In this document: positions 1 through 64,000 of the stretch, in pieces
How positions within the stretch are numbered: position 1 is the first letter of the stretch
How the letters are laid out: each line of letters starts with the position of its first letter
NCBI GenBank assembly: GCA_964613785.1
Contig: CAZTJT010000001.1
Span: 49,869 to 113,868, forward strand
Source of the DNA: an uncultured Rikenellaceae bacterium
GTDB lineage: Bacteria > Bacteroidota > Bacteroidia > Bacteroidales > VadinHA17
Direction: 5' to 3'
DNA: 64,000 bases
The notes under the pieces: model-generated
The model's input: the letters and a program-made list of their open reading frames with translations, nothing else
Told to the model about the DNA's origin: nothing
Databases searched by the model: none
Made by a program: the position numbers and the translations under genes

Positions 1-2
1 AG

Positions 3-167
3 AATAAAAATTGGATACCTGTAGTTGACGGAACAACAATAGGTTACAAAGTGATCCGAAAGTTCCCGCTTGCCAACACCTCGAAGGTCCGACTTACTAT
101 TCTCGATTCCAAAGCTTGTCCAGTAATTTCAAACATTGAGATATTCAGGGCTCCCGGCAATCATTAG
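3..167 (+). CDS. 3' end of a glycoside hydrolase cut by the window edge (alpha-L-fucosidase-like C-terminal domain)
   Basis: Frame 3 is open from the window edge to TAG at 165-167. The translation NKNWIPVVDGTTIGYKVIRKFPLANTSKVRLTILDSKACPVISNIEIFRAPGNH resembles the C-terminal beta-sandwich of GH29 fucosidases. Recognition is from memory only. Confidence 0.4.
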   Translation, partial: NKNWIPVVDGTTIGYKVIRKFPLANTSKVRLTILDSKACPVISNIEIFRAPGNH

Positions 168-191
168 TATCAGGTAAAAGAAACGTATCCC

Positions 192-851
192 TTATTTTGA
201 AGGGAATCCTACTGTCTGTGCCAGCAATATTCTCTGCATGGGTCTAAGTCCCATCTCAGTTGCCAGCCTTTCTTTTGGGATGCTTCCTCTTATAACACAA
301 CCCAGGTTTTCAGAAGCACAGAAAAGATAAATGTTTTGTCCGATAAAAGCACAATCTGCGTATGACATGAATAGATCAGAATCATTTATCTGATCGCCCT
401 CCTTTTTACCTACTTTTATCATGTCGGCTACATAAATAAGGTTCACAGGTGCATCAGCTACAAAACCCTGGGTGCCGGAAAATTTCCTTATATCTCTGTT
501 GTGGATCTGCCTGAGGATGTTTGATTCAGCGTCATAGAGATATAGTCCCTCAGCCATTGATACATATACATCTATCTCCTGCCAGTTGACGGCTGACGGA
601 GCAGTTCTTTTTCCGTCTTCCGGCCGGTTTATACCCCATCCTGCCCAGAGCATATTGGAAATCTGCTGCAATGAAAGCTCCTCCTTTGCAAAATTCCTTG
701 TAGTGCGTCTTTCATTCAATGCCTGCATAAGAGGCTTACCACCGGTCCTGTCAGGAAGAGGCAGCGCGATATCCTGCCCAAATAGGCCTGATGGAATACA
801 GATCATTAGTATAAATGATATGAACAGCTTCTGGATTTTCAGTTCTTTCAT
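192..851 (-). CDS. SagB/ThcOx-type nitroreductase-family protein with N-terminal signal peptide
   Basis: 219-aa ORF. It has a hydrophobic N-terminus (KLFISFILMICIPSGLFGQ) followed by the nitroreductase-family pattern RRTTRNF ... LWAGWGINR. Confidence 0.7.
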   Translation of the reverse strand: MKELKIQKLFISFILMICIPSGLFGQDIALPLPDRTGGKPLMQALNERRTTRNFAKEELSLQQISNMLWAGWGINRPEDGKRTAPSAVNWQEIDVYVSMAEGLYLYDAESNILRQIHNRDIRKFSGTQGFVADAPVNLIYVADMIKVGKKEGDQINDSDLFMSYADCAFIGQNIYLFCASENLGCVIRGSIPKERLATEMGLRPMQRILLAQTVGFPSK

Positions 852-985
852 TGTAGAATAATTTTCAGTTAATAAGGCAAAGATTAAAATTAATTCAGGA
901 AGTTGGTGCAGCGTAAGATTTTTTTAACATTATTAAAATTATGTCCATTTTAAGTATCTTTCGGCGAATAACTGCATTCACTCAA

Positions 986-1798
986 ATGAAAAAAATTAAG
1001 ATTGCCATTCTCGGAGGAGGTAATATCGGCACTTCTCTTGCCCGGGGACTTATTAACTCAGAAATATGTAATTATGATGGGATTTTAATTACCGACAAAA
1101 GAGAAACGAGGCTCAGGTTCCTTAAGGATAACGGATTCAGGGTATCGACAGATAACATCGAGGCCATAAGGTTTGCCGACATCGTAACATTATCGGTTAA
1201 ACCCCAGCAATTTAAGGAGTTATCTGAAGAAATAAAGAATTCTGTGGGTAAAGAAAAGATTATAATGTCAACAATAACCGGAATAACATTCAGTGATCTT
1301 GAAAGGCACCTTGGCAGAAAGGAATTTATAAGGATAATGCCTAACACTGCTCTTGAGTTGAGTGAATCAATGACCTGCATTTCATTTAATAATACTGACC
1401 CTGAAACGGAGCGATCAGTACTTTCAATATTTGACAGGCTCGGGAAAACATTGGTAATACCTGAGGATCAGATGAGTGCAGCTACGGTCATAGGAGCATG
1501 TGGAATAGCATTCGCCCTTAGATTCATGAGAGCCATGTCGCAGGGAGGCATCGAGATAGGTTTCAATGCAGAGATTTCCCAGCTTATCACCGCACAGACA
1601 GTTAAAGGCGCTGCCCGCCTAATGCTTGAGACTTCAAATCATCCGGAAGGCGAGATTGACAAGGTGACCACGCCCCAGGGTATCACAATTTCCGGGCTCA
1701 ACGAAATGGAGCACCGGGGACTTAGCTCTGCTGTAATTCGCGGATTGATGACATCATTCAATAAACTTGAGAATATGCTTTCCGGATCCGGGAAATAA
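986..1798 (+). CDS. proC: pyrroline-5-carboxylate reductase
   Basis: The start MKKIKIAILGGGNIGTSLARGL is a Rossmann GxGxxG. The C-terminal motif is TTPQGITISGLNEME. I prefer the internal ATG at 986 over the track start at 941. Confidence 0.85.
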   Translation: MKKIKIAILGGGNIGTSLARGLINSEICNYDGILITDKRETRLRFLKDNGFRVSTDNIEAIRFADIVTLSVKPQQFKELSEEIKNSVGKEKIIMSTITGITFSDLERHLGRKEFIRIMPNTALELSESMTCISFNNTDPETERSVLSIFDRLGKTLVIPEDQMSAATVIGACGIAFALRFMRAMSQGGIEIGFNAEISQLITAQTVKGAARLMLETSNHPEGEIDKVTTPQGITISGLNEMEHRGLSSAVIRGLMTSFNKLENMLSGSGK

Positions 1799-1848
1799 AA
1801 TGTCCTGTGCTGAAAGCTCCATCATAAATTCTGTTCAATTAGAGTCTA

Positions 1849-3084
1849 ATGGCATTAAATTACATCTGGATAGCATTTTTCATCATTGGCTTCACAGTAG
1901 CACTTGGCAAGCTGATATTTACAGGGAATATGCAGATATTTACTGATCTGGTAAATGCGGTATTTTCAAATGCAAAGACGGGGTTTGAAATCTCACTGGG
2001 GCTTACAGGTGCTCTCACCCTGTGGATGGGATTGCTTAAGGTAGGGGAGAAAGGCGGTGTGGTCAACCTTCTTGGCAGAGCCATCGGTCCGTTGTTTGAA
2101 AGACTTTTTCCCGGACTTCCCAAAGGCCATCCTGCCTACGGTTCCATAATGCTCAACATAGCTGCCAACATGCTGAACCTCGATAATGCCGCTACTCCGG
2201 TGGGATTGAAAGCCATGAAGGAAATGCAGGAAGCCAATCCCGACAAGGAAACTGCTTCCAATGCTCAGATAATGTTCCTTGTACTAAATGCATCAGGGCT
2301 GACAATCATTCCGGTAAGTGTTATTGTTTACAGGATCCAAATGGGAGCGGCAAATCCGGCCGACATTTTTATTCCCATCCTGATCTCAACATTCTGCGCA
2401 CTAATGACCGGATTGCTTAGTGTCGCTATTATTCAGAAAATAAACCTTTTTGACAGAATCGTGATAACCTATCTCGGCGGCCTTACCGCGATTGTCGCAG
2501 GAATAATTATTTATTTCACAAAATTGCCGAAGGATCAGATTTCAAATGTCTCAACTTTTGCTGCGAACTTTATTCTTATTTCTGTTATAGTCCTTTTCAT
2601 CATCCTGGCTTTTATCAAAAAAGTAAATGTTTATGATGCTTTTATTGAGGGTGCCAAGGAGGGCTTTAATATTGCGATCAGGATAATACCTTTTCTGGTT
2701 GCAATCCTGGTTGCTATTGGTATTTTCAGGGCATCGGGAGCAATGGATTTTATCATCTCTGGTATAACACGTTTCTTTGAATGGATCGGAGTTGACACTG
2801 ATTTTACGGGAGCCCTTCCGGTTGCCTTTATGAAACCCCTCAGCGGCAGCGGGGCGAGGGGACTAATGGTTGATGCCATGGCTACTTACGGACCTGATTC
2901 ATTTATAGGAAGGCTGGCTTGTACTATGCAGGGGACAACAGATACAACATTTTACATCATTGCTGTCTATTTCGGATCGGTTGGTATTAAAAATACCAGG
3001 TATGCAATAGGCTGCGGTCTCCTGGCCGATCTTGCGGGCTTTACGGCAGCGATCCTTGTAGCTTATCTCTTTTTTGGACAATGA
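1849..3084 (+). CDS. nucleoside-recognition-domain membrane protein (fused SpmA/SpmB-like)
   Basis: 411-aa polytopic membrane ORF with the two-halved SpmA/SpmB-like organisation. Confidence 0.65.
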   Translation: MALNYIWIAFFIIGFTVALGKLIFTGNMQIFTDLVNAVFSNAKTGFEISLGLTGALTLWMGLLKVGEKGGVVNLLGRAIGPLFERLFPGLPKGHPAYGSIMLNIAANMLNLDNAATPVGLKAMKEMQEANPDKETASNAQIMFLVLNASGLTIIPVSVIVYRIQMGAANPADIFIPILISTFCALMTGLLSVAIIQKINLFDRIVITYLGGLTAIVAGIIIYFTKLPKDQISNVSTFAANFILISVIVLFIILAFIKKVNVYDAFIEGAKEGFNIAIRIIPFLVAILVAIGIFRASGAMDFIISGITRFFEWIGVDTDFTGALPVAFMKPLSGSGARGLMVDAMATYGPDSFIGRLACTMQGTTDTTFYIIAVYFGSVGIKNTRYAIGCGLLADLAGFTAAILVAYLFFGQ

Positions 3085-3137
3085 GTTACCATAGTTTATT
3101 TACATAGAATCAAAATTTGTAAATCTTACTTAACCTC

Positions 3138-4469
3138 ATGAGTATCCCTGTTATTTCGATATTGGTAATAATTAGTATAATAGCTATTATTTTCCTGACT
3201 TCTTCACTGAAACTCCATGCTTTCATTGCGCTTTTTGTGGTTTCGGTGTTTCTGGCACTGGCGGTATTACCTGCCGATACCATTATCAAAACCATAAAAG
3301 AGGGTTTCGGTTCTACAATGGGATCGATAGGATTCCTGATTATTTTCGGCGCAATAATTGGAATAACCCTCGATAAGACCGGAGGAACACTGAGTATTGC
3401 AAGATACATTCTTTCCAGGACTGGAGAGAAAAAGAGTGCCGCGGCAATAGGTATCACCGGGTTTATTACCGGATTACCGATATTTTGCGACTCTGGCTTT
3501 ATAATTCTCAGCGGACTGGCAAAATCCTTCAGTATCAGATCGGGGAGTGCTACTGCATTCATGGTAACCGTTCTGGCTACATCTCTTTATTCAGTGCATT
3601 GCCTGATACCTCCTCACCCGGGTGCGCTGGCAGCTGCAGGAATGCTCGAAGCCAATATTGGTTATCTGGTAATGATGGGAATAGTATTTGCCATTCCCGG
3701 GGCATTGGCTGCATATTTTTGGAGCAGGTTACTAACAAAAGGCAGTAAGCCGGAGAAGGTTGAATCGTCTGATAATTACGAAAAGCAATCAATAAATGAT
3801 CTTCCTCCGGTATTCCTGTCATTTTTGCCGATAGTTGTACCGCTTCTTCTTATCACTGTTAAATCGCTGACCTCTATCGGCGACAGGACGGGAGAAAGCC
3901 TTGTGTCGCGTATCTTTGCGTTTCCCGGTGAGCCTGTTATCGCATTATTTACAGGCGTGCTTCTGTCGCTGCTTCTTGTTAAAAAAAGAGATATTCCTTC
4001 TTTGAATGCTCTATTCTCAGAAGCTGTTGTTAAAGCAGGTCCCATACTCATTATTACAGCTGCGGGTGGAATGTTTGGACTTGTTATAAGGTCTACAGGG
4101 GTGGGAGAAGCAATGGGCGAAATTCTCGCAGACAGCAAGGCCGGGATTCTTATACCATTTCTTATTGCTGCAGTCATGAAAACCGCACAAGGATCATCAA
4201 CTGTGGCTATAATTACTGCCGCTTCTTTTGTTGCCCCTATGCTGCCGATGCTGGGGCTGGATAATGAATGGGGCAGGCTTTTTGCCATGCTGGCTATGGG
4301 ATCAGGATCAATGGTCGTTTCACACGCAAATGATTCCTTTTTCTGGGTTGTGACCAACTTTGGGGAAATAACTGTAAATGATACACTTAAGATATATAGT
4401 TCGTCGACTCTGATCATGGGAAGTGTGGTTTTTCTCTGCGTTTGGCTTGTTTCTGCTTTTGTACTTTAA
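3138..4469 (+). CDS. GntP-family anion:H+ symporter (gluconate/glycerate-type permease)
   Basis: 443-aa protein with about 12 TM segments and a GntP-like layout. It is tightly linked (3-nt gap) to the glycerate kinase gene. Confidence 0.8.
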   Translation: MSIPVISILVIISIIAIIFLTSSLKLHAFIALFVVSVFLALAVLPADTIIKTIKEGFGSTMGSIGFLIIFGAIIGITLDKTGGTLSIARYILSRTGEKKSAAAIGITGFITGLPIFCDSGFIILSGLAKSFSIRSGSATAFMVTVLATSLYSVHCLIPPHPGALAAAGMLEANIGYLVMMGIVFAIPGALAAYFWSRLLTKGSKPEKVESSDNYEKQSINDLPPVFLSFLPIVVPLLLITVKSLTSIGDRTGESLVSRIFAFPGEPVIALFTGVLLSLLLVKKRDIPSLNALFSEAVVKAGPILIITAAGGMFGLVIRSTGVGEAMGEILADSKAGILIPFLIAAVMKTAQGSSTVAIITAASFVAPMLPMLGLDNEWGRLFAMLAMGSGSMVVSHANDSFFWVVTNFGEITVNDTLKIYSSSTLIMGSVVFLCVWLVSAFVL

Positions 4470-4472
4470 ACT

Positions 4473-5792
4473 ATGAAAAATAACAGGGAGACAGCCTGGA
4501 AGATCTTTATGGAAGGCGTCAGGAGCGTCCTTCCTGAAAAGCTCATAACCAGGAATATGTTTTTGCGCGGTTCTATACTTGAGGTCGGTGATCAACAAAT
4601 TGATCTAAGAAACATTGGGAACATTTATGTAATAGGAGCGGGTAAGGCCAGTGGTGCAATGGGTCATTATGTTGAAGCAATCCTTGGAGATCGCATAGCT
4701 AATGGGCATATTGTCGTCAAATATGGTTATGCATGCAAACTTAAGCGGATAAAAGTATCTGAAGCGGGTCATCCTATACCTGATTCAAACAGTTTCAGAG
4801 CTGCAGATGAGATTATTAGTATAGCCAGAAAGGCTGAAGAGAGGGATCTTGTCATCTGCCTTATTTCAGGAGGTGGTTCGGCACTGTTGACAGACCTTCC
4901 GGAAGGCCTTATTCCTGAGGAACTGTATATCGTTAACAATCTTCTTACAAAATGTGGGGCTTCCATCAATGAGATAAACACTGTTAGAAAACATCTTTCA
5001 GGGATTAAGGGAGGACAGCTTGCCAGGATAGTCTATCCTGCCCGGCTGATAACACTGATAATCTCCGATGTTATCGGTAATCCTCTTGATGTGATTGCAT
5101 CGGGTCCCACAGTCGCTGATACTTCTACTTTTGAAGATGCTATCAGGGTCATTGAGAAATACAGGCTTACTACAGATGTAACTCTTGGTGTGATGAAGTT
5201 TCTTAACGATGGCAGGCTCGGATTACATCCCGAGACCCCAAAACCTGGTGACCCGGTGTTTTCAGGTCAGTTGAATTTTATTTGCGGCACCAACAGGATT
5301 GCACTTGAAGCTGCAAGAAATTTTGCCGAGCAGAACGGATTTAATGCCAGCATTGTAACCGATTCTATGCAGGAGGATGTTGAATCGGCTGCTGAACTGA
5401 TATACAATAAGGCAGTTGAATGCAGGGCAAACAAGGAAATAAAAAAACCTGTTTGCCTTATCTTCGGTGGTGAAACCACAGTCAGGGTAGCAGAAGGAGG
5501 CACGGGTGGCAGGAACCAGCATCTGGCCCTGTCTCTGGCCCTGCGACTGCAGGACATGCCCGGTATAACGATACTTTCAGCCGGAACAGACGGCACAGAT
5601 GGACCTACAGATGCAGCTGGCGCAGTTATCGATTCTGATACCCTGCGGCAGGCTGAAAAATTGATGATCGATCCTGTAAAATATCTTGCCGCTTTTGATT
5701 CCTATAATTTTTTCAAGAGGACAGGCGGTCATTTAATAACAGGTCCGACTTTTACCAATGTGATGGATATGGCTGTTGTACTTGTTGAATAG
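4473..5792 (+). CDS. glycerate 2-kinase (DUF4147/MOFRL family)
   Basis: 439 aa. Motifs GAGKASGAMG and LISGGGSALL, plus the C-terminal MOFRL-like GGETTV...GGRNQHLALS...GTDGTDGPTDAAGA. Confidence 0.8.
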   Translation: MKNNRETAWKIFMEGVRSVLPEKLITRNMFLRGSILEVGDQQIDLRNIGNIYVIGAGKASGAMGHYVEAILGDRIANGHIVVKYGYACKLKRIKVSEAGHPIPDSNSFRAADEIISIARKAEERDLVICLISGGGSALLTDLPEGLIPEELYIVNNLLTKCGASINEINTVRKHLSGIKGGQLARIVYPARLITLIISDVIGNPLDVIASGPTVADTSTFEDAIRVIEKYRLTTDVTLGVMKFLNDGRLGLHPETPKPGDPVFSGQLNFICGTNRIALEAARNFAEQNGFNASIVTDSMQEDVESAAELIYNKAVECRANKEIKKPVCLIFGGETTVRVAEGGTGGRNQHLALSLALRLQDMPGITILSAGTDGTDGPTDAAGAVIDSDTLRQAEKLMIDPVKYLAAFDSYNFFKRTGGHLITGPTFTNVMDMAVVLVE

Positions 5793-5847
5793 CCGGTCTC
5801 CAATTATTTATTAAAAGATTGTTTGTAAACATTAAAAAAATCAAAAT

Positions 5848-6876
5848 ATGAAAGCCCTTGTCCTGGAAGAATATAATAAACTTGTCTATAGAGATTTTCC
5901 TGATCCTGCGATACTACCGAATGAAGTGCTCGTCAGGATCAGGGCATGCGGGATATGCGGGTCAGATGTGCATGGTTTAGATGGCAGCACAGGCAGGAGG
6001 ATTCCCCCTATAATTATGGGTCATGAAGCATCAGGGGAAATTATTGAGACAGGTAGGGAAGTTATCGGATGGTCTAAAGGAGACAGAGTTACCTTCGATT
6101 CAACAGTATATCCTCTTAACGACTGGTACACCCTGAATGGATTTTACAATCTCAGCGACAATAGAGAGGTTTTTGGAGTCTCTCCCGGTAATTACAGGAG
6201 GCATGGCGCATTCGCCGAATACCTTGCTGTGCCTCAGCATATCCTTTATAAGATCTCCGACAATGTTACATTTGAACAGGCCGCGATGGTTGAAGCAGCC
6301 GCCGTGGCCTTTCATGCAATAAGAATTTCCGGGATGCATGCCGGCAACACCTGTGCAGTATTGGGTTCCGGATCAATCGGAATTTTTATTATTAAGCTTC
6401 TTAAAGTCTCCGGTGCCGGAAAAATCATTGCCATTGACAATAATCAGGCTAAACTTGCCAATGCCATTGTGAATGGATCTGATGCCGCCTTTGATCCGGG
6501 TGGGGATCCTGAGGAGGCAATTAAGAAACTTACCGATTCCAGAGGTGCAGATATTGTTTTTGAAGCTGCAGGTCAGGAAGAGACGGTCAATCTCGCTGTT
6601 GACTGCGTAAGAAAAGGAGGGACGGTGGCTTTGATAGGAAATACCTCAAGAATGGTTGAATTTCCTTTGCAGAAAGCCGTCACAAAGGAGATAAAATTGC
6701 AGGGCAGCTGCGCTATCAGGGGTGAATATGATGTCATATTAAAACTGCTGGAAGGCAGGCAGCTTATTGTTGACGACCAGATCTCGGCAGTCGTCCCTCT
6801 TAAAGACGGAGCTGCCTGGTTCGAAAAGCTTTACAAACGAGAAGAAAACCTTAACAAGGTGATCCTTGTTCCATAG
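5848..6876 (+). CDS. zinc-dependent alcohol/polyol dehydrogenase (MDR family)
   Basis: CGICGSDVH and GHEASGEI zinc motifs. GSGSIG nucleotide-binding loop. Confidence 0.8.
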   Translation: MKALVLEEYNKLVYRDFPDPAILPNEVLVRIRACGICGSDVHGLDGSTGRRIPPIIMGHEASGEIIETGREVIGWSKGDRVTFDSTVYPLNDWYTLNGFYNLSDNREVFGVSPGNYRRHGAFAEYLAVPQHILYKISDNVTFEQAAMVEAAAVAFHAIRISGMHAGNTCAVLGSGSIGIFIIKLLKVSGAGKIIAIDNNQAKLANAIVNGSDAAFDPGGDPEEAIKKLTDSRGADIVFEAAGQEETVNLAVDCVRKGGTVALIGNTSRMVEFPLQKAVTKEIKLQGSCAIRGEYDVILKLLEGRQLIVDDQISAVVPLKDGAAWFEKLYKREENLNKVILVP

Positions 6877-6983
6877 AAATAATTCTGATGAAGCCTATAT
6901 GATTGATAAGGTGCGAACACGAATTAATATCATTCTTAATCATGTGTGGTTCCATCCGGAAATCTAAAATCAAATATTTACAG

Positions 6984-8075
6984 ATGAAAGAAAAGATTTT
7001 TAATATTTCAATAGCAGGATGTGGCAAAGTGGCGCATTTGCATGCCAGAGCAATACTTGATATCCCCTTCGCACGCCTTTCGGGCGTGTGGAGCAGGAGC
7101 CCCGAAAGTGCTGAAAAATTTGCTGCAACCTATAATACACGGCCATACAGTAATATTAAAGAAATGGTGGATGACAACAGTACTGATCTGGTAATAGTCT
7201 GTACGCCTCATCCTTTTCACAGGCAGCCGGCAGTGGAAGCAGCAAAAGCCGGTGCAAATGTTCTTGTTGAAAAACCCCTGGCTTCAAACCTTAGAGATTG
7301 TGATGAAATTATTAATGAATGCAGGAATAATAGTGTGAAGCTTGGTGTGGTCAGCCAAAGGAGATGGTATCAGCCGGTTTTGCGGGTTCGCGAAGCGATA
7401 GATAAAGGGAAAATAGGCAAACCTGTTCTCGGAACGGTTACCATGCTGGGCTGGCGCGACAAAGCTTATTATGATTCAGACGCATGGCGCGGTACATGGG
7501 ATATGGAAGGAGGAGGCGTCCTCGTTAATCAGTCTCCTCACCAGCTTGACCTCTTGTTATGGTTCATGGGCGAAGTGGAGGAGGTTTATGGAATATGGAG
7601 GAATCTTAACCACCCTTATATCGAAGTTGATGACACTGCTGTTGCCGTTGTAAAATTTAAAAGCGGAGCCGTGGGAAATATCCTTGTCAGCAATTCACAG
7701 AAACCCGGCATATACGGAAAAGTACATGTTCATGGAGAAAATGGTGCATCAGTAGGTGTACAGACAGATGGAGGCGCAATGTTCATTGCAGGAATGACAG
7801 GTGTTGCTGAACCTCCAGTAAATGACCTTTGGACCGTTCCGGGAGAAGAGAAAATGCTTGATGAATGGAACAAACTTGATGCCGCTGTATTTAATGAACA
7901 TGATCCTACTGTTTATTATATGCAATGCCAGATAGAGGATTTCCTTTGTGCTCTGAAAAATGGATCAGAACCTCTTGTCAATGGCGATGCTGGAAGGAGA
8001 ACAGTAGAATTATTTACTGCAATATACAGGTCATCCAGCGAAAATATGCCGGTCAGATTCCCGCTTGAATCCTGA
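6984..8075 (+). CDS. Gfo/Idh/MocA-family oxidoreductase
   Basis: N-terminal IAGCGKVAHLHA Rossmann segment and an EKP motif (LVEKPLA). I prefer the start at ATG 6984 over the track start at 6903. Confidence 0.8.
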   Translation: MKEKIFNISIAGCGKVAHLHARAILDIPFARLSGVWSRSPESAEKFAATYNTRPYSNIKEMVDDNSTDLVIVCTPHPFHRQPAVEAAKAGANVLVEKPLASNLRDCDEIINECRNNSVKLGVVSQRRWYQPVLRVREAIDKGKIGKPVLGTVTMLGWRDKAYYDSDAWRGTWDMEGGGVLVNQSPHQLDLLLWFMGEVEEVYGIWRNLNHPYIEVDDTAVAVVKFKSGAVGNILVSNSQKPGIYGKVHVHGENGASVGVQTDGGAMFIAGMTGVAEPPVNDLWTVPGEEKMLDEWNKLDAAVFNEHDPTVYYMQCQIEDFLCALKNGSEPLVNGDAGRRTVELFTAIYRSSSENMPVRFPLES

Positions 8076-8145
8076 TCGGTCCATGTAATTATTTAAGATT
8101 TCTGGAAAAAATTCATCACATTAGAAATATCATTAAACACAAAAT

Positions 8146-9546
8146 ATGAAAATAAAGTTCCTTGGAGCTGCCAGAGAGGTTACAGGCAGCAAAATCCTGC
8201 TGACAACTGATTCCGGAAAAAGAGTTCTCCTTGATTGCGGCATGTTCCAGGGCAAAGGCCTGGAAACTGATGCAATGAACAGGGATCTTGGATTTGACCC
8301 GGTTGATATAGATCATGTTATTCTGACTCATGCACATATTGATCATTCCGGACTTATACCTTATCTGTACAAACTCGGGTTCAGGGGATCTGTAATTTGT
8401 ACCAATGCAACACGTGACCTGTGCTCAATTATGCTTGCTGATACAGCGTTCATACAGGAACATGATACCAGAACTTTCAATAAGAAAAGAGCCAGAAAAG
8501 GACTGCCTCTGGTAACACCTTTATTCACACAGGAAGATGCACGTGATTGTATGGCATTGTTCATAGGAGTTCCTCATGAGATGAAGTTCAGAATTGACGA
8601 TAATTTGAAAGTCAGGTTTACAAATACAGGGCACATGCTCGGAAGCGGTGTGGCAAACCTGCATGTGAAAGAAAACGGTACGACCATAAGAATTGCATAT
8701 ACCGGCGATATCGGGCGACCTTCAAACCGTATTCTGCAACCTCCAAAGGATTTTCCGCAGGCGGATATACTTATTACCGAGTCAACCTACGGAGACAGAA
8801 AACATAAGACATATGATTCCGCCGATGATGAGTTACTTGGCACAGTGATTCATACATGTGTAAACAAAGGTGGCAAACTTATAATCCCTTCCTTCAGCGT
8901 AGGGCGTACGCAGGAAATAGTATATTCCCTGAATAAGTTTTTCAACGCTGGTAAACTGCCAAGAGTGGAAATCTTCGTCGACAGCCCCCTTGCAGTCAAT
9001 GCCACATCGATCTTCAGAATGCATCCGGAGTGCTTTAACAACGAGATCCTTGCTTTGATGCATACAGATCCTGATCCTTTTGGATTCAACAGCCTGACCT
9101 ATATTATCCGGCAGGAAGATTCCAAAAAACTCAATGACTACAAAAATCCCTGCATAATCATTTCCGCATCTGGAATGATGGAGGCAGGCCGGATAAAGCA
9201 CCATCTGGCAAATAACATTTCAGATCCGAAAAATTCAGTACTTATCGTTGGCTATTGTGCCCCTGCAACCCTGGGCGCAAGAATCGCCGCAGGCGAAAAG
9301 GAGGTTTCAATACACGGTAATATTTACAGGGTTAATGCAGAAATATTTGAGATAGATTCATTCAGCGGACACGGAGACTACACTGAAATGATAAAATTCC
9401 TTGGTTGCCAGGATAAAAAGTCCCTCGAAAAGATATTCCTGGTCCATGGCGAGTATGAGACCCAGATAAACTACTCGGCCACACTGCAGAAGGAAGGATT
9501 TCAGAATATCAGCATTCCTTCAATGCGGCAGGAATTTATACTGTAA
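8146..9546 (+). CDS. MBL-fold beta-CASP RNA-metabolising hydrolase
   Basis: HAHIDHSG (HxHxDH) motif, beta-CASP-like middle region and C-terminal HGE motif. 466 aa. Confidence 0.8.
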   Translation: MKIKFLGAAREVTGSKILLTTDSGKRVLLDCGMFQGKGLETDAMNRDLGFDPVDIDHVILTHAHIDHSGLIPYLYKLGFRGSVICTNATRDLCSIMLADTAFIQEHDTRTFNKKRARKGLPLVTPLFTQEDARDCMALFIGVPHEMKFRIDDNLKVRFTNTGHMLGSGVANLHVKENGTTIRIAYTGDIGRPSNRILQPPKDFPQADILITESTYGDRKHKTYDSADDELLGTVIHTCVNKGGKLIIPSFSVGRTQEIVYSLNKFFNAGKLPRVEIFVDSPLAVNATSIFRMHPECFNNEILALMHTDPDPFGFNSLTYIIRQEDSKKLNDYKNPCIIISASGMMEAGRIKHHLANNISDPKNSVLIVGYCAPATLGARIAAGEKEVSIHGNIYRVNAEIFEIDSFSGHGDYTEMIKFLGCQDKKSLEKIFLVHGEYETQINYSATLQKEGFQNISIPSMRQEFIL

Positions 9547-9635
9547 TATTGCAACGGAAAAGCTTTATCAGAAAGTAAAAAGTAGTGAATTCTGTCTCTT
9601 GGTTATGTAACTGGGCACTGAGCACTCAACTTTAG

Positions 9636-9670
9636 CTTTTACCTTTTACCTTTTTACTTTTACCTTTTAT
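9636..9670. repeat. imperfect heptanucleotide tandem repeat (CTTTTAC)x5
   Basis: Reads cttttac cttttac ctttttac ttttac cttttat, between two convergent gene ends. Confidence 0.6.
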
Positions 9671-9673
9671 ATG

Positions 9674-10396
9674 TTATCTTATGAATTTACGGAGTTCCTG
9701 CCTTACATTTTTCCATCCTGGATAGACCTCTGTAAGGAGCTGGTAATAATTTTCGCTGTGATTATGGTGTACCAGGTGGCATAATTCATGGGCGATCACA
9801 TAGTCGGCATATATCCCTTTGAGTCTTATAAGATCATAGCTTATGGCTATTTTGCCTCTTGCTGAACAGCTTCCCCATCTTTTTTTCATGGTGCTTACGG
9901 AAAACCCTGTGGGAGAAAAACCAAATTTTCTATATTTATCCAATGCATCACTGAATTTTAAAGTGAGTTCATTCACTGCAATGATTCTGAACCATTTTTC
10001 AAGTATTGCCCTTATCAGGAGAGGATCATTGTTCCCGGTGTGTCCAATTTCGATGGTTTTTTCATTTTTTAGCCTGACGGAGTAGTGTTTTGACGGTATA
10101 AGTTTCAGCAAGTGTGGTTCGCCGAACAATAATAATTGATCACCATCTGAATAGCCATTCCTGTTGTCAATAGGTACAAGTTTTTTAAAACTGTTAAGGC
10201 ATACTGCTATCCATTCCGCTTTGTGGTTTACGAATCTCTCAATAGTTTTCAATGATGTTTCGTAAGGTGCTCTTACTATTACCCCTTCATACGGGGAAAC
10301 ATGAATTGACAGCGTTCTCCTTCGTGAATACATTACCCTGTATTCAATACCAGAGATCATTTTGAGAAGATATTCTTCAGTTATTATATTTCTCAC
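9674..10396 (-). CDS. YgjP-like M48/DUF45 metal-dependent hydrolase
   Basis: HELCHLVHHNHS zincin motif near the C-terminus. 240 aa. Confidence 0.75.
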   Translation of the reverse strand: MRNIITEEYLLKMISGIEYRVMYSRRRTLSIHVSPYEGVIVRAPYETSLKTIERFVNHKAEWIAVCLNSFKKLVPIDNRNGYSDGDQLLLFGEPHLLKLIPSKHYSVRLKNEKTIEIGHTGNNDPLLIRAILEKWFRIIAVNELTLKFSDALDKYRKFGFSPTGFSVSTMKKRWGSCSARGKIAISYDLIRLKGIYADYVIAHELCHLVHHNHSENYYQLLTEVYPGWKNVRQELRKFIR

Positions 10397-10399
10397 CGG

Positions 10400-12169
10400 T
10401 TACCTGCTATTCTGTAGTGCGGAGAGATAATAAACCAGGCAGGCAGTTCCATCCATGGTACACTCGTTGGTGGAGTAGTCGGCAAAATCATCATGGTAAA
10501 CGGCCATGCTAGTCTGGTTTTTTGCATACTCATCTTCATTTGCCAGGTAAATCTGTTCAAGTGATTTAAAAATTGATGAATAGACGGGTCCATCAACCAG
10601 TCCGCCGTTCACCTGTCCTCCTGCAGCAACATAAGATGAATGTGTATTTTCAGGATAATCGCCATGGGCAGGTAAACCAACGATCATGCTTGTACCCCAG
10701 GGATTGCATCCGAAAAGCCAGTCGCGGTGGGCAGCCTCAAGTTCAGCAAATGATTTGTCACCGCTTATCTTTTCATAAAGGCGGGCCTGCGTAAGTGTTG
10801 CAGCGACAAGGTTATTTGAGCACCAGATGAATGGGATTCCTATCCTGAAAGGATTTCCTTCTCCTTTTGTACGGATAAGTTCAAGTCCCTTTTTCATATT
10901 ATCAAGAAATTCCTGCCTCAAAGTTTCATCATTGCTGTATGATGCAATTCCCGGATGACCCATATTCATAAAAGGATACCACTGGTAGTGCCGTGCCGTG
11001 TCTGCACCCATCCAGGGAGTTGTCAACTCTTGCCTTCCGAAATTCGCAGCATGATCAAGATATTCCTTTTTTCCGGTTAACCTATATAGTTCAATTGCTG
11101 CAAGTTCCATGTCATCAACCCAGTTATCCTCTTCATAAAAATAGGGCGCTTTGCAGGGAGCAGTCTGGCAGGCTCCTGGATTTTCAAGGCCATACCTGAA
11201 TGCCGACTCAGCTTTCTCCAGCAGCTTTTTTGAAAACCCGGGATCTGCATTATTGTATACCATGGCGCCTCTGGCAAAGGCGGAAGCAAATTTACCGGCA
11301 GTTGAGGCGATACCGGTCGCCCTGTTCTGATATTTAAAAAGCCCCTGTGGCTTACCGGTACATCTATAAACCGGCCTCTCACGTCCCTTACCGTAACTGG
11401 CCGTATCTTTGTTGGGATATCTGAACCCAATATGATCCCTGTCGTCAGCGATCTGGTTATACATTACTCCCGGTGCAGGATTCATTTTTACCAGCCAGTC
11501 AAGCCCCCACTTGATCTCATTCAACACATCGGGAATACCATCTGACCCGGGCAATCCGTTGGCAAGATATTTGTCATCAAATGAACTCTGATTTTCCTCA
11601 AAAGCAAATAACATCTGATAGGTTGCATTTGCCGAGGTGGCAACATATTGAAGGTAATCGGCAGCATCGTGCCATCCTCCGGTTACATCTATATGTGCTG
11701 AATCGCCTTTAGGTCCGTAAATCTCATACCCGTCTTCCATATGGCACGAGTCTTTTATATACGGATTGAATCCACATCTTTGCTGACGCATATAGTTGAG
11801 AAGGAAGTCGGAGGTACCATTATAAACATCGTCGCCTATCCTGAAGTCGGCTGAAACAACCCTGCCGGCCCTGATCCTGTATGTTCCTTCCTTTTTCAAA
11901 TCGGTGAACGGAAGCCGGTAACAACTGCTGAAGGGTTCAAGTCGCTCCGGACAGAAGTCTCCCCTGATGTTCATCACTTCTTCACCGGTGGCGGCATCAA
12001 TAATACTGAATGATGAAAGCTTCATAGGCAGTGAACTTATCAGAACCGCAACTTTAATATCGTTAATTCTGTAACCTAATTGATTTATTCTTATCCATTT
12101 ATCCTGATCCTTGTTGCATGATAATACCAGGAACGATAACAGGATCATTGAAAGAAATTGTCGTTTCAT
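10400..12169 (-). CDS. glycoside hydrolase family 9 (endoglucanase-like) lipoprotein
   Basis: Signal/lipobox LVLSC, an N-terminal Ig-like region, and the GH9 signatures GGWHDAADYLQY and DYSTNECTMDG. Confidence 0.8.
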   Translation of the reverse strand: MKRQFLSMILLSFLVLSCNKDQDKWIRINQLGYRINDIKVAVLISSLPMKLSSFSIIDAATGEEVMNIRGDFCPERLEPFSSCYRLPFTDLKKEGTYRIRAGRVVSADFRIGDDVYNGTSDFLLNYMRQQRCGFNPYIKDSCHMEDGYEIYGPKGDSAHIDVTGGWHDAADYLQYVATSANATYQMLFAFEENQSSFDDKYLANGLPGSDGIPDVLNEIKWGLDWLVKMNPAPGVMYNQIADDRDHIGFRYPNKDTASYGKGRERPVYRCTGKPQGLFKYQNRATGIASTAGKFASAFARGAMVYNNADPGFSKKLLEKAESAFRYGLENPGACQTAPCKAPYFYEEDNWVDDMELAAIELYRLTGKKEYLDHAANFGRQELTTPWMGADTARHYQWYPFMNMGHPGIASYSNDETLRQEFLDNMKKGLELIRTKGEGNPFRIGIPFIWCSNNLVAATLTQARLYEKISGDKSFAELEAAHRDWLFGCNPWGTSMIVGLPAHGDYPENTHSSYVAAGGQVNGGLVDGPVYSSIFKSLEQIYLANEDEYAKNQTSMAVYHDDFADYSTNECTMDGTACLVYYLSALQNSR

Positions 12170-12214
12170 TGTAATGATCTTTTATTATTATGATGAAAGT
12201 GTAAGACTTAATTA

Positions 12215-12245
12215 ATGAGATTCCCGGCGAAGCAAGGAATCTCAT
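12215..12245 (-). terminator. 10-bp stem hairpin downstream of the metallophosphoesterase gene
   Basis: atgagattcc (12215-12224) pairs with ggaatctcat (12236-12245) around an 11-nt loop. There is no clear U-tract. Confidence 0.3.
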
Positions 12246-12440
12246 AATTGATTTCACAGTTTATCCGTTTTAAATTATATCCATGTAAATGTAATCTGAA
12301 AAAATTACTTTGCATTATATCCTTGAACAATTGATAAAAATTTATCTTGTTGGATTTAAATGCAGGGGATGTAATTAGCTGAATTGGAAAGTGTTTTATA
12401 AAAGGTATAAGGAATATAATATTTCTGTCATAGTGGTTGA

Positions 12441-13652
12441 TTATTCTGGATTTAGTTTAACGGTCACGATGTCGGGAGGCATCCCCAGTCTGAAAGGAAA
12501 TCCCAGCACTCCCAGTCCCCTGCTAACCACAAGAAACTGATCACCTTCCCTGTATAATCCGTTCCACCTTGGATAAAAGTACTGAGCCGGACTCCAGGCT
12601 ATTCTTTTTGTGACAATCCCAAACTGCATACCATGTGTGTGGCCCGAGAGGGTCAAGTTGATGTCTGTTTTTCCCACTACATCTTTTTCCCAGTGGTTTG
12701 GATCATGTGCAAGAAGGATCTTAAGGTCGGCGCTGTCGGTTCCCCGGATGGCTTTTGTGAGATCGCCTGATATTATATCAGGGAAACGGCCCTTTGTAAT
12801 AATACCGGTCAGACTAACTTTTGCTTTGCCTATTTCAATCAATATTGATTCATCATTAAGGACTTTGTATCCTGATGCTGATATCAGATTGTTCATCATA
12901 AGGATGTTGTTATCCCTGTCGGCATCGGAGTAATAAGGATGATAAGTGCCGAAGTCATGGTTACCTAAAACCGCAAAGCTTCCATAACTCCCTTTTACGC
13001 TCTTCAGAATTGTATCAAACCTGTCAAACTCACGCCATCCGATTGTAACAAAGTCACCTGTATTGATCAGCAGGTCGGGTTCCAGTTCGTTGATTTCCTT
13101 CATCAAACCGGCAAGCTTATCTGAATGGTGGAAAAAGGAGGACAGGTGAAGATCTGAAATGTGGACAATTTTCAATCCACAGAGGTCGGGATGCAATCCT
13201 TTGATATTAACTACAATCTCTTCTTTTCTGAAATTGAACCGTCCGAAAAAAGTACCTGCAAGTACCGCTAAGAATACTGTGGAAGCAATAATCAACCCTG
13301 CGTTTGTTAAATTTCTCCTGTGCCCCCCGGTATTCCGTTTGGAGATCACTCCCGAAAAGTGAAAGATAATCACAAATAGCCTTGGGATCACTATGGCAGC
13401 TATAACCCCGTTAATATTCATGATCATCCAGATGTTGACCGGTTCATCATATATACCGTTGTAGTTGGATGCCCTGAACAACAGAATCCACAGCCATATG
13501 CTTACGAGAAGATTAAATGTAACCAGAAAGTAGTATCTCATCCATGATCTGTCATAGAAGTGCTGCCTTATTACCAGCATTGTAAGAATTTCGATACACA
13601 ATAAGAGGATCAGGAACATCGGACGACAGGTTTTAAGTATAAAAATACTCAT
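12441..13652 (-). CDS. membrane-anchored metallophosphoesterase
   Basis: N-terminal TM segments followed by the HISDLH, GDFV, GNHD and GHTH calcineurin-like motifs. Confidence 0.75.
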   Translation of the reverse strand: MSIFILKTCRPMFLILLLCIEILTMLVIRQHFYDRSWMRYYFLVTFNLLVSIWLWILLFRASNYNGIYDEPVNIWMIMNINGVIAAIVIPRLFVIIFHFSGVISKRNTGGHRRNLTNAGLIIASTVFLAVLAGTFFGRFNFRKEEIVVNIKGLHPDLCGLKIVHISDLHLSSFFHHSDKLAGLMKEINELEPDLLINTGDFVTIGWREFDRFDTILKSVKGSYGSFAVLGNHDFGTYHPYYSDADRDNNILMMNNLISASGYKVLNDESILIEIGKAKVSLTGIITKGRFPDIISGDLTKAIRGTDSADLKILLAHDPNHWEKDVVGKTDINLTLSGHTHGMQFGIVTKRIAWSPAQYFYPRWNGLYREGDQFLVVSRGLGVLGFPFRLGMPPDIVTVKLNPE

Positions 13653-13699
13653 TATATTTTACCGGCATAATACTTACTTTTGGGTTCAAGTTGAAAAAT

Positions 13700-14134
13700 A
13701 TGACTGAAGTAAGGTTTTATGATCCCACATTTAATCCGAAAGAAGGTCTGACATATTCGGTAGTGGCATCGCGATATGGTGAAAAATGGCTGTTTGTACG
13801 CCATCATGACCGGACAACATGGGAGATGCCAGGAGGCCATATTGAAATGAATGAGACGCCCGATAATGCTGCACGCCGTGAGCTTATGGAAGAAACCGGC
13901 GCAACTGAATTTGAGATCGACTGTATCTCGACCTATTCTGTTACAATTGACGAATTGACAGGATATGGCAGACTTTATTTCGCCAGGGTTTTCAATCTGG
14001 GGCCGATACCTGACCTGTCGGAGATAAAAGAGATCAAAGTTGATGAGTTCAGAGCCGTGGAAAATACTTATCCGTTAATTCAGCCGCTTCTCTTTGAAAG
14101 AGTCTTGGCCTATCTTAAAGAGAAAAATGAATGA
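13700..14134 (+). CDS. NUDIX hydrolase
   Basis: Nudix box GGHIEMNETPDNAARRELMEETG. I prefer ATG 13700 over the TTG at 13691. Confidence 0.75.
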   Translation: MTEVRFYDPTFNPKEGLTYSVVASRYGEKWLFVRHHDRTTWEMPGGHIEMNETPDNAARRELMEETGATEFEIDCISTYSVTIDELTGYGRLYFARVFNLGPIPDLSEIKEIKVDEFRAVENTYPLIQPLLFERVLAYLKEKNE

Positions 14135-14145
14135 AGACGCTGAAG

Positions 14146-15330
14146 TCAGATATATTCAAAGCTGACTTTTTTAAGCCATTTTTCTTCAAGCAGCCTCGCA
14201 ATCCGTTTTATGACGGTTCTTCGTATCTCAAGCTCAACCGGCAGTGTGGGATCCTGATGAGCAATGTTTATTCTCGTTCCGATGATAAAATGAATTTCAT
14301 CGCTTTCCATTACGAGTCTTACAATTTTATCGGCAGGCCCCTTGCCAAGTCTTACACTGTTATTGTACGATTTGAGTATTTCATTTACCTTTTGCAGTGT
14401 AAGGATTCCTTCAGTTACAAGGTCGATACCATCTATGAAGCTTTCCGGTGGTAACTCAGGGTCTTCAAAGATCAGTTCATCGATTATTGCCTTGTTAAGC
14501 TCCCTGGCAACAATATCGGCGGTTGTTCCGCCGCACAATATTACTTTTCCAGGATAACTTTTCACTTTTTCCGCAAGGTCGCGGTCTTTTTCCTTATCAT
14601 AAGGCGGGCCTGAACAGATGAGCAATTTCCTGGGTTCGCGGAAATAGATAGTGGCACAACTTATATCGTCTTTGGCCTTATAGCTGTCGTTCTTATGCGC
14701 CATGGAAACTATTTTTCCTGAAAGGATTTTTGCTGATATTGAAGCTTCTCCTTTCACCAGTGATGATGCATAGGCTGCAACCTCGTCACGTCCCCACCCG
14801 AACGGGAAAGACTCGCTTCCCATACCACTCTGGGCAACACCATCGGAACAGAAAATGATCCTGTCTTCTTTTGCAGGGACAAAAGAACAGGTCTTTAGCA
14901 TTTTACCGGAATTTTTACCCTTGTTCAGAACCACTTGTTTCCATGACGGATCGAAGATCTGAGATCCTCTGAGGATTATTGTTAAAGGATTATCATATTC
15001 CAGGATATTGGTTTTACCGCTGCTTTCTATATCAACAATGGTGAAGGTGGAATAGCTTATCTTTCTTTCGCTGCAGACCGGAAGAGTATTCATTATTATT
15101 TCAGCGATAGTGTCGACCTCCTTGTGCTCGATAGTGAAATTCATGGCCATGGTTGCGGTAAGAGTTGCAAGGATATTTGCCTTTACTCCGTGTCCCATGC
15201 CGTCAGAAAGTACGGCTATAACCCTGTCTTCTTCCTTGATGTATCTGTAAAGAAACACATCGCCGCAAATCCGTTCACCATCGTGATTTCTTTGCTGACT
15301 GTTCACCTCTATGTAAAAATCCTTATACAA
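14146..15330 (-). CDS. SpoIIE/PP2C-family protein phosphatase with an uncharacterised C-terminal domain
   Basis: The N-terminal ~230 aa carry the ICGDVF...VLSDGMGHG...FCSDGV...DDIS PP2C pattern. The C-terminal ~160 aa are unassigned. The gene sits 18 nt downstream of hydS. Confidence 0.75.
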   Translation of the reverse strand: MYKDFYIEVNSQQRNHDGERICGDVFLYRYIKEEDRVIAVLSDGMGHGVKANILATLTATMAMNFTIEHKEVDTIAEIIMNTLPVCSERKISYSTFTIVDIESSGKTNILEYDNPLTIILRGSQIFDPSWKQVVLNKGKNSGKMLKTCSFVPAKEDRIIFCSDGVAQSGMGSESFPFGWGRDEVAAYASSLVKGEASISAKILSGKIVSMAHKNDSYKAKDDISCATIYFREPRKLLICSGPPYDKEKDRDLAEKVKSYPGKVILCGGTTADIVARELNKAIIDELIFEDPELPPESFIDGIDLVTEGILTLQKVNEILKSYNNSVRLGKGPADKIVRLVMESDEIHFIIGTRINIAHQDPTLPVELEIRRTVIKRIARLLEEKWLKKVSFEYI

Positions 15331-15348
15331 GTTATTGATGCAGGAAAA

Positions 15349-17220
15349 TTATCTTGTTACCCTTCTTTTCTTATATGACTCAATGATGGAATTAAGCATC
15401 TTCTCTGTTTCGGAGGCGCCTTCTCCAAGCAGGAATCCTATTTTCTGAACCATTTCAAGGTTCTTTTCGATCACCTCGCTGACTCTGTTTGTGACTTCTT
15501 CTCCCTGAACTTCAGGCGAGTACAGATCACGGATTATTGCACCGCAGATTTTATTTTTTCTGATGGGAAAGATTGAAATATTAAGCATATTGTCCTCAAA
15601 CCTAATGTCCTTGCTTACAACGGGTTCATCTTCCTTAAGAACAAAAGTGAACATATTGTAAACGTTGAACGGCATAAGAGTTTTAAGATCTGCGCCCACC
15701 AGTCCGGGAATAATATCAGCAATGGCTTTTGCATCCTCACCTATGATATTGATAAAGCTAAGGTTTGAATGAAGTATTTTAAGGTTGTTGTCGACTATCA
15801 CTACCCCTGTGGGTAATTTTTCAAGCATATTATGCATCATGTCGGACGCACTCTGTGCCATTTCTTTTTCTCTCATGGCCAGTTCTTCCGACTCTTTCAG
15901 CGCCTTCTTGGTCTCAGCGAGCTTTCTGTTAGTCTGCCTTAGTGTTTCAATATACTCCTGCTTGTTTCGGAGATTAAATGTATGACACATTTCCGGAACG
16001 GCAAGTCCCTTTGCGACAGTTGCTGCGAAATCACGGCACGATTGGTAACCACAGGCTCCACAATTGAGTTCTTCGTCGGGATTTTCCTTTCCTATAATCT
16101 TGAGAACCTCATTTATAGCTTCGGCAGGCGGATCTGGTATCCGCTGATCGTTGGGATTGAACGATCTTGTAAAATCGAGTTTTGACCATCTTTCCATGTC
16201 TTTTGACCATTGGGCCTTATTGAGGGAGCCAACTCTTTTTTCGGCATAAAGTCTTACCAGCGCTCTTCGTCTGAACCTCTCCGTATGGCGCTCCATCCCG
16301 GGTCCAAGCATGCACCCATGGCAGAAGAAAAGATTAAAATGATGATGAATGGTGTCAATGTATTTACCAAAATCATTAAGCGCTTCAAAAACCTCCTCCT
16401 TGCCTGCAGCAGTTATCACATTGCTTGTAAAAAAGTCGCGTTTGATGCCCCCAGCCTGCACTATTCCCGCAGGCAACGGGTATAATGCACCCCAGTTGCC
16501 ATAGGGAGGATCAAATTCAGACATCTTTACAGTTCTCTCCTGTATCCCAGATTCCTCAAACATCTGCCTCAGCTCAATGAAAGTCAATACTCCGTCGACA
16601 AGCTTTCCCTCCCTGTAAAGAAACGTTTCATCCTTATTGTCGATGCATGGACCTATAAATACTGCAGCGACATTTTCACCATAAAGTTCCTTAACTACCA
16701 TGGCTGTTGCAATCATTGGTGAAACAATAGGTGCAAGATTGGGTACCAGCTCGGGATGATATTTTTCAATCAGCTTAACTATCGAGGGACAGTTTGCTGT
16801 TATATAATACTTACCTTCAGCCTTGTTGAAGAGACTGGCATATTCGGCTGCAATAAGATCGACCCCAAAGGAATCCTCGTGAACATAGTCAAATCCCAGA
16901 GCCCGGAGCATCCCCACAAACTTCCTGTAGTCGGTAATGTCAACGAATTCTGGTGCAATACTGGGGGCAACCAGTGCCACGGTCTTTCTTTCCGAAGAAA
17001 GCAGGCGCCTGACCTCCTCTTTTGAATCGCGGAACTCTATTGCTCTTGGAGAACACTCGATGAAGCAAAGGCCGCATCCTATGCACCTGTTTTCAATAAT
17101 TGTCGGGTGTTCTTTCTGTGCTCTCACTTCGATCGCATTGACCGGACAAACCCTTACACACGAATAGGTATTCCTGCATTTCTGCTCATTAATGAGAAAG
17201 ATTGGTTTTTTGTCGCTCAT
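15349..17220 (-). CDS. hydS: sensory [FeFe]-hydrogenase-like protein with C-terminal PAS domain (HydS, phosphatase-linked type)
   Basis: N-terminal ferredoxin-like Cys motifs. Degenerate H-cluster motifs: L1 ITANCPSI, L2 IGPCIDNKDE, L3 FFCHGCMLGPG. An extra CGACGYQSCRDF...C four-Cys motif, a coiled coil, then a PAS-like domain. Confidence 0.8.
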   Translation of the reverse strand: MSDKKPIFLINEQKCRNTYSCVRVCPVNAIEVRAQKEHPTIIENRCIGCGLCFIECSPRAIEFRDSKEEVRRLLSSERKTVALVAPSIAPEFVDITDYRKFVGMLRALGFDYVHEDSFGVDLIAAEYASLFNKAEGKYYITANCPSIVKLIEKYHPELVPNLAPIVSPMIATAMVVKELYGENVAAVFIGPCIDNKDETFLYREGKLVDGVLTFIELRQMFEESGIQERTVKMSEFDPPYGNWGALYPLPAGIVQAGGIKRDFFTSNVITAAGKEEVFEALNDFGKYIDTIHHHFNLFFCHGCMLGPGMERHTERFRRRALVRLYAEKRVGSLNKAQWSKDMERWSKLDFTRSFNPNDQRIPDPPAEAINEVLKIIGKENPDEELNCGACGYQSCRDFAATVAKGLAVPEMCHTFNLRNKQEYIETLRQTNRKLAETKKALKESEELAMREKEMAQSASDMMHNMLEKLPTGVVIVDNNLKILHSNLSFINIIGEDAKAIADIIPGLVGADLKTLMPFNVYNMFTFVLKEDEPVVSKDIRFEDNMLNISIFPIRKNKICGAIIRDLYSPEVQGEEVTNRVSEVIEKNLEMVQKIGFLLGEGASETEKMLNSIIESYKKRRVTR

Positions 17221-17238
17221 TTGGATTGAATGGCTTTG

Positions 17239-17493
17239 CTATTTTAAGTTTCCAAATTCATTTTCAAGTATTTCCTCAATTTTTGATAAAGTTACTCCCT
17301 GGATGATCCTGTCATTTATCTTAAGGTTCGGTCCGCTGTTGCATAAACCCATGCAACGGGATCCCTTAAAGATTATCAGATCATCAAGGTGGTTTTTTTT
17401 CAGATAATCCCTTATAAACATAACAACTTCCCTGTTCCCCCTGGAAAAGCAGGAACTGCCCAAACATATCTGCATCTCAATTCTTTGAGCCAT
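17239..17493 (-). CDS. thioredoxin-like [2Fe-2S] ferredoxin
   Basis: 84 aa with CLGSSC ... CMGLC (CX4C...CX3C). Confidence 0.7.
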   Translation of the reverse strand: MAQRIEMQICLGSSCFSRGNREVVMFIRDYLKKNHLDDLIIFKGSRCMGLCNSGPNLKINDRIIQGVTLSKIEEILENEFGNLK

Positions 17494-17518
17494 TTTTATT
17501 ACGTTTCCAATTCAATTC

Positions 17519-17526
17519 CAAAAGTA
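17519..17526 (-). promoter_or_regulatory. candidate Bacteroidota -7 box (TACTTTTG) for the ferredoxin-hydS-PP2C operon
   Basis: The plus strand reads caaaagta, which is TAnnTTTG on the minus strand. It lies 26-33 nt upstream of the ATG at 17493. Confidence 0.3.
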
Positions 17527-17702
17527 ATAATAATTCCTTTCTGGCAGGCAAAGGATAAATGGCCCCGCACTTCCAGTAATAATCCATAACCTTATCTTTA
17601 AGTTGATCTTATATATAATTAATATACAAATTGATGCAAAACAAGCAAAAACTCAGCCTTAGTTGAATCAAAGCATTTAAAAAATTCTCAAAGCAAATTT
17701 AA

Positions 17703-17737
17703 TTGTTATTTAATAAACATTGTTATTTTATTAACAA
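17703..17737. promoter_or_regulatory. tandem candidate Rex operators in the divergent hydrogenase promoter region
   Basis: 17720-17737 reads TTGTTAT-TTTA-TTAACAA, 1 mismatch from TTGTTAAnnnnTTAACAA. The abutting 17703-17720 site reads TTGTTAT-TTAA-TAAACAT and is weaker (3 mismatches). Confidence 0.5.
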
Positions 17738-17745
17738 TAAATTTT

Positions 17746-17753
17746 TATATTTG
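17746..17753 (+). promoter_or_regulatory. candidate -7 box (TATATTTG) for hydCBA
   Basis: Matches TAnnTTTG 25 nt upstream of the hydC ATG. The Rex site sits where the -33 element would be. Confidence 0.35.
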
Positions 17754-17777
17754 TAATTATGTTTTTAAAATAAAGAC

Positions 17778-18248
17778 ATGACTGAAGATATTGACAATAT
17801 AGTGAAAAAATATAAGCAGGGAAGGCGCGAAGAGCTTATTCCTCTTTTACAGGAGATTCAGCAAGATCTGGGATATCTTCCTGAGGAGGCTATAATCAGG
17901 GTCGGAAGTCATCTTGGATTGAGTACAACAAAAATTTACGGACTAGCAACATTTTATGACCAGTTCAGGTTCATACCTTCTGGAAAGGTCCATATAAGTA
18001 TATGTCACGGAACATCCTGTTTTATGAACGGCTCCCAGGCAATAATAGATAAGTTCTGTGAAGAGCTTAAGATGTCTCCCGGCCAGACCTCGAGGAATGG
18101 AAACTTCAGCTTTGACATAGTTTCGTGCATGGGAGGCTGCTACCATGGTCCTGTAATTACGGTGAACGGTGAATACAGGATACACGTCCGCCAGGAGCAG
18201 ATACCTGAACTTATACGGAAACTCAGATACATAATAGAAAATGACTAG
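17778..18248 (+). CDS. hydC: NuoE-like [2Fe-2S] subunit of a bifurcating-type [FeFe] hydrogenase
   Basis: 156 aa. CHGTSC ... CMGGC NuoE/HydC cysteine pattern. Its stop abuts the hydB start. Confidence 0.85.
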   Translation: MTEDIDNIVKKYKQGRREELIPLLQEIQQDLGYLPEEAIIRVGSHLGLSTTKIYGLATFYDQFRFIPSGKVHISICHGTSCFMNGSQAIIDKFCEELKMSPGQTSRNGNFSFDIVSCMGGCYHGPVITVNGEYRIHVRQEQIPELIRKLRYIIEND

Positions 18249-20183
18249 ATGGAAGATTTAAAGAAATTCCTGATAGAAAAAGTACTGTTGTTTGAATCCG
18301 ATACCCTTTCACCTGAAACGGAGAAGGTTTTGTCGCAGGTACGTCGTGAAAAAACCGATGTTCCGGTTATATATGTATCTTCAAATACAAGTAGTATAAT
18401 TGCAGGTTCCGAAAAAACCTTCAATGCTCTGAAATCATTTGTTGACGAGAATGAACCCAGGACATCCGTCATTAAGGTCGGCTGTATTGGTCCGGCAAAT
18501 TATGAACCGGTGTTATGTGTGCAGATGCCCGGCAAAAATAAACTGTTTTTCAGGAATATCACCGAGGAAAAAGTTGAACCTCTCATTAATGGGGTGTTTC
18601 ATAATGACATTAACGAGGAAGATCTTATCGGTCAGTCGGGATCTAGAGGCTTTGAGTTATGGCCCGGCATAGGTTTCCTTGAAGACATTCCGTTTTTTGC
18701 GAGGCAGAAAAGAATAGTTCTAGGAAACTGCGGCTGTTATGATCCTGAAAGCATTGAGGAATATATTGCACGAGGTGGTTACAGGACCTATCTTAAGACA
18801 ATCCGGCATTACACCTATGACGAGGTTTGCGAAATAATTGAAAGGAGCGGTCTGCGAGGCAGGAGCGGGGGTGGATATCTTACCGGACTTAAATGGAAGC
18901 AGGCTCTAAATACATCAAGTAATGCACGGTATCTAATATGTAATGCCAAGGAGAGTGATCCGGGTGCATTCAGCGACCGTATGATAATGGAAAGTGATCC
19001 TCACAGGCTGATTGAGGGAATGGCAATAGCTGCTTATGCAATAGGTTCATCAAATGCCATCCTTTATCTTAAAGCCGGGTCCGGGCATGCCCGTGTGAGA
19101 ATTCAGAAGGCAATTGAACAGACCAGAGAATACGGACTTCTTGGACATAATATTTATTCGAGCGGTTATAATCTCGATATTCAGGTCAGGATGGAACCCG
19201 GTGCTTTTGTTTGCGGGGAGGAAACTGCACTGATAAACAGCCTTGAAGGTAAGAGGGGAATGCCCCAGCTTAAACCGCCATATCCCACAACTTCGGGGCT
19301 GGCAGGCAAACCCACCGTAATAAACAATGTAGAGACACTTATGAATGTACCGCTGATAATGCAAAACGGTCCGGAATGGTTTCGTACACTAGGTACATTC
19401 AACAGCCCGGGCACCAAAGTATTTGCAGTTACCGGCCGCGGCAGGTTCTCAGGCGTTATAGAGGTTGAGATGGGGACCAGGATCAGAACCATCGTCGAGG
19501 ATATTGCTGACGGGATAAAGGAGGGAAAAGAATTTAAAGCAATCCAGATCGGAGGAGCTTCAGGCTCATTCATAACTTCTGACGACCTCGACACTCCGGT
19601 TGATTTTGATGCAATGAAAAGACAGGGCTTCGGAATGGGATCCGGCGGATTTGTAATAATTGATGAAACCTCATGTATCGTGGATCTCGTGCGCTATTTC
19701 ATGGAGTTCATACGTAAGGAGAGCTGTGGCAAGTGTATTCCATGCCGTGAAGGCACCGGACGTATGCTGGAAATACTTGAAAGTGTCATTAAGAAGCCGG
19801 CAAGCGAAGATTCAGGGACAACCCTTGAAAGATTCAAGGGAGTTATGCAGCTCGAAACGATTTCAGAGGTGATGAAAGACGCTTCACTCTGCGGACTTGG
19901 GCAGAACGCACCAAATCCGTTCGTAAGCGCTCTGAGAAACTTCAGGGAGGAGTTCGAGGAACATATTTTTGACAGGAAATGCCGTGCAAACGTTTGCAGA
20001 GGTCTGCGAACATTTATAATTAATGTTGAGAAATGTACCGGATGCACTGTCTGCGCAGGTAAATGCCCTGTAAATGCCATCTATGGAACCAGGCTCCAGC
20101 CTTATTTCATAGTCGAGGACAAATGCATAGGATGCGGTATATGCTACGATGTATGCAAATTCAGTGCAGTTATTGTGAGGTAG
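18249..20183 (+). CDS. hydB: NuoF-like NAD(H)/FMN-binding subunit of a bifurcating-type [FeFe] hydrogenase
   Basis: GRSGGGYLTGLKW, CNAKESDPGAF, CGEETALINSLEG and ESCGKCIPCREG motifs. Two C-terminal CxxCxxCxxxCP ferredoxin motifs. Confidence 0.85.
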   Translation: MEDLKKFLIEKVLLFESDTLSPETEKVLSQVRREKTDVPVIYVSSNTSSIIAGSEKTFNALKSFVDENEPRTSVIKVGCIGPANYEPVLCVQMPGKNKLFFRNITEEKVEPLINGVFHNDINEEDLIGQSGSRGFELWPGIGFLEDIPFFARQKRIVLGNCGCYDPESIEEYIARGGYRTYLKTIRHYTYDEVCEIIERSGLRGRSGGGYLTGLKWKQALNTSSNARYLICNAKESDPGAFSDRMIMESDPHRLIEGMAIAAYAIGSSNAILYLKAGSGHARVRIQKAIEQTREYGLLGHNIYSSGYNLDIQVRMEPGAFVCGEETALINSLEGKRGMPQLKPPYPTTSGLAGKPTVINNVETLMNVPLIMQNGPEWFRTLGTFNSPGTKVFAVTGRGRFSGVIEVEMGTRIRTIVEDIADGIKEGKEFKAIQIGGASGSFITSDDLDTPVDFDAMKRQGFGMGSGGFVIIDETSCIVDLVRYFMEFIRKESCGKCIPCREGTGRMLEILESVIKKPASEDSGTTLERFKGVMQLETISEVMKDASLCGLGQNAPNPFVSALRNFREEFEEHIFDRKCRANVCRGLRTFIINVEKCTGCTVCAGKCPVNAIYGTRLQPYFIVEDKCIGCGICYDVCKFSAVIVR

Positions 20184-20349
20184 GCAGAACGGTGACCGAA
20201 GACAGATGAATGATGATAGATGCCCGGACGACCCACCCTCTGTCCGACGCTTTCTTCGAATATAGTCCGCCACGACGGACTAAGTCCGAAACATAGTGTA
20301 AGAGGGACAGCACGATTTAATAAGAGTGACTAAAGCAATATGGTGAAAG

Positions 20350-22071
20350 ATGCAGTTCACAATTCAGGTTAATAACAAAAAGATAAAAGCCGAAAAGGGT
20401 GAAACCATACTATCGGCCCTGAACCGTAACGGTATAATCATTCCTACCCTTTGCAGGATGAAGGAGTTTACACCAACTGGCGCATGCAGGATGTGTGTTG
20501 TGGAAGTAGAGGGAAAAGAGCGGCTTGTTACAGCCTGTTCACAGCCTGTTGAGGAATGGATGAGAATAAAGACACATTCTCCGAGAGTGATCACTGCCCG
20601 TAAAACGATTGTAGAACTGCTGCTTTCAAACCATCCAGACGACTGTCTGTATTGCGACAGGAACCTGAATTGCGAACTGCAGAATCTGTCAGAAGAACTC
20701 AACATCAGGGAAAGGAGAATAAAGGGTAAGAAAATAAAGCCCCGACTCGATCAGTCGAGCCCTGCAATTGTCAGGGAACTCGCAAAATGTATACTGTGCG
20801 GCAGGTGTATCAGGGTATGTGAGGAATTAATTACCTGCACATCTGTCGATTTCATCAACAGGGGAAGACTGACTCATGTTGGGACTGCAATGGACAGGGA
20901 TTTTAATTTTTCAAGCTGTATTCAGTGCGGACAGTGTGTACTTGTATGCCCGACCGGTGCTCTTCATGAAAAGCACAATATAACTGAGGTCCAGGAATAT
21001 CTTAATAAGCACGATGTTGTTAAAGCCATTCAGTATTCTCCTTTTGTCCCTGCCGGAATAGCAGAAGAGCTCGGAATAAAATACAACCGGGATTTTGACA
21101 AGAACCTTAATGCCATACTCCGAAAAATAGGCTTTGATAAAGTTTATTCAACCGGTACAGGTGCAGATGTTTGCATATCGGAACTCGCCGATCATTTGTC
21201 ATTCAAACTGGAAAATAATGAAGAAAATCCTCTCTACATAACAGCCTGTCCGGCCTGGGTCAAGTATGCAGAACAATCGATGCCTGAAATTATTCCGGAT
21301 CTTTCGACAGTTAAATCACCTCAGCAGATTGCAGGGATCCTTATCAAGACAGTAGTAGCCGATCAGATGAAAGTAAAACCTGAAAAGATATTTTCAGTGT
21401 CGGTTACTCCGTGTATGGCGATGAAATATGAAGCTCGGCGCGACGGGATGATGAGAAAGGGTATCAGCGATGTTGATGCAGTCATGACGGTTAGAGAGCT
21501 GGCAAGGCTAATCAGGCTTAATGGAATAGATGTTTCCAACACCGACCGGGAGCCTGCTGATGAACCTCTAGCCGGAAGAAGTTCTTCAGCAGTTCTTTCG
21601 GAACTCTCAGGGGGTATGGCCGAAGGTGTCGTCAGGCTGCTCACATACCGAAAAACAGGTAAAGATGCTGACAGGCAGCTACTGAAAAGACTAAGAGGTT
21701 CGGGCTCTTTCAGGGATTGTACCGTAAAAGCCGGCGACATTGAAATAAGAATCGCTGTAGTTGACGGACTTACAGGACTTGAGAAGCTTAAATCCTCAGT
21801 TTCTTCCGGCGCAAAATACCATCTGGTTGAAGTAATGACCTGCCCTGGAGGCTGTATTCACGGAGGAGGCCTTCCACAGGTTGCATCAAGAGAAGACCTT
21901 AAGAACAGAGCCAGGCTGATATATCAGGCTGATGAAACAGAAGCAATCTCACTGCCTGAGAAATCGCCTTCAGTCATTAATCTTTATGAGAAACTTATTA
22001 AGAACAACAAAGAGATCAGCGACAAAAAAATATTTCATACCCATTTTGAAAAAAAGAGCGTTCTTTTGTGA
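20350..22071 (+). CDS. hydA: [FeFe] hydrogenase large subunit, M3 architecture (2Fe2S, His-ligated 4Fe4S, 2x 4Fe4S, H-domain) with atypical L1 motif
   Basis: NuoG-like N-terminus including HPDDCLYCDRNLNC. L1 is ITACPAW where the canonical motif is TSCCPxW. L2 is TPCMAMKYE and L3 is EVMTCPGGCIHGGG. 573 aa, collinear with clostridial CpI. Confidence 0.8.
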   Translation: MQFTIQVNNKKIKAEKGETILSALNRNGIIIPTLCRMKEFTPTGACRMCVVEVEGKERLVTACSQPVEEWMRIKTHSPRVITARKTIVELLLSNHPDDCLYCDRNLNCELQNLSEELNIRERRIKGKKIKPRLDQSSPAIVRELAKCILCGRCIRVCEELITCTSVDFINRGRLTHVGTAMDRDFNFSSCIQCGQCVLVCPTGALHEKHNITEVQEYLNKHDVVKAIQYSPFVPAGIAEELGIKYNRDFDKNLNAILRKIGFDKVYSTGTGADVCISELADHLSFKLENNEENPLYITACPAWVKYAEQSMPEIIPDLSTVKSPQQIAGILIKTVVADQMKVKPEKIFSVSVTPCMAMKYEARRDGMMRKGISDVDAVMTVRELARLIRLNGIDVSNTDREPADEPLAGRSSSAVLSELSGGMAEGVVRLLTYRKTGKDADRQLLKRLRGSGSFRDCTVKAGDIEIRIAVVDGLTGLEKLKSSVSSGAKYHLVEVMTCPGGCIHGGGLPQVASREDLKNRARLIYQADETEAISLPEKSPSVINLYEKLIKNNKEISDKKIFHTHFEKKSVLL

Positions 22072-22128
22072 AAACTGGAAATTTAAAAAGAGATAAGGAA
22101 AAAATGGATTGTGATCAATAAACCATTA

Positions 22129-22136
22129 TACATTTG
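22129..22136 (+). promoter_or_regulatory. candidate -7 box (TACATTTG) for the hydS-HK operon
   Basis: TAnnTTTG match 36 nt upstream of the ATG at 22173. Confidence 0.3.
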
Positions 22137-22172
22137 TGCCGTTTAATCATTGACTAATTAAACTTTTAAGAA

Positions 22173-24131
22173 ATGCTGGTATATACGATAAAAGAGCTTT
22201 GCCGGACATGTTACACCTGTGTGAGGGAGTGTCCTGCCAAAGCCATTCGTATAGTCGGGGGTCAGGCTGAAGTCATTGACGAAAGGTGCATAGCATGCGG
22301 GAACTGCACTAAAGTATGCAGCCAGGGAGCGAAAGTGTTCCTTAATACCACCGACAGGGTATTAAGGCTTCTGGAAAGTAGTAAAAAAGTTGCAGCTATT
22401 GTAGCTCCAAGTTTCCCTGCAGAGTTTATTGGTATCGACCATAAGGTACTGGTAGGAATGATACGGGCTGTTGGGTTTGAGATGGTGCTTGAAGTGTCCT
22501 TTGGCGCTGACCTGGTTGCTGACAGATACAAGCAGCTTGTTATGCAAAACACAGGCTACTATATTTCCTCCGATTGCCCCTCCATCGTTAATTATATCAA
22601 GCATTATCATCCGAACCTGGTTGATAATCTTGCACCTGTTGTCTCACCCATGGTTGCCATGAGCAGAGTGGTCCGTTCAGAGTATGGCAATGATACGAGG
22701 ATAGTGTTTATCGGACCTTGCGTGGCAAAAAAAGCCGAGAGTGCAGAGATTGATGAAGCGATTACATTTACGGAGCTCAGGGAGCTGCTTGATCTACTCA
22801 GGATAGGAACAGAATCAATAGCACCATCTGATTTTGATCCCCCTTACGGAGGACGCGGAGCCATTTTCCCGGTAACACGCGGCTTACTACAGACAGCACA
22901 TATTAATGATGACGCAATAACCGGAAATATCATAGCAGCAGAGGGAAGAACCGACTTCCAGGGTGCACTCAAGGAATATGAAGCCGGACTTATTTGTAAT
23001 CAGCATATGGAACTTTTATGCTGCGAAGGCTGTATAATGGGCCCCGGATTGTCAAAAAACGGTAAACAATACAACAGGAGGGCGCTTGTAAGTAATTATG
23101 CCAACCAGAAGATGATTGCGATGGATCATAAGTCATGGCAACAGTACTTTGACCTCTACTCTTCACTCGACCTTTCGGTGAGGCACAAGCCTGAAGAAAG
23201 CATCATTACAGTTCCGGATGAAGCTGAAATAGAGTCGGTGCTTGTCTCAATGGGCAAACTGACCAAAAAGGATCATCTTGACTGTGGCGCATGCGGCTAT
23301 GAAAGTTGCATTGAACATGCAATAGCAATAAAAAACGGGCTTGCAGAGGTGGAGATGTGTCTGCCTTATACTATTGAAAAGTTGCATAATTCTGTAAGAG
23401 AACTGGCTCTTTCGAATGAGAAGCTCACATCAATGAAACAGGCTCTTAAGCAGTCTGAAAAACTTGCACACATGGGTCAGCTTTCTGCAGGAATCGCGCA
23501 TGAACTCAATAATCCCCTGGGAGTTGTAATAATGTACAGTAATATTCTTCTGGAAGAAAGTGCTCCGGGTGATCCTGTTAGAGATGATCTGAAGCTTATC
23601 GTTGAACAGGCCGGAAGATGCAAAAAGATCGTAGGCGGACTACTTAATTTTGCCCGTAAAAACCAGGTTAACCATCAGCTGATCAATATCAGGGAACTTG
23701 TCGATCACAGCCTTGAGAGCCTTATTGTTCCGGAAAATGTGGGAATAGAAATCTCTGACAAGACAACCAACCCATCTGCCATGCTTGATCCCGAGCAGAT
23801 GACACAGGTGCTTACCAATCTCATTAAAAATGCATTTGAGGCTATGCCTGACGGAGGATCAATAAAGCTTATTCTCGAAGATACCCTGAGTGATGTCTCA
23901 TTTACAGTAAAAGATTCAGGTACAGGTATCAGAGAAGAAGACAAGGCAAAGATCTTTGAGCCATTTTTTACCACAAAGGGAATCGGACGGGGAACCGGAC
24001 TGGGCCTTGCAACTGCTTACGGGATAGTGAAAATGCATAAAGGACAGATCACAGTCGATTCAAATATTGACCCTGCGAAGGGACCTACCGGAACCAGCTT
24101 CAGGATAGTGCTGCCCAGAGGAAAAGAATAA
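22173..24131 (+). CDS. sensory [FeFe]-hydrogenase-like domain fused to a histidine kinase
   Basis: N-terminal [12 protein letters not shown] and [11 protein letters not shown] motifs. L1 ISSDCPSI, L2 [11 protein letters not shown]3 [24 protein letters not shown] motif and a coiled coil. H-box [12 protein letters not shown], followed by HATPase N and G boxes (DSGTGI, GTGLGL). Confidence 0.8.
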
Positions 24132-24180
24132 AAAGTTAACGGCAAATGGAAAAATTATTATGTGATGGGTAAATTTTTTG

Positions 24181-24591
24181 ATGAAATTCATGATGATGAA
24201 AAAGAGTGATTTTACTATTCTGGTGGCCGATGATGACCCTGACTATCTTTTTCAGACCATTTCAAACCTTGAAAAAGCAGGGTATAAGACTATTGCTGCT
24301 GAAAGCCAGGCTGAAGCTGAAACAATAATATCGCGTTTCAAACCCAGCCTCGCAATATTCGATCTTATGATGGAGAATGATGACAGCGGATTTATTCTAT
24401 GTTACAAGATAAAGAGAAAGTACCCGGATGTGCCGGTCATACTTGCAACTGCTGTAGCCCATGAGACAGGAATATCCTTCAGCCTCGATTCAGAAAGTGA
24501 CAGAATGTGGATAAGGGCTGACAGGTATCTTGAAAAAGGTATACGTTCAGATCAGCTTGATCAGGAAATTATGCGTCTTTTAAAACTATGA
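24181..24591 (+). CDS. stand-alone response-regulator receiver protein
   Basis: ILVADDDPD ... LAIFDLMM ... receiver pattern with no output domain. The exact start is ambiguous (TTG 24178, or ATG 24181/24190-24196). Confidence 0.75.
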   Translation: MKFMMMKKSDFTILVADDDPDYLFQTISNLEKAGYKTIAAESQAEAETIISRFKPSLAIFDLMMENDDSGFILCYKIKRKYPDVPVILATAVAHETGISFSLDSESDRMWIRADRYLEKGIRSDQLDQEIMRLLKL

Positions 24592-24592
24592 T

Positions 24593-25726
24593 ATGGCTGT
24601 ATTAAAAGTTCTCGTCATTGACGACGAACCGGGTATCCGTTCAGGAGTTACCAGGATACTGAGCAACTTTCATGTGAATTATCCATTTATGGATGAGGAT
24701 TATACATTTGAAGTTAAAGAAGCAGCAACCGGGGAGGATGGTATCAGCATGATTGAAACAGAAAATCCTGATATACTGCTTCTTGACAATAAACTACCTG
24801 GCATGCAGGGTATTGAGGTTCTGGAGTATATAAGGAACAAGAAATATGATACCGTGGTAGCGATGATCACTTCATACGCTTCCCTTGATGTTGCTCTTAA
24901 AGCTCATAAGTTTGGTGCAACTGATTTTATCCCCAAGCCGTTTACCCCTCAGGAACTGAAATCAAGCATTGAGAATATAACCAAACAGCAGTATCTCAAA
25001 AGAATTACCCACCGGATGAATGAGGAGGGTAAAAAGATCAGATATCAGTTCCTTTCTGTTCTGTCGCATGAGCTTAAAGCACCGCTTAATGCTATTGAAG
25101 GATATCTGAGGATGATGCAGGAAAAACAGATGGGTGAATATATTCGCGACTATGATACCGCCATTGAACGGTCACTCCAAAGAATTCAGGGTATGAGAAA
25201 TCTAATAATGGATCTGCTCGATTTTACGAAAATAAGGCTTGAAAGGAAAGATGAAAAGATCGAACCTGTAAATCTGTCTGAAATTGCTTCAGGTGCAATC
25301 ATAACAGTTCAACCTTATGCAATCCAGATGGAAGTAACTGTAAAGCTTGATGTAAAATCTGATGCGGTGATAATGGCTGATCCGACCGACATGGAGATCA
25401 TTTTCAATAACTTGGTTTCCAACTCTGTTAAATACAATAAGCCCGGCGGAAAAGCTGAAATCACCATTGATGGCGATGAAAACAACGTTATAGTTTATTT
25501 CTCCGATACAGGCATAGGAATTACTGAGTCGGACAAGGAGAATCTGTTCACAGAGTTCGTAAGAATCAAGAATGAAAGGACTAAAAATATTTCAGGAAGC
25601 GGTCTGGGGCTTTCAATTGTAAAGAAGGTTATTGAACTTTATAATGGAACCATATCAGTTGAAAGTACACCCGATATAGGCACTACCTTTATTGTCAGGC
25701 TTCCTAAGAAACCCGAAAAAAAATAA
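24593..25726 (+). CDS. hybrid receiver-histidine kinase
   Basis: N-terminal receiver (VLVIDDEPG ... ILLLDNKLPGM ... KPF). HisKA LSHELKAPLN. HATPase motifs NSVKYN, DTGIGI and GSGLGLSIV. Confidence 0.8.
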   Translation: MAVLKVLVIDDEPGIRSGVTRILSNFHVNYPFMDEDYTFEVKEAATGEDGISMIETENPDILLLDNKLPGMQGIEVLEYIRNKKYDTVVAMITSYASLDVALKAHKFGATDFIPKPFTPQELKSSIENITKQQYLKRITHRMNEEGKKIRYQFLSVLSHELKAPLNAIEGYLRMMQEKQMGEYIRDYDTAIERSLQRIQGMRNLIMDLLDFTKIRLERKDEKIEPVNLSEIASGAIITVQPYAIQMEVTVKLDVKSDAVIMADPTDMEIIFNNLVSNSVKYNKPGGKAEITIDGDENNVIVYFSDTGIGITESDKENLFTEFVRIKNERTKNISGSGLGLSIVKKVIELYNGTISVESTPDIGTTFIVRLPKKPEKK

Positions 25727-25731
25727 TCAGT

Positions 25732-26358
25732 ATGGCAACATTACCAGGAAAAACAGTTGAAAGGCTTAGTGAATACAGAAGAACCCTTCTGGAGTGTCTT
25801 AAAGAAAAAAAGAATTTTATTTTTTCACATGACCTTGCTGCCCGGCTTCATATCACAGCTGTTCAGGTAAGACGTGATCTTATGCTTATCGGTTATTCAA
25901 GTGTTCAGAGAAAGGGATATGATGTCAAAATCCTTATCGATACAATAAGCAGCATTATAGATTCGGAGGAGGGCATGAATGTTGCAATCATAGGGATTGG
26001 CAACCTGGGAAGGGCACTTGCTGCATATTTTAAAGGAAAGAGGTCGAAGCTTAACCTGGTTGCATCATTTGACAATGACCCTCAAAAGATCAACAAAGTA
26101 ATTTCAGGAGTTAAATGTTACCCATATCAGGATCTTGATAGAGTCGTAAAAGAGTTAAATATTGAGGTGGCGATACTTACTGTACCCGCCGATTATGCCA
26201 GAGAAATTGCTGAGGAAACAGTCAGATATGGAATAAAAGGTATCCTGAATTTTACGACTGTACCTCTAAATGTGCCTTCAGGTGTATATCTTGAAGAATA
26301 TGACATGATCACATCTATTGAGAAAGTGGCATATTTCGTAAAGGAAAACAAACTTTAA
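25732..26358 (+). CDS. rex: redox-sensing transcriptional repressor Rex
   Basis: N-terminal winged helix (TVERLSEYRRTL...VQVRRDL), then Rossmann IIGIGNLGRALA and C-terminal ILNFT. 208 aa. Confidence 0.85.
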   Translation: MATLPGKTVERLSEYRRTLLECLKEKKNFIFSHDLAARLHITAVQVRRDLMLIGYSSVQRKGYDVKILIDTISSIIDSEEGMNVAIIGIGNLGRALAAYFKGKRSKLNLVASFDNDPQKINKVISGVKCYPYQDLDRVVKELNIEVAILTVPADYAREIAEETVRYGIKGILNFTTVPLNVPSGVYLEEYDMITSIEKVAYFVKENKL

Positions 26359-26373
26359 TTTTTTTTCCTGTTC

Positions 26374-27297
26374 ATGAAAATTTTCAGAAGCTTCGAAGAA
26401 GCTAGGGGTATACCTAACCCGGTCGTTACAACCGGCTCATTCGACGGCGTTCATATAGGTCATAAGACTATCATCAATCGCCTCAGAATGCTCGCAGAAA
26501 AATACGAAGGAGAATCGGTCCTTATTACTTTTTATCCCCATCCGCGGAAGGTCCTTTATCCGGATACCGCGGGAAAACACCTCAGACTAATTAATTCACA
26601 ACAGGAAAAACTTGAACTTTTAAAGAAGGCAGGCCTCGATAATCTGATAATAATTGAGTTCACCAGAGACTTTGCAAAGACTACAAGCGAGCAATTTGTA
26701 GGTGATTATCTTAAAGCAATACTGGGAGCAAAAGTAATTGTTGCCGGATTCAACCATCATTTCGGCTTTAATCAGGAGGGCGATTATAAAAAACTTTGGG
26801 GAATGAGAGAAAAATATGGCTTTGAAGCAGAGGAGATCCCTGAACAGGAAGTGGAGCATGAGACAGTTAGTTCGACCAGGATCAGGCAGGCAATAAGCGA
26901 AGGCTATATTCAGAAAGCTAATGCTTATCTCGATCATTATTATATTGTAATGGGGATTCCGGTTAAGTTTGATTATGTAAATGCTTCGCTGCCTCTTTCT
27001 ATGTACAAGATCCCGATTACTGAAGAAAACAAGCTTCTTCCGGCAAAAGGAATCTATGCAGTATCATTTGAGTCGGCAGGAGAAGTATCAAAAGGTATGG
27101 TAATAATTGACGGACCCGGAAATGATCCTTCAGATGTTATCCTTCATCTGTTTAATGAGAATCTGTTCCCTGAAGGAAGGGATTCAACAATATATTTCCA
27201 TAAAAAGATCCATGGCGCCTTGGATCTTAATGATTTAAACGTATCCACACCACGGATCAGAGCAGCACTGGATGAGATCACCGAACTTATTTACTGA
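26374..27297 (+). CDS. ribF: bifunctional riboflavin kinase / FAD synthetase
   Basis: GSFDGVHIGH, SSTRIRQAI and a C-terminal riboflavin kinase half. Confidence 0.85.
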   Translation: MKIFRSFEEARGIPNPVVTTGSFDGVHIGHKTIINRLRMLAEKYEGESVLITFYPHPRKVLYPDTAGKHLRLINSQQEKLELLKKAGLDNLIIIEFTRDFAKTTSEQFVGDYLKAILGAKVIVAGFNHHFGFNQEGDYKKLWGMREKYGFEAEEIPEQEVEHETVSSTRIRQAISEGYIQKANAYLDHYYIVMGIPVKFDYVNASLPLSMYKIPITEENKLLPAKGIYAVSFESAGEVSKGMVIIDGPGNDPSDVILHLFNENLFPEGRDSTIYFHKKIHGALDLNDLNVSTPRIRAALDEITELIY

Positions 27298-27359
27298 TTT
27301 CATCATTTACCTTATACGCTGTTTCTTAGTAACTTTGTAGAACCTGTTAAAAGAAATTA

Positions 27360-27620
27360 ATGCGTATTTTTCCTGAAAAATTGAGTATTCCTGATCAGAG
27401 AATGAGACAATTCATCGATCCCGGTGAAATATGGAATCTGATTAATACCATAATACCCGATGAGAGCCGGGTCAGGGAGGTTATTGCAAATCGATTGATG
27501 ACCAACGTCTCACTTTTGATGAAACAACAGAAATTTGATTCAGGCGTACCCATGATTACAAGGCAGAAGATAGAAGGAATAAAAATGGGAGAGAAGTATA
27601 TGTTTTTTAGGAACTTGTGA
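27360..27620 (+). pseudogene. decayed 5' remnant of a HydG-type radical-SAM maturase gene
   Basis: Frame a reads QFIDPGEIWNLINTIIPDESRVREVIA. After a 1-nt slip in an A-run near 27488, frame b reads KSIDDQRLTFDETTEI. Frame a later resumes with KIEGIKMGEKYMFF. Together these resemble the HydG N-terminus (FIxxxEI...VxxxIAKA...LTxEEaaxLL...IKxxIYGxRxVxF). The CxxxCxxC radical-SAM core is absent. Confidence 0.4.
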
Positions 27621-27693
27621 CTGCTGGAAAAATGAATATTTGAAAAAGATTCACCTTTTAAAAGGCCATATTTTATTAAGGATTTTCTTCCAT

Positions 27694-27711
27694 GTGTTAA
27701 ATAATTAACAA
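27694..27711. promoter_or_regulatory. candidate Rex operator upstream of the TM1266-like regulator gene
   Basis: GTGTTAA-ATAA-TTAACAA, 1 mismatch from TTGTTAAnnnnTTAACAA. It lies 16 nt upstream of the ATG at 27727. Confidence 0.5.
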
Positions 27712-27726
27712 TAAAGTTGTTACGTC

Positions 27727-28254
27727 ATGATTAAAATTCTTGGCATCAAAATAATCGACAGGATTAAAGAAGCCGGACTGACTCAGGAGGTCCTTTCAAT
27801 GCACGCCGGTGCGATAACAACAAGACTGGGATTTCACGAGTTATCATCGGAATTATGCAACCGGGAGGCTTACATAATTCTTCATCTTTCCGCCGAGTCT
27901 CAGGAGATATCAAGACTTCAGACTGATCTGAGAAATATCGGAGGTATTTACATCTCGGAAATGACGTTCGATCACAATAGTCAGTTCAGAAATTTCTCCG
28001 CGGAGGAGGGAGCACTGAGAATTATCGGTATACTGGTAGAGCACAAGAAAAAGGATTCCATCCTGATGATCCAGAAAACACTGACTGCATACGGATGCGT
28101 GATACGTACACGTCTGGGAGTAAATGAAGAATTCCTTGGCAGTCCTGCAGGCCTTATCCTGCTTGAGCTAATGGGTGATGAGATCCAGATGGACCTGCTT
28201 GAAAGAGACCTGCAGAAGCTGCCAGGAGTTATCTTCAGAAAGATGGTACTGTAG
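27727..28254 (+). CDS. tandem-duplicated TM1266-like (ACT/NikR-C-like) putative iron-only hydrogenase system regulator
   Basis: Two ~80-aa halves share the pattern hhhGIhh....h...hL..a...I..RLG......a.hIL.L......h..L...L..h.GV....M. The second half runs IIGILVEHKKK...VIRTRLGV...LILLELMGD...LQKLPGVIFRKMVL. Confidence 0.55.
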   Translation: MIKILGIKIIDRIKEAGLTQEVLSMHAGAITTRLGFHELSSELCNREAYIILHLSAESQEISRLQTDLRNIGGIYISEMTFDHNSQFRNFSAEEGALRIIGILVEHKKKDSILMIQKTLTAYGCVIRTRLGVNEEFLGSPAGLILLELMGDEIQMDLLERDLQKLPGVIFRKMVL

Positions 28255-28263
28255 TTTCAGCCT

Positions 28264-29730
28264 TTAAAGACTGTCGCCGAAATCATCTCTGAATTTTGAC
28301 ACCAGTGTTTGTGGCCAGTCAGATACCGGAATGAGCCTGCCTGTAAAGAACCTGAGTATGGGTGGTTCCTCAATGAATTTCAATCCGCCTACAATATGCC
28401 TGTTCTGATAAAGCCAGTTAAGCCTGTCGATCGCATATTCAATCTGCGACAAAGTGAATACCCGCCTTGGAACAGCAAGCCTCATAAGCTCAAGATCAGC
28501 GAGTATGTCAGCCCCGTTTTCGTCCCTGTTGTTGCTCATTGTACCACGCTCCATGCCTCTGATTCCCGAAATGATATAATAGGCTGCCACCAGCGATCCT
28601 GCAGGATATTCAGTCTGAGGTACATGGCTCAGGAACTGCATTGCATCAACATGACAGCCGAGGGCACCACCTGGCATTATTACCGGAATGCCAAGCTTGT
28701 CGAGTTCCTGGACCATATAATTTATAAATATTGGTGAATGACTCACCACTGAATCTTCGATGGTCTCCTTCAAGCCTTCTGCCATTGATTCAATTTCACG
28801 GATCGGAATTCCTCCATAGGTTAGAAAGCCTTCATAAACAGGAACAAGGTATTTCATCTGGTTATATATTTCCGGTTCATTTGTACAGATAGCTCCTCCC
28901 CTCGACGAACTTACCTTTCTTCCCGAAAAATAAACGATATCGCACAATGAGCTCATCTCAAGGAGTATTGACTCAAGAGAGCTTTTACTGTAACCATTCT
29001 CCCTGGTCTTTATGAAATAGGCATTCTCTCCCACGAGGCTGGCATCAAGAACTATTTTCAGACCATGTCTGTCGGCAATCCTCCTTACTTCCTTGAGGTT
29101 TGCCATCGAAAAAGGCTGTCCGCCTATTAAATTTGTGGATGCTTCCATCCTTATAAAAGGAATTCTATCTGTACCGTAAAGAGTTATTACTTCCTCAAGC
29201 CTTCCTGTATCAATATTTCCTTTGAAAGGATTGGTGCTTTTGATCTTCATCGCCTCGGGGGTATATAGTTCAAGCACAGTGCCCCCGTTAAGTTGAATGT
29301 GCGCAAGGGTTGTAGTGAAATGGTAATTCATCGGTACTACCGAACCTTCCTTTACATACGATTTGCTGATTATATTTTCGGCTGCACGCCCCTGATGCAC
29401 GGGAAGAACATATTTCTTGCCGAATACCTTTAACACACTTTTCCTGAATTTGTCAAAACTCTGAGACCCGGCATAAGCATCGTCAGCCACAAACATCTTT
29501 GACATTTGCGCATCGCTCATCGCATTTGTCCCACTGTCTGTCAGCATGTCAAGAAAAATGTCGGATGTTGATAAGAGGAATGAGTTGTAACCGGCATCAG
29601 TAATCGCCTCAAGACGGCGTTCCACCGGCACCAGATTCAACGCCTGCACGATCCTTACCTTATGCATCTCAATGGGAAGCTGTTTCCCGCTGAAAAATTT
29701 CACTGCATTGTTTGCCACTGTTTGCTCCAT
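28264..29730 (-). CDS. beta-eliminating lyase, tyrosine phenol-lyase-like
   Basis: 488 aa, collinear with TPL/tryptophanase (LTDSGTNAMSD, DAYAGS, SGRK PLP-lysine region, AVPRRV). It has HFTTT where TPL has YFTTT and TnaA has FFDTT. It has LRFFT where TnaA has LRHFT. Confidence 0.7.
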   Translation of the reverse strand: MEQTVANNAVKFFSGKQLPIEMHKVRIVQALNLVPVERRLEAITDAGYNSFLLSTSDIFLDMLTDSGTNAMSDAQMSKMFVADDAYAGSQSFDKFRKSVLKVFGKKYVLPVHQGRAAENIISKSYVKEGSVVPMNYHFTTTLAHIQLNGGTVLELYTPEAMKIKSTNPFKGNIDTGRLEEVITLYGTDRIPFIRMEASTNLIGGQPFSMANLKEVRRIADRHGLKIVLDASLVGENAYFIKTRENGYSKSSLESILLEMSSLCDIVYFSGRKVSSSRGGAICTNEPEIYNQMKYLVPVYEGFLTYGGIPIREIESMAEGLKETIEDSVVSHSPIFINYMVQELDKLGIPVIMPGGALGCHVDAMQFLSHVPQTEYPAGSLVAAYYIISGIRGMERGTMSNNRDENGADILADLELMRLAVPRRVFTLSQIEYAIDRLNWLYQNRHIVGGLKFIEEPPILRFFTGRLIPVSDWPQTLVSKFRDDFGDSL

Positions 29731-29770
29731 AATCTATTGCTCTTTTAGTTTTTAATTGTTTTTAAATTAA

Positions 29771-29799
29771 AAAGGCTTACCGCACTGTGGTAAGCCTTT
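29771..29799 (-). terminator. intrinsic-terminator-like hairpin in the lyase leader
   Basis: 11-bp stem AAAGGCUUACC/GGUAAGCCUUU with a 7-nt loop, followed on the minus strand by UUAAUUUAAAAAC. It ends ~40 nt upstream of the lyase ATG. Confidence 0.5.
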
Positions 29800-29821
29800 A
29801 TCTGATATTGTGTCACCGGCA

Positions 29822-29911
29822 CTAATCTATTTCCAGACTCACCAACCAGGTTCTGGAATAATAGTAATAATACCTGTGCAGATTATTCTTTGCCTTCATT
29901 TTATTAAGCAT
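29822..29911 (-). CDS. Tyr-rich leader peptide ORF (25 or 29 codons)
   Basis: ATG at 29911 or 29899, TAG at 29822-29824. Reads M(LNKM)KAKNNLHRYYYYYSRTWLVSLEID. The five consecutive Tyr codons occupy 29858-29872. Confidence 0.5.
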   Translation of the reverse strand: MLNKMKAKNNLHRYYYYYSRTWLVSLEID

Positions 29912-29915
29912 ATGG

Positions 29916-29963
29916 CAAACCTAGCTTAAATTTATTCAAAAAACAACAGTAGTGGCAAATATA
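29916..29963 (-). promoter_or_regulatory. two candidate -7 boxes for the leader-lyase transcript
   Basis: The reverse complement of 29916-29923 is TAGGTTTG and that of 29956-29963 is TATATTTG. Both match TAnnTTTG. Confidence 0.35.
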
Positions 29964-30107
29964 ATAAATGATTTCTCTTTGAATGAAATTTTGAGTTTGG
30001 TATTCATCAGCCTATAATACATAAGTTTCTCGCAAGTTCACAACCCTTGCAACGCTTGATAAATGAGCCCGGTACTGAAAATCAAACCAGTGACTGGCCC
30101 CGTGAAG

Positions 30108-32651
30108 CTATCTGATTATCTGACCGAAAAAAATAGAATTGAGGAACAGCTTGTTCGTACCATACCATACAGCTCTGAAGTTTGTGTCGTCGTAAAACGA
30201 AATAATCCCGTTTTTGTGAACGGTTGCATAGGCTGAGTTTTTTATCCTGTTTAAGTTTTCATCGGAACAGTAACCGCTGAGCAAAGGATTATCCAGATAT
30301 CTGACAGGATTATTATAGTTGTCGGAACTGACTCTTGCAGCATTCTGTGTCGACTTGAAAACCGGTATAATATTACTTGTGTAGCCGAAGCATAATGGAT
30401 GCGTAAGGTCAAGTTTTGTCTGAAAAATTGATCCGGGGATCTGGTGAACCTGGCGATCTGAGCCCTGGTTTGAATAGGCAGGCTCCCTGGGTTTAACAGT
30501 TACCTCAGGGATAAATTCAATTTCAGCAAGATTGTTTTTCACCAGCCACCTATTACCTCCCTCGATTGCAATGAGATTCCTTCCGGGGCGTAACCATGAT
30601 TTGATCTTTTCAATCCCTGAGGGAGAGATCTCGGGTGAACCAGCAATTACAATGCTATTGTATCTGTTAAGGTCAGAGGCTCCGAATCTGGAAACAGGAA
30701 TAAGAGTAACCGGTATCCCGAATCTTGAGTCGAGCAAATGCCATATTTCACCTGAGATTGAGCTACTGATTCCGTCACCAACAACCATGGCAACAGAAGG
30801 TTTCACTAGAACCTGGATAGTGTTGCTTCCCAGATCAACTCCCGCTTCCGTCAGACCTGTCTGAACTCCGTAAATCGATATGCCGCATTCAATCGATGTT
30901 TTTTTCATTAGATCGTGCAGCTGTTCAGTCTCAAACGGCTGAACCGAACAGGGAATTACAATTGTTCCTGCGTCAAATGTTCTTTTCCCGTTACCGATCA
31001 TACAGGTGAACCTCTTTGTTGATAACCTGGTAATTATTCCGTTTTCCTGAAGCCTGAAAAGAGCTTTGGGAGCATAGTAGTCAGTCCATTCAAAAAGATA
31101 TGCATAAGGTTTGTCGGGTGAAATCAATTGACCTGCCACATCTGGAGGTTCCGTTACTTCCATACCTGTAAGTGCATCAATTTCTTTTAACTGCATAAGG
31201 GGTGCATATTTCAGATTGAATGACATGGGTAATACCCATGTAGAAACATCGTAAAAAATACTGTCGCTGAAATCTTTGACAGGTTCAAAGAGGCTTCTTA
31301 TGAAACGGTATTCCACCTGTTTGAGAGGAACTATGTAACTATCAGCGGACCTGTAAATCGTGCCATTCTTCTCAATATCTCTTGCTGACCTGTAAACCTT
31401 TATCTTATGTTGGAGCAGGATGTTAACGAATTCTTTTAGTCTTGATTTATCTGCCGGTTCTCCAAATATATATGCTTTCACAGGATGCTTTTCAGCTTCG
31501 TCAAGAGCATCTCTGTAAAAACTTATCTGACTTTGAAGCAGCTCGTTCTTCATTTTCAGCCCGGCTTCAAGTGTTGAAAGTGATACCGTGAACTGATTCC
31601 TGATTGCAAAAGGAAATGATAAAAGCATTCCAGGGGTTTCTCTCAGATGGCCCTTAGTGCCGGCCTGTTCAAACAAAATTCCGACAGATCCATGAATATC
31701 GGGATAAGATGATCCCTTGCCCACATAAAAATCATCAAAGCTTTCTTCGGTGAAGTACAGGCTGCCAAGCTCGTTGAGAAACATCTCATGGAACTTCGCT
31801 ATTTGTGCCGTAAGTTTGAAGTTAATTTCAGGTGTAAGCGGATTGTTTCGGCTCTGAACACCTGGTTGAAAAAAGAAGGTTTCATTTGGTCCGGTTTCAT
31901 GATGATCGGTGTTGATGTTAGGCTTCCACCTGTGAAATGCCGCCACTCTGCCTTTTGATTCGGGATGCTGAAGCATTATATAGTCGCGGTTAAGGTCGAA
32001 CCAGTAATGATTGGTTCTGCCACCCGGCCAGCTTTCGCTGAACTCCCATGAAGCTGGATCGGGATTATCCCTGAGGCTTCTTGACGCATTAACCCATGTG
32101 GAGTGCCTCTGCATGCCATCAGGATTAAGTGATGGATCAATGAGTACAACAATATTATTCAGTAGTTCATTCATTTCAGGGCCCTCTCCGGCAACAAGAT
32201 AGTATGCTATGAGCGCAGAGGCATTCTGTGCGCTCGACTCATTGCCGTGTATCCCATACCCCATTTTTATGAATACTGGCATCTTACTAATATCGGCCTT
32301 ATCCGATTCAGCCGGATCGCAAAGCTTGAGGTGCTGCTTCCTAAGAGCCTCAAGATTCCTTATGTTTTCAGGTGAACTGATTATTAGATGCCCGAGAGGG
32401 CGGTTTTCATAGCTTCTGCCATATTCTTCCCATTCAGCCCGGTCAGAAACCTCAGACAGCTCCAGCATATACGAATAAAGCCTGTCGTGTGAAAGATGCC
32501 ACTCACCAATCTCATGCCCGAAAAACTCTTTTGGTGAAGGTATATCAGAATTATAGCTTACATCCTGTGGAAGGTAATAGCTTATCGATACCTGGGCTCT
32601 GGTATAACAGGCTAAATGGATCAAAAAGAAGGCTAGGAATATTTTTTTCAT
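30108..32651 (-). CDS. M14-family zinc carboxypeptidase-like secreted protein
   Basis: Signal peptide MKKIFLAFFLIHLACYTRAQ and M14 motifs (YGIHGNESS). It has a large C-terminal extension. I prefer ATG 32651 over the TTG at 32687. Confidence 0.75.
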   Translation of the reverse strand: MKKIFLAFFLIHLACYTRAQVSISYYLPQDVSYNSDIPSPKEFFGHEIGEWHLSHDRLYSYMLELSEVSDRAEWEEYGRSYENRPLGHLIISSPENIRNLEALRKQHLKLCDPAESDKADISKMPVFIKMGYGIHGNESSAQNASALIAYYLVAGEGPEMNELLNNIVVLIDPSLNPDGMQRHSTWVNASRSLRDNPDPASWEFSESWPGGRTNHYWFDLNRDYIMLQHPESKGRVAAFHRWKPNINTDHHETGPNETFFFQPGVQSRNNPLTPEINFKLTAQIAKFHEMFLNELGSLYFTEESFDDFYVGKGSSYPDIHGSVGILFEQAGTKGHLRETPGMLLSFPFAIRNQFTVSLSTLEAGLKMKNELLQSQISFYRDALDEAEKHPVKAYIFGEPADKSRLKEFVNILLQHKIKVYRSARDIEKNGTIYRSADSYIVPLKQVEYRFIRSLFEPVKDFSDSIFYDVSTWVLPMSFNLKYAPLMQLKEIDALTGMEVTEPPDVAGQLISPDKPYAYLFEWTDYYAPKALFRLQENGIITRLSTKRFTCMIGNGKRTFDAGTIVIPCSVQPFETEQLHDLMKKTSIECGISIYGVQTGLTEAGVDLGSNTIQVLVKPSVAMVVGDGISSSISGEIWHLLDSRFGIPVTLIPVSRFGASDLNRYNSIVIAGSPEISPSGIEKIKSWLRPGRNLIAIEGGNRWLVKNNLAEIEFIPEVTVKPREPAYSNQGSDRQVHQIPGSIFQTKLDLTHPLCFGYTSNIIPVFKSTQNAARVSSDNYNNPVRYLDNPLLSGYCSDENLNRIKNSAYATVHKNGIISFYDDTNFRAVWYGTNKLFLNSIFFGQIIR

Positions 32652-32689
32652 CACTTTTAAAAAGTAAGTTAAAGTCTTAATAGTCAATT

Positions 32690-32760
32690 TTTTATTGATT
32701 ATCGATAATTATTTTACCCGTTACGGGTATTCTTTTATTGATTTTCGATAATTATTTTAC
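32690..32760. repeat. 28-bp direct repeat (27/28 identical), 43-bp period; copy A holds a 12-bp palindrome
   Basis: Copy A (32690-32717) is ttttattgattatcgataattattttac. Copy B (32733-32760) is ttttattgattttcgataattattttac. Copy A contains the perfect palindrome ATTATCGATAAT (32698-32709). Confidence 0.6.
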
Positions 32761-32903
32761 ACTTTTTGTCTTCTGTCATAATGTCCTGAGTCGCCCCATT
32801 CGTCGCAGATCATCCCATTATCAGCAAGGCTTATCCTTTCTTCAAGGCAGTTTCGGCAATCTTCATCTGAATCAGAAGAGCATGGTTTATTGATGTTTGT
32901 CAT
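32757..32903 (-). CDS. hypothetical 48-aa acidic Cys-containing protein
   Basis: Below the ORF-track size cutoff. Reads MTNINKPCSSDSDEDCRNCLEERISLADNGMICDEWGDSGHYDRRQKV. Its composition is noticeably less AT-rich than the flanking spacers. Confidence 0.3.
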   Translation of the reverse strand: MTNINKPCSSDSDEDCRNCLEERISLADNGMICDEWGDSGHYDRRQKV

Positions 32904-33220
32904 TTTTGTTGTTAAAATCCATTAAGAAAAAGCAATTGCATATAGATTGCTGCCGATCTTTAATGAGAAGGATTATTTCCAGAATATTGTTCCTGATTAA
33001 TTTCATCTGCAAAAATAACTTTTATAATCATTTGCCGGTTGCTGACAACTAACATGATCACTCTTTTGTTTTGTACTATTTATTTTTATTATATTGCTTT
33101 TTATATAATAGTAGGCGGTATGTTTATAAGCTGTTATATATCACAAACATACTTATTTGTTGTAGCAAATAATGTGGGTTTTCTAAAACGATTTGGCGGT
33201 CTGTGATTTATTTTTTCTGA

Positions 33221-33234
33221 CATTGATATCAATG
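33221..33234. promoter_or_regulatory. perfect 14-bp palindrome CATTGATATCAATG upstream of the acyl-CoA synthetase gene
   Basis: Exact self-complementarity, 36-49 nt upstream of the ATG at 33270 and followed by CATTTTT. Confidence 0.3.
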
Positions 33235-33269
33235 CATTTTTAAATCATTTCTCAGCCTAAAACAGAATT

Positions 33270-35327
33270 ATGTTAAATGACAAACTGATAAATCCTTCCA
33301 GCATAGTTGTTGTTGGGGGATCCGACGATCTTTTTAAACCAGGCGGCAAAATTCTAAGAAACATAATTGATGGAGAATACAAAGGTGATCTGTTTGCCGT
33401 AAATCCAAAACAGGATATAATTCAGGGCGTAAAGTCATACAGGGATATTAATGATCTTCCTCCTGTTGATCTTGCAATTCTGGCCATACCCTCAAAATAT
33501 TGTTACCAGGTTGTTGACATACTTGTCAGGAAGAAGGATACGAGGGCATTTATTATAATTTCAGCAGGATTCAGTGAGGCCGGGGAGGATGGTAAGAAGA
33601 TGGAGGAGGAGATCGCCCGGCTTATTGATGAATCAGGTGGATGCCTTATTGGTCCAAACTGTATTGGGGTTGTGACCCGTACATACCAGGGTGTATTCAC
33701 TACTCCTGTTCCAAAGCTTTCGGAAAAAGGGTGCGACTTTGTAAGCGGTTCAGGAGCTACAGCATTGTTCATCATCGAATCTGCAATTCCAAAAGGTCTG
33801 CGGTTCTCGAGTATGTTTTCAGTAGGAAACAGTGCTCAGACAGGAGTTGAAGAAGTTCTTGAATATTGGGATCTTACTTATGATCCGGCCGTAAGTTCTC
33901 CCATAAAGCTCATTTATGTAGAAGCAATCCCTGACCCTGACAAGCTTCTGCACCATGCTTCTTCTCTGATACGAAAGGGATGCAGAATCGCAGCGATAAA
34001 AGCAGGAACCACTGAAGCGGGAAGCAGGGCGGCATCATCGCATACAGGAGCGTTGGCCTCTTCCGACTCAGCCGTTGAAGCTCTTTTCAGAAAGGCAGGA
34101 ATAGTACGTTGTTCCGGACGCGAAGAACTGACCACAGTGGCATCTGTATTTATGCATAAACCTTTGAAAGGAAGGAATATTGCTATCGTTACACATGCCG
34201 GAGGGCCTGCAGTTATGCTAACGGATGCACTGTCGGCAGGCGGAATGAATATACCAAAACTGGAAGTTGAAGATCAGAAACGGATTCTTGCCATGATGAA
34301 TCCGGGTGCTTCAGCGGTGAACCCGATCGACATGATAGCCACCGCTACAATAGAACAGCTTGACATGGTAATTGAGTATGTTGATAAGCATCTGGACATT
34401 ATAGATGGTATGAGCGTAATTTTCGGAAACAATGGACTGAATGACATGACTGAAGTATATGATCTTCTCCATAGGAAAATCATGGAATGCAATAAACCTC
34501 TGTATCCTATTCTGCCTTCTGTATCAAGCTCATTTAGAGAACTGGAGTATTTCATGGGCAAAGGTCATGTTAATTTCCCCGATGAGGTTGTTTTGGGAAG
34601 AGCCCTAACAAAAATCTCAAATACTCCATATCCAGCTGAAGAAAAAATCTTTCTTGAAAAGGTTGATGTCCCCAAGATTAGGAAGATTATCGAAAGTTCG
34701 GATAATGGATACCTTGAGCCTGTGGTTATACAGCAGCTTCTCAGAGCTGCCCAGATACCTCTTGTTAAGGAAGCCATAGTCACAACCAGAAGGGAGGTGA
34801 TAAAAATGGCGGAAAAGATTGGATATCCCCTGGTGCTTAAAGTAGTAGGGCCTGTACATAAATCTGATGTAGGAGGTGTTACCCTTAACATCAAGTCTCA
34901 GAAACACCTTGAAGCCGAGTTTAAACGGATGAAAAAGATAAGTGGTGTTACAGGGGTGATGATTCAGGAGATGCTTTCGGGAACAGAACTTTTTATAGGA
35001 GCTAAGTATGAGCCGAGGTTCGGACATATAATTCTATGCGGATTGGGAGGGATATTTGTGGAGGTGCTTGGTGATGTTTCCTCCGGCCTAGCACCTCTGA
35101 CGTTCAATGAGGCCAATTCAATGATAAGGAGCCTGCGGGCTTATAAAATCATCAAAGGTACCAGAGGGAAACCGGGTATAAACGAGACAAAATTCGCCGA
35201 GATAATTGTAAGGCTTTCAAGCTTGCTGAGATTTGCAACAGAAATAAAGGAACTGGATCTTAATCCGCTGATTGGAAGTCAGAAAGGTATTACGGTAGTT
35301 GATGCAAGAATCAGGATTGAAAAATGA
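33270..35327 (+). CDS. ADP-forming acyl-CoA synthetase (fused alpha/beta, acetate--CoA ligase family)
   Basis: N-terminal CoA-binding/succinyl-CoA-synthetase-like domains and a C-terminal ATP-grasp (GYPLVLKVVGPVHKSDVGGV). 685 aa. Confidence 0.8.
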   Translation: MLNDKLINPSSIVVVGGSDDLFKPGGKILRNIIDGEYKGDLFAVNPKQDIIQGVKSYRDINDLPPVDLAILAIPSKYCYQVVDILVRKKDTRAFIIISAGFSEAGEDGKKMEEEIARLIDESGGCLIGPNCIGVVTRTYQGVFTTPVPKLSEKGCDFVSGSGATALFIIESAIPKGLRFSSMFSVGNSAQTGVEEVLEYWDLTYDPAVSSPIKLIYVEAIPDPDKLLHHASSLIRKGCRIAAIKAGTTEAGSRAASSHTGALASSDSAVEALFRKAGIVRCSGREELTTVASVFMHKPLKGRNIAIVTHAGGPAVMLTDALSAGGMNIPKLEVEDQKRILAMMNPGASAVNPIDMIATATIEQLDMVIEYVDKHLDIIDGMSVIFGNNGLNDMTEVYDLLHRKIMECNKPLYPILPSVSSSFRELEYFMGKGHVNFPDEVVLGRALTKISNTPYPAEEKIFLEKVDVPKIRKIIESSDNGYLEPVVIQQLLRAAQIPLVKEAIVTTRREVIKMAEKIGYPLVLKVVGPVHKSDVGGVTLNIKSQKHLEAEFKRMKKISGVTGVMIQEMLSGTELFIGAKYEPRFGHIILCGLGGIFVEVLGDVSSGLAPLTFNEANSMIRSLRAYKIIKGTRGKPGINETKFAEIIVRLSSLLRFATEIKELDLNPLIGSQKGITVVDARIRIEK

Positions 35328-35406
35328 TATAGATACGAATCAGATGAACAATGCAAAATAATATGTATGTTCGGGGCTTCAAATAATAACTTAAAAATTA
35401 AACAAT

Positions 35407-35832
35407 ATGGTAATACCTCAACTTTCAGTTTTCCTTGAGAACAAATCAGGCAGGCTCACCGAGGTATTGGAAGTGCTTGGCAAAGAACGCATCAGAATAA
35501 CAGCATTGAGTGTTGCTGATACCTCTGAGTTCGGGATCCTGAGAATGATTGTCTCCGATCCGGAAAAAGCCAAAGGACTTCTAAAGGATCATAATTTTAC
35601 CGTTAACCTCTCTGATGTCATATCGGTTATGGCACCTGATGAGGCCAGGTATTATGCTAAAATCCTCAGGATTCTGTCAGACCAGGAAATAAGTATTGAA
35701 TACACATATGCTTTTTCGCGTGGTTCCAAATCAATAATTATCCTTCGGTGTAACAACAATGAACAGGCTATCAAGGCACTGAAGGATCACGAAATGGAAC
35801 TTATTAACGCCAGCGACCTTTACAAGATCTGA
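35407..35832 (+). CDS. ACT-domain protein
   Basis: 141 aa made of two ACT-like halves. Its stop lies 1 nt before the CoA ligase start. Confidence 0.75.
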
Positions 35833-35833
35833 T

Positions 35834-37135
35834 ATGGAAATATGGAACAGGCATTTTGAATGCATGGATCGTGACGCTCTGAGGAAAGTGCAGAGTGAAC
35901 GTCTTATTGAAACAGTTGAAAGGATATATTTTAACGTGCCCTATTACAGGCACAGGATGCAGGAACAGGGAATTGGACCTGAGAGTATAAGGTCGATTGA
36001 TGATATTACCATACTCCCATTTACCACTAAAAAGGATCTGAGGGATAATTATCCTTATGGATTGTTTGCAGTTCCGTTGAGTGAAATAGTACGTATCCAC
36101 GCATCATCAGGTACCACCGGAAAACCCACTGTCGTTGGATATACAAGGAATGATATAGCCACATGGTCGGAGGTGATGGCTAGAACTTTGACCTGTGCAG
36201 GTGCCGACAGGAACGATTTTATTCAGATCGCATACGGTTACGGACTTTTTACCGGCGGCCTGGGGCTTCATTATGGAGGAGAGAAAATAGGAGCCTCGGT
36301 GATCCCTATTTCAGGTGGTAATACAATGAGGCAAATACAGCTGATGCACGATTTTGGAAGTACGGTTCTTGCCTGCACTCCTTCATATGCATTATTCCTT
36401 GCAGAGGCTATAAATGAAAGCGGAATCAACAGGGAAGAGTTAAGGTTAAGGGTAGGTGTGTTTGGAGCTGAACCATGGACCGAGAACATGCGGAGAGAAA
36501 TCGAGAGCAAGCTGAAAATAAAAGCTATTGATATTTACGGACTTAGTGAGATCATAGGCCCAGGAGTGGCGAGTGAATGTCTGTTCCAGGAGGGTCTTCA
36601 TATCAATGAAGATCATTTCTACCCCGAGATTATCGACCCGGAAACAATGCAGGTACTTCCGGAGGGAAGTACAGGCGAGCTGGTATTTACAACTATTACA
36701 AAGCATGGATTGCCTCTTATCAGATACAGGACAAGGGATCTTACGCAGCTGAATTACAGCCGGTGCAAATGCGGGCGAACCCTTGTTAGGATGTCAAAAT
36801 GCCTAGGCAGGAGCGATGATATGTTGATCATACGGGGAGTTAACCTGTTCCCTTCGCAGGTTGAAAGTATACTTCTGGAAATGGGTGGGATAAAACCCCA
36901 TTATCAGTTGATTGTAGACAGGATTAATAATCTTGACACCCTCGAACTTAGAGTGGAAGTTGACGAAGCATTTTTCCTTGACAGAATAAGCCAGCTGGAA
37001 GGACTAAGGTCAAAAATCCAGAATAATCTCGAGAGTTCATTAGGTTTGGGTATAAAGGTGACTCTTGTGGAACCGAAGGTTATTGAGAGAAGTGAAGGCA
37101 AATCAAAAAGGGTTATTGACAAAAGAAAATTTTAA
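35834..37135 (+). CDS. phenylacetate--CoA ligase family protein
   Basis: PaaK-like N-terminus and the AMP-binding motif [11 protein letters not shown]. 433 aa. Confidence 0.8.
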
Positions 37136-37144
37136 GATATTTAA

Positions 37145-38467
37145 ATGAACGATATACCAATTTCAGATGCCATAATCAAATCGATCAGGGATAAAATGGG
37201 GCTTCAGCTGCTTGGTACTGCCTCGATCCGTGAGATTGTGGCGCTTGTAAACCGGATTGAAACTAAGACCGGGATGAAATTTGTCAGGATGGAAATGGGT
37301 GTCCCCGGGCTTCCTTCCCCATCGGTGGGGATCGAAGCCGAAATAAAGGCATTACGCGACGGTGTTGCTGCAGTATACCCTGATATAGCAGGATTACCGG
37401 CGTTAAAAAAAGAAGCTTCCCGTTTTATTAAACTCTTCATGGACGTTGATATTGATCCGGCAGGATGTGTACCTACAGTAGGTTCAATGCTTGGTTCAAT
37501 GCTGTGTTTTCTGGTTGCCAACAGGAACGACAGGACCAAGGAAGGAACACTTTTCATCGATCCGGGATTTCCGGTCCAGAAACAACAGGTCAAAATGCTC
37601 GGGCATGACTATTATTCATTTGATGTATACAATTACAGGGGGAAAAAGCTGAGGGCTAAGCTTGAGTCTTACCTTGAAACTGGTAAAGTCTCTTCCCTCC
37701 TTTATTCCAATCCTAATAATCCTGCATGGATCTGCCTAAACGAGGATGAACTTGCAACGATCGGCGAACTTTCAAGAAAATATGACGTTATTGTCATTGA
37801 AGATCTTGCTTATTTCGGAATGGATTTCAGGAAGGACTATACAAATCCGGGTAAACCTCCATATCAGCCCACAATAGCCCATTATGCCGACGATTATATA
37901 ATACTGATCTCAAGTTCAAAAATCTTCAGCTATGCAGGGCAGAGGATTGGTATTATGGCAATTTCCAATCACCTTTATAACCGATCATATCCTGACCTCC
38001 TGAGATACTATTCATCCGACAAATTCGGACATTCCGCAATATTTGGTGCGCTTTATGGCCTCTCAGCCGGTGTTGCTCATTCGGTTCAGTACGGACTTGC
38101 TGCTTTGCTGAAAGCAGTGAACGACGGAACTTTAATATTGAGGGAATCACTCTCAGAATACAGCGAGAAGGCAAAAATAATGAAAGGAATGTTTACAAAT
38201 AACGGATTTAAAATAGTGTATGACAGGGATCTTGATGAATTAATAGGTGACGGATTTTATTTTACCATTTCCTATCCCGGAATGACGGGAGAGGAATTGC
38301 TTGATGAATTACTTCATTACGGCATAAGTGCGATCACTCTTGACACTACTGGCAGTGAAAGGTGCGAAGGTCTAAGAGCCTGTGTTTCACAGGTACCAAG
38401 GACTCTTTTCAGTGATCTTGATCACCGGTTGAGGCGCTTCAATGAGGATCATAAAGAAAGAAATTAA
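37145..38467 (+). CDS. PLP-dependent aminotransferase (class I/II)
   Basis: 440 aa. NPNNPAW and SSSKIFSYAGQRIG (PLP lysine) motifs. Confidence 0.8.
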   Translation: MNDIPISDAIIKSIRDKMGLQLLGTASIREIVALVNRIETKTGMKFVRMEMGVPGLPSPSVGIEAEIKALRDGVAAVYPDIAGLPALKKEASRFIKLFMDVDIDPAGCVPTVGSMLGSMLCFLVANRNDRTKEGTLFIDPGFPVQKQQVKMLGHDYYSFDVYNYRGKKLRAKLESYLETGKVSSLLYSNPNNPAWICLNEDELATIGELSRKYDVIVIEDLAYFGMDFRKDYTNPGKPPYQPTIAHYADDYIILISSSKIFSYAGQRIGIMAISNHLYNRSYPDLLRYYSSDKFGHSAIFGALYGLSAGVAHSVQYGLAALLKAVNDGTLILRESLSEYSEKAKIMKGMFTNNGFKIVYDRDLDELIGDGFYFTISYPGMTGEELLDELLHYGISAITLDTTGSERCEGLRACVSQVPRTLFSDLDHRLRRFNEDHKERN

Positions 38468-38480
38468 AAACCAGCTTATT

Positions 38481-38705
38481 ATGGCAAAAGTAAGAGGTAG
38501 TATAGTTGTAAATGTTGATAAGTGCAAAGGATGCGAAATTTGTATGGTATCGTGTCCTACTGGAACCATTGCAATGGCAATGGAAGTTAATTCCAAAGGA
38601 TATAATTATGCCTATCCTGCGAATCCCGATCTGTGCATTGGATGTGCTAATTGTGCGGTTGTATGCCCTGATGGCGTAATTACTGTCTATAAAACAAAAA
38701 TCTAG
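38481..38705 (+). CDS. 4Fe-4S dicluster ferredoxin (delta subunit of 2-oxoacid:ferredoxin oxidoreductase)
   Basis: CKGCEICMVSCP and CIGCANCAVVCP. I prefer ATG 38481 over the track start at 38442, which overlaps the aminotransferase. Confidence 0.75.
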   Translation: MAKVRGSIVVNVDKCKGCEICMVSCPTGTIAMAMEVNSKGYNYAYPANPDLCIGCANCAVVCPDGVITVYKTKI

Positions 38706-38712
38706 TTGGTTT

Positions 38713-39783
38713 ATGGAAAGAGAATTAAGGTTGATGAAGGGTAATGAAGCTGTTGCGGAGGCTGCCATAAGGGCAGGAGCGGATGGCTATTTCGGTTACC
38801 CTATAACTCCACAGAGCGAAATTCTGGAGTATCTAATGGAGGCTAATCCTGCTGAAACGACTGGAATGGTTGTCCTACAGGCAGAAAGCGAGCTTGCTGC
38901 CATCAACATGGTTTACGGAGGTGCAGGATGTGGTAAAAAAGTCATGACTACATCATCATCTCCGGGGATAAGCCTCAAACAGGAAGGCATAACCTATATT
39001 GCAGGGGCGGAACTGCCCTGCCTTATTGTAAATGTAGTCAGGGGAGGTCCCGGGCTTGGAACTATCCAGCCTGCTCAGTCAGATTATTTCCAGGCAGTAA
39101 AAGGAGGAGGACACGGTGATTATCACCTTATCGTTTTAGCTCCGGCATCGGTTCAGGAAATGGCCGACTTTGTGGAACTGGGTTTTGACCTTGCCTTCAG
39201 GTACAGAAATCCTGTTATGATCCTTTCTGACGGAGCCATTGGCCAGATGATGGAGAAAGTTTATCTGAAACCGTACCGGGAGCGATCTAAGGATGTTCCG
39301 GAGTGGGCAACTACAGGAAAACCTCCTACACGTGAAAGGAATATAATAACATCACTTGATCTGGATCCGGAAGCTCAGGAGAGATTCAATTTCAAGCTGA
39401 TAGCAAAATACAACGAGATCAGGGAAAAAGAGGTGAGGTTTGAAGAGTTCCAGTGTGACGACGCAGAATATCTGCTTGTAGCCTATGGCACAAGCGCCAG
39501 GGTCTGCCAGAAGGCAATACAGCTGGCAAGGCAGGAAGGAATTAAGGCCGGACTACTGAGGCCAATTACACTTTTCCCCTTTCCTTCAAATAGGATTATT
39601 GAACTGACCGGCAAGGTGAAGGGGATATTGTCGGTTGAAATGAGTGCAGGCCAGATGGTTGAGGATGTTCTTCTTGCTGTAAATGGAAAGGTACCTGTTA
39701 AACATTACGGAAGGATGGGAGGTATGATACCCACTCCGGAAGAAGTTGTTGAGAATCTTAAATCAAAAATTATAGGAGGTTAA
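38713..39783 (+). CDS. 2-oxoacid:ferredoxin oxidoreductase alpha subunit (VorB/KorA-like)
   Basis: 356 aa with the typical N-terminus MKGNEAVAEAAIRAG...YPITPQSE. Confidence 0.85.
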   Translation: MERELRLMKGNEAVAEAAIRAGADGYFGYPITPQSEILEYLMEANPAETTGMVVLQAESELAAINMVYGGAGCGKKVMTTSSSPGISLKQEGITYIAGAELPCLIVNVVRGGPGLGTIQPAQSDYFQAVKGGGHGDYHLIVLAPASVQEMADFVELGFDLAFRYRNPVMILSDGAIGQMMEKVYLKPYRERSKDVPEWATTGKPPTRERNIITSLDLDPEAQERFNFKLIAKYNEIREKEVRFEEFQCDDAEYLLVAYGTSARVCQKAIQLARQEGIKAGLLRPITLFPFPSNRIIELTGKVKGILSVEMSAGQMVEDVLLAVNGKVPVKHYGRMGGMIPTPEEVVENLKSKIIGG

Positions 39784-39786
39784 ATA

Positions 39787-40578
39787 ATGGCTGAAGCTAC
39801 CGGATTAAAGGAAATAATAAAACCTGAAAATCTTGTTTACAGGAGAACAGGTATTATGACTGATGCTACCCTTTCTTATTGCCCGGGATGCGGACACGGA
39901 ACTGTGCATCGTATATTGGCTGAGCTGATTGAGGAGGAGGGTCTGCAGTCGAAGGCAATAGGAATTTCACCGGTCGGATGTTCTGTTCTTCTTTATAATT
40001 TTCTTGATATTGACTGGCAGGAGGCAGCTCACGGAAGGGCTCCTGCACTTGCAACTGCTATTAAAAGGCTTATGCCCGACAGGTTTGTCTTTACCTATCA
40101 GGGTGATGGCGATCTTGCTGCAATCGGTACGGCGGAAACAATTCATGCCTGTAACCGCGGTGAAAATATCCTCATAATCTTTATTAATAATGGCATTTAT
40201 GGGATGACCGGAGGACAGATGGCCCCTACAACACTTCCGGGAATGAAATCATCAACATCACCTTATGGAAGAGATACCAGGACGATGGGAAATCCACTGA
40301 AAATGACTGATATAGTTGCTACATTACCTGGAACATATTATGTAACACGGCAAAGTGTTCATACTCCCGCAAATGTCAGAAAGACAAAAAGAGCAATGCG
40401 TAAGGCCGTCCAGTATCAACAGCTCAACAGGGGCACCTGTTTTGTGGAGATCGTCTCCAATTGTCCCTCCGGATGGAGAATGACGCCGGTCCAGTCAATA
40501 AAATGGATGGAGGAAAACATGTTCCCGTATTATCCTCTGGGAGATATGAAGGTTCCTGAAGAACAGTCCGAAAAATAA
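39787..40578 (+). CDS. 2-oxoacid:ferredoxin oxidoreductase beta subunit (TPP-binding)
   Basis: CPGCGHG, GDGDLAAIG and NNGIYGMTGGQ motifs. Confidence 0.85.
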   Translation: MAEATGLKEIIKPENLVYRRTGIMTDATLSYCPGCGHGTVHRILAELIEEEGLQSKAIGISPVGCSVLLYNFLDIDWQEAAHGRAPALATAIKRLMPDRFVFTYQGDGDLAAIGTAETIHACNRGENILIIFINNGIYGMTGGQMAPTTLPGMKSSTSPYGRDTRTMGNPLKMTDIVATLPGTYYVTRQSVHTPANVRKTKRAMRKAVQYQQLNRGTCFVEIVSNCPSGWRMTPVQSIKWMEENMFPYYPLGDMKVPEEQSEK

Positions 40579-40594
40579 TCCTAAACCATCAGCT

Positions 40595-41152
40595 ATGACA
40601 GAAGAAATAATAATTGCCGGATTTGGAGGACAGGGAGTTCTTTCGATGGGAAAAATCATGGCGTATTCAGGTGTTATGCAGGATATGGAAGTAAGCTGGA
40701 TGCCCTCTTACGGACCCGAGATGAGAGGCGGAACCGCCAACGTGATGGTCATTCTCAGTAGTGAGAGGATCAGTTCGCCCATTATCAAACATTTTGATAC
40801 AGGCATAATACTTAACCAACAATCGCTCGATAAGTTCGAAAACTCAATTAAACCCGGGGGAATTCTCATTTATGACGGAAACGGTATCACTCGTCATCCT
40901 GTGAGGAAGGATATTTCAATATACAGGATTGATGCGGCTGAAGAAGCTGCAAGGATGAATAGTCCCAGAACATTCAACATGATTATTCTGGGAGGATTCC
41001 TTAAAATAAAACCCGTTCTGAGTCTTGAGAATGTTGTGAAAGGCCTTAAAAAGTCTCTTCCTGAAAGATATCATAAACTGATCCCTGAAAACGAAAAAGC
41101 GTTGCTACGTGGTGGTGAGATTGTGAAAGAAATACACAAGGTACAGGCCTGA
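40595..41152 (+). CDS. 2-oxoacid:ferredoxin oxidoreductase gamma subunit
   Basis: IAGFGGQGVL N-terminus. 185 aa. Confidence 0.85.
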   Translation: MTEEIIIAGFGGQGVLSMGKIMAYSGVMQDMEVSWMPSYGPEMRGGTANVMVILSSERISSPIIKHFDTGIILNQQSLDKFENSIKPGGILIYDGNGITRHPVRKDISIYRIDAAEEAARMNSPRTFNMIILGGFLKIKPVLSLENVVKGLKKSLPERYHKLIPENEKALLRGGEIVKEIHKVQA

Positions 41153-41219
41153 CATTTCACCTCAGGGGGAAAATTATATAATTTCATCATATAATAATTT
41201 GATTTTAATGGTATGATGG

Positions 41220-41278
41220 AACCTCCATGTAGTTGATTATTATATTATTTTGTTTGTGCATGCAAATACATGGAGGTT
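41220..41278. repeat. 12-bp inverted repeat with a 35-nt loop between convergent genes
   Basis: aacctccatgta (41220-41231) pairs with tacatggaggtt (41267-41278). Confidence 0.5.
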
Positions 41279-41334
41279 TCATATTCTAATCGTTTCTATC
41301 CAGGGGGTCGGTAATAGTATTTTAGCTGCATGAA

Positions 41335-41931
41335 TTATTTTTCGTAAAAATGCATGTCCACAATATATTTCCATACTGCAGGGTGAAGGAAGTATGACAT
41401 GTTTTTACCTTTTCTGATCCCGTTCCGTATAAAAGTTCCTGAGATGCTCATGAGAGGAGCGTTAACCCATTTGACATCTGCACTTGCGAGGATTTCGTCA
41501 AGCATTTTATTATGTTTTCTGACAACATCAGGACGCGGATAGACATAAAAAGGATATCTTTTTATAAGTTCCGTCACATTTTTCCACTTGTGAAGCGTAT
41601 ACAGATTATCTTCGCCCGTAACCAGCACAAATCTGTGCTGCGGATATTTTTCGGTCAACCATGCCATGGTATCAATGGTATATGAAGGAACAGGCCTGCG
41701 AAACTCTATGTCAGATGGTTTAAGTGCATCATTGTCGCCAATTGCCAGCTCCACAAGGTAAAGGCGATGATGGTCGGCCAGAAGCGTTTCTTTTTTTTTA
41801 AGAGGGTTCTGAGGACTTACAACAAACCAGACCTGGTCGAGATCCGTAAACTCTTTCATGTAACCTGCAATCGCAAGGTGACCAACGTGAACAGGATTGA
41901 ATGATCCGAAGAATAAACCAATTTTCGACAT
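41335..41931 (-). CDS. nadD: nicotinate-nucleotide adenylyltransferase
   Basis: GSFNPVHVGHLAIA (HxGH) and ISGTFIR motifs. Confidence 0.85.
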   Translation of the reverse strand: MSKIGLFFGSFNPVHVGHLAIAGYMKEFTDLDQVWFVVSPQNPLKKKETLLADHHRLYLVELAIGDNDALKPSDIEFRRPVPSYTIDTMAWLTEKYPQHRFVLVTGEDNLYTLHKWKNVTELIKRYPFYVYPRPDVVRKHNKMLDEILASADVKWVNAPLMSISGTFIRNGIRKGKNMSYFLHPAVWKYIVDMHFYEK

Positions 41932-41936
41932 ATAAA

Positions 41937-42503
41937 CTATTCGTTTAGAAAATTCATAACGATGGCGAGTACCTCATTTTGTGCAGTATCAAGATTTTCA
42001 TTAACCACTATATAATCGAAATAATCGGCCAATTTCATTTCTTCAATTGCTTTTTTAACTCGCACCTTTATTTTCGATTTTTCGTCAGTGCCCCGCGCAA
42101 GAAGCCTTTTCTCAAGTTCTGCTACCGACGGTGGCATTATAAAAATCGATAAGGCCTGTTTTCCGAATTTATTCTTAATATTAATCCCCCCTTTTACATC
42201 CACATCAAAAAGAACATGTCTGTTATGCGCCCAAATCCTTTCTATTTCACTTTTCAGTGTACCGTAGAACTGATCCTTGTACACCTCTTCCCACTCCAGA
42301 AATTCATTATTTTTAATCCGTAACCTGAATTCAGAAACCGAAATAAAATAATAATCTTTGCCGTTGACCTCGTTTTTTCTTGGTTTTCTTGTAGTTACAG
42401 ATACTGAGAACTCTAGCCCAAGGTCTTTGCCAAGCAGATGATTTACTATTGATGTTTTACCTGCCCCTGAAGGTGCAGAAACAATAATGGCCTTACCTTT
42501 CAT
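41937..42503 (-). CDS. gmk: guanylate kinase
   Basis: P-loop SAPSGAGKTS plus the TTRKPRKNEVNGKDYYF motif. Confidence 0.9.
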   Translation of the reverse strand: MKGKAIIVSAPSGAGKTSIVNHLLGKDLGLEFSVSVTTRKPRKNEVNGKDYYFISVSEFRLRIKNNEFLEWEEVYKDQFYGTLKSEIERIWAHNRHVLFDVDVKGGINIKNKFGKQALSIFIMPPSVAELEKRLLARGTDEKSKIKVRVKKAIEEMKLADYFDYIVVNENLDTAQNEVLAIVMNFLNE

Positions 42504-42521
42504 TGTACCCTGGTTGATGAA

Positions 42522-43397
42522 TTAAAGAATATTACCGGTTTGTTCTTTGATCTTCTCCAATTCGTCTTTCATCATAACAACAAGTTTCTGAATCGAAGCA
42601 TCATTGGCCTTTGAACCTATTGTATTGACTTCCCTGCCAATTTCCTGAGCGATGAAATTAAGCTTCCTTCCATTGGGTGCATCGCTATCCATGGTTTGAA
42701 TGAAATATTCACAATGTTTCCTAAGCCTGACTTTCTCTTCATTAATATCAAATTTCTCAAGATAAAAAATAAGCTCCTGTTCAAATCTGTTCTTGTCAAT
42801 GTTTTCAGATGCGGTATTTTCGGCCAGTATTGAAACCAGTTTTTCTCTTACCCTTATTATCCTTTCAGGTTCAAAATCTTCAACCTTTTCAAGCGACTCT
42901 GAAATTCTTTTCAGGCAGTCCCTTATATCCTTCTCGATCGACTTGCCTTCATCAGTCCTGTAAAAGTCGACCATATTAATGGATTCAATAAGTTTAGCCT
43001 TTACCAGTTCCCATTCAGCTTCAGTAAGTTCAGGCCTTTCAGTTTTCATGGCTTCTGGAAGTCTGAGGATGGCTGAAATATACTGCTCTTCGGTCTCTAA
43101 ATTTAACTCGTAAGAAATCTCCTTCAGCTGTTTATAATAATTCTTTACTATTGCTTTATTTATCACAGGTACTCCTTCATCTCCGAGGATATCAAAGTAA
43201 ATCGAGAGTTCAATTTTACCCCTGTCAAGTTTCTGGCTTATAAGATTCCTTATCTCAGGTTCTTTTTCTCTGTATAACCAAGGAAGCTTGGTATTAAGAT
43301 CAAGTTGCCTGGAATTAAGAGATTTTATTTCTATGGTTATTTTTTTCTGCGGCGTTTCAGCAATAGTTTTGCCGAAGCCTGTCATCGATTTTATCAT
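42522..43397 (-). CDS. YicC-family protein
   Basis: MTGFGK start and a C-terminal EIGREVNTIGSKAND motif. Confidence 0.85.
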   Translation of the reverse strand: MIKSMTGFGKTIAETPQKKITIEIKSLNSRQLDLNTKLPWLYREKEPEIRNLISQKLDRGKIELSIYFDILGDEGVPVINKAIVKNYYKQLKEISYELNLETEEQYISAILRLPEAMKTERPELTEAEWELVKAKLIESINMVDFYRTDEGKSIEKDIRDCLKRISESLEKVEDFEPERIIRVREKLVSILAENTASENIDKNRFEQELIFYLEKFDINEEKVRLRKHCEYFIQTMDSDAPNGRKLNFIAQEIGREVNTIGSKANDASIQKLVVMMKDELEKIKEQTGNIL

Positions 43398-43793
43398 CTG
43401 TGGATCAGGTTAGTTCTGAAAGTTATAAATTCTGATCGTAATTAACAACTGGCTTACCTGCCTGTTGTCAGATTAAGTATATCCCGTTATTAATACCCGG
43501 TAAAGAAAATCATTTATCCTTTATATTCAAAACCTCACAATTCGTGAATTTTCTGCTTTATACTGTTGCAATGATTAATTAAAATTTGTTAAAAGATGTA
43601 AAACCTAAGTTGAATTACGTTATGATTATAAATAACTTACATCGTTTCTTAACATTATGGCAAGTGATTGTTAATAGTTTTTTTATTTTCGGTATATGTC
43701 AATCAGCTTATTGAACGTTATATCTAAATATTCCCGACAGAAGTTGTATATAATGAAACATCAGTTCTGTAAGTATTAAAATGAAAGAGTATT

Positions 43794-45596
43794 ATGAGTA
43801 AAAATAAACTACTCCCCTTACTTGTTCTTTTTTTCCTGGCCTGCTTCCCTGCTGGTTTGTCTCAGATAAATAATATTGATGGCAATGGCGACCTCACGAT
43901 AATAGACTCACTTAAGGCCCGGGGATTACTTATGGTTTGTGATACAGGCATGAAAAGAATAAGTTTATCACACGACCAGGCTCTCAGGTTTTTGCAAAGG
44001 AGCTACCAGCCTCATTTGTGGAAAAACGCCATGGATCCGCTAAGATCTGCAATAGGGCAGGTCATTTTTGAGGCTTCAAACCCCCCGTTCGACTCTGCCA
44101 GGAGTTTTCTTATGAAGTATCCTTTTGATTCGATAAGGGTAAAACGCGAAGATTTCTTTATATGGGAGCCGGTGAGGTTCAGAATTCCCATCGCGGTACC
44201 TGATGAAAAACCGGATAGCTCACTCTTACCTGTTGATTCCATGATGGTTAAAGGTAAGCGAGACTATGCTTTTAAAGACATCATCAAATCATCTGGCAGA
44301 GGTAAGGCGGATAGAGTAATATATAAGGACACTACTCTGATGGTTATTGTTGATACACTTGATCATGCAAAATCATCATATTCAGGTTTTCCTTTCAGGT
44401 ATTACAATTATCCTTATCAGAGTGATTCAATAAAGGCTGCAGTATCGGTTCTACTTGATGCTATTGATGCCCGGGACTCAAGCATAGTTTCAATAACAGG
44501 CATTAACAATAAAAAGACAAGTGTCTGGCTAAACTCAAGATCGGATATAATGGTCCGTTACTGGCTTAAGAATGACCTGAACGATTCGGTAACAGTATGG
44601 ATAGGCAGTCCTGAAAGAAATACAATCGGACTTTATCTTGAGCATGGAGTTGTTTTCAGGAGGCCTCCAATGCAGGGAAATATTTCAGGCGCCAGGGTAA
44701 ATGTTGAATCGATGGATAAAAGTAAGCTTCAGGATATCAGAAAAATAGTGACCAAAACTAATTTCTGGAAACACCGTACTGAAGCAATCCTGGCACTAAA
44801 CCAGGGATTACTTTCGAACTGGGTAAAGGGAGGTGAAAGTAATATTTCAACAGCTTTCGACGTAACCTGGTATTCCGATTATATTAATAAGCCTTATCTT
44901 GTTTCTGCAAATAATTTTATCAGGTTGAAATATGGGCTGATTGCATCAACAAATAACGGTGTAAGAACCAATATTGACCTCTTTGAAACAAATTCCAAAC
45001 TCAATCACAAGGCATTCGGAAAATTTGACTTCAGTGCCACTGCACTTTTTAAAACCCAGATAACAAAAGGCTACGATTATCCAAACGATTCAATTCCAGT
45101 TTCAAAATTCATAAATCCTGCTACACTTACCCTTGGACTTGGACTAGACTATAAGCCAAACAAGTTTACTTCTATCAACGTTTCTCCATTGTCCTACAAG
45201 GCGACATTCGTTCCCGACACAGGGTTGATAGATCAGACAAAATATGGTGTGGCTGCAGATCGCAAGTCAAAACATGAGCCGGGTGCCAGTGTATTGATTT
45301 CACATGAATTCAAACCTGTTAAAACGATCACTGTAAAAAACAGGCTCCAGCTTTTTACAAACTATATTCACAACCCGCAAAACATAGATGTTGACTGGGA
45401 GATGATATTTGTTGCCAGCCTGAACTGGTTCACTGACATCAGGCTGAATACACATCTTATTTTTGATGATGATACTAAAACTCTTCTTTATACCAGGAAC
45501 AGAGATCCTGTATTGGGTCCCGACGGGCTTCAGAAAAAAACAGCCAGGATTCAGTTCAAGGAGCTCCTCGGTTTATCACTGGTTTTCAGGTTCTGA
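43794..45596 (+). CDS. DUF3078-like outer-membrane protein
   Basis: Signal peptide. The C-terminal half follows a SNWVKGGESN ... beta-strand-rich pattern and ends in an aromatic residue (VFRF). Family assignment is from memory. Confidence 0.5.
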   Translation: MSKNKLLPLLVLFFLACFPAGLSQINNIDGNGDLTIIDSLKARGLLMVCDTGMKRISLSHDQALRFLQRSYQPHLWKNAMDPLRSAIGQVIFEASNPPFDSARSFLMKYPFDSIRVKREDFFIWEPVRFRIPIAVPDEKPDSSLLPVDSMMVKGKRDYAFKDIIKSSGRGKADRVIYKDTTLMVIVDTLDHAKSSYSGFPFRYYNYPYQSDSIKAAVSVLLDAIDARDSSIVSITGINNKKTSVWLNSRSDIMVRYWLKNDLNDSVTVWIGSPERNTIGLYLEHGVVFRRPPMQGNISGARVNVESMDKSKLQDIRKIVTKTNFWKHRTEAILALNQGLLSNWVKGGESNISTAFDVTWYSDYINKPYLVSANNFIRLKYGLIASTNNGVRTNIDLFETNSKLNHKAFGKFDFSATALFKTQITKGYDYPNDSIPVSKFINPATLTLGLGLDYKPNKFTSINVSPLSYKATFVPDTGLIDQTKYGVAADRKSKHEPGASVLISHEFKPVKTITVKNRLQLFTNYIHNPQNIDVDWEMIFVASLNWFTDIRLNTHLIFDDDTKTLLYTRNRDPVLGPDGLQKKTARIQFKELLGLSLVFRF

Positions 45597-46004
45597 TTAT
45601 TTTCCTGTAGATTCTTTATTGAAAAGCCAAGAGGCCTTATTATCTTTTTTGCACCTTTCGCCAGTGCCCATTGTCGAACCTTCTCAATAAGCGAATGTAC
45701 TACGGGTGGATCATCATAGGCATCCATATAGCAAAAGCAGCATGGCTTTTCATTTTCTTCCGGATCATTTTTCCTGATCAGGGCAATGATTCTCCCAGCA
45801 GGTTTTGAGTTGCGGTTTGTTAAAAATAACATTGCATCAAAGTTTCTAAGAAAGACATTCCGATTGATATTAAATAATTTCCGGTCGTCATTAAATAAAA
45901 TCGGCAGCCAATTGGCGTCTGACTTATGTATCTTTAATGGAAGAGAAATAAACTGGTGTAGCTCTTTACGGGTGATAACTTCTTTAAAAAACTATATGAT
46001 CCAT
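45551..46004 (-). pseudogene. frameshifted and truncated remnant of a Bacteroidota GNAT-like gene
   Basis: ATG at 46004 gives MDHIVF, then a stop. After a 1-nt slip in the A6 run (45986-45991) the frame reads KEVITRKELHQFISLPLKIHKSDANWLPILFNDD...GRIIALIRKND...VRQWALAKGAKKIIRPLGF. That frame ends after ~150 codons, inside the 3' end of the DUF3078-like gene. Confidence 0.45.
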
Positions 46005-46050
46005 TGGTAGTTATTACGCTTCTAAAAATTAGTGTCAGTCTTTGACTATA

Positions 46051-46977
46051 TCATTTAAAAATAAGATCAAGAATGACAAAAATTGCAAAAAGGATGCTTG
46101 CATAGCCATTTACAGTCTGAAATGCCAGGGTTACCCTTGACAGATCACCAGGTTTTACTACAAGATGCTGGTATGTCAGAAGGGAAGTGAAGATGACTGC
46201 CCCTGCCCAGTAGAGTATCCCTCCATTTCCTGACAGACCTGCAATTACTACCAGAATAAATGTTGCCAGGTGCACTAAGATTGAGATGAAGAGAGCTCTT
46301 TTTTCCCCGACTGATGCCGGGATAGAGTGAAGCCGGTTCTCCCTGTCGAACTCTTCATCAAGCAAGGAATAGATTATGTCAAATCCGCTTACCCAAGTTA
46401 TTACTATAAATGAATATATCAATGGTAAAAGGCTGAATCTTCCGGTAACAGAAATATAGGCCCCCACAGGTGCGAGGCTCAGACCCAGTCCCAGTATAAA
46501 ATGGCATAGCCAGGTAATCCTTTTTGTAAGGCTGTAACCAAGGATTATTGCCAGAGCTACCGGAGCAAGGATCAGGGTAAGCCTGTTGATAAATCCTGCC
46601 GTAATAATAAAAAACAGACTATTGGTTATTACAAAAATCTTTGCGGCTAGAGGACTTATTTTACCTGATGGTATCTCACGATTGACAGTGCGGGGATTAA
46701 GGGTATCAAATCGTCTGTCGGCAAGCCTGTTAAATCCCATAGCTGCATTTCTGGCAAAGACCATTGATAATATTATAAGCAGCAAAAGCCATAGGCTGAA
46801 ATCATAATTATTTTCACTCAATGCGATGAAAAATCCTATAAATGCAAATGGCATTGCAAAGATTGTGTGGCTGAACTTTACAAGCGACAAGTATGTACCA
46901 ATCCTCTTAAGGAAATTGTTCACAATATCAGAGTCGGGTTTTATTTGAGCTTGATTGGAATTATCTGATCTTTGCAT
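46051..46977 (-). CDS. UbiA-family aromatic polyprenyltransferase
   Basis: NRLADRRFD and a second Asp-rich motif (YSLLDEEFD). About 8 TM segments. Confidence 0.8.
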   Translation of the reverse strand: MQRSDNSNQAQIKPDSDIVNNFLKRIGTYLSLVKFSHTIFAMPFAFIGFFIALSENNYDFSLWLLLLIILSMVFARNAAMGFNRLADRRFDTLNPRTVNREIPSGKISPLAAKIFVITNSLFFIITAGFINRLTLILAPVALAIILGYSLTKRITWLCHFILGLGLSLAPVGAYISVTGRFSLLPLIYSFIVITWVSGFDIIYSLLDEEFDRENRLHSIPASVGEKRALFISILVHLATFILVVIAGLSGNGGILYWAGAVIFTSLLTYQHLVVKPGDLSRVTLAFQTVNGYASILFAIFVILDLIFK

Positions 46978-49417
46978 TTAGTTCCTTTTCATACACTCTG
47001 GCAAGATTATTCATAACCTTTTCAATCATCTTGTCGGTCATGGTCTGATGATCGTCCCTGAGGATAAAGCTTACAGCATATGATTTTTTATTTATACCGA
47101 GGCTTTCACTTTCATAAACGTCAAACAAACCAACATCCTTAAGGTTGTTCTTTTCGGTCCTGAACGCAATATCCCTGATCTGTCTAAACCGGATATTGCG
47201 GTCGACAAGAAGGGCAAGATCACGCCTGACGGCAGGATATTTTGGAAGTTCCATAAACGCAACCTTGTTATTTCTGATGAGCTTCAGGATCATCTCCCAG
47301 TCAAGATGACTGTAGTATACATCCTGTCTTATATCAAACCGTGAAAGATAATCGTGTGACAAACTTCCGAACTCTGCAATAAGTCTGTTATTATTAGAAT
47401 AGGCTATTGATTCCGAGAAATATGATTTATTGCTGTCATCCTGGTAAAGCATCTCAGGTTTTATCCCCAGCCTGCTCAGAATCATTTCAGTGGCCGATTT
47501 TATATGGAAAAAATCAGAAGGATTTGTTTTTTGATTCCAGTTCTCTTTGCAGGTACTACCGGTTATAAAAAGGTCAAGTGAAGTTTTTTCAGTGAAATCA
47601 TCCGTTCTGGGAACAAGATGATCCTGACTTTTTCTGAAATAACAGTTTCCGAATTCGTAAAGCCTGAGATCAGGATTTTGTCTGTTGATATTCCAGATTA
47701 TGGAATTAAGTCCGCCAAAAAGAAGAGTCTGCCTCATGGCGTTGAGGTCTGAGCTTAGTGGATTGGCCAGCCGTACAATCGTATTACTGTCAAAATCCGG
47801 ATTGTTTTCATACCATGAAGCCGGATTGAGTGAATTGCACATTATTTCTGAAAATCCATTCGCGGTAAGAAAATCTGATATTATGTTTACAGTTTTTTCC
47901 TTATCAGGCTTTTCGATATATGTCAGCGTTGAATTGACATGAGTGCCGATTTCCACATTATTATAACCATATATCCGCATAATTTCTTCAACCACGTCAG
48001 CTTCGTGCTTTACATCGACTTTGTATGCAGGTATCTCAAGCAGAAGAGTATCATCTTCTTCTTCTATTATAGATATTTCGAGGAGATCCAGAATTCTTTT
48101 TATTTTGTTTTTCCCTATATCCTTTCCGATAAGTCTCCGTATATTCTTGTAGCTGACTTCAATAAGAGCGTTCTCTATTTTATGGGGGTATATATCTGTG
48201 ATATCTGATGAAATGTATCCTCCGGCAATATCCCTGATGAGTAATGCTGCCCTTTTAAGGGCCCATGTGGTAATGTTCGGATCGGCGCCTCTCTCAAACC
48301 TGAATGATGCGTCAGTCTGTAATCCGTGTCTTTTTGATGTTTTTCTGATCGTGACAGGATTAAAATATGCACTTTCCAGAAAAACATTCGTTGAGGACGA
48401 TGTGATTCCCGATCTGATGCCACCGAAAACACCTGCAATACACATTCCTTCATTGGTATTGCAGATCATGAGGTCGCGTGATGAAAGTGTTCTTTCAGTT
48501 CCATCAAGCGTAACGAATTTTGTCTTATCGGGAAGGTTTTTTATTATCACCTTTCTGCCTGTTATCTGGTCGGCATCGAAGGCATGTAAAGGCTGTCCGA
48601 TTTCATGCTGAACATAATTTGTGATGTCGACAATGTTGTTTATTGGATTAAGGCCTATTGCCAAAAGTCGGTTTTTCAGCCATTGGGGAGATTCAGCAAC
48701 GCTGACATTACTTATTGTAACTCCTGTATATCTTGGACAGTCAGCGGTGTTTTGAACTACAATTTCGAAAGCGTTATTGCAACTGTCAGGTTTGAAGCCG
48801 TCAACTGAAGGCAACTGAGGCCTGAAAGATTGATCTGTGTTAAGGCTAAGGTAGGCAGCAAGGTCGCGGGCTACCCCGAAATGGGAACCACTGTCAATTC
48901 TGTTGGGAGTCAGACCGATCACAAAAATTGTATCACTTGTCACATTGAAATATTCAGAAGCGGGGGTTCCGGTTTTTGCCCCATTGTCAAGAATAATGAT
49001 TCCTGAATGATCGCTTCCTAAGCCAAGTTCATCCTCAGCACATATCATTCCCTCTGAAATTTCACCTCTAATCTTCGATTTTTTTATTTCTACCTGATTT
49101 TCCCCGATATGTAAAACAGTACCAACGGTTGCAACAGGGACCTTCTGCCCTGCAGCAACGTTTGGGGCACCGCACACGATATGCAGAGGTTCATCACCAC
49201 CAATGTCGACAGTTGTTACAAATAGCTTTTCAGCATTAGGGTGTTTGATGCAGGTAAGCACTTCTCCGACCACAATACCTTTCATTCCACCCTTTATGGG
49301 TTCCCATTCTTCAACAGCTTCAATCTCAAGTCCAATCTCCGTCAGAATTTCAGCTAACCTGTTTGGGGACAGATCTATTCTGAGGTAATCCTTTAACCAG
49401 TTATAAGAAATCTTCAT
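46961..49417 (-). CDS. pheT: phenylalanine--tRNA ligase beta subunit
   Basis: The MKISYNWLKDY start is the canonical PheT N-terminus. tRNA-binding, B3/4, B5 and C-terminal FDX-ACB-like regions are present. 818 aa. Confidence 0.9.
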   Translation of the reverse strand: MKISYNWLKDYLRIDLSPNRLAEILTEIGLEIEAVEEWEPIKGGMKGIVVGEVLTCIKHPNAEKLFVTTVDIGGDEPLHIVCGAPNVAAGQKVPVATVGTVLHIGENQVEIKKSKIRGEISEGMICAEDELGLGSDHSGIIILDNGAKTGTPASEYFNVTSDTIFVIGLTPNRIDSGSHFGVARDLAAYLSLNTDQSFRPQLPSVDGFKPDSCNNAFEIVVQNTADCPRYTGVTISNVSVAESPQWLKNRLLAIGLNPINNIVDITNYVQHEIGQPLHAFDADQITGRKVIIKNLPDKTKFVTLDGTERTLSSRDLMICNTNEGMCIAGVFGGIRSGITSSSTNVFLESAYFNPVTIRKTSKRHGLQTDASFRFERGADPNITTWALKRAALLIRDIAGGYISSDITDIYPHKIENALIEVSYKNIRRLIGKDIGKNKIKRILDLLEISIIEEEDDTLLLEIPAYKVDVKHEADVVEEIMRIYGYNNVEIGTHVNSTLTYIEKPDKEKTVNIISDFLTANGFSEIMCNSLNPASWYENNPDFDSNTIVRLANPLSSDLNAMRQTLLFGGLNSIIWNINRQNPDLRLYEFGNCYFRKSQDHLVPRTDDFTEKTSLDLFITGSTCKENWNQKTNPSDFFHIKSATEMILSRLGIKPEMLYQDDSNKSYFSESIAYSNNNRLIAEFGSLSHDYLSRFDIRQDVYYSHLDWEMILKLIRNNKVAFMELPKYPAVRRDLALLVDRNIRFRQIRDIAFRTEKNNLKDVGLFDVYESESLGINKKSYAVSFILRDDHQTMTDKMIEKVMNNLARVYEKELNAKIR

Positions 49418-49444
49418 TAAATGCTACAATAAATATCAGGAATG

Positions 49445-49452
49445 CAAAAGTA
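49445..49452 (-). promoter_or_regulatory. candidate -7 box (TACTTTTG) for pheT
   Basis: The plus strand reads caaaagta, 27 nt upstream of the pheT ATG. Confidence 0.3.
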
Positions 49453-49563
49453 AGCATTTTGGTCAGAGATACTTCAAGTTTTGATAAACTTTAATACGTT
49501 GATTTAAATGTTCCGTTGTTTTACAGATTAATGATATTTTTGGATATGGGAGCTGTATTTACC

Positions 49564-49571
49564 TATATTTG
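49564..49571 (+). promoter_or_regulatory. candidate -7 box (TATATTTG) for surE
   Basis: TAnnTTTG match 21 nt upstream of the ATG at 49593. Confidence 0.3.
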
Positions 49572-49592
49572 TAACTCATATATCTTCGAAAA

Positions 49593-50375
49593 ATGGTGGT
49601 TGAAAAAGGTGACCGGTTGATTCTGCTTACAAATGATGATGGGCTTTATGCATCAGGATTACGTACCCTTCTCGATGTTATGGAAGAGTTTGGGAAGGTG
49701 GTTCTTGTATCTACTGTTGAAAGCATGTCAGGAATGTCACAGGCAATGACTGTGAAGACTCCATTACGGGTAAAACTCCTTGAAGAAACCGACAGAAGGA
49801 AGGTCTATGCCTGTAACGGGACTCCTACAGACAGTATTAAGTTAGCTGTTAATCAGCTTGTTGATAGAAAACCTGATTGGGTTGTTTCCGGAATCAATCA
49901 TGGAGCGAATACTTCAGTCAGTGTCCTTTATTCGGGTACGATGGCAGCTGCAATTGAAGGATGTCTTTATGGTATACCTTCAGTAGGTTTTTCACTTACA
50001 AGCTTTTCAAAAACGGCTGATTTCTCACCCTGTAAAAAGTTCATACGGATTGTTATGGAGCAGATAGCACGGGAGTCACTGCCTGACGGTATATGTCTTA
50101 ATGTAAACATCCCTGCAATAACTGAGGATCAGATAAAGGGCATCCGTATCTGCCGACAGGCAAAGGGTAACTGGAAGGAAGAATTTGAGAAAAGGAAAGA
50201 TCCCATGGGAAAAACCTATTACTGGCTTACGGGTATGTTTAACAACCATGAGCCCGATGCAAAAGATACTGACGAATGGGCTTTGTCTAACGGTTATGTT
50301 TCGGTTGTGCCAGTTACAGTCGACATGACTGCTTACAGCTACATTGACAGGTTAAAAGAAAGATTCGGTGTATGA
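49593..50375 (+). CDS. surE: 5'/3'-nucleotidase SurE
   Basis: LLTNDDG, GINHGAN and YSGTMAAA motifs. Confidence 0.9.
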   Translation: MVVEKGDRLILLTNDDGLYASGLRTLLDVMEEFGKVVLVSTVESMSGMSQAMTVKTPLRVKLLEETDRRKVYACNGTPTDSIKLAVNQLVDRKPDWVVSGINHGANTSVSVLYSGTMAAAIEGCLYGIPSVGFSLTSFSKTADFSPCKKFIRIVMEQIARESLPDGICLNVNIPAITEDQIKGIRICRQAKGNWKEEFEKRKDPMGKTYYWLTGMFNNHEPDAKDTDEWALSNGYVSVVPVTVDMTAYSYIDRLKERFGV

Positions 50376-50671
50376 CCAGATCAGAGAAATATGATAAAAC
50401 CTTGATTGGTACGACAGCAGGATTCATACTTCCTGTTATTGCAGCATTACTTTTCTGGCTTTTTTCGGGAGATAATCTGAGTTTAGCTGCGTATTTTCGC
50501 AAGATTGTCAAAGCAGATATACTAACCCATATAATATCACTTAGTGTTTTCACCAACCTGGCACTATTTCTGGTTTTCAATCGTCTTGACATGCTAAGGG
50601 CCTCTAAAGGCGTATTGGGAATAACCATTGTCTGGGCAGTTCTGGTTTTTGCAATAAAGTTTCTTGTATGA
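50372..50671 (+). CDS. small membrane protein, unknown function
   Basis: 99 aa with 3 hydrophobic segments. Its start and stop overlap surE and lpxB by 4 nt each, which suggests translational coupling. Confidence 0.55.
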   Translation: MTRSEKYDKTLIGTTAGFILPVIAALLFWLFSGDNLSLAAYFRKIVKADILTHIISLSVFTNLALFLVFNRLDMLRASKGVLGITIVWAVLVFAIKFLV

Positions 50672-51822
50672 AATATTTTATTATAGCAGGTGAGAAATCT
50701 GGTGATCTGCATGGTGCGAATCTTGTCAAAGAACTGCTCAGGGTTGATACGGGGGCTGACATAGAATGCTGGGGTGGCGATAAGATGCAAGCTTCAGGTG
50801 CAAAGCTCTTAATGCATTACCGGAATACAGCCTATATGGGATTTGTGGAAGTATTGAAGAATATCCGGAGCATAAAAAAGAATATCTCATTGTGCAAAAG
50901 TCAGATCATGATTTCAAAGCCTGATTTGATAATACTTATAGATTATCCCGGCTTTAATTTAAGGATTGCGGAATTTGCAAAAAAAAATGGCTTTACAGTA
51001 TTTTATTATATATCGCCCAAATTATGGGCATGGAATGAGAGGAGGGTTGATAAAGTAAGGAGATATGTGGATAGGATGTACATCATTTTCCCTTTCGAGG
51101 TATTATTTTATGAGAAACATAATATCAGGGCTATATTTTGTGGAAATCCTTTGCTTGATGAAACTGAAGGGAAGTTGTCTTCTCTCCCCGGCATACAGGA
51201 GTGCATGAAATCTCTTGGGCTTGAAGATAAGCCTGTTATAGCGCTTCTTGCCGGAAGCAGAAGAAGTGAGATAAAACAGATCCTTCCTCGCATGGTTGAG
51301 ATAATTCCATACTTCGGGGAGTATCAGTTTGTAGTTGCAGGTGTAAATAATATACCCGATGCTTTGTATAAAGAGATAACCAAAGGTTATAATCTAAAGG
51401 TGATAAGAGATAAAACATACGAAATCCTTCATGTTTCTGATGCTGCACTGGTGGCTTCAGGTACTGCCACGCTTGAGGCGGCTCTTTTTAATGTACCGCA
51501 GGTAGTATGCTTCAGGGGCGACTTTTTTTCTATGCTAATCGCATGGATGGTTATCAGGGTTAAGTATATTTCACTTGTCAATCTTATAGCAGGAGAAGAA
51601 ATTGTTAAGGAACTGGTCCAGTATTCTTTGAACAGGAAGAATCTTACGTCGGAACTCAGATTAATTCTAAAGGGAGGTCCGGGAAGGAGCAAAATGCTCG
51701 AAGGTTACAGGAAGGTCAGAAACATTCTAGGCCCCAGGGGAGCCTCGGAAAGAGTAGCAGTGGATATGGTCAGAAGTCTTAAAGAAATGAAAGATAGTAA
51801 AACCAACCCAGTTAACAGGTAA
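50668..51822 (+). CDS. lpxB: lipid-A-disaccharide synthase
   Basis: IIAGEKSGDLHGANL N-terminus and GTATLEAAL motif. Confidence 0.9.
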   Translation: MKYFIIAGEKSGDLHGANLVKELLRVDTGADIECWGGDKMQASGAKLLMHYRNTAYMGFVEVLKNIRSIKKNISLCKSQIMISKPDLIILIDYPGFNLRIAEFAKKNGFTVFYYISPKLWAWNERRVDKVRRYVDRMYIIFPFEVLFYEKHNIRAIFCGNPLLDETEGKLSSLPGIQECMKSLGLEDKPVIALLAGSRRSEIKQILPRMVEIIPYFGEYQFVVAGVNNIPDALYKEITKGYNLKVIRDKTYEILHVSDAALVASGTATLEAALFNVPQVVCFRGDFFSMLIAWMVIRVKYISLVNLIAGEEIVKELVQYSLNRKNLTSELRLILKGGPGRSKMLEGYRKVRNILGPRGASERVAVDMVRSLKEMKDSKTNPVNR

Positions 51823-51904
51823 TTTTTGATAATGATAGTAAAGGTGACCAGTAATAAAAACAGTTAATGATGAATATCTTTCAGGAGACGTATTCCCGGA
51901 TGCA

Positions 51905-53053
51905 ATGAACAGAATTATTCTCTCAATACAGATTTTCTTCATTTTAATTGTTCCAGAGGCAGCAGGCCAGGTCAAAATCCGCCTGTTTGCAGCAAAACAG
52001 GTTAACTGGATTATTTTTGACGTCAGAGAAGGAAGTTACAGGCTTGATACATATGATAATATTACGGTCTCCCTTAATAAGGGAGAGACTGCCATTTTCG
52101 CATTCTATAAAGGGAAGGTGGCTGTTAAGACATCCGGAAGCAAAGGATTTGCATGTGATTCATTGATATTGAACAGTTTGACCGGGAACGATCTTTTTTC
52201 CGTGAGAATTAACGGTGAACCGGTCACTGACCGGATTTATGACGGTGATCTTCAATGCATTCATGATCTTGGGTTTCTGGTGATGATAAACACCTGCAAC
52301 ATCGACAGGTACATTGCCGGTGTTGTCCAGGCGGAAGGCGGATCAGGAAGGTATATAGAGTATTTAAAAACCCAGGCACTTCTTGTGAGGACTTATATGT
52401 ACAGATATTTGAACAGACATGCCATTGACAGGTATAATCTCTGCGATGATACTCATTGCCAGGTTTATATGGGTAATTCACTCAATCCGCTGATAAACAA
52501 GGCAGTTATTGAGACTGCAGGTCAGGTGGTACTTGGACGTGACAGTTTACCTATTATGTCGGCTTTTCATTCTAACTGCGGAGGTGAGACCGAATCTTCA
52601 GAAAATGTATGGCTCTCGGGCCAGCCTTACCTTAAAAAAGTGATAGATCCGTATTGTTCACGATCAAGGAGCGCCAGATGGACAAAAACCATCCCTGTCA
52701 AGTTATGGGAAGATTATTTGCGGAACTCAGGTTGTAATTTTCCTGCCGGAAGTAAACCTGACTTTAGTTATGCGCAGGTTACCCGGCAGAAAAACTATTG
52801 TACAGGTTCTTTTTCACTTCCGTTCACGAAAATAAGAGATGATTTTAACCTGAGGTCTTCTTTTTTTTCTGTTCAACAGGATGGTGACTCTGTGATTCTC
52901 AGGGGAAGAGGTTACGGCCACGGTGTCGGCTTGTGTCAGGAAGGTGCGATGGTGATGGCAGCACGGGGATTTAATTACCGTCAGATATTGCAATTCTACT
53001 ATTCTGATATAATAATATCCGACATTAGAAAAGCCAGAAGTTTGTTACCATAA
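51905..53053 (+). CDS. SpoIID/LytB-domain protein
   Basis: AQALLVRTY, CDDTHCQVY, AFHSNCGGETE and GHGVGLCQEGA motifs. Confidence 0.8.
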   Translation: MNRIILSIQIFFILIVPEAAGQVKIRLFAAKQVNWIIFDVREGSYRLDTYDNITVSLNKGETAIFAFYKGKVAVKTSGSKGFACDSLILNSLTGNDLFSVRINGEPVTDRIYDGDLQCIHDLGFLVMINTCNIDRYIAGVVQAEGGSGRYIEYLKTQALLVRTYMYRYLNRHAIDRYNLCDDTHCQVYMGNSLNPLINKAVIETAGQVVLGRDSLPIMSAFHSNCGGETESSENVWLSGQPYLKKVIDPYCSRSRSARWTKTIPVKLWEDYLRNSGCNFPAGSKPDFSYAQVTRQKNYCTGSFSLPFTKIRDDFNLRSSFFSVQQDGDSVILRGRGYGHGVGLCQEGAMVMAARGFNYRQILQFYYSDIIISDIRKARSLLP

Positions 53054-53099
53054 TGATAAGGAACACAGGATTCTGAAACAGCCCGGGCTTGTCACTATA

Positions 53100-56000
53100 T
53101 CAGACTTCAGGTTTCTCATTACCAAGGCTCCCGACAAAAGCAAATAGCTTCCTGAAAATATTCGTATAAAGAGTAATATACAAAACAAGAGACTCAAGCC
53201 ATATTACAACGATGTTAAAAATGAAGGTGTCAACTTTCAGGTTGAAAATATTTTTATAGGGTGCATAAAAATGAGCTCTTCCATTCTTCAAGACGGGGAC
53301 CATATATCCTGGATCAGCCTTTTGAACGATCTTATCCGGTAATCTGAAGCTTTTTTCAAGGTTGTCGGCATCCAGGATGATTCTCTTTAACTGCTTGTTT
53401 TCATATTGGTTACGTATCTCCAGCAGCTTTTCATTCCCGTACTTATCAAGAAGCTGGACACTGACTGCGTCCTTTGCCGATTTGGCTTCCTTTTGCTGTT
53501 CGGTAAAATACTTTTTCAGAGAAGCAAGATAAGCAACAGCTTGTTTTTCAACATTGCCGAACATTTCATAATTGACAGAATCCTTCCATCTGCCCGGATT
53601 GATCCCTGACATTTCAGCCAGATTATCAAAATGATATCTGAGTCTCTTAAGAGTATTCAGGACACTGGTTCTGTAATCGGTGCTGTCGTGGTAGAGGTTG
53701 AAAACGTAAATTTCTCTGTTCAGTTCATCGATCAGGAAGGATGAATAATAATTATTCTGACTTTCTGCCATATTATACCTGAAAAAATTTCTCTCGTAAT
53801 AATTGTCTCTGAACTGTTTTACAGCCAGAGCCTCAAACGACCAGCGGGCCGTCATTACATCCCCGATTAACGGGACATATTCATGCGCAGAATGACTGCT
53901 AAGATGCAGCTTGTCAAATTTGACAAGGACTCCGCTGAACAATAGCTGCGGAATAACTATAAACGGAATGATTATATAAACAGTAATTACTGAATTCAGG
54001 ACGGAGGAGATATTAAGACCAAGAATATTGCCAAAGCATGATGTTGTGAATAATACAAGCCAGTAACTCAGGGTCATTCCTTTTATTCCCAGGACTGCAT
54101 TCCCGATAATGACGAAGGAAGCGCTTTGTATTGCAGAAAGGATGAACATTATCAAAATTTTGGAATTCAGATAGCTGAACCAGCTCAGGTGCAGGAATGC
54201 TTCTCTTTTAAGGATTTTCCTGTCTTTAATAATCTCTTCAGAGCTTAGCATTAATCCGAAAAACAGCGAGGTTATTACAGCCATGAACAGATATGCAGGG
54301 ATATTGTCATTTTCGCTGAAGCTATAAATGTCACCTTTTGAAGATCGGGTAAAATATGCGAGAAAAAATGCCAGCAATGGAGGTCCCAGCAGGCTAATCA
54401 GTAAATATTGTTTGTTTGAAAGCTTCGATAAGAGGTCGCGGGTGAAAAAGATCAAGGTTTGCTTAAATTTTCCAGGAGTATTGAAATTGCTTTTAGGGAT
54501 TTCTTGTTTTTTAAAGAAATCCCTTTTAATTGTGATTCCGGATTTAATGAATTTATCGGCCCATTCAGCTGGTGTCACTTTTCTTGTACGGGTAGTTTTT
54601 CCATGTTCGTCCACTACTTTTGCTTCAATTATCTGAAGGATCTGGTCGGTATTTATATTACCACATTTTGAACACTGGTCTTCCTTCGGATTTGAGTGGT
54701 TTGTCATAGCCTTAAAATAGGTTATGGCTTCTGACGGATTTCCGAAGAAAACCTGGTATCCTCCCTTGTCAATGATCATTATCTTGTCGAACATTTTATA
54801 GATTTCGGAGGAAGGCTGATGAATGTTAACTACAACAAGTTTTCCCTTGTGAGTCTGACCTTTTAGCAAATTCATTACCACCTCAGAATCAGCAGAAGAT
54901 AAACCAGAGGTAGGTTCGTCCACAAAAAGGATTGTAGGTTCCCGCAGAAGTTCAAGTGCGATATTGATCCTTTTTCGTTGTCCTCCGCTTATCACTTTTT
55001 TAAGTGGATTTCCAACCTTGAGATCTTTTACTTCCTGAAGGTCAAAATCAGCAAGTATTTTATTTGCAGCATCATTTAATTCAGCCTCCGTCAGATTGCT
55101 CAGGCAAAGCTTTGCATTATAGTAAATGTTCTGAAAAACTGTCAGATCTTCAATTAACAGGTCATCCTGGGGAACATAGCCAATTACTCCCTTCAGTGTG
55201 TCTGTGTTCTTCTCATCGTAAATATTGTAACCGTTTATCAGGACTTCTCCACTTTGTGGTTTTAAAGTTCCATTAAGTATACTGAGAGTTGTTGATTTTC
55301 CAACACCACTTCCGCCTATAATACCTATGAGATTTCCTTCTTCTCCATGAAAATTAAGATTCTGAATGCCATTGCTGCTGTTCATGAACCTGAATGATAC
55401 GTTAATTGCATCGAGCGAGATTCTGAAATTTCTCGATGTTTCAGCTATCAATCCACTGATTTCGCTGTAATAAACGGTTTTGATCCCGGCCCCCCTTATC
55501 GTTGAACCCTGATCGAAAATATATGTCTGATCCGGAAAAATGATCTGCCCGTTTAGGTATAGGTCCTCATCCCCATCATACCTCATAATATATGTCAGAG
55601 TAACTGATATTTGCAAAAACGCGATATTCCCTCTTATGTTTGAATCGAAGATGTGTTTTATTGCATGTTGTAAAGGTTCCTTATGGTTGTTTATTATCAA
55701 TATTTTGCTTTTATCTCTGACATTATTTATGTCATATAAAATGAATTCCCTGATATTCATGTATTCATTTTGAGGAATATTAAATGCACTTGCAACGGTA
55801 TCAACAAAATCAAGTTCGGTCTCAGTAATCTCTTCCCCAAATGAAATGAAATCCAACAACTGGACAATTACATAGATTTTTTGCTTTAGGTGCAGTTCAG
55901 TGTTAATCTTTTCACAGATCGCCAGGATTTTTAGTGAATTCAGTGCAACGTGCTTTCTTTCTCTAATGGTTCCTCTTTCTATGTTACCTGAATTGTATTG

Positions 56001-56174
56001 CAAAAGATATACCTCATACGACTCCATGTATCTGTCAACCATTTCCTTGTTGAGATGGCGTTCCAGAAAGAGCTTCACAAGGTCTTTTTTACGGCTTATT
56101 ATACCGATTTCCTCATGAATATCGCTTATTAGTGCAAAAAGACGCACCAATGCATCAATAACTGTTTCACTCAT
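53100..56174 (-). CDS. ABCG-like fused ATPase/permease with long N-terminal extension
   Basis: Walker A GGSGVGKST, signature SGGQRKR, Walker B LFVDEPTSGLS and IHQPSS. An ABC-2-type membrane domain follows. The ~260-aa N-terminal region is TerB-like and a C-terminal extension is present. Confidence 0.8.
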   Translation of the reverse strand: MSETVIDALVRLFALISDIHEEIGIISRKKDLVKLFLERHLNKEMVDRYMESYEVYLLQYNSGNIERGTIRERKHVALNSLKILAICEKINTELHLKQKIYVIVQLLDFISFGEEITETELDFVDTVASAFNIPQNEYMNIREFILYDINNVRDKSKILIINNHKEPLQHAIKHIFDSNIRGNIAFLQISVTLTYIMRYDGDEDLYLNGQIIFPDQTYIFDQGSTIRGAGIKTVYYSEISGLIAETSRNFRISLDAINVSFRFMNSSNGIQNLNFHGEEGNLIGIIGGSGVGKSTTLSILNGTLKPQSGEVLINGYNIYDEKNTDTLKGVIGYVPQDDLLIEDLTVFQNIYYNAKLCLSNLTEAELNDAANKILADFDLQEVKDLKVGNPLKKVISGGQRKRINIALELLREPTILFVDEPTSGLSSADSEVVMNLLKGQTHKGKLVVVNIHQPSSEIYKMFDKIMIIDKGGYQVFFGNPSEAITYFKAMTNHSNPKEDQCSKCGNINTDQILQIIEAKVVDEHGKTTRTRKVTPAEWADKFIKSGITIKRDFFKKQEIPKSNFNTPGKFKQTLIFFTRDLLSKLSNKQYLLISLLGPPLLAFFLAYFTRSSKGDIYSFSENDNIPAYLFMAVITSLFFGLMLSSEEIIKDRKILKREAFLHLSWFSYLNSKILIMFILSAIQSASFVIIGNAVLGIKGMTLSYWLVLFTTSCFGNILGLNISSVLNSVITVYIIIPFIVIPQLLFSGVLVKFDKLHLSSHSAHEYVPLIGDVMTARWSFEALAVKQFRDNYYERNFFRYNMAESQNNYYSSFLIDELNREIYVFNLYHDSTDYRTSVLNTLKRLRYHFDNLAEMSGINPGRWKDSVNYEMFGNVEKQAVAYLASLKKYFTEQQKEAKSAKDAVSVQLLDKYGNEKLLEIRNQYENKQLKRIILDADNLEKSFRLPDKIVQKADPGYMVPVLKNGRAHFYAPYKNIFNLKVDTFIFNIVVIWLESLVLYITLYTNIFRKLFAFVGSLGNEKPEV

Positions 56175-56243
56175 AGTTTAAAAACCAATCAACGGGTCAG
56201 GAATAAAATGCTCTTTGTTAGTCAGAAAAAAGTTTATAAAGAT

Positions 56244-56251
56244 TATATTTG
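56244..56251 (+). promoter_or_regulatory. candidate -7 box (TATATTTG) for the Sia-like operon
   Basis: TAnnTTTG match 122 nt upstream of the ATG at 56374. Confidence 0.25.
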
Positions 56252-56373
56252 TCTAAAACATTTGAAGTTAATATTTTATCATTAATAATAGAAATTTTTG
56301 TTTTATTTCAGCTGATCATTTTCATAATAAGATATTTTGAAAAGGTTTAATTATAAGTGTCATTAGAAGGTAT

Positions 56374-57294
56374 ATGAGTGAGTCGGCTACGATTATTGAA
56401 CATTACGGTTTTGTCGACCATAATAAAATTAACATTCTTTTACAGCAGTTAAAGGAGGACAGTAATTTTAGAAGTCTTCACCGCACTACAGGTAAAAGAT
56501 TATATTCCATAATAGTGGAGTGCCTCGAAAATATCGAGAGGTATTCAGTCAGGGCATTACCTGGGGATAATATTCCTGAACCCTATATCTCTGTCGTTGT
56601 GGAGGATCAAAGGATTTTAATATCCAGTGGTAATCCTGTGGAGCATAAAAAGACGTGCATGCTCTCGATGTTAGTTAACAGGGTCAATTCTATGAGTGAT
56701 GATGATCTGCTTGCCCTTTATGAGAAGAACATAAACAGAGAACCTCTTCCTGAGGAAAATGGGGCCGGTCTGGGTTTCATAATAATGAAGCTGAAATCTG
56801 GCAGCAGGATTGTTTTCAGCATTAATGAAATCAGGGGAGGTCTATCGTATTTTAAGATGCAAATATCATTAAACAAGTATATTATGAGAAAGTTAGTTAT
56901 CGAAAAGACTTCATTCTCTCCGGGAGTGACACTTGATCCCGAAAAAGGCCTTTTTGTTATATCGGGTGAATCCCGCCCGCCTGATGTAGCTAATTTCTAT
57001 GGAGAAATTCTGAAATGGTTTGATGATTTTTCACATTCTTCTTATGGGATGAAAGAAGCCGGTAAATCATTTGCAATGAACTTTGATTTTGAATATTTCA
57101 ATTCATCTTCAGCAAAATACCTTTTGGATTTGTGCAAACAGATTTCTGCGGCAAGATCAGGAGGAATGAATATCGCAGTAAACTGGCACTATGAGGAAAA
57201 TGACCTTGACATGCTTGAGGCAGGAAGAGAAATGTCGAGAATCGCCAAAGTCCCTTTTGAATTCATTCTCAGAGCCAACGAATCAGATATCTGA
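56374..57294 (+). CDS. fusion of a SiaB-like kinase domain and a SiaC-like (DUF1987) phosphoprotein domain
   Basis: Residues 1-170 follow the ...IVECLENIERYS...ENGAGLGFIIMKLKSG... pattern of SiaB-family HATPase-like kinases. Residues 171-306 (internal ATG at 56884) follow the DUF1987 pattern TLDPEKGLFVISGESRP...FYGEILKWF...FEYFNSSSAKYL...VNWHYEENDLDMLEAG. Confidence 0.65.
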   Translation: MSESATIIEHYGFVDHNKINILLQQLKEDSNFRSLHRTTGKRLYSIIVECLENIERYSVRALPGDNIPEPYISVVVEDQRILISSGNPVEHKKTCMLSMLVNRVNSMSDDDLLALYEKNINREPLPEENGAGLGFIIMKLKSGSRIVFSINEIRGGLSYFKMQISLNKYIMRKLVIEKTSFSPGVTLDPEKGLFVISGESRPPDVANFYGEILKWFDDFSHSSYGMKEAGKSFAMNFDFEYFNSSSAKYLLDLCKQISAARSGGMNIAVNWHYEENDLDMLEAGREMSRIAKVPFEFILRANESDI

Positions 57295-57303
57295 TAAAGA
57301 AAT

Positions 57304-59265
57304 ATGTGGACGGATATAATTCTTGATCCTCAGGAAGTGCCGAGTTCAACTTTTGCTGATAATACAGGAGAAGATGGTGATGGGTTTGTCAGCAGGATTG
57401 CTGCTTTTATATATTCCGATATCAAGAGGGCGGGGCATTTATTTTCTTTTCCCATTGATTTAAGCAGTGAATTCAATGATCTCAGTAATGAAGAAAAAAG
57501 TTTTTGGCTTGACTTTGTGACCGGAATACCTTCTAAGCTCAAAGCTTTCAGGCTTTTCATTCGTCCTTACGGCAGATTTTGCAGAACCTGCCTTATCCCT
57601 GACTGTGACATTGAGAAAATGGCTAAGATCGACTACGACCAGCTCAGATGCAGGTCTAAGGCAATTGCATTACTGACTGAAGCGGATCCGGATCTTTTTA
57701 TAAAACCATACCAGAGACTTCCTGCTCAAAGAAAAGCTTTCTTTATCGAAATGAATTACCTTATACCGGTTGCACTTAAAAAGGTTGGTTATGAAATAAT
57801 AAGACCCGAAGAGGCATCTGAAATCAGTGAGAAATTCACATACCGGCTTGCTAAAACAATCCATTCACGCTATCTTCATGAATTACGGAAAAAAAGTTTT
57901 ATAGAAACAGGCAATTCTTATATTTCTGATTTTTTTGCTTCCGGAGATGCCGGTTCCAGTGCTTTAAATGAATTTGATGATCTTTCTGATGATATAAAGT
58001 ATTCCAATATTGATAATGCATATCATATACCGACAAAACTTTTATCTATCGGATACAAAATAAAGCCTGTGACCTCGGGTCATACTACTCTGACCCTTCA
58101 CCTCAGTCATGACGAGATTGAAACGATGGCTATAGTTGAGCACCTGAGATGGTGCTGGGATAAAAGGCTTAATGGATGGGTGCCCGGAAAGGTAAAAAAC
58201 AATGAGAAGAAGACTCATCCGGGGCTTGTGCCTTATGAAAGACTTCCTGACTCCGAAAAAGAGAAAGACAGGGAACTTGTCCGACTGATTCCCGCTTTGC
58301 TTAAAGACATAGGCTATGAAGTATTTCCGGCAAACCCTAATCTGATACGTAAGCTTTCATATGCAATCAAACCTCACAGCAGTATTCATAAGATACTTAT
58401 CGAAACCAGAGACTTGAATGACAAGATTCGAAGAATGGTAAACCTTTCGCCTGAAGTTGAGGAAATGGTGCAGGTGAGAAATAAGAAAATAGAGGATGCG
58501 ATCAGGGAGGTTGAAGGGAATTATAACTACGCCCAGCACATCCAGAAGACATACCTGCCTGATGATCTTTATATAAGAGAATGCTTTCAGGAGAGTTTCA
58601 TCCTTTATAAGCCAAAGGATATCGTAAGCGGCGACTTTTATTTTTTCAGCAAGTCAGAAGATAAGATAATTTTTGCCGCGGCTGATTGTACCGGTCATGG
58701 TATTCCCGGGGCCCTTTTGAGCACCCTGGGTTATGGTATTATTGATCAGGCAGTAAATGAGATCAGACTTACAGATCCACATCAGATACTTAACCATCTT
58801 TACTCCAAGATTCACCGGTTCCTTAGAGACGACGAAGAGGGAACCAGCGTTTCAGATGATATGGATATTTCTCTCTGTATACTTGACATTGGTTCAAATA
58901 TTCTCACCTATGCAGGTGTTGTTAATCCTCTTTACCGAATCACAAAAGGGGAACTGATTGAGTACAAGGCTCAAAATTCAAAAGACATCTGTATTGGTTC
59001 AAATAATTACCACTTCATTTCAGATAACATAAAACTAAATATAGGCGATACATTATATATCTTCTCCGACGGATACTGTGATCAGTTCGGAGGAAGGCAC
59101 CATAAGAAGTACCAGAGCAGCAGATTTAAAAGCTTCCTTTTATCAATTCAGGAATTCACTCTGCCTGAACAAGGTGACAGGCTTAACGAGGAAATAGAGA
59201 AATGGAGAGATGAATACAATGAAGATCAGACGGATGACATAATGGTTATAGGGATTAAAATCTGA
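57304..59265 (+). CDS. PP2C/SpoIIE phosphatase with four N-terminal RyR-like repeats (SiaA-like role)
   Basis: The C-terminal ~240 aa carry SGDFYFF...AADCTGHGIPGA...DDMDISLC...FSDGY...DDIMVIGIKI. The N-terminal region has four units, each ending in IPxxLxxxG[Y/F]xIxP. The fourth matches the RyR domain (HLRWCWDKRLNGW...HPGLVPYERLPDSEKEKDRELV). Confidence 0.7.
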   Translation: MWTDIILDPQEVPSSTFADNTGEDGDGFVSRIAAFIYSDIKRAGHLFSFPIDLSSEFNDLSNEEKSFWLDFVTGIPSKLKAFRLFIRPYGRFCRTCLIPDCDIEKMAKIDYDQLRCRSKAIALLTEADPDLFIKPYQRLPAQRKAFFIEMNYLIPVALKKVGYEIIRPEEASEISEKFTYRLAKTIHSRYLHELRKKSFIETGNSYISDFFASGDAGSSALNEFDDLSDDIKYSNIDNAYHIPTKLLSIGYKIKPVTSGHTTLTLHLSHDEIETMAIVEHLRWCWDKRLNGWVPGKVKNNEKKTHPGLVPYERLPDSEKEKDRELVRLIPALLKDIGYEVFPANPNLIRKLSYAIKPHSSIHKILIETRDLNDKIRRMVNLSPEVEEMVQVRNKKIEDAIREVEGNYNYAQHIQKTYLPDDLYIRECFQESFILYKPKDIVSGDFYFFSKSEDKIIFAAADCTGHGIPGALLSTLGYGIIDQAVNEIRLTDPHQILNHLYSKIHRFLRDDEEGTSVSDDMDISLCILDIGSNILTYAGVVNPLYRITKGELIEYKAQNSKDICIGSNNYHFISDNIKLNIGDTLYIFSDGYCDQFGGRHHKKYQSSRFKSFLLSIQEFTLPEQGDRLNEEIEKWRDEYNEDQTDDIMVIGIKI

Positions 59266-59332
59266 GATTTTCTTTGATGAATTAAATTTTGATGAAAAGT
59301 TATTTGTTTATTTTTGCCGTTTGCTTTATAAC

Positions 59333-60076
59333 ATGCCCGCAATTTTCAGAAAAGAGATAAGTGGTTTTTTCAGCAGTCTGACTGGCCATATAGTTATAAT
59401 TGTATTCCTGCTTATCAACTCGTTGTTTATGTGGGTTTTCCCTGGTGAGCTTAATATCCTCGACAATGGGTATGCAGGATTGGATACGCTGTTCCTTATC
59501 TCTCCATGGGTGTTCCTTTTCCTTGTACCTGCGGTGACCATGAAAATGTTCGCCGAAGAAAAAAGACTGGGTACTATTGAATTGATATATTCAAGGCCGG
59601 TAACTGAAAGAGGTATTGTTTATGGTAAATATATGGCATCAGTTGCCCTTGTGCTTCTAGCCTTGCTGCCATGCATCGTTTTCTATGTCTCAGTTTACCG
59701 GCTTGGAGAACCCCCCGGAAATCTCGATAAGGGGGCAATCATCGGAGCCTCTGTAGGACTCTTTTTCCTTGCTGCAGTTTATGCATCTGCAGGGATTTTT
59801 GCCTCCTCACTTACAGATAACCAGGTTATTGCATTTATAATGGCTATCGTAATCTCCTTTTTTATGTTCATGGGATTTGATTCATTTGCTTATCTTCCGG
59901 GACTGAAAAAGATTGACGAATTTGTTATTAAACTCGGGATAAATGAACATTATAAATCTATGAGCCGTGGTGTAATCGATGTAAGCGATATAATGTATTT
60001 CATTGCAGTTGTTTTAATTTTCAATGAAGCAACAAGGCTGGTCCTTATATCAAGAAAATGGAGAGAGAAAAGCTGA
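59333..60076 (+). CDS. gldF: gliding-motility ABC transporter permease GldF
   Basis: MPAIFRKEISGFFSSLTGH start, then PWVFLFLVPAVTMKMFAEEKRLGTIEL. I prefer ATG 59333 over the TTG at 59321. Confidence 0.8.
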   Translation: MPAIFRKEISGFFSSLTGHIVIIVFLLINSLFMWVFPGELNILDNGYAGLDTLFLISPWVFLFLVPAVTMKMFAEEKRLGTIELIYSRPVTERGIVYGKYMASVALVLLALLPCIVFYVSVYRLGEPPGNLDKGAIIGASVGLFFLAAVYASAGIFASSLTDNQVIAFIMAIVISFFMFMGFDSFAYLPGLKKIDEFVIKLGINEHYKSMSRGVIDVSDIMYFIAVVLIFNEATRLVLISRKWREKS

Positions 60077-61798
60077 ATGATGGGGAAGAATTACAATATA
60101 CAGGTTATCAGGAAGAAGAGTCTGATTGAGTTTTTCACTGTGGTAGCTGTAATCATTCTCACAGCAGTTTTGCTTTCAAATCTGAGAATACGCCTTGATC
60201 TGACAGAGGACAAACGGTATACCCTTTCTGATGCAACCAGGAAAATACTTTCGGAATTAAAAAATGATGTTTTCATTCAGGTCTATCTTGATGGAGAGAT
60301 GCCTATCCCGTTTAAGCGGCTTAAACGATCAGTAAGGTACATGCTTGATGAGTTCAGAATAGCATCGGGCAACAAGGTGGATTTTGTTTTTCAGAATCCT
60401 TCTGAGGGAGAAGATCAGGAAAAAAGAGAATCCATGTACCAGTCGCTTGTTGGAAAAGGGCTCAACCCGGTTAATATCCAGGCGGGCGACCAGGAAGGTG
60501 GATCGAGTTCGAGGATTATTTTTCCCGGAATGATCTTCAACTTCAACGGAATAGAAGTCCCGGTTAACTTCCTGAAAAACAATCCTACTGTGTCAGCCGA
60601 GGAAAACCTCCTCCATTCGATGGAGGGTCTTGAATATGAAATGATCCAGACCATATCAACGTTGACTTCCGATTCAATCAGAAAAATCGCTTTCCTTGAG
60701 GGCCATGGCGAGTTCTCAGAAGCAGAAGTTGCTGATATTACGCTCCATCTGGCCAGATTTTTTACCATCGACAGGGGAAAACTTGGTGGTGATCCCGGTG
60801 TTCTTGACAACTATGCTGCTGTTATTGTTGCAGGACCTGTTAAGGAATTCACAGAAAGCGACAAATTCATTCTCGATCAATATATAATGAAAGGTGGAAA
60901 AATATTATGGCTTGTTGAGGAAGTGGATGTTAATGCTGACAGCCTGGTAAACGGAGAGACCGAAGCCCTTATTCGGCCTCTAAATCTGGAGGATCAGCTT
61001 TTCAGATACGGTACCAGGATAAATCCAGCAGTTATACAGGATGCGGAATGTGTTATGATAAAGCTTGCGGTAATGACAGGCGGTACCCGGCAGCAATTCA
61101 TCCCTGCACCCTGGTTCTATTATCCCAAATTATACCCTTCAAACAGTCATCCTGTTACAAGAAATATTAACAGGGTCAAAGGAGAATATGTCAATTTTAT
61201 TGATACTGTTGGCCTTGACAGCAGGATTAGAAAAACAATCCTGCTTTCCACATCACGTTTTTCCAGGACTTTGTCGCCTCCTTTTATGATCAGTCTGAAG
61301 GATGCCGAGACAATTCCAAATGAAAGGGAATTCAACAGATCAAATCTGCCGGTTGCCGTACTTCTCGAAGGGGTTTTCATTTCTGCATTCAGAAACAGGC
61401 TTACTGCCGAACTTACGAATGACAAAAGTTATAAGGCCAGAATTGAAAGCATTCCCACAAAAATGATTGTCGTTGCCGATGGAAACATCATACGTAATGA
61501 GGTAAGGCAGATAGGCAATAATATTACCCCTTATCCGCTTGGGCAGGATATTTATACCGGCGAATTATTCGGCAACAGGGATTTTATCATTAACTGCATG
61601 AACTATCTTGTTGATGATAATGGCATTATGGAGCTCCGATCGCGTGAACTCAGACTTAGGATGCTTAACCTTTCAAAAATCAAAAAAGAGAGGATCAAAT
61701 GGCAGCTTGTTAACCTCACTTTTCCTGTGGTTCTGGTCATAATTACAGGAATTATTTTCAGTTATTTCAGAAAAAAAAGGTTCACAAAAGCAAGATAA
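60077..61798 (+). CDS. gldG: gliding-motility ABC transporter auxiliary component GldG
   Basis: N- and C-terminal TM anchors and the DLTEDKRYTLSDATRKIL motif. It starts immediately after gldF. Confidence 0.8.
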   Translation: MMGKNYNIQVIRKKSLIEFFTVVAVIILTAVLLSNLRIRLDLTEDKRYTLSDATRKILSELKNDVFIQVYLDGEMPIPFKRLKRSVRYMLDEFRIASGNKVDFVFQNPSEGEDQEKRESMYQSLVGKGLNPVNIQAGDQEGGSSSRIIFPGMIFNFNGIEVPVNFLKNNPTVSAEENLLHSMEGLEYEMIQTISTLTSDSIRKIAFLEGHGEFSEAEVADITLHLARFFTIDRGKLGGDPGVLDNYAAVIVAGPVKEFTESDKFILDQYIMKGGKILWLVEEVDVNADSLVNGETEALIRPLNLEDQLFRYGTRINPAVIQDAECVMIKLAVMTGGTRQQFIPAPWFYYPKLYPSNSHPVTRNINRVKGEYVNFIDTVGLDSRIRKTILLSTSRFSRTLSPPFMISLKDAETIPNEREFNRSNLPVAVLLEGVFISAFRNRLTAELTNDKSYKARIESIPTKMIVVADGNIIRNEVRQIGNNITPYPLGQDIYTGELFGNRDFIINCMNYLVDDNGIMELRSRELRLRMLNLSKIKKERIKWQLVNLTFPVVLVIITGIIFSYFRKKRFTKAR

Positions 61799-62769
61799 TG
61801 ACAGGTAAATTTCAGAACTATTTTTTTCTGGTTGTTCTTATCCTGATGGGATCATTTCTTTTGTTATTGAGGAACCGGGATCCTTTCGGCGGAAACAACA
61901 GCGATTTTGCTTCAAAACCTCAAAAAGAGATAACCCGTATAGAATTGTCTGATAAAAACAGTAAACTTAAATTGATAAAAAATGAAGACACATGGATACT
62001 TAATGACGGGTCGGAAGTCAGAAAAAGCAGTATCGTATTTATCAATCAGATCTTGTCAGGAATGAAAATCAAATCCCCTGTTTCTCCAGAACTTTTCAGG
62101 ACTGAGATCACTGATAAAGGTATCGAACCTGTGAAGGTAAGGGTTTTCGAAAACCGTAGATTGCTGAGCTCCTTCTATGTATATAAGACACAATCAAACA
62201 TTTACGGCAATATCATGAAGATAAAGGAGAGGTCGAAACCGTTTATTGTTTATCTTCCTGGTTATGAAACAAATATAGGATCCGTATTCACAGTCAATGA
62301 ACTTTACTGGAAGCCTTTTACAATATTTAACCTTTTACCGTCGGAAATCGCTTATGTTGAATTCAAAAGTCTCACTGATCCAGGGTCTTCATTCTCTATC
62401 AGGAACACTGATACCGGATTTGTTCTTTCAGATCCCGACATAGAGTTATCAGGTTGGGATACAACAAGAGTAATCCGTTACCTCTCATACTTTGTTTATG
62501 TTCCGTTTGAAACGTGGGAATTTGAGATGGAAGCATCTGAAATAGAAAGACTTAAAGTGTCCGATCCATTGTGTGTTATCTCTGTAAAAGACAGAGTCGG
62601 GAAAGAGATACGGCTTATGTTGTGGGAGCGGATGCTTCCCGGTCAGGGTGAAAAGAAAAAAGACACCGACCGATTATGGGGAAAGACTGACTCAAGCTCC
62701 GGTATATTTGTAATCAGATATATGGATATTGACCCTTTGCTTAAAAAGAGATCATATTTCTTCCCTTGA
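61798..62769 (+). CDS. DUF4340-like protein downstream of gldG
   Basis: 323 aa with an N-terminal TM segment. Its start overlaps the gldG stop. Family call is by position and pattern only. Confidence 0.55.
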   Translation: MTGKFQNYFFLVVLILMGSFLLLLRNRDPFGGNNSDFASKPQKEITRIELSDKNSKLKLIKNEDTWILNDGSEVRKSSIVFINQILSGMKIKSPVSPELFRTEITDKGIEPVKVRVFENRRLLSSFYVYKTQSNIYGNIMKIKERSKPFIVYLPGYETNIGSVFTVNELYWKPFTIFNLLPSEIAYVEFKSLTDPGSSFSIRNTDTGFVLSDPDIELSGWDTTRVIRYLSYFVYVPFETWEFEMEASEIERLKVSDPLCVISVKDRVGKEIRLMLWERMLPGQGEKKKDTDRLWGKTDSSSGIFVIRYMDIDPLLKKRSYFFP

Positions 62770-62908
62770 AAATATTTTATTTGAGTTTTATTGTTTTTTT
62801 TGTAATATTGATAGTTTGGAATAATGAACTAATATTGCTATAAATCACTTAATTACAGTGATATACTTTTATTTCTTCCATGTTGTTTAAATTTAAACTC
62901 CGTATAAA

Positions 62909-64000
62909 ATGAAATTTGTTGTATCCAGTACAGATCTCCTTGGTCATTTGCAGGCGATAAGTAGGGTAATAAGTTCGAAGAACACTCTTCCTATCCTTGA
63001 CAATTTTCTTTTCAATTTATCCGGGAACGATCTTGAAATTACGGCATCCGATCTTGAATCAACGCTTATTACAAAAATGAAATTGGAAAATGCTTCGGGA
63101 GAAGGTATCATTGCACTTCCGGCCAGGATTCTGCTTGATACACTCAGGGAGTTCCCTGTTCAGCCGTTAGCTTTTGATATAAGCATGGATACGATGGCTG
63201 TTGTTATTACTTCCGAGAATGGTAAGTTCAATGTAGTAGGCCAGAATGGGATTGATTTTCCTGCCTTGCCGGCAATAAAGAAGGAGAAAAAATTTTCATT
63301 CCAGATCAATGCTGATGTCCTGATGGCCGGAATAAACAGAACCCTATTTGCAACTGCAGACGATGAACTTAGGCCTGTCATGGGAGGAATTTTCGTTGAA
63401 GCCTCTACCGATAAGATAACCTTTGTTGCTTCTGATGCCCACAAACTTGTCAGATATCAGCGGACCGATGCTCATGCCGACGAAAATGCCTCGTTCATCC
63501 TGCCAAAAAAACCCGCTTCTCTCTTGAAAAATATTCTTCCCAAAGAAGAGGGTGCTGTAAATGTGGAATTTGATGACAAAAATGCATTTTTCAATCTTAA
63601 CAACTATAAGGTAGTATGTCGCCTGGTTGAGGGTAACTATCCAAATTATAGCTCTGTAATACCTAAAAACAATCCTAGAAAAATAACTATCGACAGGGTA
63701 GAATTTTATAATACTCTCAAGAGGGTGTCAGTTTTTTCAAATCAGGCAAGCAATCTTGTCAAGCTTCAGCTTAAAGGAAACCAGGCAACGGTTTCAGCCC
63801 AGGATATTGATTTCTCTATCTCTGCATACGAGAAGATAAAATGCCAGTATGAAGGCGACGAGATGGAAATAGGTTTTAAATCAGTGTTTCTGCTGGAAAT
63901 CCTGGCAAATATCTCTTCCCAGGATGTAAATATTGAGCTGGCAGATCCAACAAGAGCCGGACTTTTTCTTCCGGGGGAGGTGGAAAATGAGTCGGAAGAC
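62909..64000 (+). CDS. dnaN: DNA polymerase III beta sliding clamp (3' end outside the window)
   Basis: From ATG 62909 the frame stays open to the window edge (364 codons). It reads MKFVVSSTDLLGHLQAISRVISSKNTLPILDNFLF...RPVMGGIF...LVEGNYPNY. It is missing from the ORF track because no stop codon falls in the window. Confidence 0.9.
   Translation, partial: MKFVVSSTDLLGHLQAISRVISSKNTLPILDNFLFNLSGNDLEITASDLESTLITKMKLENASGEGIIALPARILLDTLREFPVQPLAFDISMDTMAVVITSENGKFNVVGQNGIDFPALPAIKKEKKFSFQINADVLMAGINRTLFATADDELRPVMGGIFVEASTDKITFVASDAHKLVRYQRTDAHADENASFILPKKPASLLKNILPKEEGAVNVEFDDKNAFFNLNNYKVVCRLVEGNYPNYSSVIPKNNPRKITIDRVEFYNTLKRVSVFSNQASNLVKLQLKGNQATVSAQDIDFSISAYEKIKCQYEGDEMEIGFKSVFLLEILANISSQDVNIELADPTRAGLFLPGEVENESED

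Follow-up and report, generated by a model that had tools for sequence, protein, structure and literature searches.

Sensory-type [FeFe]-hydrogenases (HydS) can be linked to histidine kinases or to phosphatases. The histidine-kinase-linked type, HydDB group C1, is putatively sensory and, to our knowledge, has never been characterised biochemically. A multi-kinase network with a receiver-kinase hybrid can be found in Myxococcus (RedCDEF), which resembles the present locus by architectural analogy only. The phosphatase-linked type is found in hfsABCD of Thermoanaerobacterium saccharolyticum and as HydS with PP2C in Ruminococcus albus and Thermotoga maritima (HydDB group C3). Regulatory phenotypes have been described for hfsB and hfsCD (PMC5707799), and a sensor plus PP2C has been proposed in R. 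albus (PMC6776011). In Caldicellulosiruptor, Rex represses its own gene along with hydG and the FeFe hydrogenase genes; in C. bescii its operators also lie before rex, and the system has a linked hydG and small regulator (PMC6391272).

The window analysed here, a stretch of 64,000 nucleotides, contains a conserved Bacteroidales gene cluster in which two distinct HydS sensors and Rex surround one hydCBA operon. The component parts are of known kinds; their combination at one locus is uncharacterised so far. The minus strand encodes PP2C, a HydS whose PAS tail is divergent, and a small 2Fe-2S ferredoxin. Divergently from these, the plus strand carries hydC, hydB, hydA, a HydS-histidine kinase, a lone receiver, a receiver-kinase and Rex (Table 1). 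The first-pass annotation had described two sensory-type H-domain proteins around hydCBA, one fused to a kinase and one linked to PP2C, together with Rex. This description held gene by gene: 10/10 open reading frames of 14146-26358 were found where they had been placed, each domain was verified with Pfam and NCBIfam, and the H-cluster domain was recovered in both sensors. The bounds needed revision, in that the genes are as described but the island continues into a ribF-like gene, what remains of hydG and a gene of the TM1266 family.

Table 1. Features of the island, with positions in the window.
Feature	Position	Strand	Evidence
SpoIIE/PP2C Ser/Thr phosphatase, 394 aa	14146..15330	-	Pfam PF07228, E 8.6e-10
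HydS-type sensory [FeFe]-hydrogenase paralogue (HydS-PAS), 623 aa	15349..17220	-	Fe_hyd_lg_C, E 1.3e-39; PF04060 FeS
Thioredoxin-like [2Fe-2S] ferredoxin, 84 aa	17239..17493	-	Pfam PF01257, E 2.1e-10
Candidate Bacteroidetes-type -7 box TACTTTTG for the ferredoxin/HydS-PAS/PP2C operon	17519..17526	-	upstream alignment
Tandem Rex-operator-like palindromes	17703..17737		17703-17720 (3 mismatches); 17720-17737 (TTGTTATTTTATTAACAA, 1 mismatch)
Candidate hydC-operon -7 box TATATTTG	17746..17753	+	8 bp downstream of Rex boxes
hydC (NuoE-like 2Fe-2S subunit), 156 aa	17778..18248	+	PF01257, E 1.7e-43
hydB (NuoF-like FMN/NADH subunit, C-terminal 2x[4Fe-4S]), 644 aa	18249..20183	+	Complex1_51K, E 2.7e-41
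hydA (M3-type [FeFe]-hydrogenase subunit), 573 aa	20350..22071	+	Fe_hyd_lg_C, E 1.6e-66
HydS-type sensor fused to HisKA-HATPase_c (HydS-kinase), 652 aa	22173..24131	+	Fe_hyd_lg_C, E 4.2e-41; FeS, HisKA, HATPase_c
Stand-alone receiver, ORF of 137 aa from TTG	24178..24591	+	PF00072, E 6.9e-14
Receiver-HisKA-HATPase_c hybrid, 377 aa	24593..25726	+	Pfam domains
Rex, NADH/NAD+-sensing repressor, 208 aa	25732..26358	+	NCBIfam NF003995, 203.5 bits vs cutoff 126
RibF-like FAD synthetase, 307 aa	26374..27297	+	PF06574, E 4.9e-44
hydG remnant, 86 codons	27360..27620	+	first ~57 and last ~15 codons joined
Tandem TM1266/CPF_0552-family protein, 175 aa	27727..28254	+	NCBIfam NF052672, 124 bits vs cutoff 85, two stretches

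Synteny was compared among species-level Bacteroidales metagenome-assembled genomes (MAGs), of which 61 loci had enough flank for both arms and 62 had enough downstream. Both arms are present in 57/61 loci, so the arrangement is a conserved lineage feature. Rex is kept in all 62 downstream loci and the receiver, receiver-kinase and RibF in 61-62 of them; the RibF-like gene, present in 61/62 loci, always adjoins rex. It had been asked whether this gene order is a common, already characterised arrangement: common it is among these relatives, but every one of them is an uncultured MAG and the order is not known to have been characterised. Within units, the gaps between genes measure 0-166 bp, with no terminator signal above background. 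All island genes have a dN/dS of 0.02-0.07 between the window and a related locus (L004), which argues that the locus is functional.

Two conserved blocks, and no others, stand out in the alignment of hydC upstream regions: the Rex boxes and a -7 box. One or two Rex-like boxes occur upstream of hydC in 69/69 loci, 53-88 bp before the ATG in most and 165-266 bp in a few. When 1.48 Mb of loci was scanned for boxes with at most 1 mismatch, 71/71 matches fell inside the island. Most columns of TATATTTG are at least 90% conserved across 63 distinct upstream regions, and the element, a candidate promoter box, matches the Bacteroidetes TAnnTTTG consensus. On the other strand, TACTTTTG is a conserved block upstream of the ferredoxin operon (61 loci) and, by the same consensus, a candidate promoter element; no Rex box is near it. 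The first-pass annotation had left open how the two H2-sensing branches reach transcription. For Rex, the conserved operators predicted in the hydC promoter would give a direct route; for the two H2 branches, no output regulator was found in the 64 kb window. Domain searches of all island ORFs bear out that Rex is the sole DNA-binding output there, and that the PP2C has no STAS or anti-sigma partner inside the island. Nor could a gene of any of these kinds have been overlooked between the annotated ones, where the gaps are too short for it.

Taken together, we give a probability of roughly 60% to the reading that this is a conserved hydrogen-metabolism locus of two transcription units with a common intergenic region, regulated by Rex and by H2. 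The first unit would be hydC-hydB-hydA-hydS(kinase)-rec-rec/kinase-rex-ribF, after which many relatives have hydG and a TM1266-like gene. Its promoter would be of the Bacteroidetes type, with one or two Rex operators lying over the upstream (-33) region. At low NADH/NAD+, Rex would repress the whole unit, rex included; NADH would release it, and HydABC would be made along with its H2 sensor, giving off H2 at the expense of NADH and reduced ferredoxin. Binding of H2 to the H-cluster of the kinase-fused HydS may then cause a redox change, relayed by the C-terminal [4Fe-4S] cluster through the coiled coil to the DHp domain, with altered autophosphorylation as the result. Phosphoryl groups could pass to two receivers, the lone one and that of the second kinase, and this kinase might act on an unlinked response regulator or another target. 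The second unit (ferredoxin, HydS-PAS and PP2C) would be an hfsABC-like module in which a Ser/Thr phosphatase, with some phosphoprotein as its target, is under the control of H2 sensing through the PAS tail.

The island is two known module types joined together: the hfsABC-like ferredoxin/HydS-PAS/PP2C set and the HydS-kinase/receiver/receiver-kinase set. Each arm also occurs alone elsewhere, which makes them separable. The PP2C arm is missing from five loci with the remainder intact (L003, L011, L012, L015, L017). The ferredoxin/HydS/PP2C triad recurs in a distant relative (L084) and PP2C/HydS in L086, in both cases on short contigs without adjacent hydABC, and the HydS-kinase with receivers and receiver-kinase recurs independently in L085 and L087. 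The two arms could thus be independent neighbours, with the kinase branch and Rex serving hydCBA and the phosphatase branch serving other targets, for instance enzymes of fermentation. Deletion of hfs genes in T. saccharolyticum changes the fluxes to ethanol and lactate as well as the expression of adhE (PMC5707799). A candidate promoter of its own, the lack of a Rex box and dispensability in some relatives likewise favour independence, and functional coupling of the two arms is putative. We nevertheless consider independence unlikely: the divergent adjacency is kept in 57/61 species-level genomes despite synonymous saturation, which argues for selection on linkage.

In the phosphatase arm, HydS-PAS is built of 2x[4Fe-4S], H-domain, C-terminal [4Fe-4S], coiled coil, divergent PAS and a conserved C-terminal helix. 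Its four H-cluster Cys ligands are all conserved across 57 orthologues, as is the C-terminal Cx2Cx4Cx16C; its other motifs are TANCP, GPCIDNKDE and FFCHGC. It has Asn at position 299, while at position 358 the orthologues carry Ala, Asn or Ser. The C-terminal PAS domain that had been proposed is upheld as a divergent one. It gives only sub-threshold Pfam matches (E about 0.01), while both classical HydS tails scanned pass the Pfam PAS cutoffs (2/2), and a profile of its tail clade aligns to classical tails with 99.4% hhalign probability (E 5e-22). The PP2C domain is limited to residues 34-225 and keeps the metal-binding motif SDGMGHG in 55/57 orthologues; its best 120 homologues are 85-96% identical. 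The C-terminal portion, residues 226-394, is a conserved domain of unassigned fold that matches nothing in Pfam, NCBIfam or PDB. The translated ferredoxin has four Cys, at 10, 15, 47 and 51.

In the other arm, the HydS-kinase groups in a clade of kinase-fused sensors and has all four H-cluster Cys ligands, conserved across 80 orthologues. Its SSDCP (with Asp at position 299), one 16-residue motif, Cx2Cx4Cx16C and the H-box AHELNNP are conserved in 79-80/80. The stand-alone receiver has no other domain and carries the phospho-acceptor motif AIFDLMM in 75/76 orthologues; as these are 131 aa long, its start is likely the ATG at 24196. The receiver-kinase hybrid retains the H-box SHELKAP and the Asp motif (L/V/I)LLDNKLP, each in 70/71.

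Alternatively, the kinase-fused and PAS-type proteins might be electron-transfer or catalytic partners of HydABC, reporting, for example, the redox state of ferredoxin or Fe-S and not H2. Asp at 299 in the HydS-kinase is the sole activity-preserving substitution in prototypical enzymes (PMC10055695), and group C sensory function is labelled putative (PMC5037454). Against this, each protein is joined to a signalling output by fusion or coupling, the group A proton pathway is missing from both, both have Gly at position 353, as is usual for sensory enzymes, and characterised HydS proteins show low turnover (PMC10055695, PMC8163306). A non-sensory role is therefore improbable.

The first-pass label of catalytic genes for hydCBA proved too confident. 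HydB can be aligned over almost all of its residues with structures of bifurcating HydB/BfuB (E 1e-153 to 1e-167), and its N-terminal thioredoxin-like domain has lost most of the 2Fe-2S cysteines, the first 140 residues containing just 2 Cys in 48/65 orthologues. Aligned to CpI, TmHydA and Tk HydA, HydA retains the four Cys ligands in a non-canonical active-site shell (C299A, E279L, E282H, R286K, M353T, K358M, S232F) and lacks the usual proton-relay residues. Substitution of K358 has the same effect as replacement of C299. In prototypical enzymes, activity is lost or severely impaired when C299 is replaced by any residue other than Asp (PMC10055695). The operon product may thus not be a fast H2-evolving enzyme. 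The variant motifs are present in 120/120 best homologues, which indicates a selected state and not decay.

Downstream, the RibF-like protein matches the NCBIfam RibF models below their cutoffs. The hydG gene that normally follows rex-ribF has an internal deletion of about 1.2-1.4 kb. A tblastn search with the 474-aa HydG of a related locus (L001) matched residues 1-57 only, and the C-terminal residues were read from the sequence; synteny breaks at 27493 (17268 in L001) and resumes at 27692 (18659). With hydG a remnant in the window and missing from this position in 25/62 loci, maturation of the three H-domains would rely on genes outside the window. The TM1266/CPF_0552 family is annotated as "iron-only hydrogenase system putative regulator"; a Rex-like box before this gene (27694-27711) is not conserved, with a box at the same position in 2/36 loci.

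The hydG remnant and the HydA substitutions could mean that the locus is decaying in this genome, with no active H-cluster in any of the three H-domain proteins, and the B. thetaiotaomicron A3 catalytic subunit, a putative parallel, gave about 0.26 nmol H2 per min per OD, against 7.0 from the group B enzyme (PMC12578642). Such decay is highly improbable, given intact island ORFs, the low dN/dS relative to L004 (likewise without hydG at this position), the conserved HydA motifs, and a hydG that could lie elsewhere in the genome.

The phosphatase arm thus shares with hfsABCD and group C3 an operon of 2Fe-2S ferredoxin, HydS and SpoIIE/PP2C beside a hydrogenase operon, the same HydS plan and homologous tails. 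It differs in its Bacteroidales host (not Firmicutes or Thermotogae), the absence of an HfsD-like HATPase Ser/Thr kinase gene, the residues at 299 and 358, and a HydS-PAS of a separate clade with tails of ~205-214 residues, ~40 longer, with a coiled coil before the PAS domain. The kinase arm shows a candidate likeness to group C1 in combining an H-domain sensor with a histidine kinase. Direct kinase fusion occurs also in 43 of the other 139 sequences in an alignment of closest relatives (50%-identity representatives plus the window's HydS-PAS), whereas a fixed receiver and receiver-kinase pair and Rex accompany the island sensor. Its layout further recalls Leptospira LvrA/LvrB (PDB 8vc9), a sensor kinase followed by output-less receivers and a receiver-HisKA-HATPase with no DNA-binding regulator nearby. 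LvrB is among the PDB and NCBIfam matches, by architectural analogy only, as scores are far under family cutoffs (101 bits vs 500).

The 18-bp palindromic operators before FeFe hydrogenase structural genes are shared with the Rex regulon of Firmicutes and Thermotogae, as in C. bescii (PMC6391272); here the predicted operators are tandem, with a 17-bp offset, beside a Bacteroidetes -7 box, and rex sits within the hydrogenase operon of a Bacteroidales. Finally, hydCBA resembles the electron-bifurcating group A3 HydABC of T. maritima, T. kivui and A. woodii (7p5h, 8a6t, 7q4v) in its three subunits, domain order, M3-type HydA, and HydB FMN site with C-terminal 2x[4Fe-4S] (E 1e-102 to 1e-167). Unlike these, the island enzyme has the substituted HydA shell and a HydB without the N-terminal 2Fe-2S cysteines, and its bifurcation and activity are putative.

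Open reading frames at 14146-26358 match exactly the ten genes listed in the first-pass annotation, and Pfam and NCBIfam searches confirm every domain named there. The PP2C gene follows hydS-PAS after a gap of 18 bp. On its other side, the left flank of the island holds unrelated genes (NUDIX, metallophosphoesterase, GH9). HydB is a flavoprotein and the RibF-like gene stands beside rex, so cofactor supply may be co-regulated.

Features of the island and its surroundings, in window positions
Feature	Coordinates	Strand	Description
SpoIIE/PP2C phosphatase	14146-15330	minus	394 aa; PP2C domain, residues 34-225
PP2C C-terminal domain	14146-14655	minus	residues 226-394
HydS-PAS	15349-17220	minus	623 aa; 2x[4Fe-4S], H-domain (E 1.3e-39), PF04060 Fe-S motif
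Thioredoxin-like 2Fe-2S ferredoxin	17239-17493	minus	84 aa, four Cys
Rex box, weaker	17703-17720
Rex box, near-perfect	17720-17737		TTGTTATTTTATTAACAA
hydCBA arm, hydC to rex	17778-26358	plus
hydC, hydB, hydA		plus	Pfam/NCBIfam domains
HydB N-terminal thioredoxin-like domain	18249-18700	plus
HydA	20350-22071	plus
HydS-kinase		plus	652 aa; HydS sensor architecture fused to HisKA and HATPase_c
Stand-alone receiver		plus	Pfam domain
Receiver-HisKA-HATPase_c protein (receiver-kinase)		plus	Pfam domains
Rex		plus	NF003995, 203 bits (cutoff 126)
RibF-like FAD synthetase	26374-27297		15 bp after rex
hydG remnant	27360-27620		86-codon ORF
Rex-like box, rejected as operator	27694-27711
Tandem TM1266/CPF_0552-family protein	from 27727		175 aa; 124 bits (cutoff 85)
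TM1266-like gene and tryptophanase/tyrosine phenol-lyase-family gene	27727-29730		convergent; lyase-family protein 488 aa
Fermentation gene set	33270-41152
DUF6272-SiaC fusion, then RyR-domain SpoIIE/PP2C	56374-59265		306 aa; 653 aa

The distribution of the island can be seen in a scan of one genome per species, which found 354 genomes with a HydS-kinase relative. In the best 80 of these 354 the relative is at least 77% identical, and the island proteins were mapped onto these 80 loci, with counts limited to loci with enough flank. Among the 61 loci with at least 8.5 kb upstream, 60 contain hydC and hydA and 57 the complete PP2C/HydS-PAS/ferredoxin arm. Among the 62 with at least 7.5 kb downstream, the receiver and Rex are present in all 62, the receiver-kinase and the RibF-like gene in 61 each, hydG in 37, and the TM1266-like gene in 36. 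The dual-sensor order is therefore lineage-wide and not peculiar to the window's genome. Its core is hydCBA/hydS-kinase/rec/rec-kinase/rex/ribF. The PP2C arm is nearly always attached to this core, being absent in L003, L011, L012, L015, and L017. The first-pass annotation had named a common, already characterised gene order as grounds for refutation; the order is indeed common within the lineage, where 57 of 61 loci carry both arms.

The homologues are named as Bacteroidales, Bacteroidota, or Rikenellaceae, and all come from metagenome-assembled genomes. The absence of a Shine-Dalgarno sequence before hydC and the presence of TAnnTTTG-type -7 boxes fit Bacteroidota. In the literature searched, no report was found that unites HydS, Rex, a histidine kinase, and a phosphatase with a hydrogenase, and none that describes the arrangement in Bacteroidales.

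Both sensors have an N-terminal 2x[4Fe-4S] region and an H-domain, seen as Fer4 and Fe_hyd_lg_C matches. Motif counts show that all four H-cluster Cys of L1, L2, and L3 are kept in 57 HydS-PAS and 80 HydS-kinase orthologues. Each sensor also ends its hydrogenase part with a Cx2Cx4Cx16C motif (CGACGYQSC-x16-C and CGACGYESC-x16-C) that matches PF04060 and is conserved in the orthologues. This C-terminal cluster motif is a mark of sensory enzymes (PMC8163306).

The active-site residues of the sensors were read from alignments to CpI and to bifurcating HydA structures, together with motif counts in the orthologues. In CpI numbering, position 299 is Asn in HydS-PAS and Asp in HydS-kinase, position 353 is Gly in both, and position 497 is Phe and Leu, respectively. 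HydS-kinase keeps Lys358; in HydS-PAS this Lys is lost, and a Lys is kept at 359. The proton-relay Cys299 of group A is thus gone from both sensors and residue 353 is small, as in sensory group C; a residue other than Cys at 299 and a small one at 353 are typical of sensory enzymes (PMC10055695). By sequence, both proteins fit group C (M2f-type HydS), with low-turnover H2 binding and signal transfer to the output as putative functions.

The two sensors share about 35% identity and differ in their outputs. HydS-kinase carries a fused HisKA domain (E 9e-13) and HATPase_c domain (E 2e-23). The PAS domain of HydS-PAS falls below Pfam cutoffs, which both of the two scanned classical HydS tails pass. 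A profile of its tail clade matches the classical tails with 99.4% probability (E 5e-22, 151 columns), and the alignment takes in a shared C-terminal helix motif, Q-I-x-x-LGE.

The two-component proteins of the island keep their phosphorelay residues: the H-box His of both kinases and the phospho-acceptor Asp of both receivers (AHELNNP, SHELKAP, FDLMM, LLDNKLP) are found in at least 98% of orthologues. No cognate response regulator with an output domain was found in the island or, among ORFs of 150 aa or longer, across the whole window of 64 kb. In agreement with the first-pass annotation, the island lacks a DNA-binding response regulator, a STAS protein, and an anti-sigma factor. Elsewhere in the window, a DUF6272-SiaC fusion is followed by a RyR-domain SpoIIE/PP2C, a STAS-like pair resembling a partner switch. 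This pair was rejected as the island's partner, having its own PP2C and lying 30 kb away.

The phosphatase itself has a C-terminal domain of about 170 residues whose conservation matches that of the catalytic domain (85-96% identity in 120 homologues). Searches of Pfam, NCBIfam, and PDB sequences gave no match to this domain; the best hit, a SIS-domain protein at E 1.8, is not significant. AlphaFold2, run on PP2C with 15 near-identical homologues in the alignment, returned an unusable model with a mean pLDDT of 42.7.

A path to transcription is visible for Rex. The protein matches PF06971 (winged-helix) and PF02629 (Rossmann NAD(H)), and scores above the NF003995 cutoff. All 69 of 69 loci have one or two Rex boxes, offset by 17 bp, less than 300 bp upstream of the hydC start, most of them at 53-88 bp. 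Over 1.48 Mb of loci there are 71 boxes with at most one mismatch, of which 60 lie upstream of hydC, 10 upstream of the receiver gene, and 1 upstream of the TM1266-like gene. With at most two mismatches, 103 of 144 matches are upstream of hydC and cover 65 of 66 loci. In an alignment of 63 distinct hydC upstream regions, conserved blocks are confined to the two boxes and to a -7 box, TATATTTG, 8 bp downstream.

This comparative evidence argues strongly that Rex would occupy the upstream element of the hydC promoter and so repress it, and would also control its own gene if rex is co-transcribed. The intergenic gaps of the hydC unit are 0-166 bp, with no terminator signal above background. In Caldicellulosiruptor, Rex control of the FeFe hydrogenase genes, of hydG, and of rex itself is established (PMC6391272). 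The first-pass annotation had called the route from the two H2 branches to transcription open; for Rex, at least, a route to the hydC promoter is visible.

The ferredoxin/HydS-PAS/PP2C unit has its own conserved -7 box, and its upstream alignment shows no conserved operator. A scan for sigma-70 promoters and terminators gave the same counts as shuffled sequences and says nothing useful about a Bacteroidetes genome. The Rex-like box ahead of the TM1266-like gene was rejected as an operator, since a box is there in only 2 of 36 loci. In 18 of 79 related loci, an additional Rex box is found in the gap that separates hydS-kinase from the receiver gene; in 10 of these loci it has no more than one mismatch. 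Such boxes lie about 85-95 bp upstream of the receiver gene (L014, L030, L036, L049, L051, L055, L056, L057, L062, and L074), which suggests an internal Rex-controlled promoter for rec/rec-kinase/rex in those loci. In the window, the corresponding gap is 46 bp and contains no Rex box.

The hydrogenase itself is unusual. HydB has the FMN/NADH site and C-terminal 2x[4Fe-4S] of group A3, accompanied by HydC, and its alignment to bifurcating HydB/BfuB structures (7p5h_B, 8a6t_B, 7q4v_B) spans almost the whole protein. Its N-terminal thioredoxin-like domain has lost most [2Fe-2S] cluster Cys, with S and A at the template positions; in most orthologues the first 140 residues contain just 2 Cys. HydA keeps the four Cys ligands of the H-cluster. 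Aligned to CpI and to bifurcating HydA structures, its L1 reads ITACPAW (C299A) and its L2 TPCMAMKYE (M353T, K358M), the proton pathway is replaced (E279L, E282H, R286K), and APSVR has become SPFVP. The canonical A3 motifs (TSCCP, MPCxxKxxE, L3) and proton pathway are therefore missing as a set. The hydCBA genes are present as first annotated, but the label "catalytic" must be qualified for a HydA in which Cys299, Glu279, Glu282, Lys358, and Met353 are all replaced.

All 120 best homologues of HydA (76-92% identical) have the variant motifs, which points to a selected state of a large Bacteroidales A3-type clade. In this widespread clade Cys299 and Lys358, which are regarded as essential to fast catalysis, have been lost. 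The loss may matter when H2 production in metagenomes from peat, sediments, digesters, and guts is attributed to particular hydrogenase classes. It may also be relevant to published reports on the Bacteroides A3 enzyme: the one catalytic subunit of this kind that has been assayed, from B. thetaiotaomicron, was very weakly active and minimally transcribed (PMC12578642).

Loss of function could also be suspected from hydG. Close relatives encode a HydG of 460-474 aa after ribF (intact in, for example, L001 and L003). In the window, the first ~57 and last ~15 codons are left around an internal deletion of about 1.2-1.4 kb. The gene is absent at this position in 25 of 62 loci, and in L004, the nearest relative, hydG and the TM1266-like gene are both missing. 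A decaying locus was rejected as the main reading. Between the window and L004, dN/dS is 0.02-0.07 in all eleven genes tested, at a dS of about 0.6-1.0, and orthologues show hardly any variation in their catalytic and signalling motifs. Both observations argue against decay and imply that maturases would be encoded elsewhere, outside the 64 kb.

Downstream, the lyase-family gene convergent with the TM1266-like gene adjoins the island in several relatives too. HydG uses tyrosine, and a link between the lyase-family gene and HydG through this amino acid is conceivable. Further downstream, the fermentation set comprises an acetyl-CoA synthetase (ADP-forming)-like gene, a phenylacetate-CoA ligase-like gene, an aminotransferase, and a three-subunit 2-oxoacid:ferredoxin oxidoreductase. 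It could plausibly supply the reduced ferredoxin that HydABC consumes.

The earlier interpretation of the locus is largely right but calls for amendment on four points: within its lineage the arrangement is common, a route to the hydC promoter is visible for Rex, HydA is atypical, and the arms are separable. The parts are all of known, mostly putative, kinds; what is new is their fixed combination and the atypical HydA. A more far-reaching reading, with about one chance in seven of being right, is that of a device with three H-clusters. A slow, possibly strongly biased HydABC would be tied to NADH via Rex, while two H2 sensors with differing active-site shells and outputs would provide two H2 thresholds or time scales. 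Its premise is that, in this Bacteroidales lineage, all three H-domain proteins, HydA included, gave up the canonical proton relay. The shell with Asp299 and Lys358 would go with a His-Asp phosphorelay, and that with Asn299 and no Lys358 with Ser/Thr dephosphorylation. If this holds, it would be the first example of an A3-type hydrogenase clade that functions with neither Cys299 nor Lys358, as well as the first dual-sensor circuit for H2 to be defined.

To our knowledge, signal relay by putative sensory [FeFe]-hydrogenases is unsolved, with the H-clusters of only two studied and no output pathway known. The locus offers a compact, strongly conserved candidate partner set from which such signalling could be reconstituted in vitro. 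It comprises the kinase-fused sensor with two receivers and a second kinase, the PP2C-linked sensor, and Rex together with defined candidate operators. Its value is limited by the lack of a cultured host and of an identified output.

The relation of the island to other sensory systems can be seen in the wider family. A profile-free exhaustive search with the sensor H-domain as query gave 4805 representatives at E <1e-3, and 138 of the closest were aligned with the window's two sensors (alignment A2, 140 sequences). The C-terminal cluster motif is present in 139 of the 140, and 44, the window's HydS-kinase included, have a fused kinase. Other outputs are PAS tails of about 170 residues, MCP, and GGDEF; outputs were labelled by regular expression, which missed some MCP tails. 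In a neighbour-joining tree, HydS-kinase falls among the kinase-fused representatives. HydS-PAS falls in a separate clade with tails of 205-214 residues, apart from the classical HydS with tails of about 170.

Each module also recurs alone in more distant loci. L084 has ferredoxin/HydS/PP2C (394 aa) and L086 PP2C/HydS, and L085 has HydS-kinase/receiver/receiver/receiver-kinase. The island therefore joins two types of module that recur elsewhere. Kinase-linked and phosphatase-linked sensors do co-occur with Rex at one locus, as first described, but as two separable modules. In L087, a hydABC-like operon is followed by HydS-kinase, receiver, receiver-kinase, and a second HydS-kinase. This multi-sensor locus is of different composition, with hydC, a HydB fused to a GltD-like NAD(P)H domain, and hydA ahead of the sensors (L087 positions 1-11980).

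Both modules have counterparts among known systems. HydS-kinase is associated with a histidine kinase, as in HydDB subgroup C1, and HydS-PAS is encoded with a Ser/Thr phosphatase, as in subgroup C3, a pairing repeated in L084 and L086. The two modules of the island correspond to the putative C1 and C3 classes of HydDB (PMC5037454). The PP2C arm resembles hfsABC of T. saccharolyticum (PMC5707799), with ferredoxin, HydS-PAS, and PP2C all present. Unlike the complete hfsABCD operon, it has no HfsD-like kinase, either in the island or beside PP2C, where the next gene is the NUDIX gene on the other strand.

Follow-up and report, generated by a model that had tools for sequence, protein, structure and literature searches.

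A putative tyrosine-codon leader-peptide attenuator upstream of a tyrosine phenol-lyase-like gene in Bacteroidales

Introduction

Leader-peptide attenuation is a textbook mechanism class, and tyrosine phenol-lyase (TPL) is best known as a catabolic enzyme that tyrosine induces and that releases phenol, of interest as the source of phenol in the gut and in digesters. The two appear to meet in a 64-kb stretch of DNA from an uncultured Rikenellaceae bacterium (the window), where a short open reading frame with a run of tyrosine codons and an intrinsic terminator precede a gene for a TPL-like lyase. Classical logic predicts read-through of such a leader when charged Tyr-tRNA is scarce, raising the question of why an enzyme of a tyrosine-degrading type should lie behind a switch of this design, and in which direction switch and enzyme would work.

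Results and Discussion

Architecture of the leader region

A first-pass annotation, made from the letters of the window, had listed two promoter boxes, a Tyr-run leader ORF, a hairpin beginning in the run, a leader stop codon and a terminator hairpin ahead of the lyase gene; all are present where it had placed them when the minus strand is read (Table 1). The leader ORF is the only short ORF in the 64-kb window with at least four consecutive Tyr codons. The leader region folds with an MFE of -44.7 kcal/mol (z = -4.13), a value equalled by none of 200 shuffled sequences.

Table 1. Features of the predicted leader and of adjacent genes in the window.
Feature	Position	Strand	Basis or remark
Proximal -7 box TAGGTTTG (TAnnTTTG, Bacteroidota-type)	29916-29923	minus	Conserved in all 20 aligned leaders, alignment columns 1-8
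Distal TAnnTTTG match TATATTTG	29956-29963	minus	No TAnnTTTG counterpart in L003
Putative leader peptide ORF MKAKNNLHRYYYYYSRTWLVSLEID plus stop	29822-29899	minus	Start aligned with orthologous leaders
Predicted regulatory codons, five Tyr in a row (TAT TAT TAC TAT TAT)	29858-29872	minus	Direct reading
Segment 1, predicted anti-antiterminator 5' strand; last Tyr codons plus UCCAGA	29852-29864	minus	MFE structures
Segment 2	29827-29843	minus	5' part pairs with terminator 5' arm, 3' part with segment 1
Leader stop TAG (29824-29822) and conserved spacer motif UAGUGCYGRYRACAC	29805-29824	minus	Alignment columns ~111-128
Segments 3 and 4, predicted intrinsic terminator; 11-bp stem, 7-nt loop, U-rich tract	29764-29799	minus	Terminator scan
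Putative regulated gene, TPL-like beta-eliminating lyase, 488 aa	28264-29730	minus	Profile matches, active-site residues
M14 zinc carboxypeptidase with N-terminal signal peptide	30108-32651	minus	Upstream of leader in the window
Small Cys-containing ORF, 48 aa, ...NKPC..DC.NCLE...GEWGDS.HY	32757-32903	minus	tblastn matches in 11 orthologous loci

Three mutually exclusive pairings can be read from the leader. UUCCAGA (29858-29852) is complementary to UCUGGAA (29837-29831), and the 3' part of segment 2 (29837-29827) pairs with segment 1. The 5' part of segment 2, GGUGAGUCU (29843-29835), is the antiterminator strand and can form 9 bp, including two G-U pairs, with AGGCUUACC (29797-29789). The terminator hairpin itself, AAAGGCTTACC-ACAGTGC-GGTAAGCCTTT at 29799-29771 followed by TTAATTT, is recovered by the terminator scan as well. 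A small GUG...CAC hairpin appears in folds of the spacer-motif region, and the conserved motif is possibly a pause element or a small hairpin of this kind.

Both -7 boxes noted in the first pass exist in the sequence, however only the proximal one is conserved in orthologues. The locus L003, where the distal box lacks a counterpart, stems from one of the two nearest genome relatives, and the distal box probably lies outside the element. A -33 TTTG at normal distance from the -7 box is not claimed, since the closest TTTG (29940-29937) is only 13 nt from it. The leader ORF, initially described as 25-29 codons long, is present in a longer version beginning at ATG(29911) (MLNKMKAKNNLHRYYYYYSRTWLVSLEID) and contains a second in-frame ATG at 29899; use of the upstream ATG would add MLNK to the peptide. 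Because only 4 nt separate the end of the proximal box from the first ATG, and orthologous leaders begin 19-27 nt after their -7 box, the second ATG is probably the true start and the 25-aa version of the peptide the real one.

Conservation and gene order

Leader-bearing lyase genes form one Bacteroidales clade of 23 members. Contigs JAXGLU010000001.1, CAVXEU010000002.1 and CAXXWV010000001.1 are examples from metagenome-assembled genomes that carry the leader. A conserved Tyr-run ORF with a hairpin at related loci, which the first-pass annotation had proposed as a check, was found in 20 of the 23, together with the anti-antiterminator, the antiterminator and a terminator 25-45 nt 5' of the lyase; the remaining three have lost the leader. 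In the closest orthologues the Tyr-run short ORF precedes the lyase ATG by 150-185 nt. An independent scan of metagenome contigs, using a pattern composed of segment 2 and the terminator only, returned 19 Tyr-run leaders, and the lyase is the next gene in all 17 that have downstream sequence. No Tyr-run leader was found before any other gene among the clade loci and metagenome contigs, and across 80 lyase loci there is a single second ORF with at least four consecutive Tyr codons (56 aa, on the opposite strand, in L009). The distant lyase loci (L022-L080) have no Tyr leader, with an upstream hairpin of any kind in only eight; their flanking genes are heterogeneous, and ORF calls are spurious in the high-GC contigs.

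Leader ORFs begin at a conserved position relative to the -7 box, and the Tyr run varies from two to nine codons and synonymously between TAT and TAC (TAC TAC TAC TAT TAC in L003, for example). Several leaders are Tyr-poor and include Cys, His or Phe codons among the Tyr ones (YYCC, YYCYYC, YYHFCY), a point against the attenuator reading. The peptide is conserved in the run only and ends 2-15 codons past it. Stop codons lie within or near segment 2 in all leaders, and the segment 2 core GGTRAGTC is kept whether it falls inside the ORF, across the stop or after it.

The hairpin might alternatively be nothing other than the terminator of the M14 carboxypeptidase gene, the Tyr-run ORF then being a chance frame or an untranslated (UAY)n repeat. 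In the window this gene, which shares the strand, does end 309 nt upstream, with only a weak terminator-like site directly after it. However, gene order differs among loci: elsewhere a same-strand M14 carboxypeptidase gene follows the lyase directly, and five such loci (L006, L007, L009, L011 and L015) nonetheless have both leader and hairpin. The 5' neighbour of the leader in many orthologous loci is instead a small same-strand ORF or a divergent acyl-CoA ligase gene. The conserved -7 box of the leader's own, the synonymous variation, conserved start and open frame, and the constant association with the lyase also argue against this explanation, which is extremely improbable; the 3' end of an M14 mRNA, named in the first pass as the finding that would overturn its proposal, is excluded as the sole identity of the hairpin by this synteny.

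Alternative RNA helices

The terminator (3:4) is paired in 91% of cells across 20 sequences, with an AU/GC compensatory switch of 12:5 at columns 151/165. The 2:3 helix (GGTRAGTC with RGGCTTRCC) is paired in 83% of cells, compared with at most 59% in slid controls; its covariation is almost nil because both strands are nearly invariant. The 1:2 helix, tested as a hand-specified helix whose 5' strand takes in the last two to three run codons, is paired in 69% of cells against at most 45% in slid controls, and shows compensatory change at six of ten pairs; none of 500 shuffles had as many doubly changed cells as the real alignment. RNAalifold predicted no consensus pairs in the 1:2 region, as the register differs between sequences.

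Median free energies over 31 leaders are -7.5 (1:2), -12.8 (2:3) and -14.7 kcal/mol (3:4). The comparison of folds with and without masking of the Tyr codons, suggested in the first pass, gave a divided result. In transcripts truncated before segment 4, with the Tyr run and 10 nt beyond it masked, the 2:3 helix forms in 20/20 leaders. In the full-length RNA with the run masked, however, the terminator stays the MFE structure in 18 of 20 leaders, the exceptions being L001 and L021, which adopt 2:3. Since the terminator persists in most of these folds, equilibrium folding cannot show the switch, which was tested on the truncated transcript in place of the full-length one. Without masking, 2:3 is already the MFE structure of the truncated transcript in 14/20 leaders, indicating that 1:2 is weak and that the switch must be kinetic.

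The recurrence of the leader, the compensatory changes and the truncated folds bear out the earlier proposal of a 1:2 / 2:3 / 3:4 topology in which a stalled ribosome masks segment 1. Judged from sequence and predicted structure, the element is very probably a leader-peptide (ribosome-mediated) attenuator with Tyr regulatory codons.

Related His, Trp and Cys leaders and the sign of the response

The terminator stem GGCTTRCC/GGYRRGCC of the Tyr leaders is shared with 36 His-run leaders and with Trp-run and Cys-rich leaders on metagenome contigs. These Bacteroidota leaders, and the known Bacteroid-trp family (RF01692), which has the stem as well, differ from the Tyr leader in their codon runs and in the genes that follow: a HisG-like ORF is next in most His-run leaders with downstream sequence, the Trp-run leaders with the shared stem precede trpE and trpD, and the Cys-rich one precedes a serine acetyltransferase gene. 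Segment 2 is complementary to the terminator 5' arm in 13 of 15 distinct His leaders analysed. The run is separated from segment 2 by 10-16 nt in the Tyr leaders and by 11-20 nt in the His leaders, with stop codons placed alike. In an nhmmer comparison, similarity between Tyr and His leaders past the terminator was weak, reaching ~10 bits above terminator-only matches among loci preselected by the search pattern; what is claimed on this basis is a shared design of the two and not deep homology or common descent.

The Rfam leader families gave no match to the window at gathering score, the best being Phe_leader (RF01859) with 18.7 bits against a threshold of 55 (E = 8.9), and the Tyr-leader locus L004 had no leader-family match at E <= 1. 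Other Rfam leader matches, to Thr_leader and Bacteroid-trp, were weak. The Trp leader L129 scored 41 bits on Bacteroid-trp, under the gathering score of 49.

The match in run-to-segment-2 spacing and stop placement with His leaders before hisG supports a classical attenuator, and by this analogy it is likely that Tyr-tRNA starvation would lead to read-through. The opposite sign, with efficient translation of the run when tyrosine is plentiful permitting read-through into a catabolic lyase, for instance by fast ribosome release that frees 2:3, would draw on the greater stability of 2:3 over 1:2, on an outcome that depends on timing given the unmasked truncated folds, and on neighbouring genes that look catabolic. 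It is nevertheless unlikely: a terminating ribosome would cover segment 2, as the stop lies in or beside it in all leaders, and hisG, trpE, trpD and cysE-like genes, which are necessarily starvation-induced, follow the His, Trp and Cys leaders that share the terminator, the His leaders having the spacing of the Tyr leaders too.

A different way to reconcile the leader with tyrosine degradation is offered by tnaC-tnaA, where a leader peptide precedes a gene that belongs, like the TPL-like gene, to the beta-eliminating lyases. TnaC carries a specific arrest sequence with which it detects free Trp, and it acts by blocking Rho-dependent termination. By the same means a Tyr-rich nascent peptide with free tyrosine, or phenol, might arrest the ribosome and induce a catabolic TPL. 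The leader-peptide control of tryptophanase, a related enzyme, makes such a sensor conceivable, and it would remove the paradox, characterised tpl genes being tyrosine-induced (PMC10170061). The Tyr leaders differ from tnaC, however, in having a codon run within a variable peptide and a conserved intrinsic terminator with an antiterminator, without a Rho site; the peptides vary in length, have no conserved Pro-stop or Trp/Asp motif, and are built with the geometry of His-biosynthesis leaders. A TnaC-like sensor is very unlikely on these grounds and was rejected for the lack of peptide conservation outside the run. The first-pass annotation had left two ways out of the paradox, such a sensor or an enzyme acting in the synthetic or salvage direction, and the second is favoured here by a peptide conserved in the run only, a run of variable length, intrinsic termination and His-leader geometry.

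The TPL-like lyase and its neighbours

The lyase scores 565.9 bits against the PRK13238 'tryptophanase' subfamily model (NCBIfam), above the cut-off of 285, and falls under the cut-offs of both the TPL equivalog TIGR02618 (EC 4.1.99.2; 444.3 bits against 720.7) and the TnaA model (338 against 825.8). Its best PDB matches are TPLs. The first reading of TPL-type specificity was borne out, with T124, M379-E-R381 and F448-F449 conserved: across the window protein and 80 relatives (81 members), C. freundii TPL is matched at 14 of 15 active-site positions, with Y71, R100, F123, T124, N185, D214, K257, M379, R381, R404, F448 and F449 identical. The sole differing position, M288F in the aromatic pocket, is shared by the whole family. 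About half of the residues are identical to enterobacterial TPLs (Citrobacter freundii, Erwinia herbicola) by HMMER, including the catalytic and phenol-binding residues; the sub-cut-off equivalog score, N- and C-terminal extensions and M288F set the protein apart from them. Thousands of metagenome homologues belong to this TPL-like subfamily.

Synthesis of tyrosine in vitro is within the known chemistry of TPL, which runs the reverse reaction with a kcat 1.5x that of the forward one and also converts serine and phenol to tyrosine (PMC10170061). Against an anabolic role, the reverse reaction requires substrates at millimolar levels, with Km values of 12 mM for pyruvate, 20 mM for NH3 and 1.1 mM for phenol (PMC10170061), and the TPLs characterised so far serve catabolism and are induced by tyrosine via TyrR, the enterobacterial tpl genes being under TyrR/CRP control with a tyrosine-activated factor (PMC10170061); in contrast, an attenuator and induction by tyrosine shortage are predicted here. 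We infer, tentatively and at slightly less than even confidence, that the lyase of the leader-bearing clade may work anabolically.

The neighbouring genes encode a peptidase, an aminotransferase, a 2-oxoacid:ferredoxin oxidoreductase and an ADP-forming acyl-CoA ligase, which would fit amino-acid fermentation equally well and so count against the anabolic reading. The gene string in the window is headed by the small Cys-containing ORF, which has no NCBIfam match; a conserved small same-strand ORF precedes the leader in several loci.

The classical sign might also be kept with a different purpose for the enzyme, namely to clear away a tyrosine antimetabolite or analogue, a substituted tyrosine whose competition at TyrRS would make ribosomes stall at Tyr codons. 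TPL accepts a wide range of ring-substituted phenols and tyrosines (PMC10170061), and the family-wide M288F change lies in the aromatic pocket, both of which would suit this role; however, the proposal is pure inference with no supporting gene context found, and linkage to a carboxypeptidase better fits amino-acid acquisition. It is very unlikely.

Comparison with known systems

The predicted element resembles the E. coli trpL, hisL and pheL leaders, each with a short ORF carrying a run of cognate codons, a segment 1 overlapping those codons, exclusive 1:2, 2:3 and 3:4 helices, a stop whose position lets a terminating ribosome cover segment 2, and an intrinsic terminator immediately ahead of the regulated gene. 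It differs from them in its Tyr codons, in a target that is a TPL-like lyase and no recognised biosynthetic enzyme, and in a Bacteroidota host with the -7 TAnnTTTG promoter. The aroR leader of Corynebacterium glutamicum (Phe-Tyr-Phe) is also a leader peptide with a Tyr codon before an aromatic amino-acid gene; it attenuates aroF and is reported in a review to respond to Phe limitation and to be unaffected by Tyr availability (PMC11802643), and it differs in having one Tyr codon, no run, and a DAHP synthase target. The first-pass annotation was aware of no Tyr-leader attenuator for the tpl family, and the literature search likewise found neither a Tyr-run leader nor an attenuated tpl described, and nothing specific on TPL in Bacteroidales or on physiological tyrosine synthesis by TPL.

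Proposed mechanism and role

In the proposed mechanism, transcription would start a few bases past the conserved -7 box and the 25-aa leader would be translated. With Tyr-tRNA plentiful, the ribosome would reach the stop and cover segment 2, allowing the 11-bp terminator to form and transcription to end ~35 nt before the lyase ATG. With charged Tyr-tRNA scarce, the ribosome would stall on the Tyr run and mask segment 1, leaving segment 2 (GGUGAGUCU) free 10-16 nt downstream to pair with the 5' arm of the terminator (AGGCUUACC) ahead of synthesis of the 3' arm. RNA polymerase would then enter the TPL-like lyase gene and, in many relatives, also the gene for the secreted M14 carboxypeptidase just downstream. 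The lyase would make tyrosine from phenol with pyruvate and NH3, or from phenol and serine by beta-replacement, and the carboxypeptidase would release peptide-derived tyrosine alongside.

Taken as a whole, a Tyr-codon attenuator with read-through on tyrosine shortage and a lyase for tyrosine supply is considered a fairly probable explanation of the locus. More speculatively, the TPL-like enzyme of this anaerobic Bacteroidales clade could be a 'tyrosine synthase' that salvages environmental phenol under Tyr-tRNA shortage, with a co-regulated secreted carboxypeptidase; this is put forward as a possibility somewhat short of an even chance. The proposed phenol salvage by the lyase would parallel indole salvage by tryptophan synthase.

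Significance

The mechanism class is already known, and what appears to be new here is the Tyr-codon leader and its TPL-like target. The surprise lies in that target, a catabolic-type lyase behind the switch design of hisG, trpE and trpD leaders. Together with the His, Trp and Cys leaders, the Tyr leader points to a largely uncatalogued attenuator family in Bacteroidota, and it is itself predicted to be a compact Tyr-tRNA sensor for this phylum. Phenol salvage, if true, would allow tyrosine to be made independently of the shikimate pathway, under the first Tyr attenuator specific for that amino acid. Should the predicted sign hold, it would be misleading to annotate members of the TPL-like subfamily as phenol producers in the leader-bearing clade, and phenol would be a nutrient, as a tyrosine precursor, for Bacteroidales abundant in anaerobic digesters and sediments.

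Leader architecture upstream of the lyase gene

The region upstream of the gene for a tyrosine phenol-lyase (TPL)-like beta-eliminating lyase very probably constitutes a leader-peptide attenuator. When the minus strand was read over 29600-30200, all of the elements listed by the first-pass annotation, including -7 boxes, a short ORF, five consecutive Tyr codons, hairpins, a leader stop codon and an alternative pairing, were found to be present (see table). These elements define three helices, an anti-antiterminator (1:2) whose first segment overlaps the last Tyr codons, an antiterminator (2:3) and an intrinsic terminator (3:4). The 154-nt leader has a folding energy of -44.7 kcal/mol (z = -4.13), equalled by 0 of 200 shuffled sequences, and its ORF is the only short ORF in the 64-kb window with at least four consecutive Tyr codons. 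Both of the -7 boxes claimed earlier are present, however only the proximal one is conserved in orthologues. This box ends 4 nt ahead of the first ATG, whereas orthologous leaders begin 19-27 nt past it, and the second ATG is therefore the likely start of the leader. Segment 2 and the terminator are separated by a conserved motif in which a 3-bp GUG/CAC hairpin is possible; this motif falls outside what the three-helix model explains and might serve as a pause element or as a binding site for a protein.

Features of the leader, its gene neighbourhood and related leaders on metagenome contigs
Feature	Position	Strand	Description
Distal -7 box	29963-29956	-	sequence TATATTTG
Proximal -7 box	29923-29916	-	sequence TAGGTTTG
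Leader ORF	ATG 29911; second in-frame ATG 29899; TAG 29824-29822	-	peptide M(LNKM)KAKNNLHRYYYYYSRTWLVSLEID
Five Tyr codons	29872-29858	-	TAT TAT TAC TAT TAT
1:2 core pairing	29858-29852 with 29837-29831	-	UUCCAGA with UCUGGAA
Segment 2 and terminator 5' arm	29843-29835 with 29797-29789	-	GGUGAGUCU complementary to AGGCUUACC
Conserved motif	29805-29824	-	UAGUGCYGAYAACAC; columns ~111-128 of the alignment of 20 orthologous leaders
Terminator	29799-29771	-	11-bp stem, 7-nt loop, then U-rich tract; also found independently by terminator scan
TPL-like lyase	29730-28264	-	488 aa
M14 carboxypeptidase	30108-32651	-	signal peptide
48-aa ORF	32757-32903	-	MTNINKPCSSDSDEDCRNCLEERISLADNGMICDEWGDSGHYDRRQKV
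Divergent cluster	33270-41152	+	ADP-forming acyl-CoA ligase, ACT-domain protein, PaaK-like phenylacetate-CoA ligase, aminotransferase, ferredoxin, VorB-type 2-oxoacid:ferredoxin oxidoreductase
[FeFe]-hydrogenase-like set	18249-25726	+	multimeric; Complex1_51K, Fe_hyd_lg_C
Trp-run leader, contig L108	~1783-1871	reverse	MIIRQNNIWWWWRSLLLNREEG, before trpE
Trp-run leader, contig L129	~1177-1245	reverse	MNQFVSNNAWWWHNS, before trpD
Cys-rich leader, contig L087	~4496-4624	reverse-complement orientation	MRTQNHIHPCCHTCLKGKSMVVCICM, segment 2 AGGTAAGTCG

Conservation of the leader and its linkage to the lyase

A protein-level search, with each species represented by one genome, yielded 80 lyase loci. 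In the closest relatives (72-86% identity), Tyr-run short ORFs precede the lyase ATG by 150-185 nt and encode peptides such as MNIDHYRHYYYYCRLTDVSLDLV, MKFNNNLYRYYYYYFMIPLVSLDVK, MGLFRLNIGIYYYYYYGRFKMVGPVIN and MDLVKLNISIYYYYYYYYYRIHT, with degenerate runs (YYCC, YYCYYC, YYHFCY) also occurring among orthologues. The leader-bearing lyase genes fall into one clade of 23 in a neighbour-joining tree, and the search for a conserved Tyr-run ORF and hairpin at orthologous loci, proposed with the first-pass annotation, found the leader in 20 of them. In the three members missing the Tyr-run ORF the attenuator looks secondarily decayed; the -7 box and terminator persist in L019 and L030, and L012 is without the terminator. 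No such leader was found in the remaining family (Verrucomicrobiota, Alistipes, Rikenella, Anaerophaga and others; 63-68% identity). The closest leader-bearing records are Bacteroidales/Rikenellaceae MAGs with the sole exception of L009, whose Chloroflexota label is probably a binning error since its leader and synteny are typical of Bacteroidales. Close lyase homologues occur on contigs labelled Chloroflexota, Burkholderiales, Rhodocyclaceae, Niveibacterium or Azoarcus (L009, L041, L044, L058, L060); the betaproteobacterial lyase group forms a separate branch that could reflect horizontal transfer or mis-binning.

The spacing of -7 box, start, run, segment 2 and terminator is nearly fixed, with 125-137 nt from box to terminator. 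Synonymous TAT/TAC variation (TAC TAC TAC TAT TAC in L003 against the codons of the window), changes in run length by multiples of three, and an open frame that always closes within or beside segment 2 are evidence that the Tyr run is read as codons. A chance ORF ahead of a gene-end terminator is contradicted by synteny and by this conservation. Metagenome contigs were also scanned with a pattern built from segment 2 and the terminator only (AGTC, 30-60 nt, RGGCTTRCC, loop, GGYRRGCYTTTTT), giving 120 loci, 19 of which carry a Tyr run just upstream. The lyase follows 25-45 nt past the terminator in all 17 Tyr-run contigs of sufficient length; the other two end at the contig edge.

The possibility raised earlier that the hairpin is merely the 3' end of the M14 peptidase mRNA is excluded by gene order. 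This gene precedes the leader in the window, however in L006, L007, L009, L011 and L015 it comes after the lyase, on the same strand and across a gap of 34-75 nt. Several loci instead have a conserved small same-strand ORF before the leader and, further out, the ADP-forming acyl-CoA ligase gene in divergent orientation. Whichever the order, the leader is found together with its own conserved -7 box.

RNA structure and the predicted regulatory switch

In the alignment of 20 leaders, 91% of terminator cells are paired, clearly above slid controls, with compensatory change in three pairs, one of which switches from AU to GC (12:5). The 2:3 helix is paired in 83% of cells compared to at most 59% in slid controls; it shows little covariation, both strands being almost invariant. 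The segment 2 consensus, GGTRAGTCY, is retained whether it is translated (as V-S-L, V-G-P or A-S-P), spans the stop codon (L006, L007, L009) or follows it (L008, L014), which argues that the constraint acts on the RNA. The final two or three codons of the run and the next ~six bases make up the 5' strand of 1:2; with a single register applied throughout, 69% of cells are paired (at most 45% when slid), with compensatory changes in six of ten pairs, including UAC/UGC (Tyr/Cys) at the run end matched on the opposite strand. Median energies over 31 distinct leaders are -7.5 (1:2), -12.8 (2:3) and -14.7 kcal/mol (3:4).

Folding with and without a masked Tyr region, a check suggested earlier, gave different outcomes for truncated and full-length transcripts. 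With segment 4 absent from the transcript and the mask covering the run and 10 further nt, 2:3 formed in 20 of 20 leaders, while at full-length equilibrium with the run masked the terminator was kept in 18, only L001 and L021 switching to 2:3. Since 2:3 is already the MFE structure in 14 of 20 truncated, unmasked transcripts, the folding models imply that the switch must be kinetic; the decisive variable would be whether a ribosome is on segment 2 as segment 3 emerges.

His, Trp and Cys leaders and the probable sign of the response

The metagenome scan for Tyr leaders also provided an unplanned control, matching 36 His-run, two Trp-run and one Cys-rich leader that share with the Tyr leaders the terminator stem GGCTTRCC/GGYRRGCC. 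The His-run leaders (L086, L088, L090, L092, L095, L098, L103, L105, L110, L114, L127, L130, L132, L143, L144, L151, L177, L190, L194 and others) encode peptides such as MINTVIRHHHHFPNE, MRFNTIHHHHHILTSQFGRRR and MMVLFLHHSHVHCPFGG, and in most of those with downstream sequence a HisG-like ORF follows at a distance of 15-55 nt, confirmed as hisG for L088 and L190. NCBIfam assigned the sampled downstream genes to hisG, trpE, trpD and serine O-acetyltransferase. The last of these (cysE/EpsC-like) lies ~160 nt downstream of the Cys-rich leader, which may be a cysteine attenuator. Bacteroidota-type His leaders appear uncatalogued, as they score only sub-threshold on Rfam (Thr_leader, ~35 bits); the Trp-run leader of L129 reaches 41 bits on Bacteroid-trp, under its gathering score of 49.

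In Tyr leaders the run end and segment 2 are separated by 10-16 nt, which would place segment 2 just past the reach of a ribosome stalled at the last run codons. Relative to the point where segment 2 begins, stop codons are found either between 8 nt upstream and 3 nt downstream or 17-30 nt (mostly 20) downstream, so that a terminating ribosome would cover segment 2. The geometry of 15 distinct His leaders is alike: segment 2 begins 11-20 nt past the run, and stops fall between 9 nt upstream and 16 nt downstream of that point. As hisG, trpE and trpD must be starvation-induced, the simplest reading of the Tyr element is by analogy with them, and a shortage of Tyr-tRNA would likely give read-through into the lyase. 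The same RNA elements working with inverted sign would be compatible with thermodynamics alone, 2:3 being stronger than 1:2, however this is unlikely, as it conflicts with the stop-codon placement and the His and Trp controls. Taken with the comparative data, the anatomy supports a classical ribosome-mediated attenuator sensing tyrosine. The TnaC-like inducer sensor offered as an alternative in the first-pass annotation, here taken to respond to free tyrosine, is unlikely since the peptide is unconserved beyond the run, run length varies and termination is intrinsic.

The lyase and its possible role

With 566 bits, the lyase passes the broad subfamily model PRK13238 'tryptophanase'; it falls below both equivalog cut-offs, scoring 444 against 720.7 for TPL and 338 against 825.8 for tryptophanase (TnaA). 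Its best solved relatives are tyrosine phenol-lyases (E ~1e-113 to 1e-115), ahead of tryptophanases (~1e-98 and weaker). The TPL-type specificity noted earlier is correct: the window protein and each of the 80 relatives fetched have the same residues as the C. freundii enzyme at F36, Y71, R100, F123, T124, N185, D214, K257, M379, E380, R381, R404, F448 and F449. The sole change among the 15 active-site positions, M288 to F in all of these proteins, falls in the aromatic substrate pocket, where it might alter substrate preference or synthetic-direction kinetics. The protein belongs to a distinct subfamily, whose members public pipelines label inconsistently as tryptophanase or tyrosine phenol-lyase.

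A role in tyrosine supply is chemically possible because TPL catalyzes the reverse reaction from phenol, pyruvate and NH3, with a kcat 1.5 times that of the forward reaction, and a beta-replacement of serine with phenol (PMC10170061). A secreted carboxypeptidase freeing C-terminal residues fits this purpose. The M14 gene always adjoins the lyase, the side differing between genomes, which suggests functional coupling; where it is downstream, the two genes are probably transcribed together under the Tyr attenuator. However, characterised tpl genes are catabolic and tyrosine-induced via TyrR and CRP, the reverse-reaction Km values are millimolar (PMC10170061), and amino-acid fermentation would account equally well for the neighbouring cluster. 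Anabolic function of the lyase is accordingly a possibility that falls just short of an even call, and detoxification of a tyrosine analogue is a speculative alternative.

The divergent cluster, syntenic in most relatives, could serve amino-acid fermentation or the reductive carboxylation of acyl/aryl-acetates to amino acids; its PaaK-like ligase scores 586 bits, just below cut-off. The 48-aa ORF has no NCBIfam match; counterparts sharing 45-66% identity with it occur in 11 orthologous loci, where they immediately precede the Tyr leader or M14 gene. Elsewhere in the window, genes for a hydrogenase-like sensory histidine kinase, a response regulator and a hybrid kinase come after the [FeFe]-hydrogenase-like set, with Rex and RibF next.

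Relation to known attenuators

The Tyr leader would work in the same mode as trpL, hisL and pheL and resembles Bacteroidota leaders, represented in Rfam by Bacteroid-trp alone. It reached no Rfam gathering score (Phe_leader, 18.7 against 55), a further Rfam search gave nothing better, and full-text literature searches found neither a Tyr-run leader nor an attenuated tpl. The nearest known case is aroR of C. glutamicum, a leader with Phe-Tyr-Phe that is reportedly unaffected by tyrosine availability (PMC11802643). The mechanism is known, the sensed amino acid new and the target unexpected. On the attenuator reading, this TPL-like gene would be regulated as a tyrosine-supply gene, and a Tyr attenuator on such a gene carries a testable physiological implication.

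Follow-up and report, generated by a model that had tools for sequence, protein, structure and literature searches.

A fused SiaB–SiaC-like protein and an RyR-repeat PP2C phosphatase form a candidate partner switch next to an ABCG-like exporter

The 64-kb window, by which we mean the whole stretch of DNA analyzed, encodes three signaling and output genes that we judge, on balance, to form one unit of the partner-switch type. The central ORF (positions 56374–57294, + strand) specifies a 306-aa protein that carries a SiaB-like kinase and a SiaC-like phospho-acceptor in one chain. Nine nucleotides separate its stop codon from the start of a SiaA-like PP2C ORF (57304–59265, +), whose 653-aa product is soluble and contains an RyR-repeat sensor region. 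A 1024-aa ABCG-like half-transporter is encoded divergently from the fusion gene (53100–56174, −). Beyond the phosphatase gene lie gldF (59321–60076, +), which begins 55 nt after the PP2C stop codon on the same strand, and gldG (60077–61798); both products score above their NCBIfam equivalog cutoffs in profile searches and are genuine. Every feature of the original prediction is present in the window at its given position, and the ORFs and profile matches bear out the neighbors it had named, the divergent 1024-aa ABCG-like transporter and gldF/gldG.

The N-terminal half of the fusion protein (residues 2–164; 56377–56865, +) corresponds to a SiaB-family (DUF6272, GHKL-like) kinase domain. It matches the SiaB_fam_kinase model NF038262 at 89.4 bits (cutoff 85) and PF19788 (DUF6272) at 84 bits, and scores 33.8 bits against the SiaB equivalog model NF038264, which has a cutoff of 225. 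P. aeruginosa SiaB (6kko_A) is recovered both as a profile match (E 1.6e-14) and as the best PDB match in Foldseek (E 1.8e-8, TM 0.75), with SpoIIAB, RsbW, and UsfX as the next-best folds. Across a conservation set of 72 fused proteins with a mean identity of ~50%, Glu49 and Asn53 of the ECLEN motif never vary, and the residues of G130-A-G-L-G134 are either invariant or at least 90% conserved; P. aeruginosa SiaB has both motifs at the aligned positions. Judged by its sequence, the kinase half is a SiaB-family member by subfamily, not an ortholog. The AF2 model of the fusion protein (pLDDT 85.9, pTM 0.75) is confident for a two-domain arrangement.

The C-terminal half contains a SiaC/DUF1987 domain (residues 171–298; 56884–57267, +), and SiaC itself is STAS-like (PMC8457831, PMC7647112). 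Residues 176–298 match PF09345 (SiaC) at 98.3 bits against a cutoff of 24.5, while the SiaC equivalog model NF038265 returns 59 bits, under its cutoff of 150. Profile searching pairs this half with 6kko_C and 6k4f (E 1e-10), and Foldseek superposes it on SiaC structures with TM scores of 0.83–0.87. A profile alignment to the solved SiaC lays FN-S244-SS over LN-T68-SS; Ser244 (codon 57103–57105, +) is the candidate phospho-acceptor predicted from this alignment as the equivalent of SiaC Thr68. Within the 72 sequences, Ser244 and Ser246 are invariant and Ser245 is at least 90% conserved. The original prediction had drawn attention to Ser at a position where the family usually reads FNTSS. The segment FEYFNSSSAKY and its Ser are indeed present in the DUF1987 region, but the residue is not an oddity: Ser occupies the acceptor position in 75 of 113 SiaC-like domains (Thr in 34), and FNSSS is the commonest motif in this set of nearest cluster representatives, whose sampling favors sequences related to the query.

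The two halves meet exactly at an internal ATG (56884–56886, +), as had been proposed. This codon specifies Met171, which is invariant in the 72 fused sequences and falls on Met1 of P. aeruginosa SiaC in the alignment. Both fused and split orthologs exist: a single fused ORF is found in 111 of 153 related loci, whereas ~20 loci are split precisely at the junction ATG, which there starts a second gene that overlaps the first stop codon as ATGA or by ~23 nt. Sequence comparison identifies the junction ATG as the relic start codon of a SiaC-like gene, and the invariant Met might still serve as an internal start giving a free SiaC-like isoform. All of the top 120 matches of the fusion family, which is conserved at ~300 aa, have both domains. 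The fusion is genuine and conserved, and both sequence and fold bear out the SiaB and SiaC assignments of its halves. We regard as practically negligible the prospect that it is an assembly or sequencing artifact or a decaying pseudogene. Frameshifts do occur in three relatives (L062, L065, and L067), at other positions; against such a reading, the identical 306-aa ORF recurs on at least 24 contigs that were sequenced independently, the ORFs of the 111 fused loci are intact, the catalytic and acceptor residues are invariant, and the two-domain model is confident. The contigs and fused loci also rule out a stop codon at the junction hidden by a sequencing error.

Other multidomain DUF6272/SiaC proteins are present in databases, comprising distant ~300-aa B-C proteins (25–32% identity) and B-B-C (~500 aa), B-B, C-C, and B-C-C-C architectures. 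The searchable literature describes none of them and mentions DUF1987 only in PMC8457831. The same two domains are fused recurrently in these proteins, in comparison with which the present family is defined by its link to a TerB-like ABC transporter. A Rosetta-stone search looked for SiaBC fused to the transporter N-terminal domain. In it, a 441-aa ORF at locus L023, considered as SiaBC with an extension, proved to have an over-called start; the SiaBC ORF of L053 carries a real extension of ~155 aa without a Pfam match.

The next gene had been described as encoding a cytoplasmic PP2C with a novel sensor region. Its 653-aa product matches RyR (PF02026, 63 bits) and SpoIIE/PP2C (PF07228, 56.9 bits) and shows no transmembrane segment by hydropathy, in agreement with a soluble phosphatase bearing a sensor. 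The SpoIIE-type PP2C catalytic domain spans residues 452–652 (58657–59259, +). The SiaA model NF038263 covers residues 361–652 at 176 bits, under its equivalog cutoff of 700, and the best PDB match of the protein is the SiaA PP2C domain 6k4e (E 4.8e-34). Profiles support all three family assignments (SiaB-family kinase, DUF1987, and PP2C), and since the scores fall under the SiaA, SiaB, and SiaC equivalog cutoffs, the parts are family members and not orthologs.

The sensor region comprises four RyR-like repeats (residues ~25–345; 57376–58338, +). The last repeat (258–340) alone is canonical; Pfam places RyR there, reporting two stretches. Alignment of the repeat sub-alignments by hhalign relates B to D (E 1e-12), A to C (7e-8), B to C (1.4e-5), and C to D (7e-5), and the region matches the repeats of RyR1/2/3 and the B. 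thetaiotaomicron RyR domain 3nrt. RyR is one of at least four types of PP2C input region that are swapped among relatives (RyR, REC, TPR, and β-propeller [Reg_prop/Y_Y_Y]). The SiaB/SiaC and ABC parts remain constant while these regions change, and the exchange fits the pattern expected for a variable input, a constant SiaB–SiaC core, and a constant ABC output.

The divergently encoded protein matches ABC_tran (PF00005, 107.7 bits) and ABC2_membrane (PF01061, 77.2 bits), ABCG2 aligns to its residues 280–754 (E 4e-41), and its Walker A (GGSGVGKST), signature (SGGQ), Walker B (LFVDEPTSGL), and IHQPS motifs all read as intact. By these matches, it is an ABCG-type (ABC2) half-transporter in which the NBD precedes the TMD. 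The N-terminal cytoplasmic region is well conserved and confidently folded in the AF2 model. Residues 1–146 (55737–56174, −) are predicted to form a TerB-like seven-helix domain (pLDDT 84, pTM 0.83): TerB (PF05099) matches 15 of 22 transporter orthologs (best E 5.4e-5), with the window copy below threshold, and the modeled helical bundle, which has a weak fold match to PG1108 (2h5n), is consistent with TerB. Residues 158–228 (55491–55703, −) form a β-sandwich for which the Foldseek PDB list consists mostly of FHA domains (best E 0.01, TM to target 0.44–0.52). The Pfam FHA model matches none of the 22 orthologs, and a PDB profile search returned nothing relevant. The canonical FHA residues (GR and SxxH) are not conserved, and LNGQ (207–210) is nearly invariant. 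The FHA-like label, resting on weak Foldseek matches, is tentative. Phospho-dependent docking through an FHA domain is unlikely, since canonical FHA domains bind phospho-Thr and the acceptor here is a Ser that never varies. The C-terminal extension (residues ~758–1024; 53103–53903, −) ends in an extra TM helix by hydropathy (984–1002), contains no Pfam domain, and is the fastest-evolving part of the protein.

A divergent intergenic region of 199 bp (56175–56373), with a GC content of 22%, separates the transporter and fusion genes. Within it, at 56244 (+) and 122 nt ahead of the fusion ATG, lies a single −7 motif of the Bacteroidota type, TATATTTG; this is weak evidence, since such motifs recur at 0.73 per kb across the window. 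Terminator-like sites in the window are at chance level. Sigma-70 promoter-like sites number 34 against a shuffle mean of 20.3 (sd 4.3), an excess that we leave uninterpreted, since Bacteroidota promoters fall outside the sigma-70 consensus. Scans of the window against Rfam and for tRNA genes gave no hits.

Gene order across related loci ties the transporter to the module. The ABC N-terminus divergently adjoins the fusion in 68 of 74 fusion-anchored loci (median gap 175 bp), and, of 69 loci collected through the ABC N-terminal domain, 64 have SiaB/SiaC beside the transporter. Whichever gene serves as anchor, adjacency is ~92%, and it extends to orthologs with as little as ~45–50% identity. The distribution derives from contig scans, a homolog search with the ABC N-terminus having yielded 28 mostly fragmentary proteins versus at least 150 loci. 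The organisms carrying the module are uncultured. Three families are near-universal among 161 loci, namely SiaBC (153), ABC (151), and PP2C (123), the last lying downstream of the fusion in most; the next tier of neighbors consists of housekeeping genes. No recurrent sigma factor or DNA-binding gene appears in the neighborhood of these 161 loci. As the original prediction had it, the locus lacks a GGDEF protein: neither GG[DE]EF nor a near-variant occurs in the six frames of the window, and the motif is absent from the ORFs of 160 related loci. With an exporter in place of the usual c-di-GMP cyclase in ~92% of related loci, the ABCG-like exporter is, from gene order, the likely target of the switch.

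We lean toward a model in which the kinase and PP2C would set the state of Ser244 and the SiaC-like domain would then gate the ABCG-like exporter. The kinase domain (2–164) would phosphorylate Ser244, either within the chain or in a dimer partner, and the SiaA-like PP2C would remove the phosphate once a cue triggers the four-RyR-repeat region. If SiaC and SiaD are a guide, the SiaC-like domain would be active when unphosphorylated, binding a cytoplasmic part of the divergently encoded exporter, most likely its TerB-like/β-sandwich N-terminus, and turning transport on or off. Fusion would fix the kinase:substrate ratio at 1:1 and make the switch a single-chain open/closed device. A general role for DUF1987 proteins in modulating the proteins adjacent to them has been proposed by the authors of the SiaC–SiaD structure (PMC8457831). 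We infer direct control of the transporter by the switch, as well as the phosphorylation, the active phospho-state, the physical contact with the transporter, and a transported substrate. A more specific version, which we offer tentatively as possible rather than probable, is that a Sia-type switch has been rewired in Bacteroidales, at a cyclase-free locus, to gate an ABCG-like exporter directly via its TerB-like/β-sandwich N-terminus, with the fusion serving as a single-chain open/closed phospho-switch.

Some of the comparative data run against direct control. A mirror-tree analysis of distance matrices across 59 loci, controlled for the ABC NBD and TMD, gives no sign that the SiaC domain and the ABC N-terminus co-vary specifically (partial r −0.11 and 0.03). 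The parts are also separable, as the transporter and gldF/gldG are in place without the module in L081/L082, and SiaB, SiaC, and PP2C are kept without an adjoining transporter in L078/L079. The same observations suit an arrangement in which module and transporter are co-expressed or serve one pathway without contact while the target of the SiaC-like domain is an unlinked protein, such as an enzyme that makes the exported compound, a sigma/anti-sigma pair, or some other regulator; the regulons of classical partner switches, too, are often unlinked to the switch. We nevertheless find this unlikely, because the two-way adjacency exceeds what would be expected of loose co-function and the remaining neighbors are unrelated housekeeping genes. 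The neighbors of the ABC-less loci L022, L053, L054, and L070 share no common gene (aconitase, AAA ATPase, AraC-type HTH, glycosidase, TPR). The sole notable mirror-tree value relates SiaB to the ABC C-terminal extension (partial r 0.48); both evolve fast, and we leave this correlation uninterpreted.

The relationship could also run in the opposite direction, with transporter activity or substrate load, sensed via the N-terminal domain, setting the kinase and the SiaC-like domain acting on an unlinked target. A sensory role is commonly ascribed to TerB-like domains, Bce-type ABC/kinase pairs are flux-sensing, the tight divergent synteny is equally compatible with such a role, and L078/L079 retain the module with no transporter alongside. 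This reading is likewise improbable in our view, given that the variable PP2C sensor regions already provide an obvious entry point, that the 161 loci hold no other conserved output gene, and that the signal in the characterized Sia system enters via the phosphatase (PMC7278518). The original prediction had looked to the transport or motility genes nearby for the output, and the adjacency data favor the former. The downstream gliding-motility ABC system GldF/GldG (with GldA) is a very unlikely target: the short same-strand spacing from the PP2C stop codon to gldF is seen in the window and L001–L003, but gldF/gldG adjoin the module only in L001–L003, 3 of 80 SiaBC-anchored loci, and the retention of ABC–gldF–gldG without the module in L081/L082 marks this adjacency as lineage-specific gene order. 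The comparative loci thus largely refute the argument from gldFG adjacency.

The module resembles P. aeruginosa SiaABCD in its three signaling folds, each with a Sia protein as its best PDB match (6kko_A, 6kko_C/6k4f, and 6k4e), in the shared acceptor position, in the conserved kinase N-box and G-box, and in the clustering of the genes. It differs in that kinase and substrate form one polypeptide in most relatives, that no GGDEF cyclase (SiaD) is clustered and the conserved neighbor is instead an ABCG-like transporter, and that the phosphatase is soluble with RyR repeats whereas SiaA is a predicted membrane protein (PMC7278518). With RsbU/RsbV/RsbW and SpoIIE/SpoIIAA/SpoIIAB it shares a PP2C, a GHKL-type Ser kinase, and a STAS-like acceptor with Ser, all encoded together, along with variable phosphatase input modules and the fold of the kinase half. 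Unlike those systems, it has no sigma factor in its conserved neighborhood, its acceptor is DUF1987 rather than canonical STAS, and the covalent link to the kinase means that the antagonist cannot diffuse away. A further parallel is M. tuberculosis Rv1747, an ABC exporter bearing two FHA domains and regulated by the operon-encoded Ser/Thr kinase PknF (PMC3138270). Both exporters have an N-terminal cytoplasmic regulatory region and lie beside a Ser/Thr phospho-signaling gene, and exporter activity, which phosphorylation sets in Rv1747, would be set in that way here too. Rv1747 is itself phosphorylated, on Thr residues within an unstructured region (PMC8339232), whereas here the phospho-acceptor is on a separate SiaC-like domain, the kinase is SiaB/GHKL-type and not PknF-like, and the weakly FHA-like β-sandwich lacks the canonical phospho-Thr-binding residues.

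SiaC/DUF1987 proteins are widespread, and to our knowledge the only output ever characterized for them is the cyclase SiaD. At cyclase-free loci, the family described here points to an ABC exporter as a well-defined candidate for a second output, backed by the comparison of ~150 loci. The coexistence of fused and split versions in the same context offers natural material on the effects of kinase–substrate fusion, and the family offers the same for the exchange of phosphatase sensor regions around a constant core. If the link to the transporter is direct, it would add to the known modes of transporter regulation a post-translational one in which a partner switch gates an ABCG-type exporter; in the literature searched, this would be the first partner-switch control of a membrane transporter. 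It would also give bacterial RyR repeats a concrete signaling context.

The SiaB-SiaC fusion gene encodes a 306-residue protein (56374-57294, + strand) and is followed by the gene for a 653-residue PP2C phosphatase (57304-59265, + strand), while a 1024-residue ABC transporter (53100-56174, - strand) is encoded divergently from the fusion. These open reading frames match their description in the original prediction, as do gldF (59321-60076) and gldG (60077-61798), both of which pass their NCBIfam equivalog cutoffs. Profile searches back every domain call made for the module: residues 2-164 of the fusion match the NCBIfam SiaB_fam_kinase model (89.4 bits, cutoff 85) and Pfam DUF6272, residues 176-298 match the Pfam SiaC/DUF1987 family (98.3 bits), and Pfam assigns a RyR domain (residues 258-340) and a SpoIIE-type PP2C domain (residues 452-652) to the phosphatase. 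The six reading frames of the 64-kb window encode neither GG[DE]EF nor a near-variant of it, in keeping with the predicted lack of a diguanylate cyclase. A 323-residue ORF (61798-62769) overlaps the gldG stop codon by one base and has no match in Pfam or NCBIfam. It is kept 3′ of gldG in the related loci L002 and L003 and in the metagenome loci L081 and L082 (59-64% identity), and is probably an uncharacterised GldF/GldG partner.

A profile of the fusion family searched against PDB sequences matches only SiaB (6kko_A, E = 1.6e-14) and SiaC (6kko_C and 6k4f, E about 1e-10). The AF2 model of the fusion (pLDDT 85.9, pTM 0.75) is structurally closest to SiaB (TM 0.75) and SiaC (TM 0.83-0.87), and next to SpoIIAB, RsbW, and UsfX-type kinases. 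The kinase domain contains an ECLEN motif, in which E49 and N53 are invariant, and a G130-A-G-L-G134 motif whose positions are invariant or at least 90% conserved; each aligns with the same motif of SiaB. Ser244 is invariant and aligns with the SiaC phospho-acceptor, Thr68. Serine at this position had been regarded as unusual for the family, but it is the majority state in 113 SiaC-like domains of relatives (75 Ser versus 34 Thr), so Ser244 is no peculiarity. All three Sia-like proteins in the window score under the NCBIfam equivalog cutoffs for SiaA, SiaB, and SiaC and, judged by sequence, are family members rather than orthologs.

The two domains of the fusion occupy one continuous frame with an internal ATG (56884, codon 171) at their junction, as originally described. 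Sequencing error is ruled out as the source of this arrangement by the identical 306-residue ORF, which recurs on at least 24 independently sequenced contigs, and the chance that the fusion is an artefact is negligible. A homolog search with the fusion yielded 652 relatives, the best 120 of which are all ~300 residues long and contain both Pfam domains. The original prediction had also asked whether orthologs are split or fused, and both states exist: SiaB and SiaC form a single ORF in 111 of 153 related loci and two ORFs in 24, the remaining 18 being interrupted by contig ends. About 20 of the 24 two-ORF loci break at residues 169-171. In these split orthologs, the second gene begins at the same conserved ATG (M-R/K-K-L), and its start overlaps the stop codon of the first as ATGA or by ~23 nt. 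Met171 is invariant in 72 fused sequences and corresponds in the alignment to Met1 of P. aeruginosa SiaC. The shared ATG and the overlapping stop and start in the split forms indicate that the fusion arose through a change of frame where stop and start once overlapped. Fused and split states both persist in the same genomic context. The segment just 5′ of the junction ATG (56861-56886) is very AT-rich and codes for a conserved I-N-K-Y-I. In split relatives, the stretch preceding this ATG also serves to initiate translation of the SiaC-like gene; given this and the invariant methionine, translation of the fused gene might likewise start internally at Met171. Frameshifts away from the junction occur in the SiaB/SiaC genes of L062, L065, and L067 (residues ~123-127, ~138-146, and ~206-255) and reflect either assembly errors or decaying copies.

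Among solved structures, the phosphatase is closest to the phosphatase domain of SiaA (6k4e, E = 4.8e-34). The protein had been described as cytoplasmic with a distinctive sensor, and this is borne out: no transmembrane segment was found in its 653 residues, and the sensor region (residues ~25-345; 57376-58338) is built from four RyR-like repeats related to one another. The last of them is the only canonical copy; the three degenerate copies are overlooked or weakly detected by Pfam. Eukaryotic RyR channels likewise contain four RyR repeats, arranged as two tandem pairs. Across the related loci, 86 PP2C partners have an RyR-type N-terminus, and the rest carry a receiver domain (~410 residues), TPR arrays (~680-780 residues), or a Reg_prop/Y_Y_Y β-propeller (~1050-1080 residues). 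The PP2C partners at L009 (4408-5646), L039 (4671-6740), L077 (10937-14149), and L053 (6881-9214) show that the sensor differs by lineage beside the same SiaB/SiaC-ABC core, making the RyR sensor one among several interchangeable inputs. Pairwise distances of the phosphatase and the transporter show almost no correlation, consistent with phosphatase replacement.

Gene neighborhoods were compared in two sets: 80 loci from GTDB species representatives, each anchored on the fusion family and belonging to an uncultured Bacteroidales-type MAG, and 80 metagenome loci anchored on the transporter N-terminal region. The transporter N-terminus divergently adjoins SiaB/SiaC in 68 of the 74 fusion-anchored loci with upstream room (median gap 175 bp), and SiaB/SiaC adjoins the transporter in 64 of 69 transporter-anchored loci. 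Clustering the ORFs of 161 loci produced only three near-universal families: SiaB/SiaC (153), the transporter (151), and the phosphatase (123). The next-commonest families (33-60 loci), among them a class II aminoacyl-tRNA synthetase, an aminotransferase, an FGGY kinase, a TPR protein, and a DUF4956 protein, are read as phylogenetic synteny. L049 (JBLNAO010000339.1), labelled a Chloroflexota MAG, holds the whole transporter-SiaB/SiaC-RyR-PP2C module at the identity level of Bacteroidales loci, probably through a binning error rather than transfer.

Residues 280-754 of the transporter align with ABCG2 (E = 4e-41), and the protein is an ABCG-like half-transporter with intact ATPase motifs. Its first ~250 residues have no Pfam match in the window copy but yield a confident two-part model (pLDDT 84, pTM 0.83). 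The first part, a seven-helix bundle, shows TerB similarity in 15 of 22 orthologs (best E = 5.4e-5). The second is a β-sandwich, for which fold searches of the PDB retrieve almost exclusively FHA domains, at weak significance (best E = 0.01); FHA support was not found at the sequence level, and the canonical phospho-Thr-binding residues are absent. The ABC2 membrane domain is followed by a fast-evolving C-terminal extension of ~225 residues (residues ~758-1024; 53103-53903) that has no Pfam match and terminates in an extra transmembrane helix (984-1002).

These data suggest a partner switch in which the kinase domain would phosphorylate Ser244, either within one chain or between the partners of a dimer, and a cue perceived by the RyR repeats would lead the phosphatase to strip the phosphate. 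The unphosphorylated SiaC-like domain could then bind a cytoplasmic region of the transporter and alter its activity, as SiaC does with SiaD (PMC7278518, PMC8457831). Homology and conserved residues point to the phosphorylation and dephosphorylation steps, while the transporter-binding step draws on synteny only; we lean modestly toward the scheme as a whole. With the transporter as output, one would expect the arrangement that is seen: phosphatase inputs that vary around an unchanging SiaB/SiaC core and an unchanging ABC neighbor. In a mirror-tree test, docking at the transporter N-terminus received no specific support. Among the partial correlations of pairwise distances, only that between the C-terminal extension and the SiaB domain (0.48) stood out, and it is not interpretable by itself.

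The original prediction had suggested that the output might be among the transport and motility neighbors. Conserved adjacency points to the transporter as the output candidate, whereas gldF/gldG adjoin the module in L001-L003 only. The closest transporter relatives, L081 (Ga0302243_1000012) and L082 (Ga0255347_1000001), at 80% identity, retain the lpxB-spoIID-ABC and gldF-gldG-orf323 order of the window, with ~290 bp (L081, 6712-7001) at the site of the SiaB/SiaC and PP2C genes. The gldF/gldG adjacency is thus lineage-specific gene order, making GldF/GldG a very improbable target, and the two-gene module is present or absent as a unit. Conversely, L078 (9182-13382) and L079 (9956-14083) share the flanking genes of L077 and retain split SiaB and SiaC with a β-propeller phosphatase, but the transporter gene is missing from the locus. 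Co-location of module and transporter is therefore not obligatory. That the transporter instead provides the input appears unlikely, given the exchange of phosphatase sensors beside a constant core, and we hold it equally doubtful that the near-universal pairing reflects co-function without contact.

The proposed switch works like SiaABC and classical partner switches. Two traits that define SiaABCD are absent, namely a GGDEF output and a kinase separate from its substrate. Rv1747/PknF likewise couples an ABC exporter to Ser/Thr phospho-signalling (PMC3138270), but the system described here differs in the kind of kinase, the location of the phospho-acceptor, and the lack of a canonical FHA domain. 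Sequence databases contain the DUF6272 (SiaB-like, B) and SiaC (C) domains joined in numerous ways. Others (P0149-P0297, e.g., P0154, P0156, P0177, P0152, and P0264) include B-B-C (~500 residues), B-B (~370 residues), C-C (~260 residues), B-C-C-C (654 residues), and distant B-C fusions at 25-32% identity. We found no mention of these arrangements, of a SiaB-SiaC fusion, or of a transporter link in the searchable literature, where DUF1987 is named in PMC8457831 only.

The finding is real and its earlier interpretation correct, now sharpened with respect to the output candidate, the acceptor serine, and sensor exchange. DUF1987 proteins have been suggested to modulate adjacent proteins (PMC8457831), and the module described here fits that suggestion and gives a concrete instance of it. 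In these uncultured hosts, it represents a clean, testable Sia-type switch with a candidate non-cyclase partner, available in natural fused and split forms.
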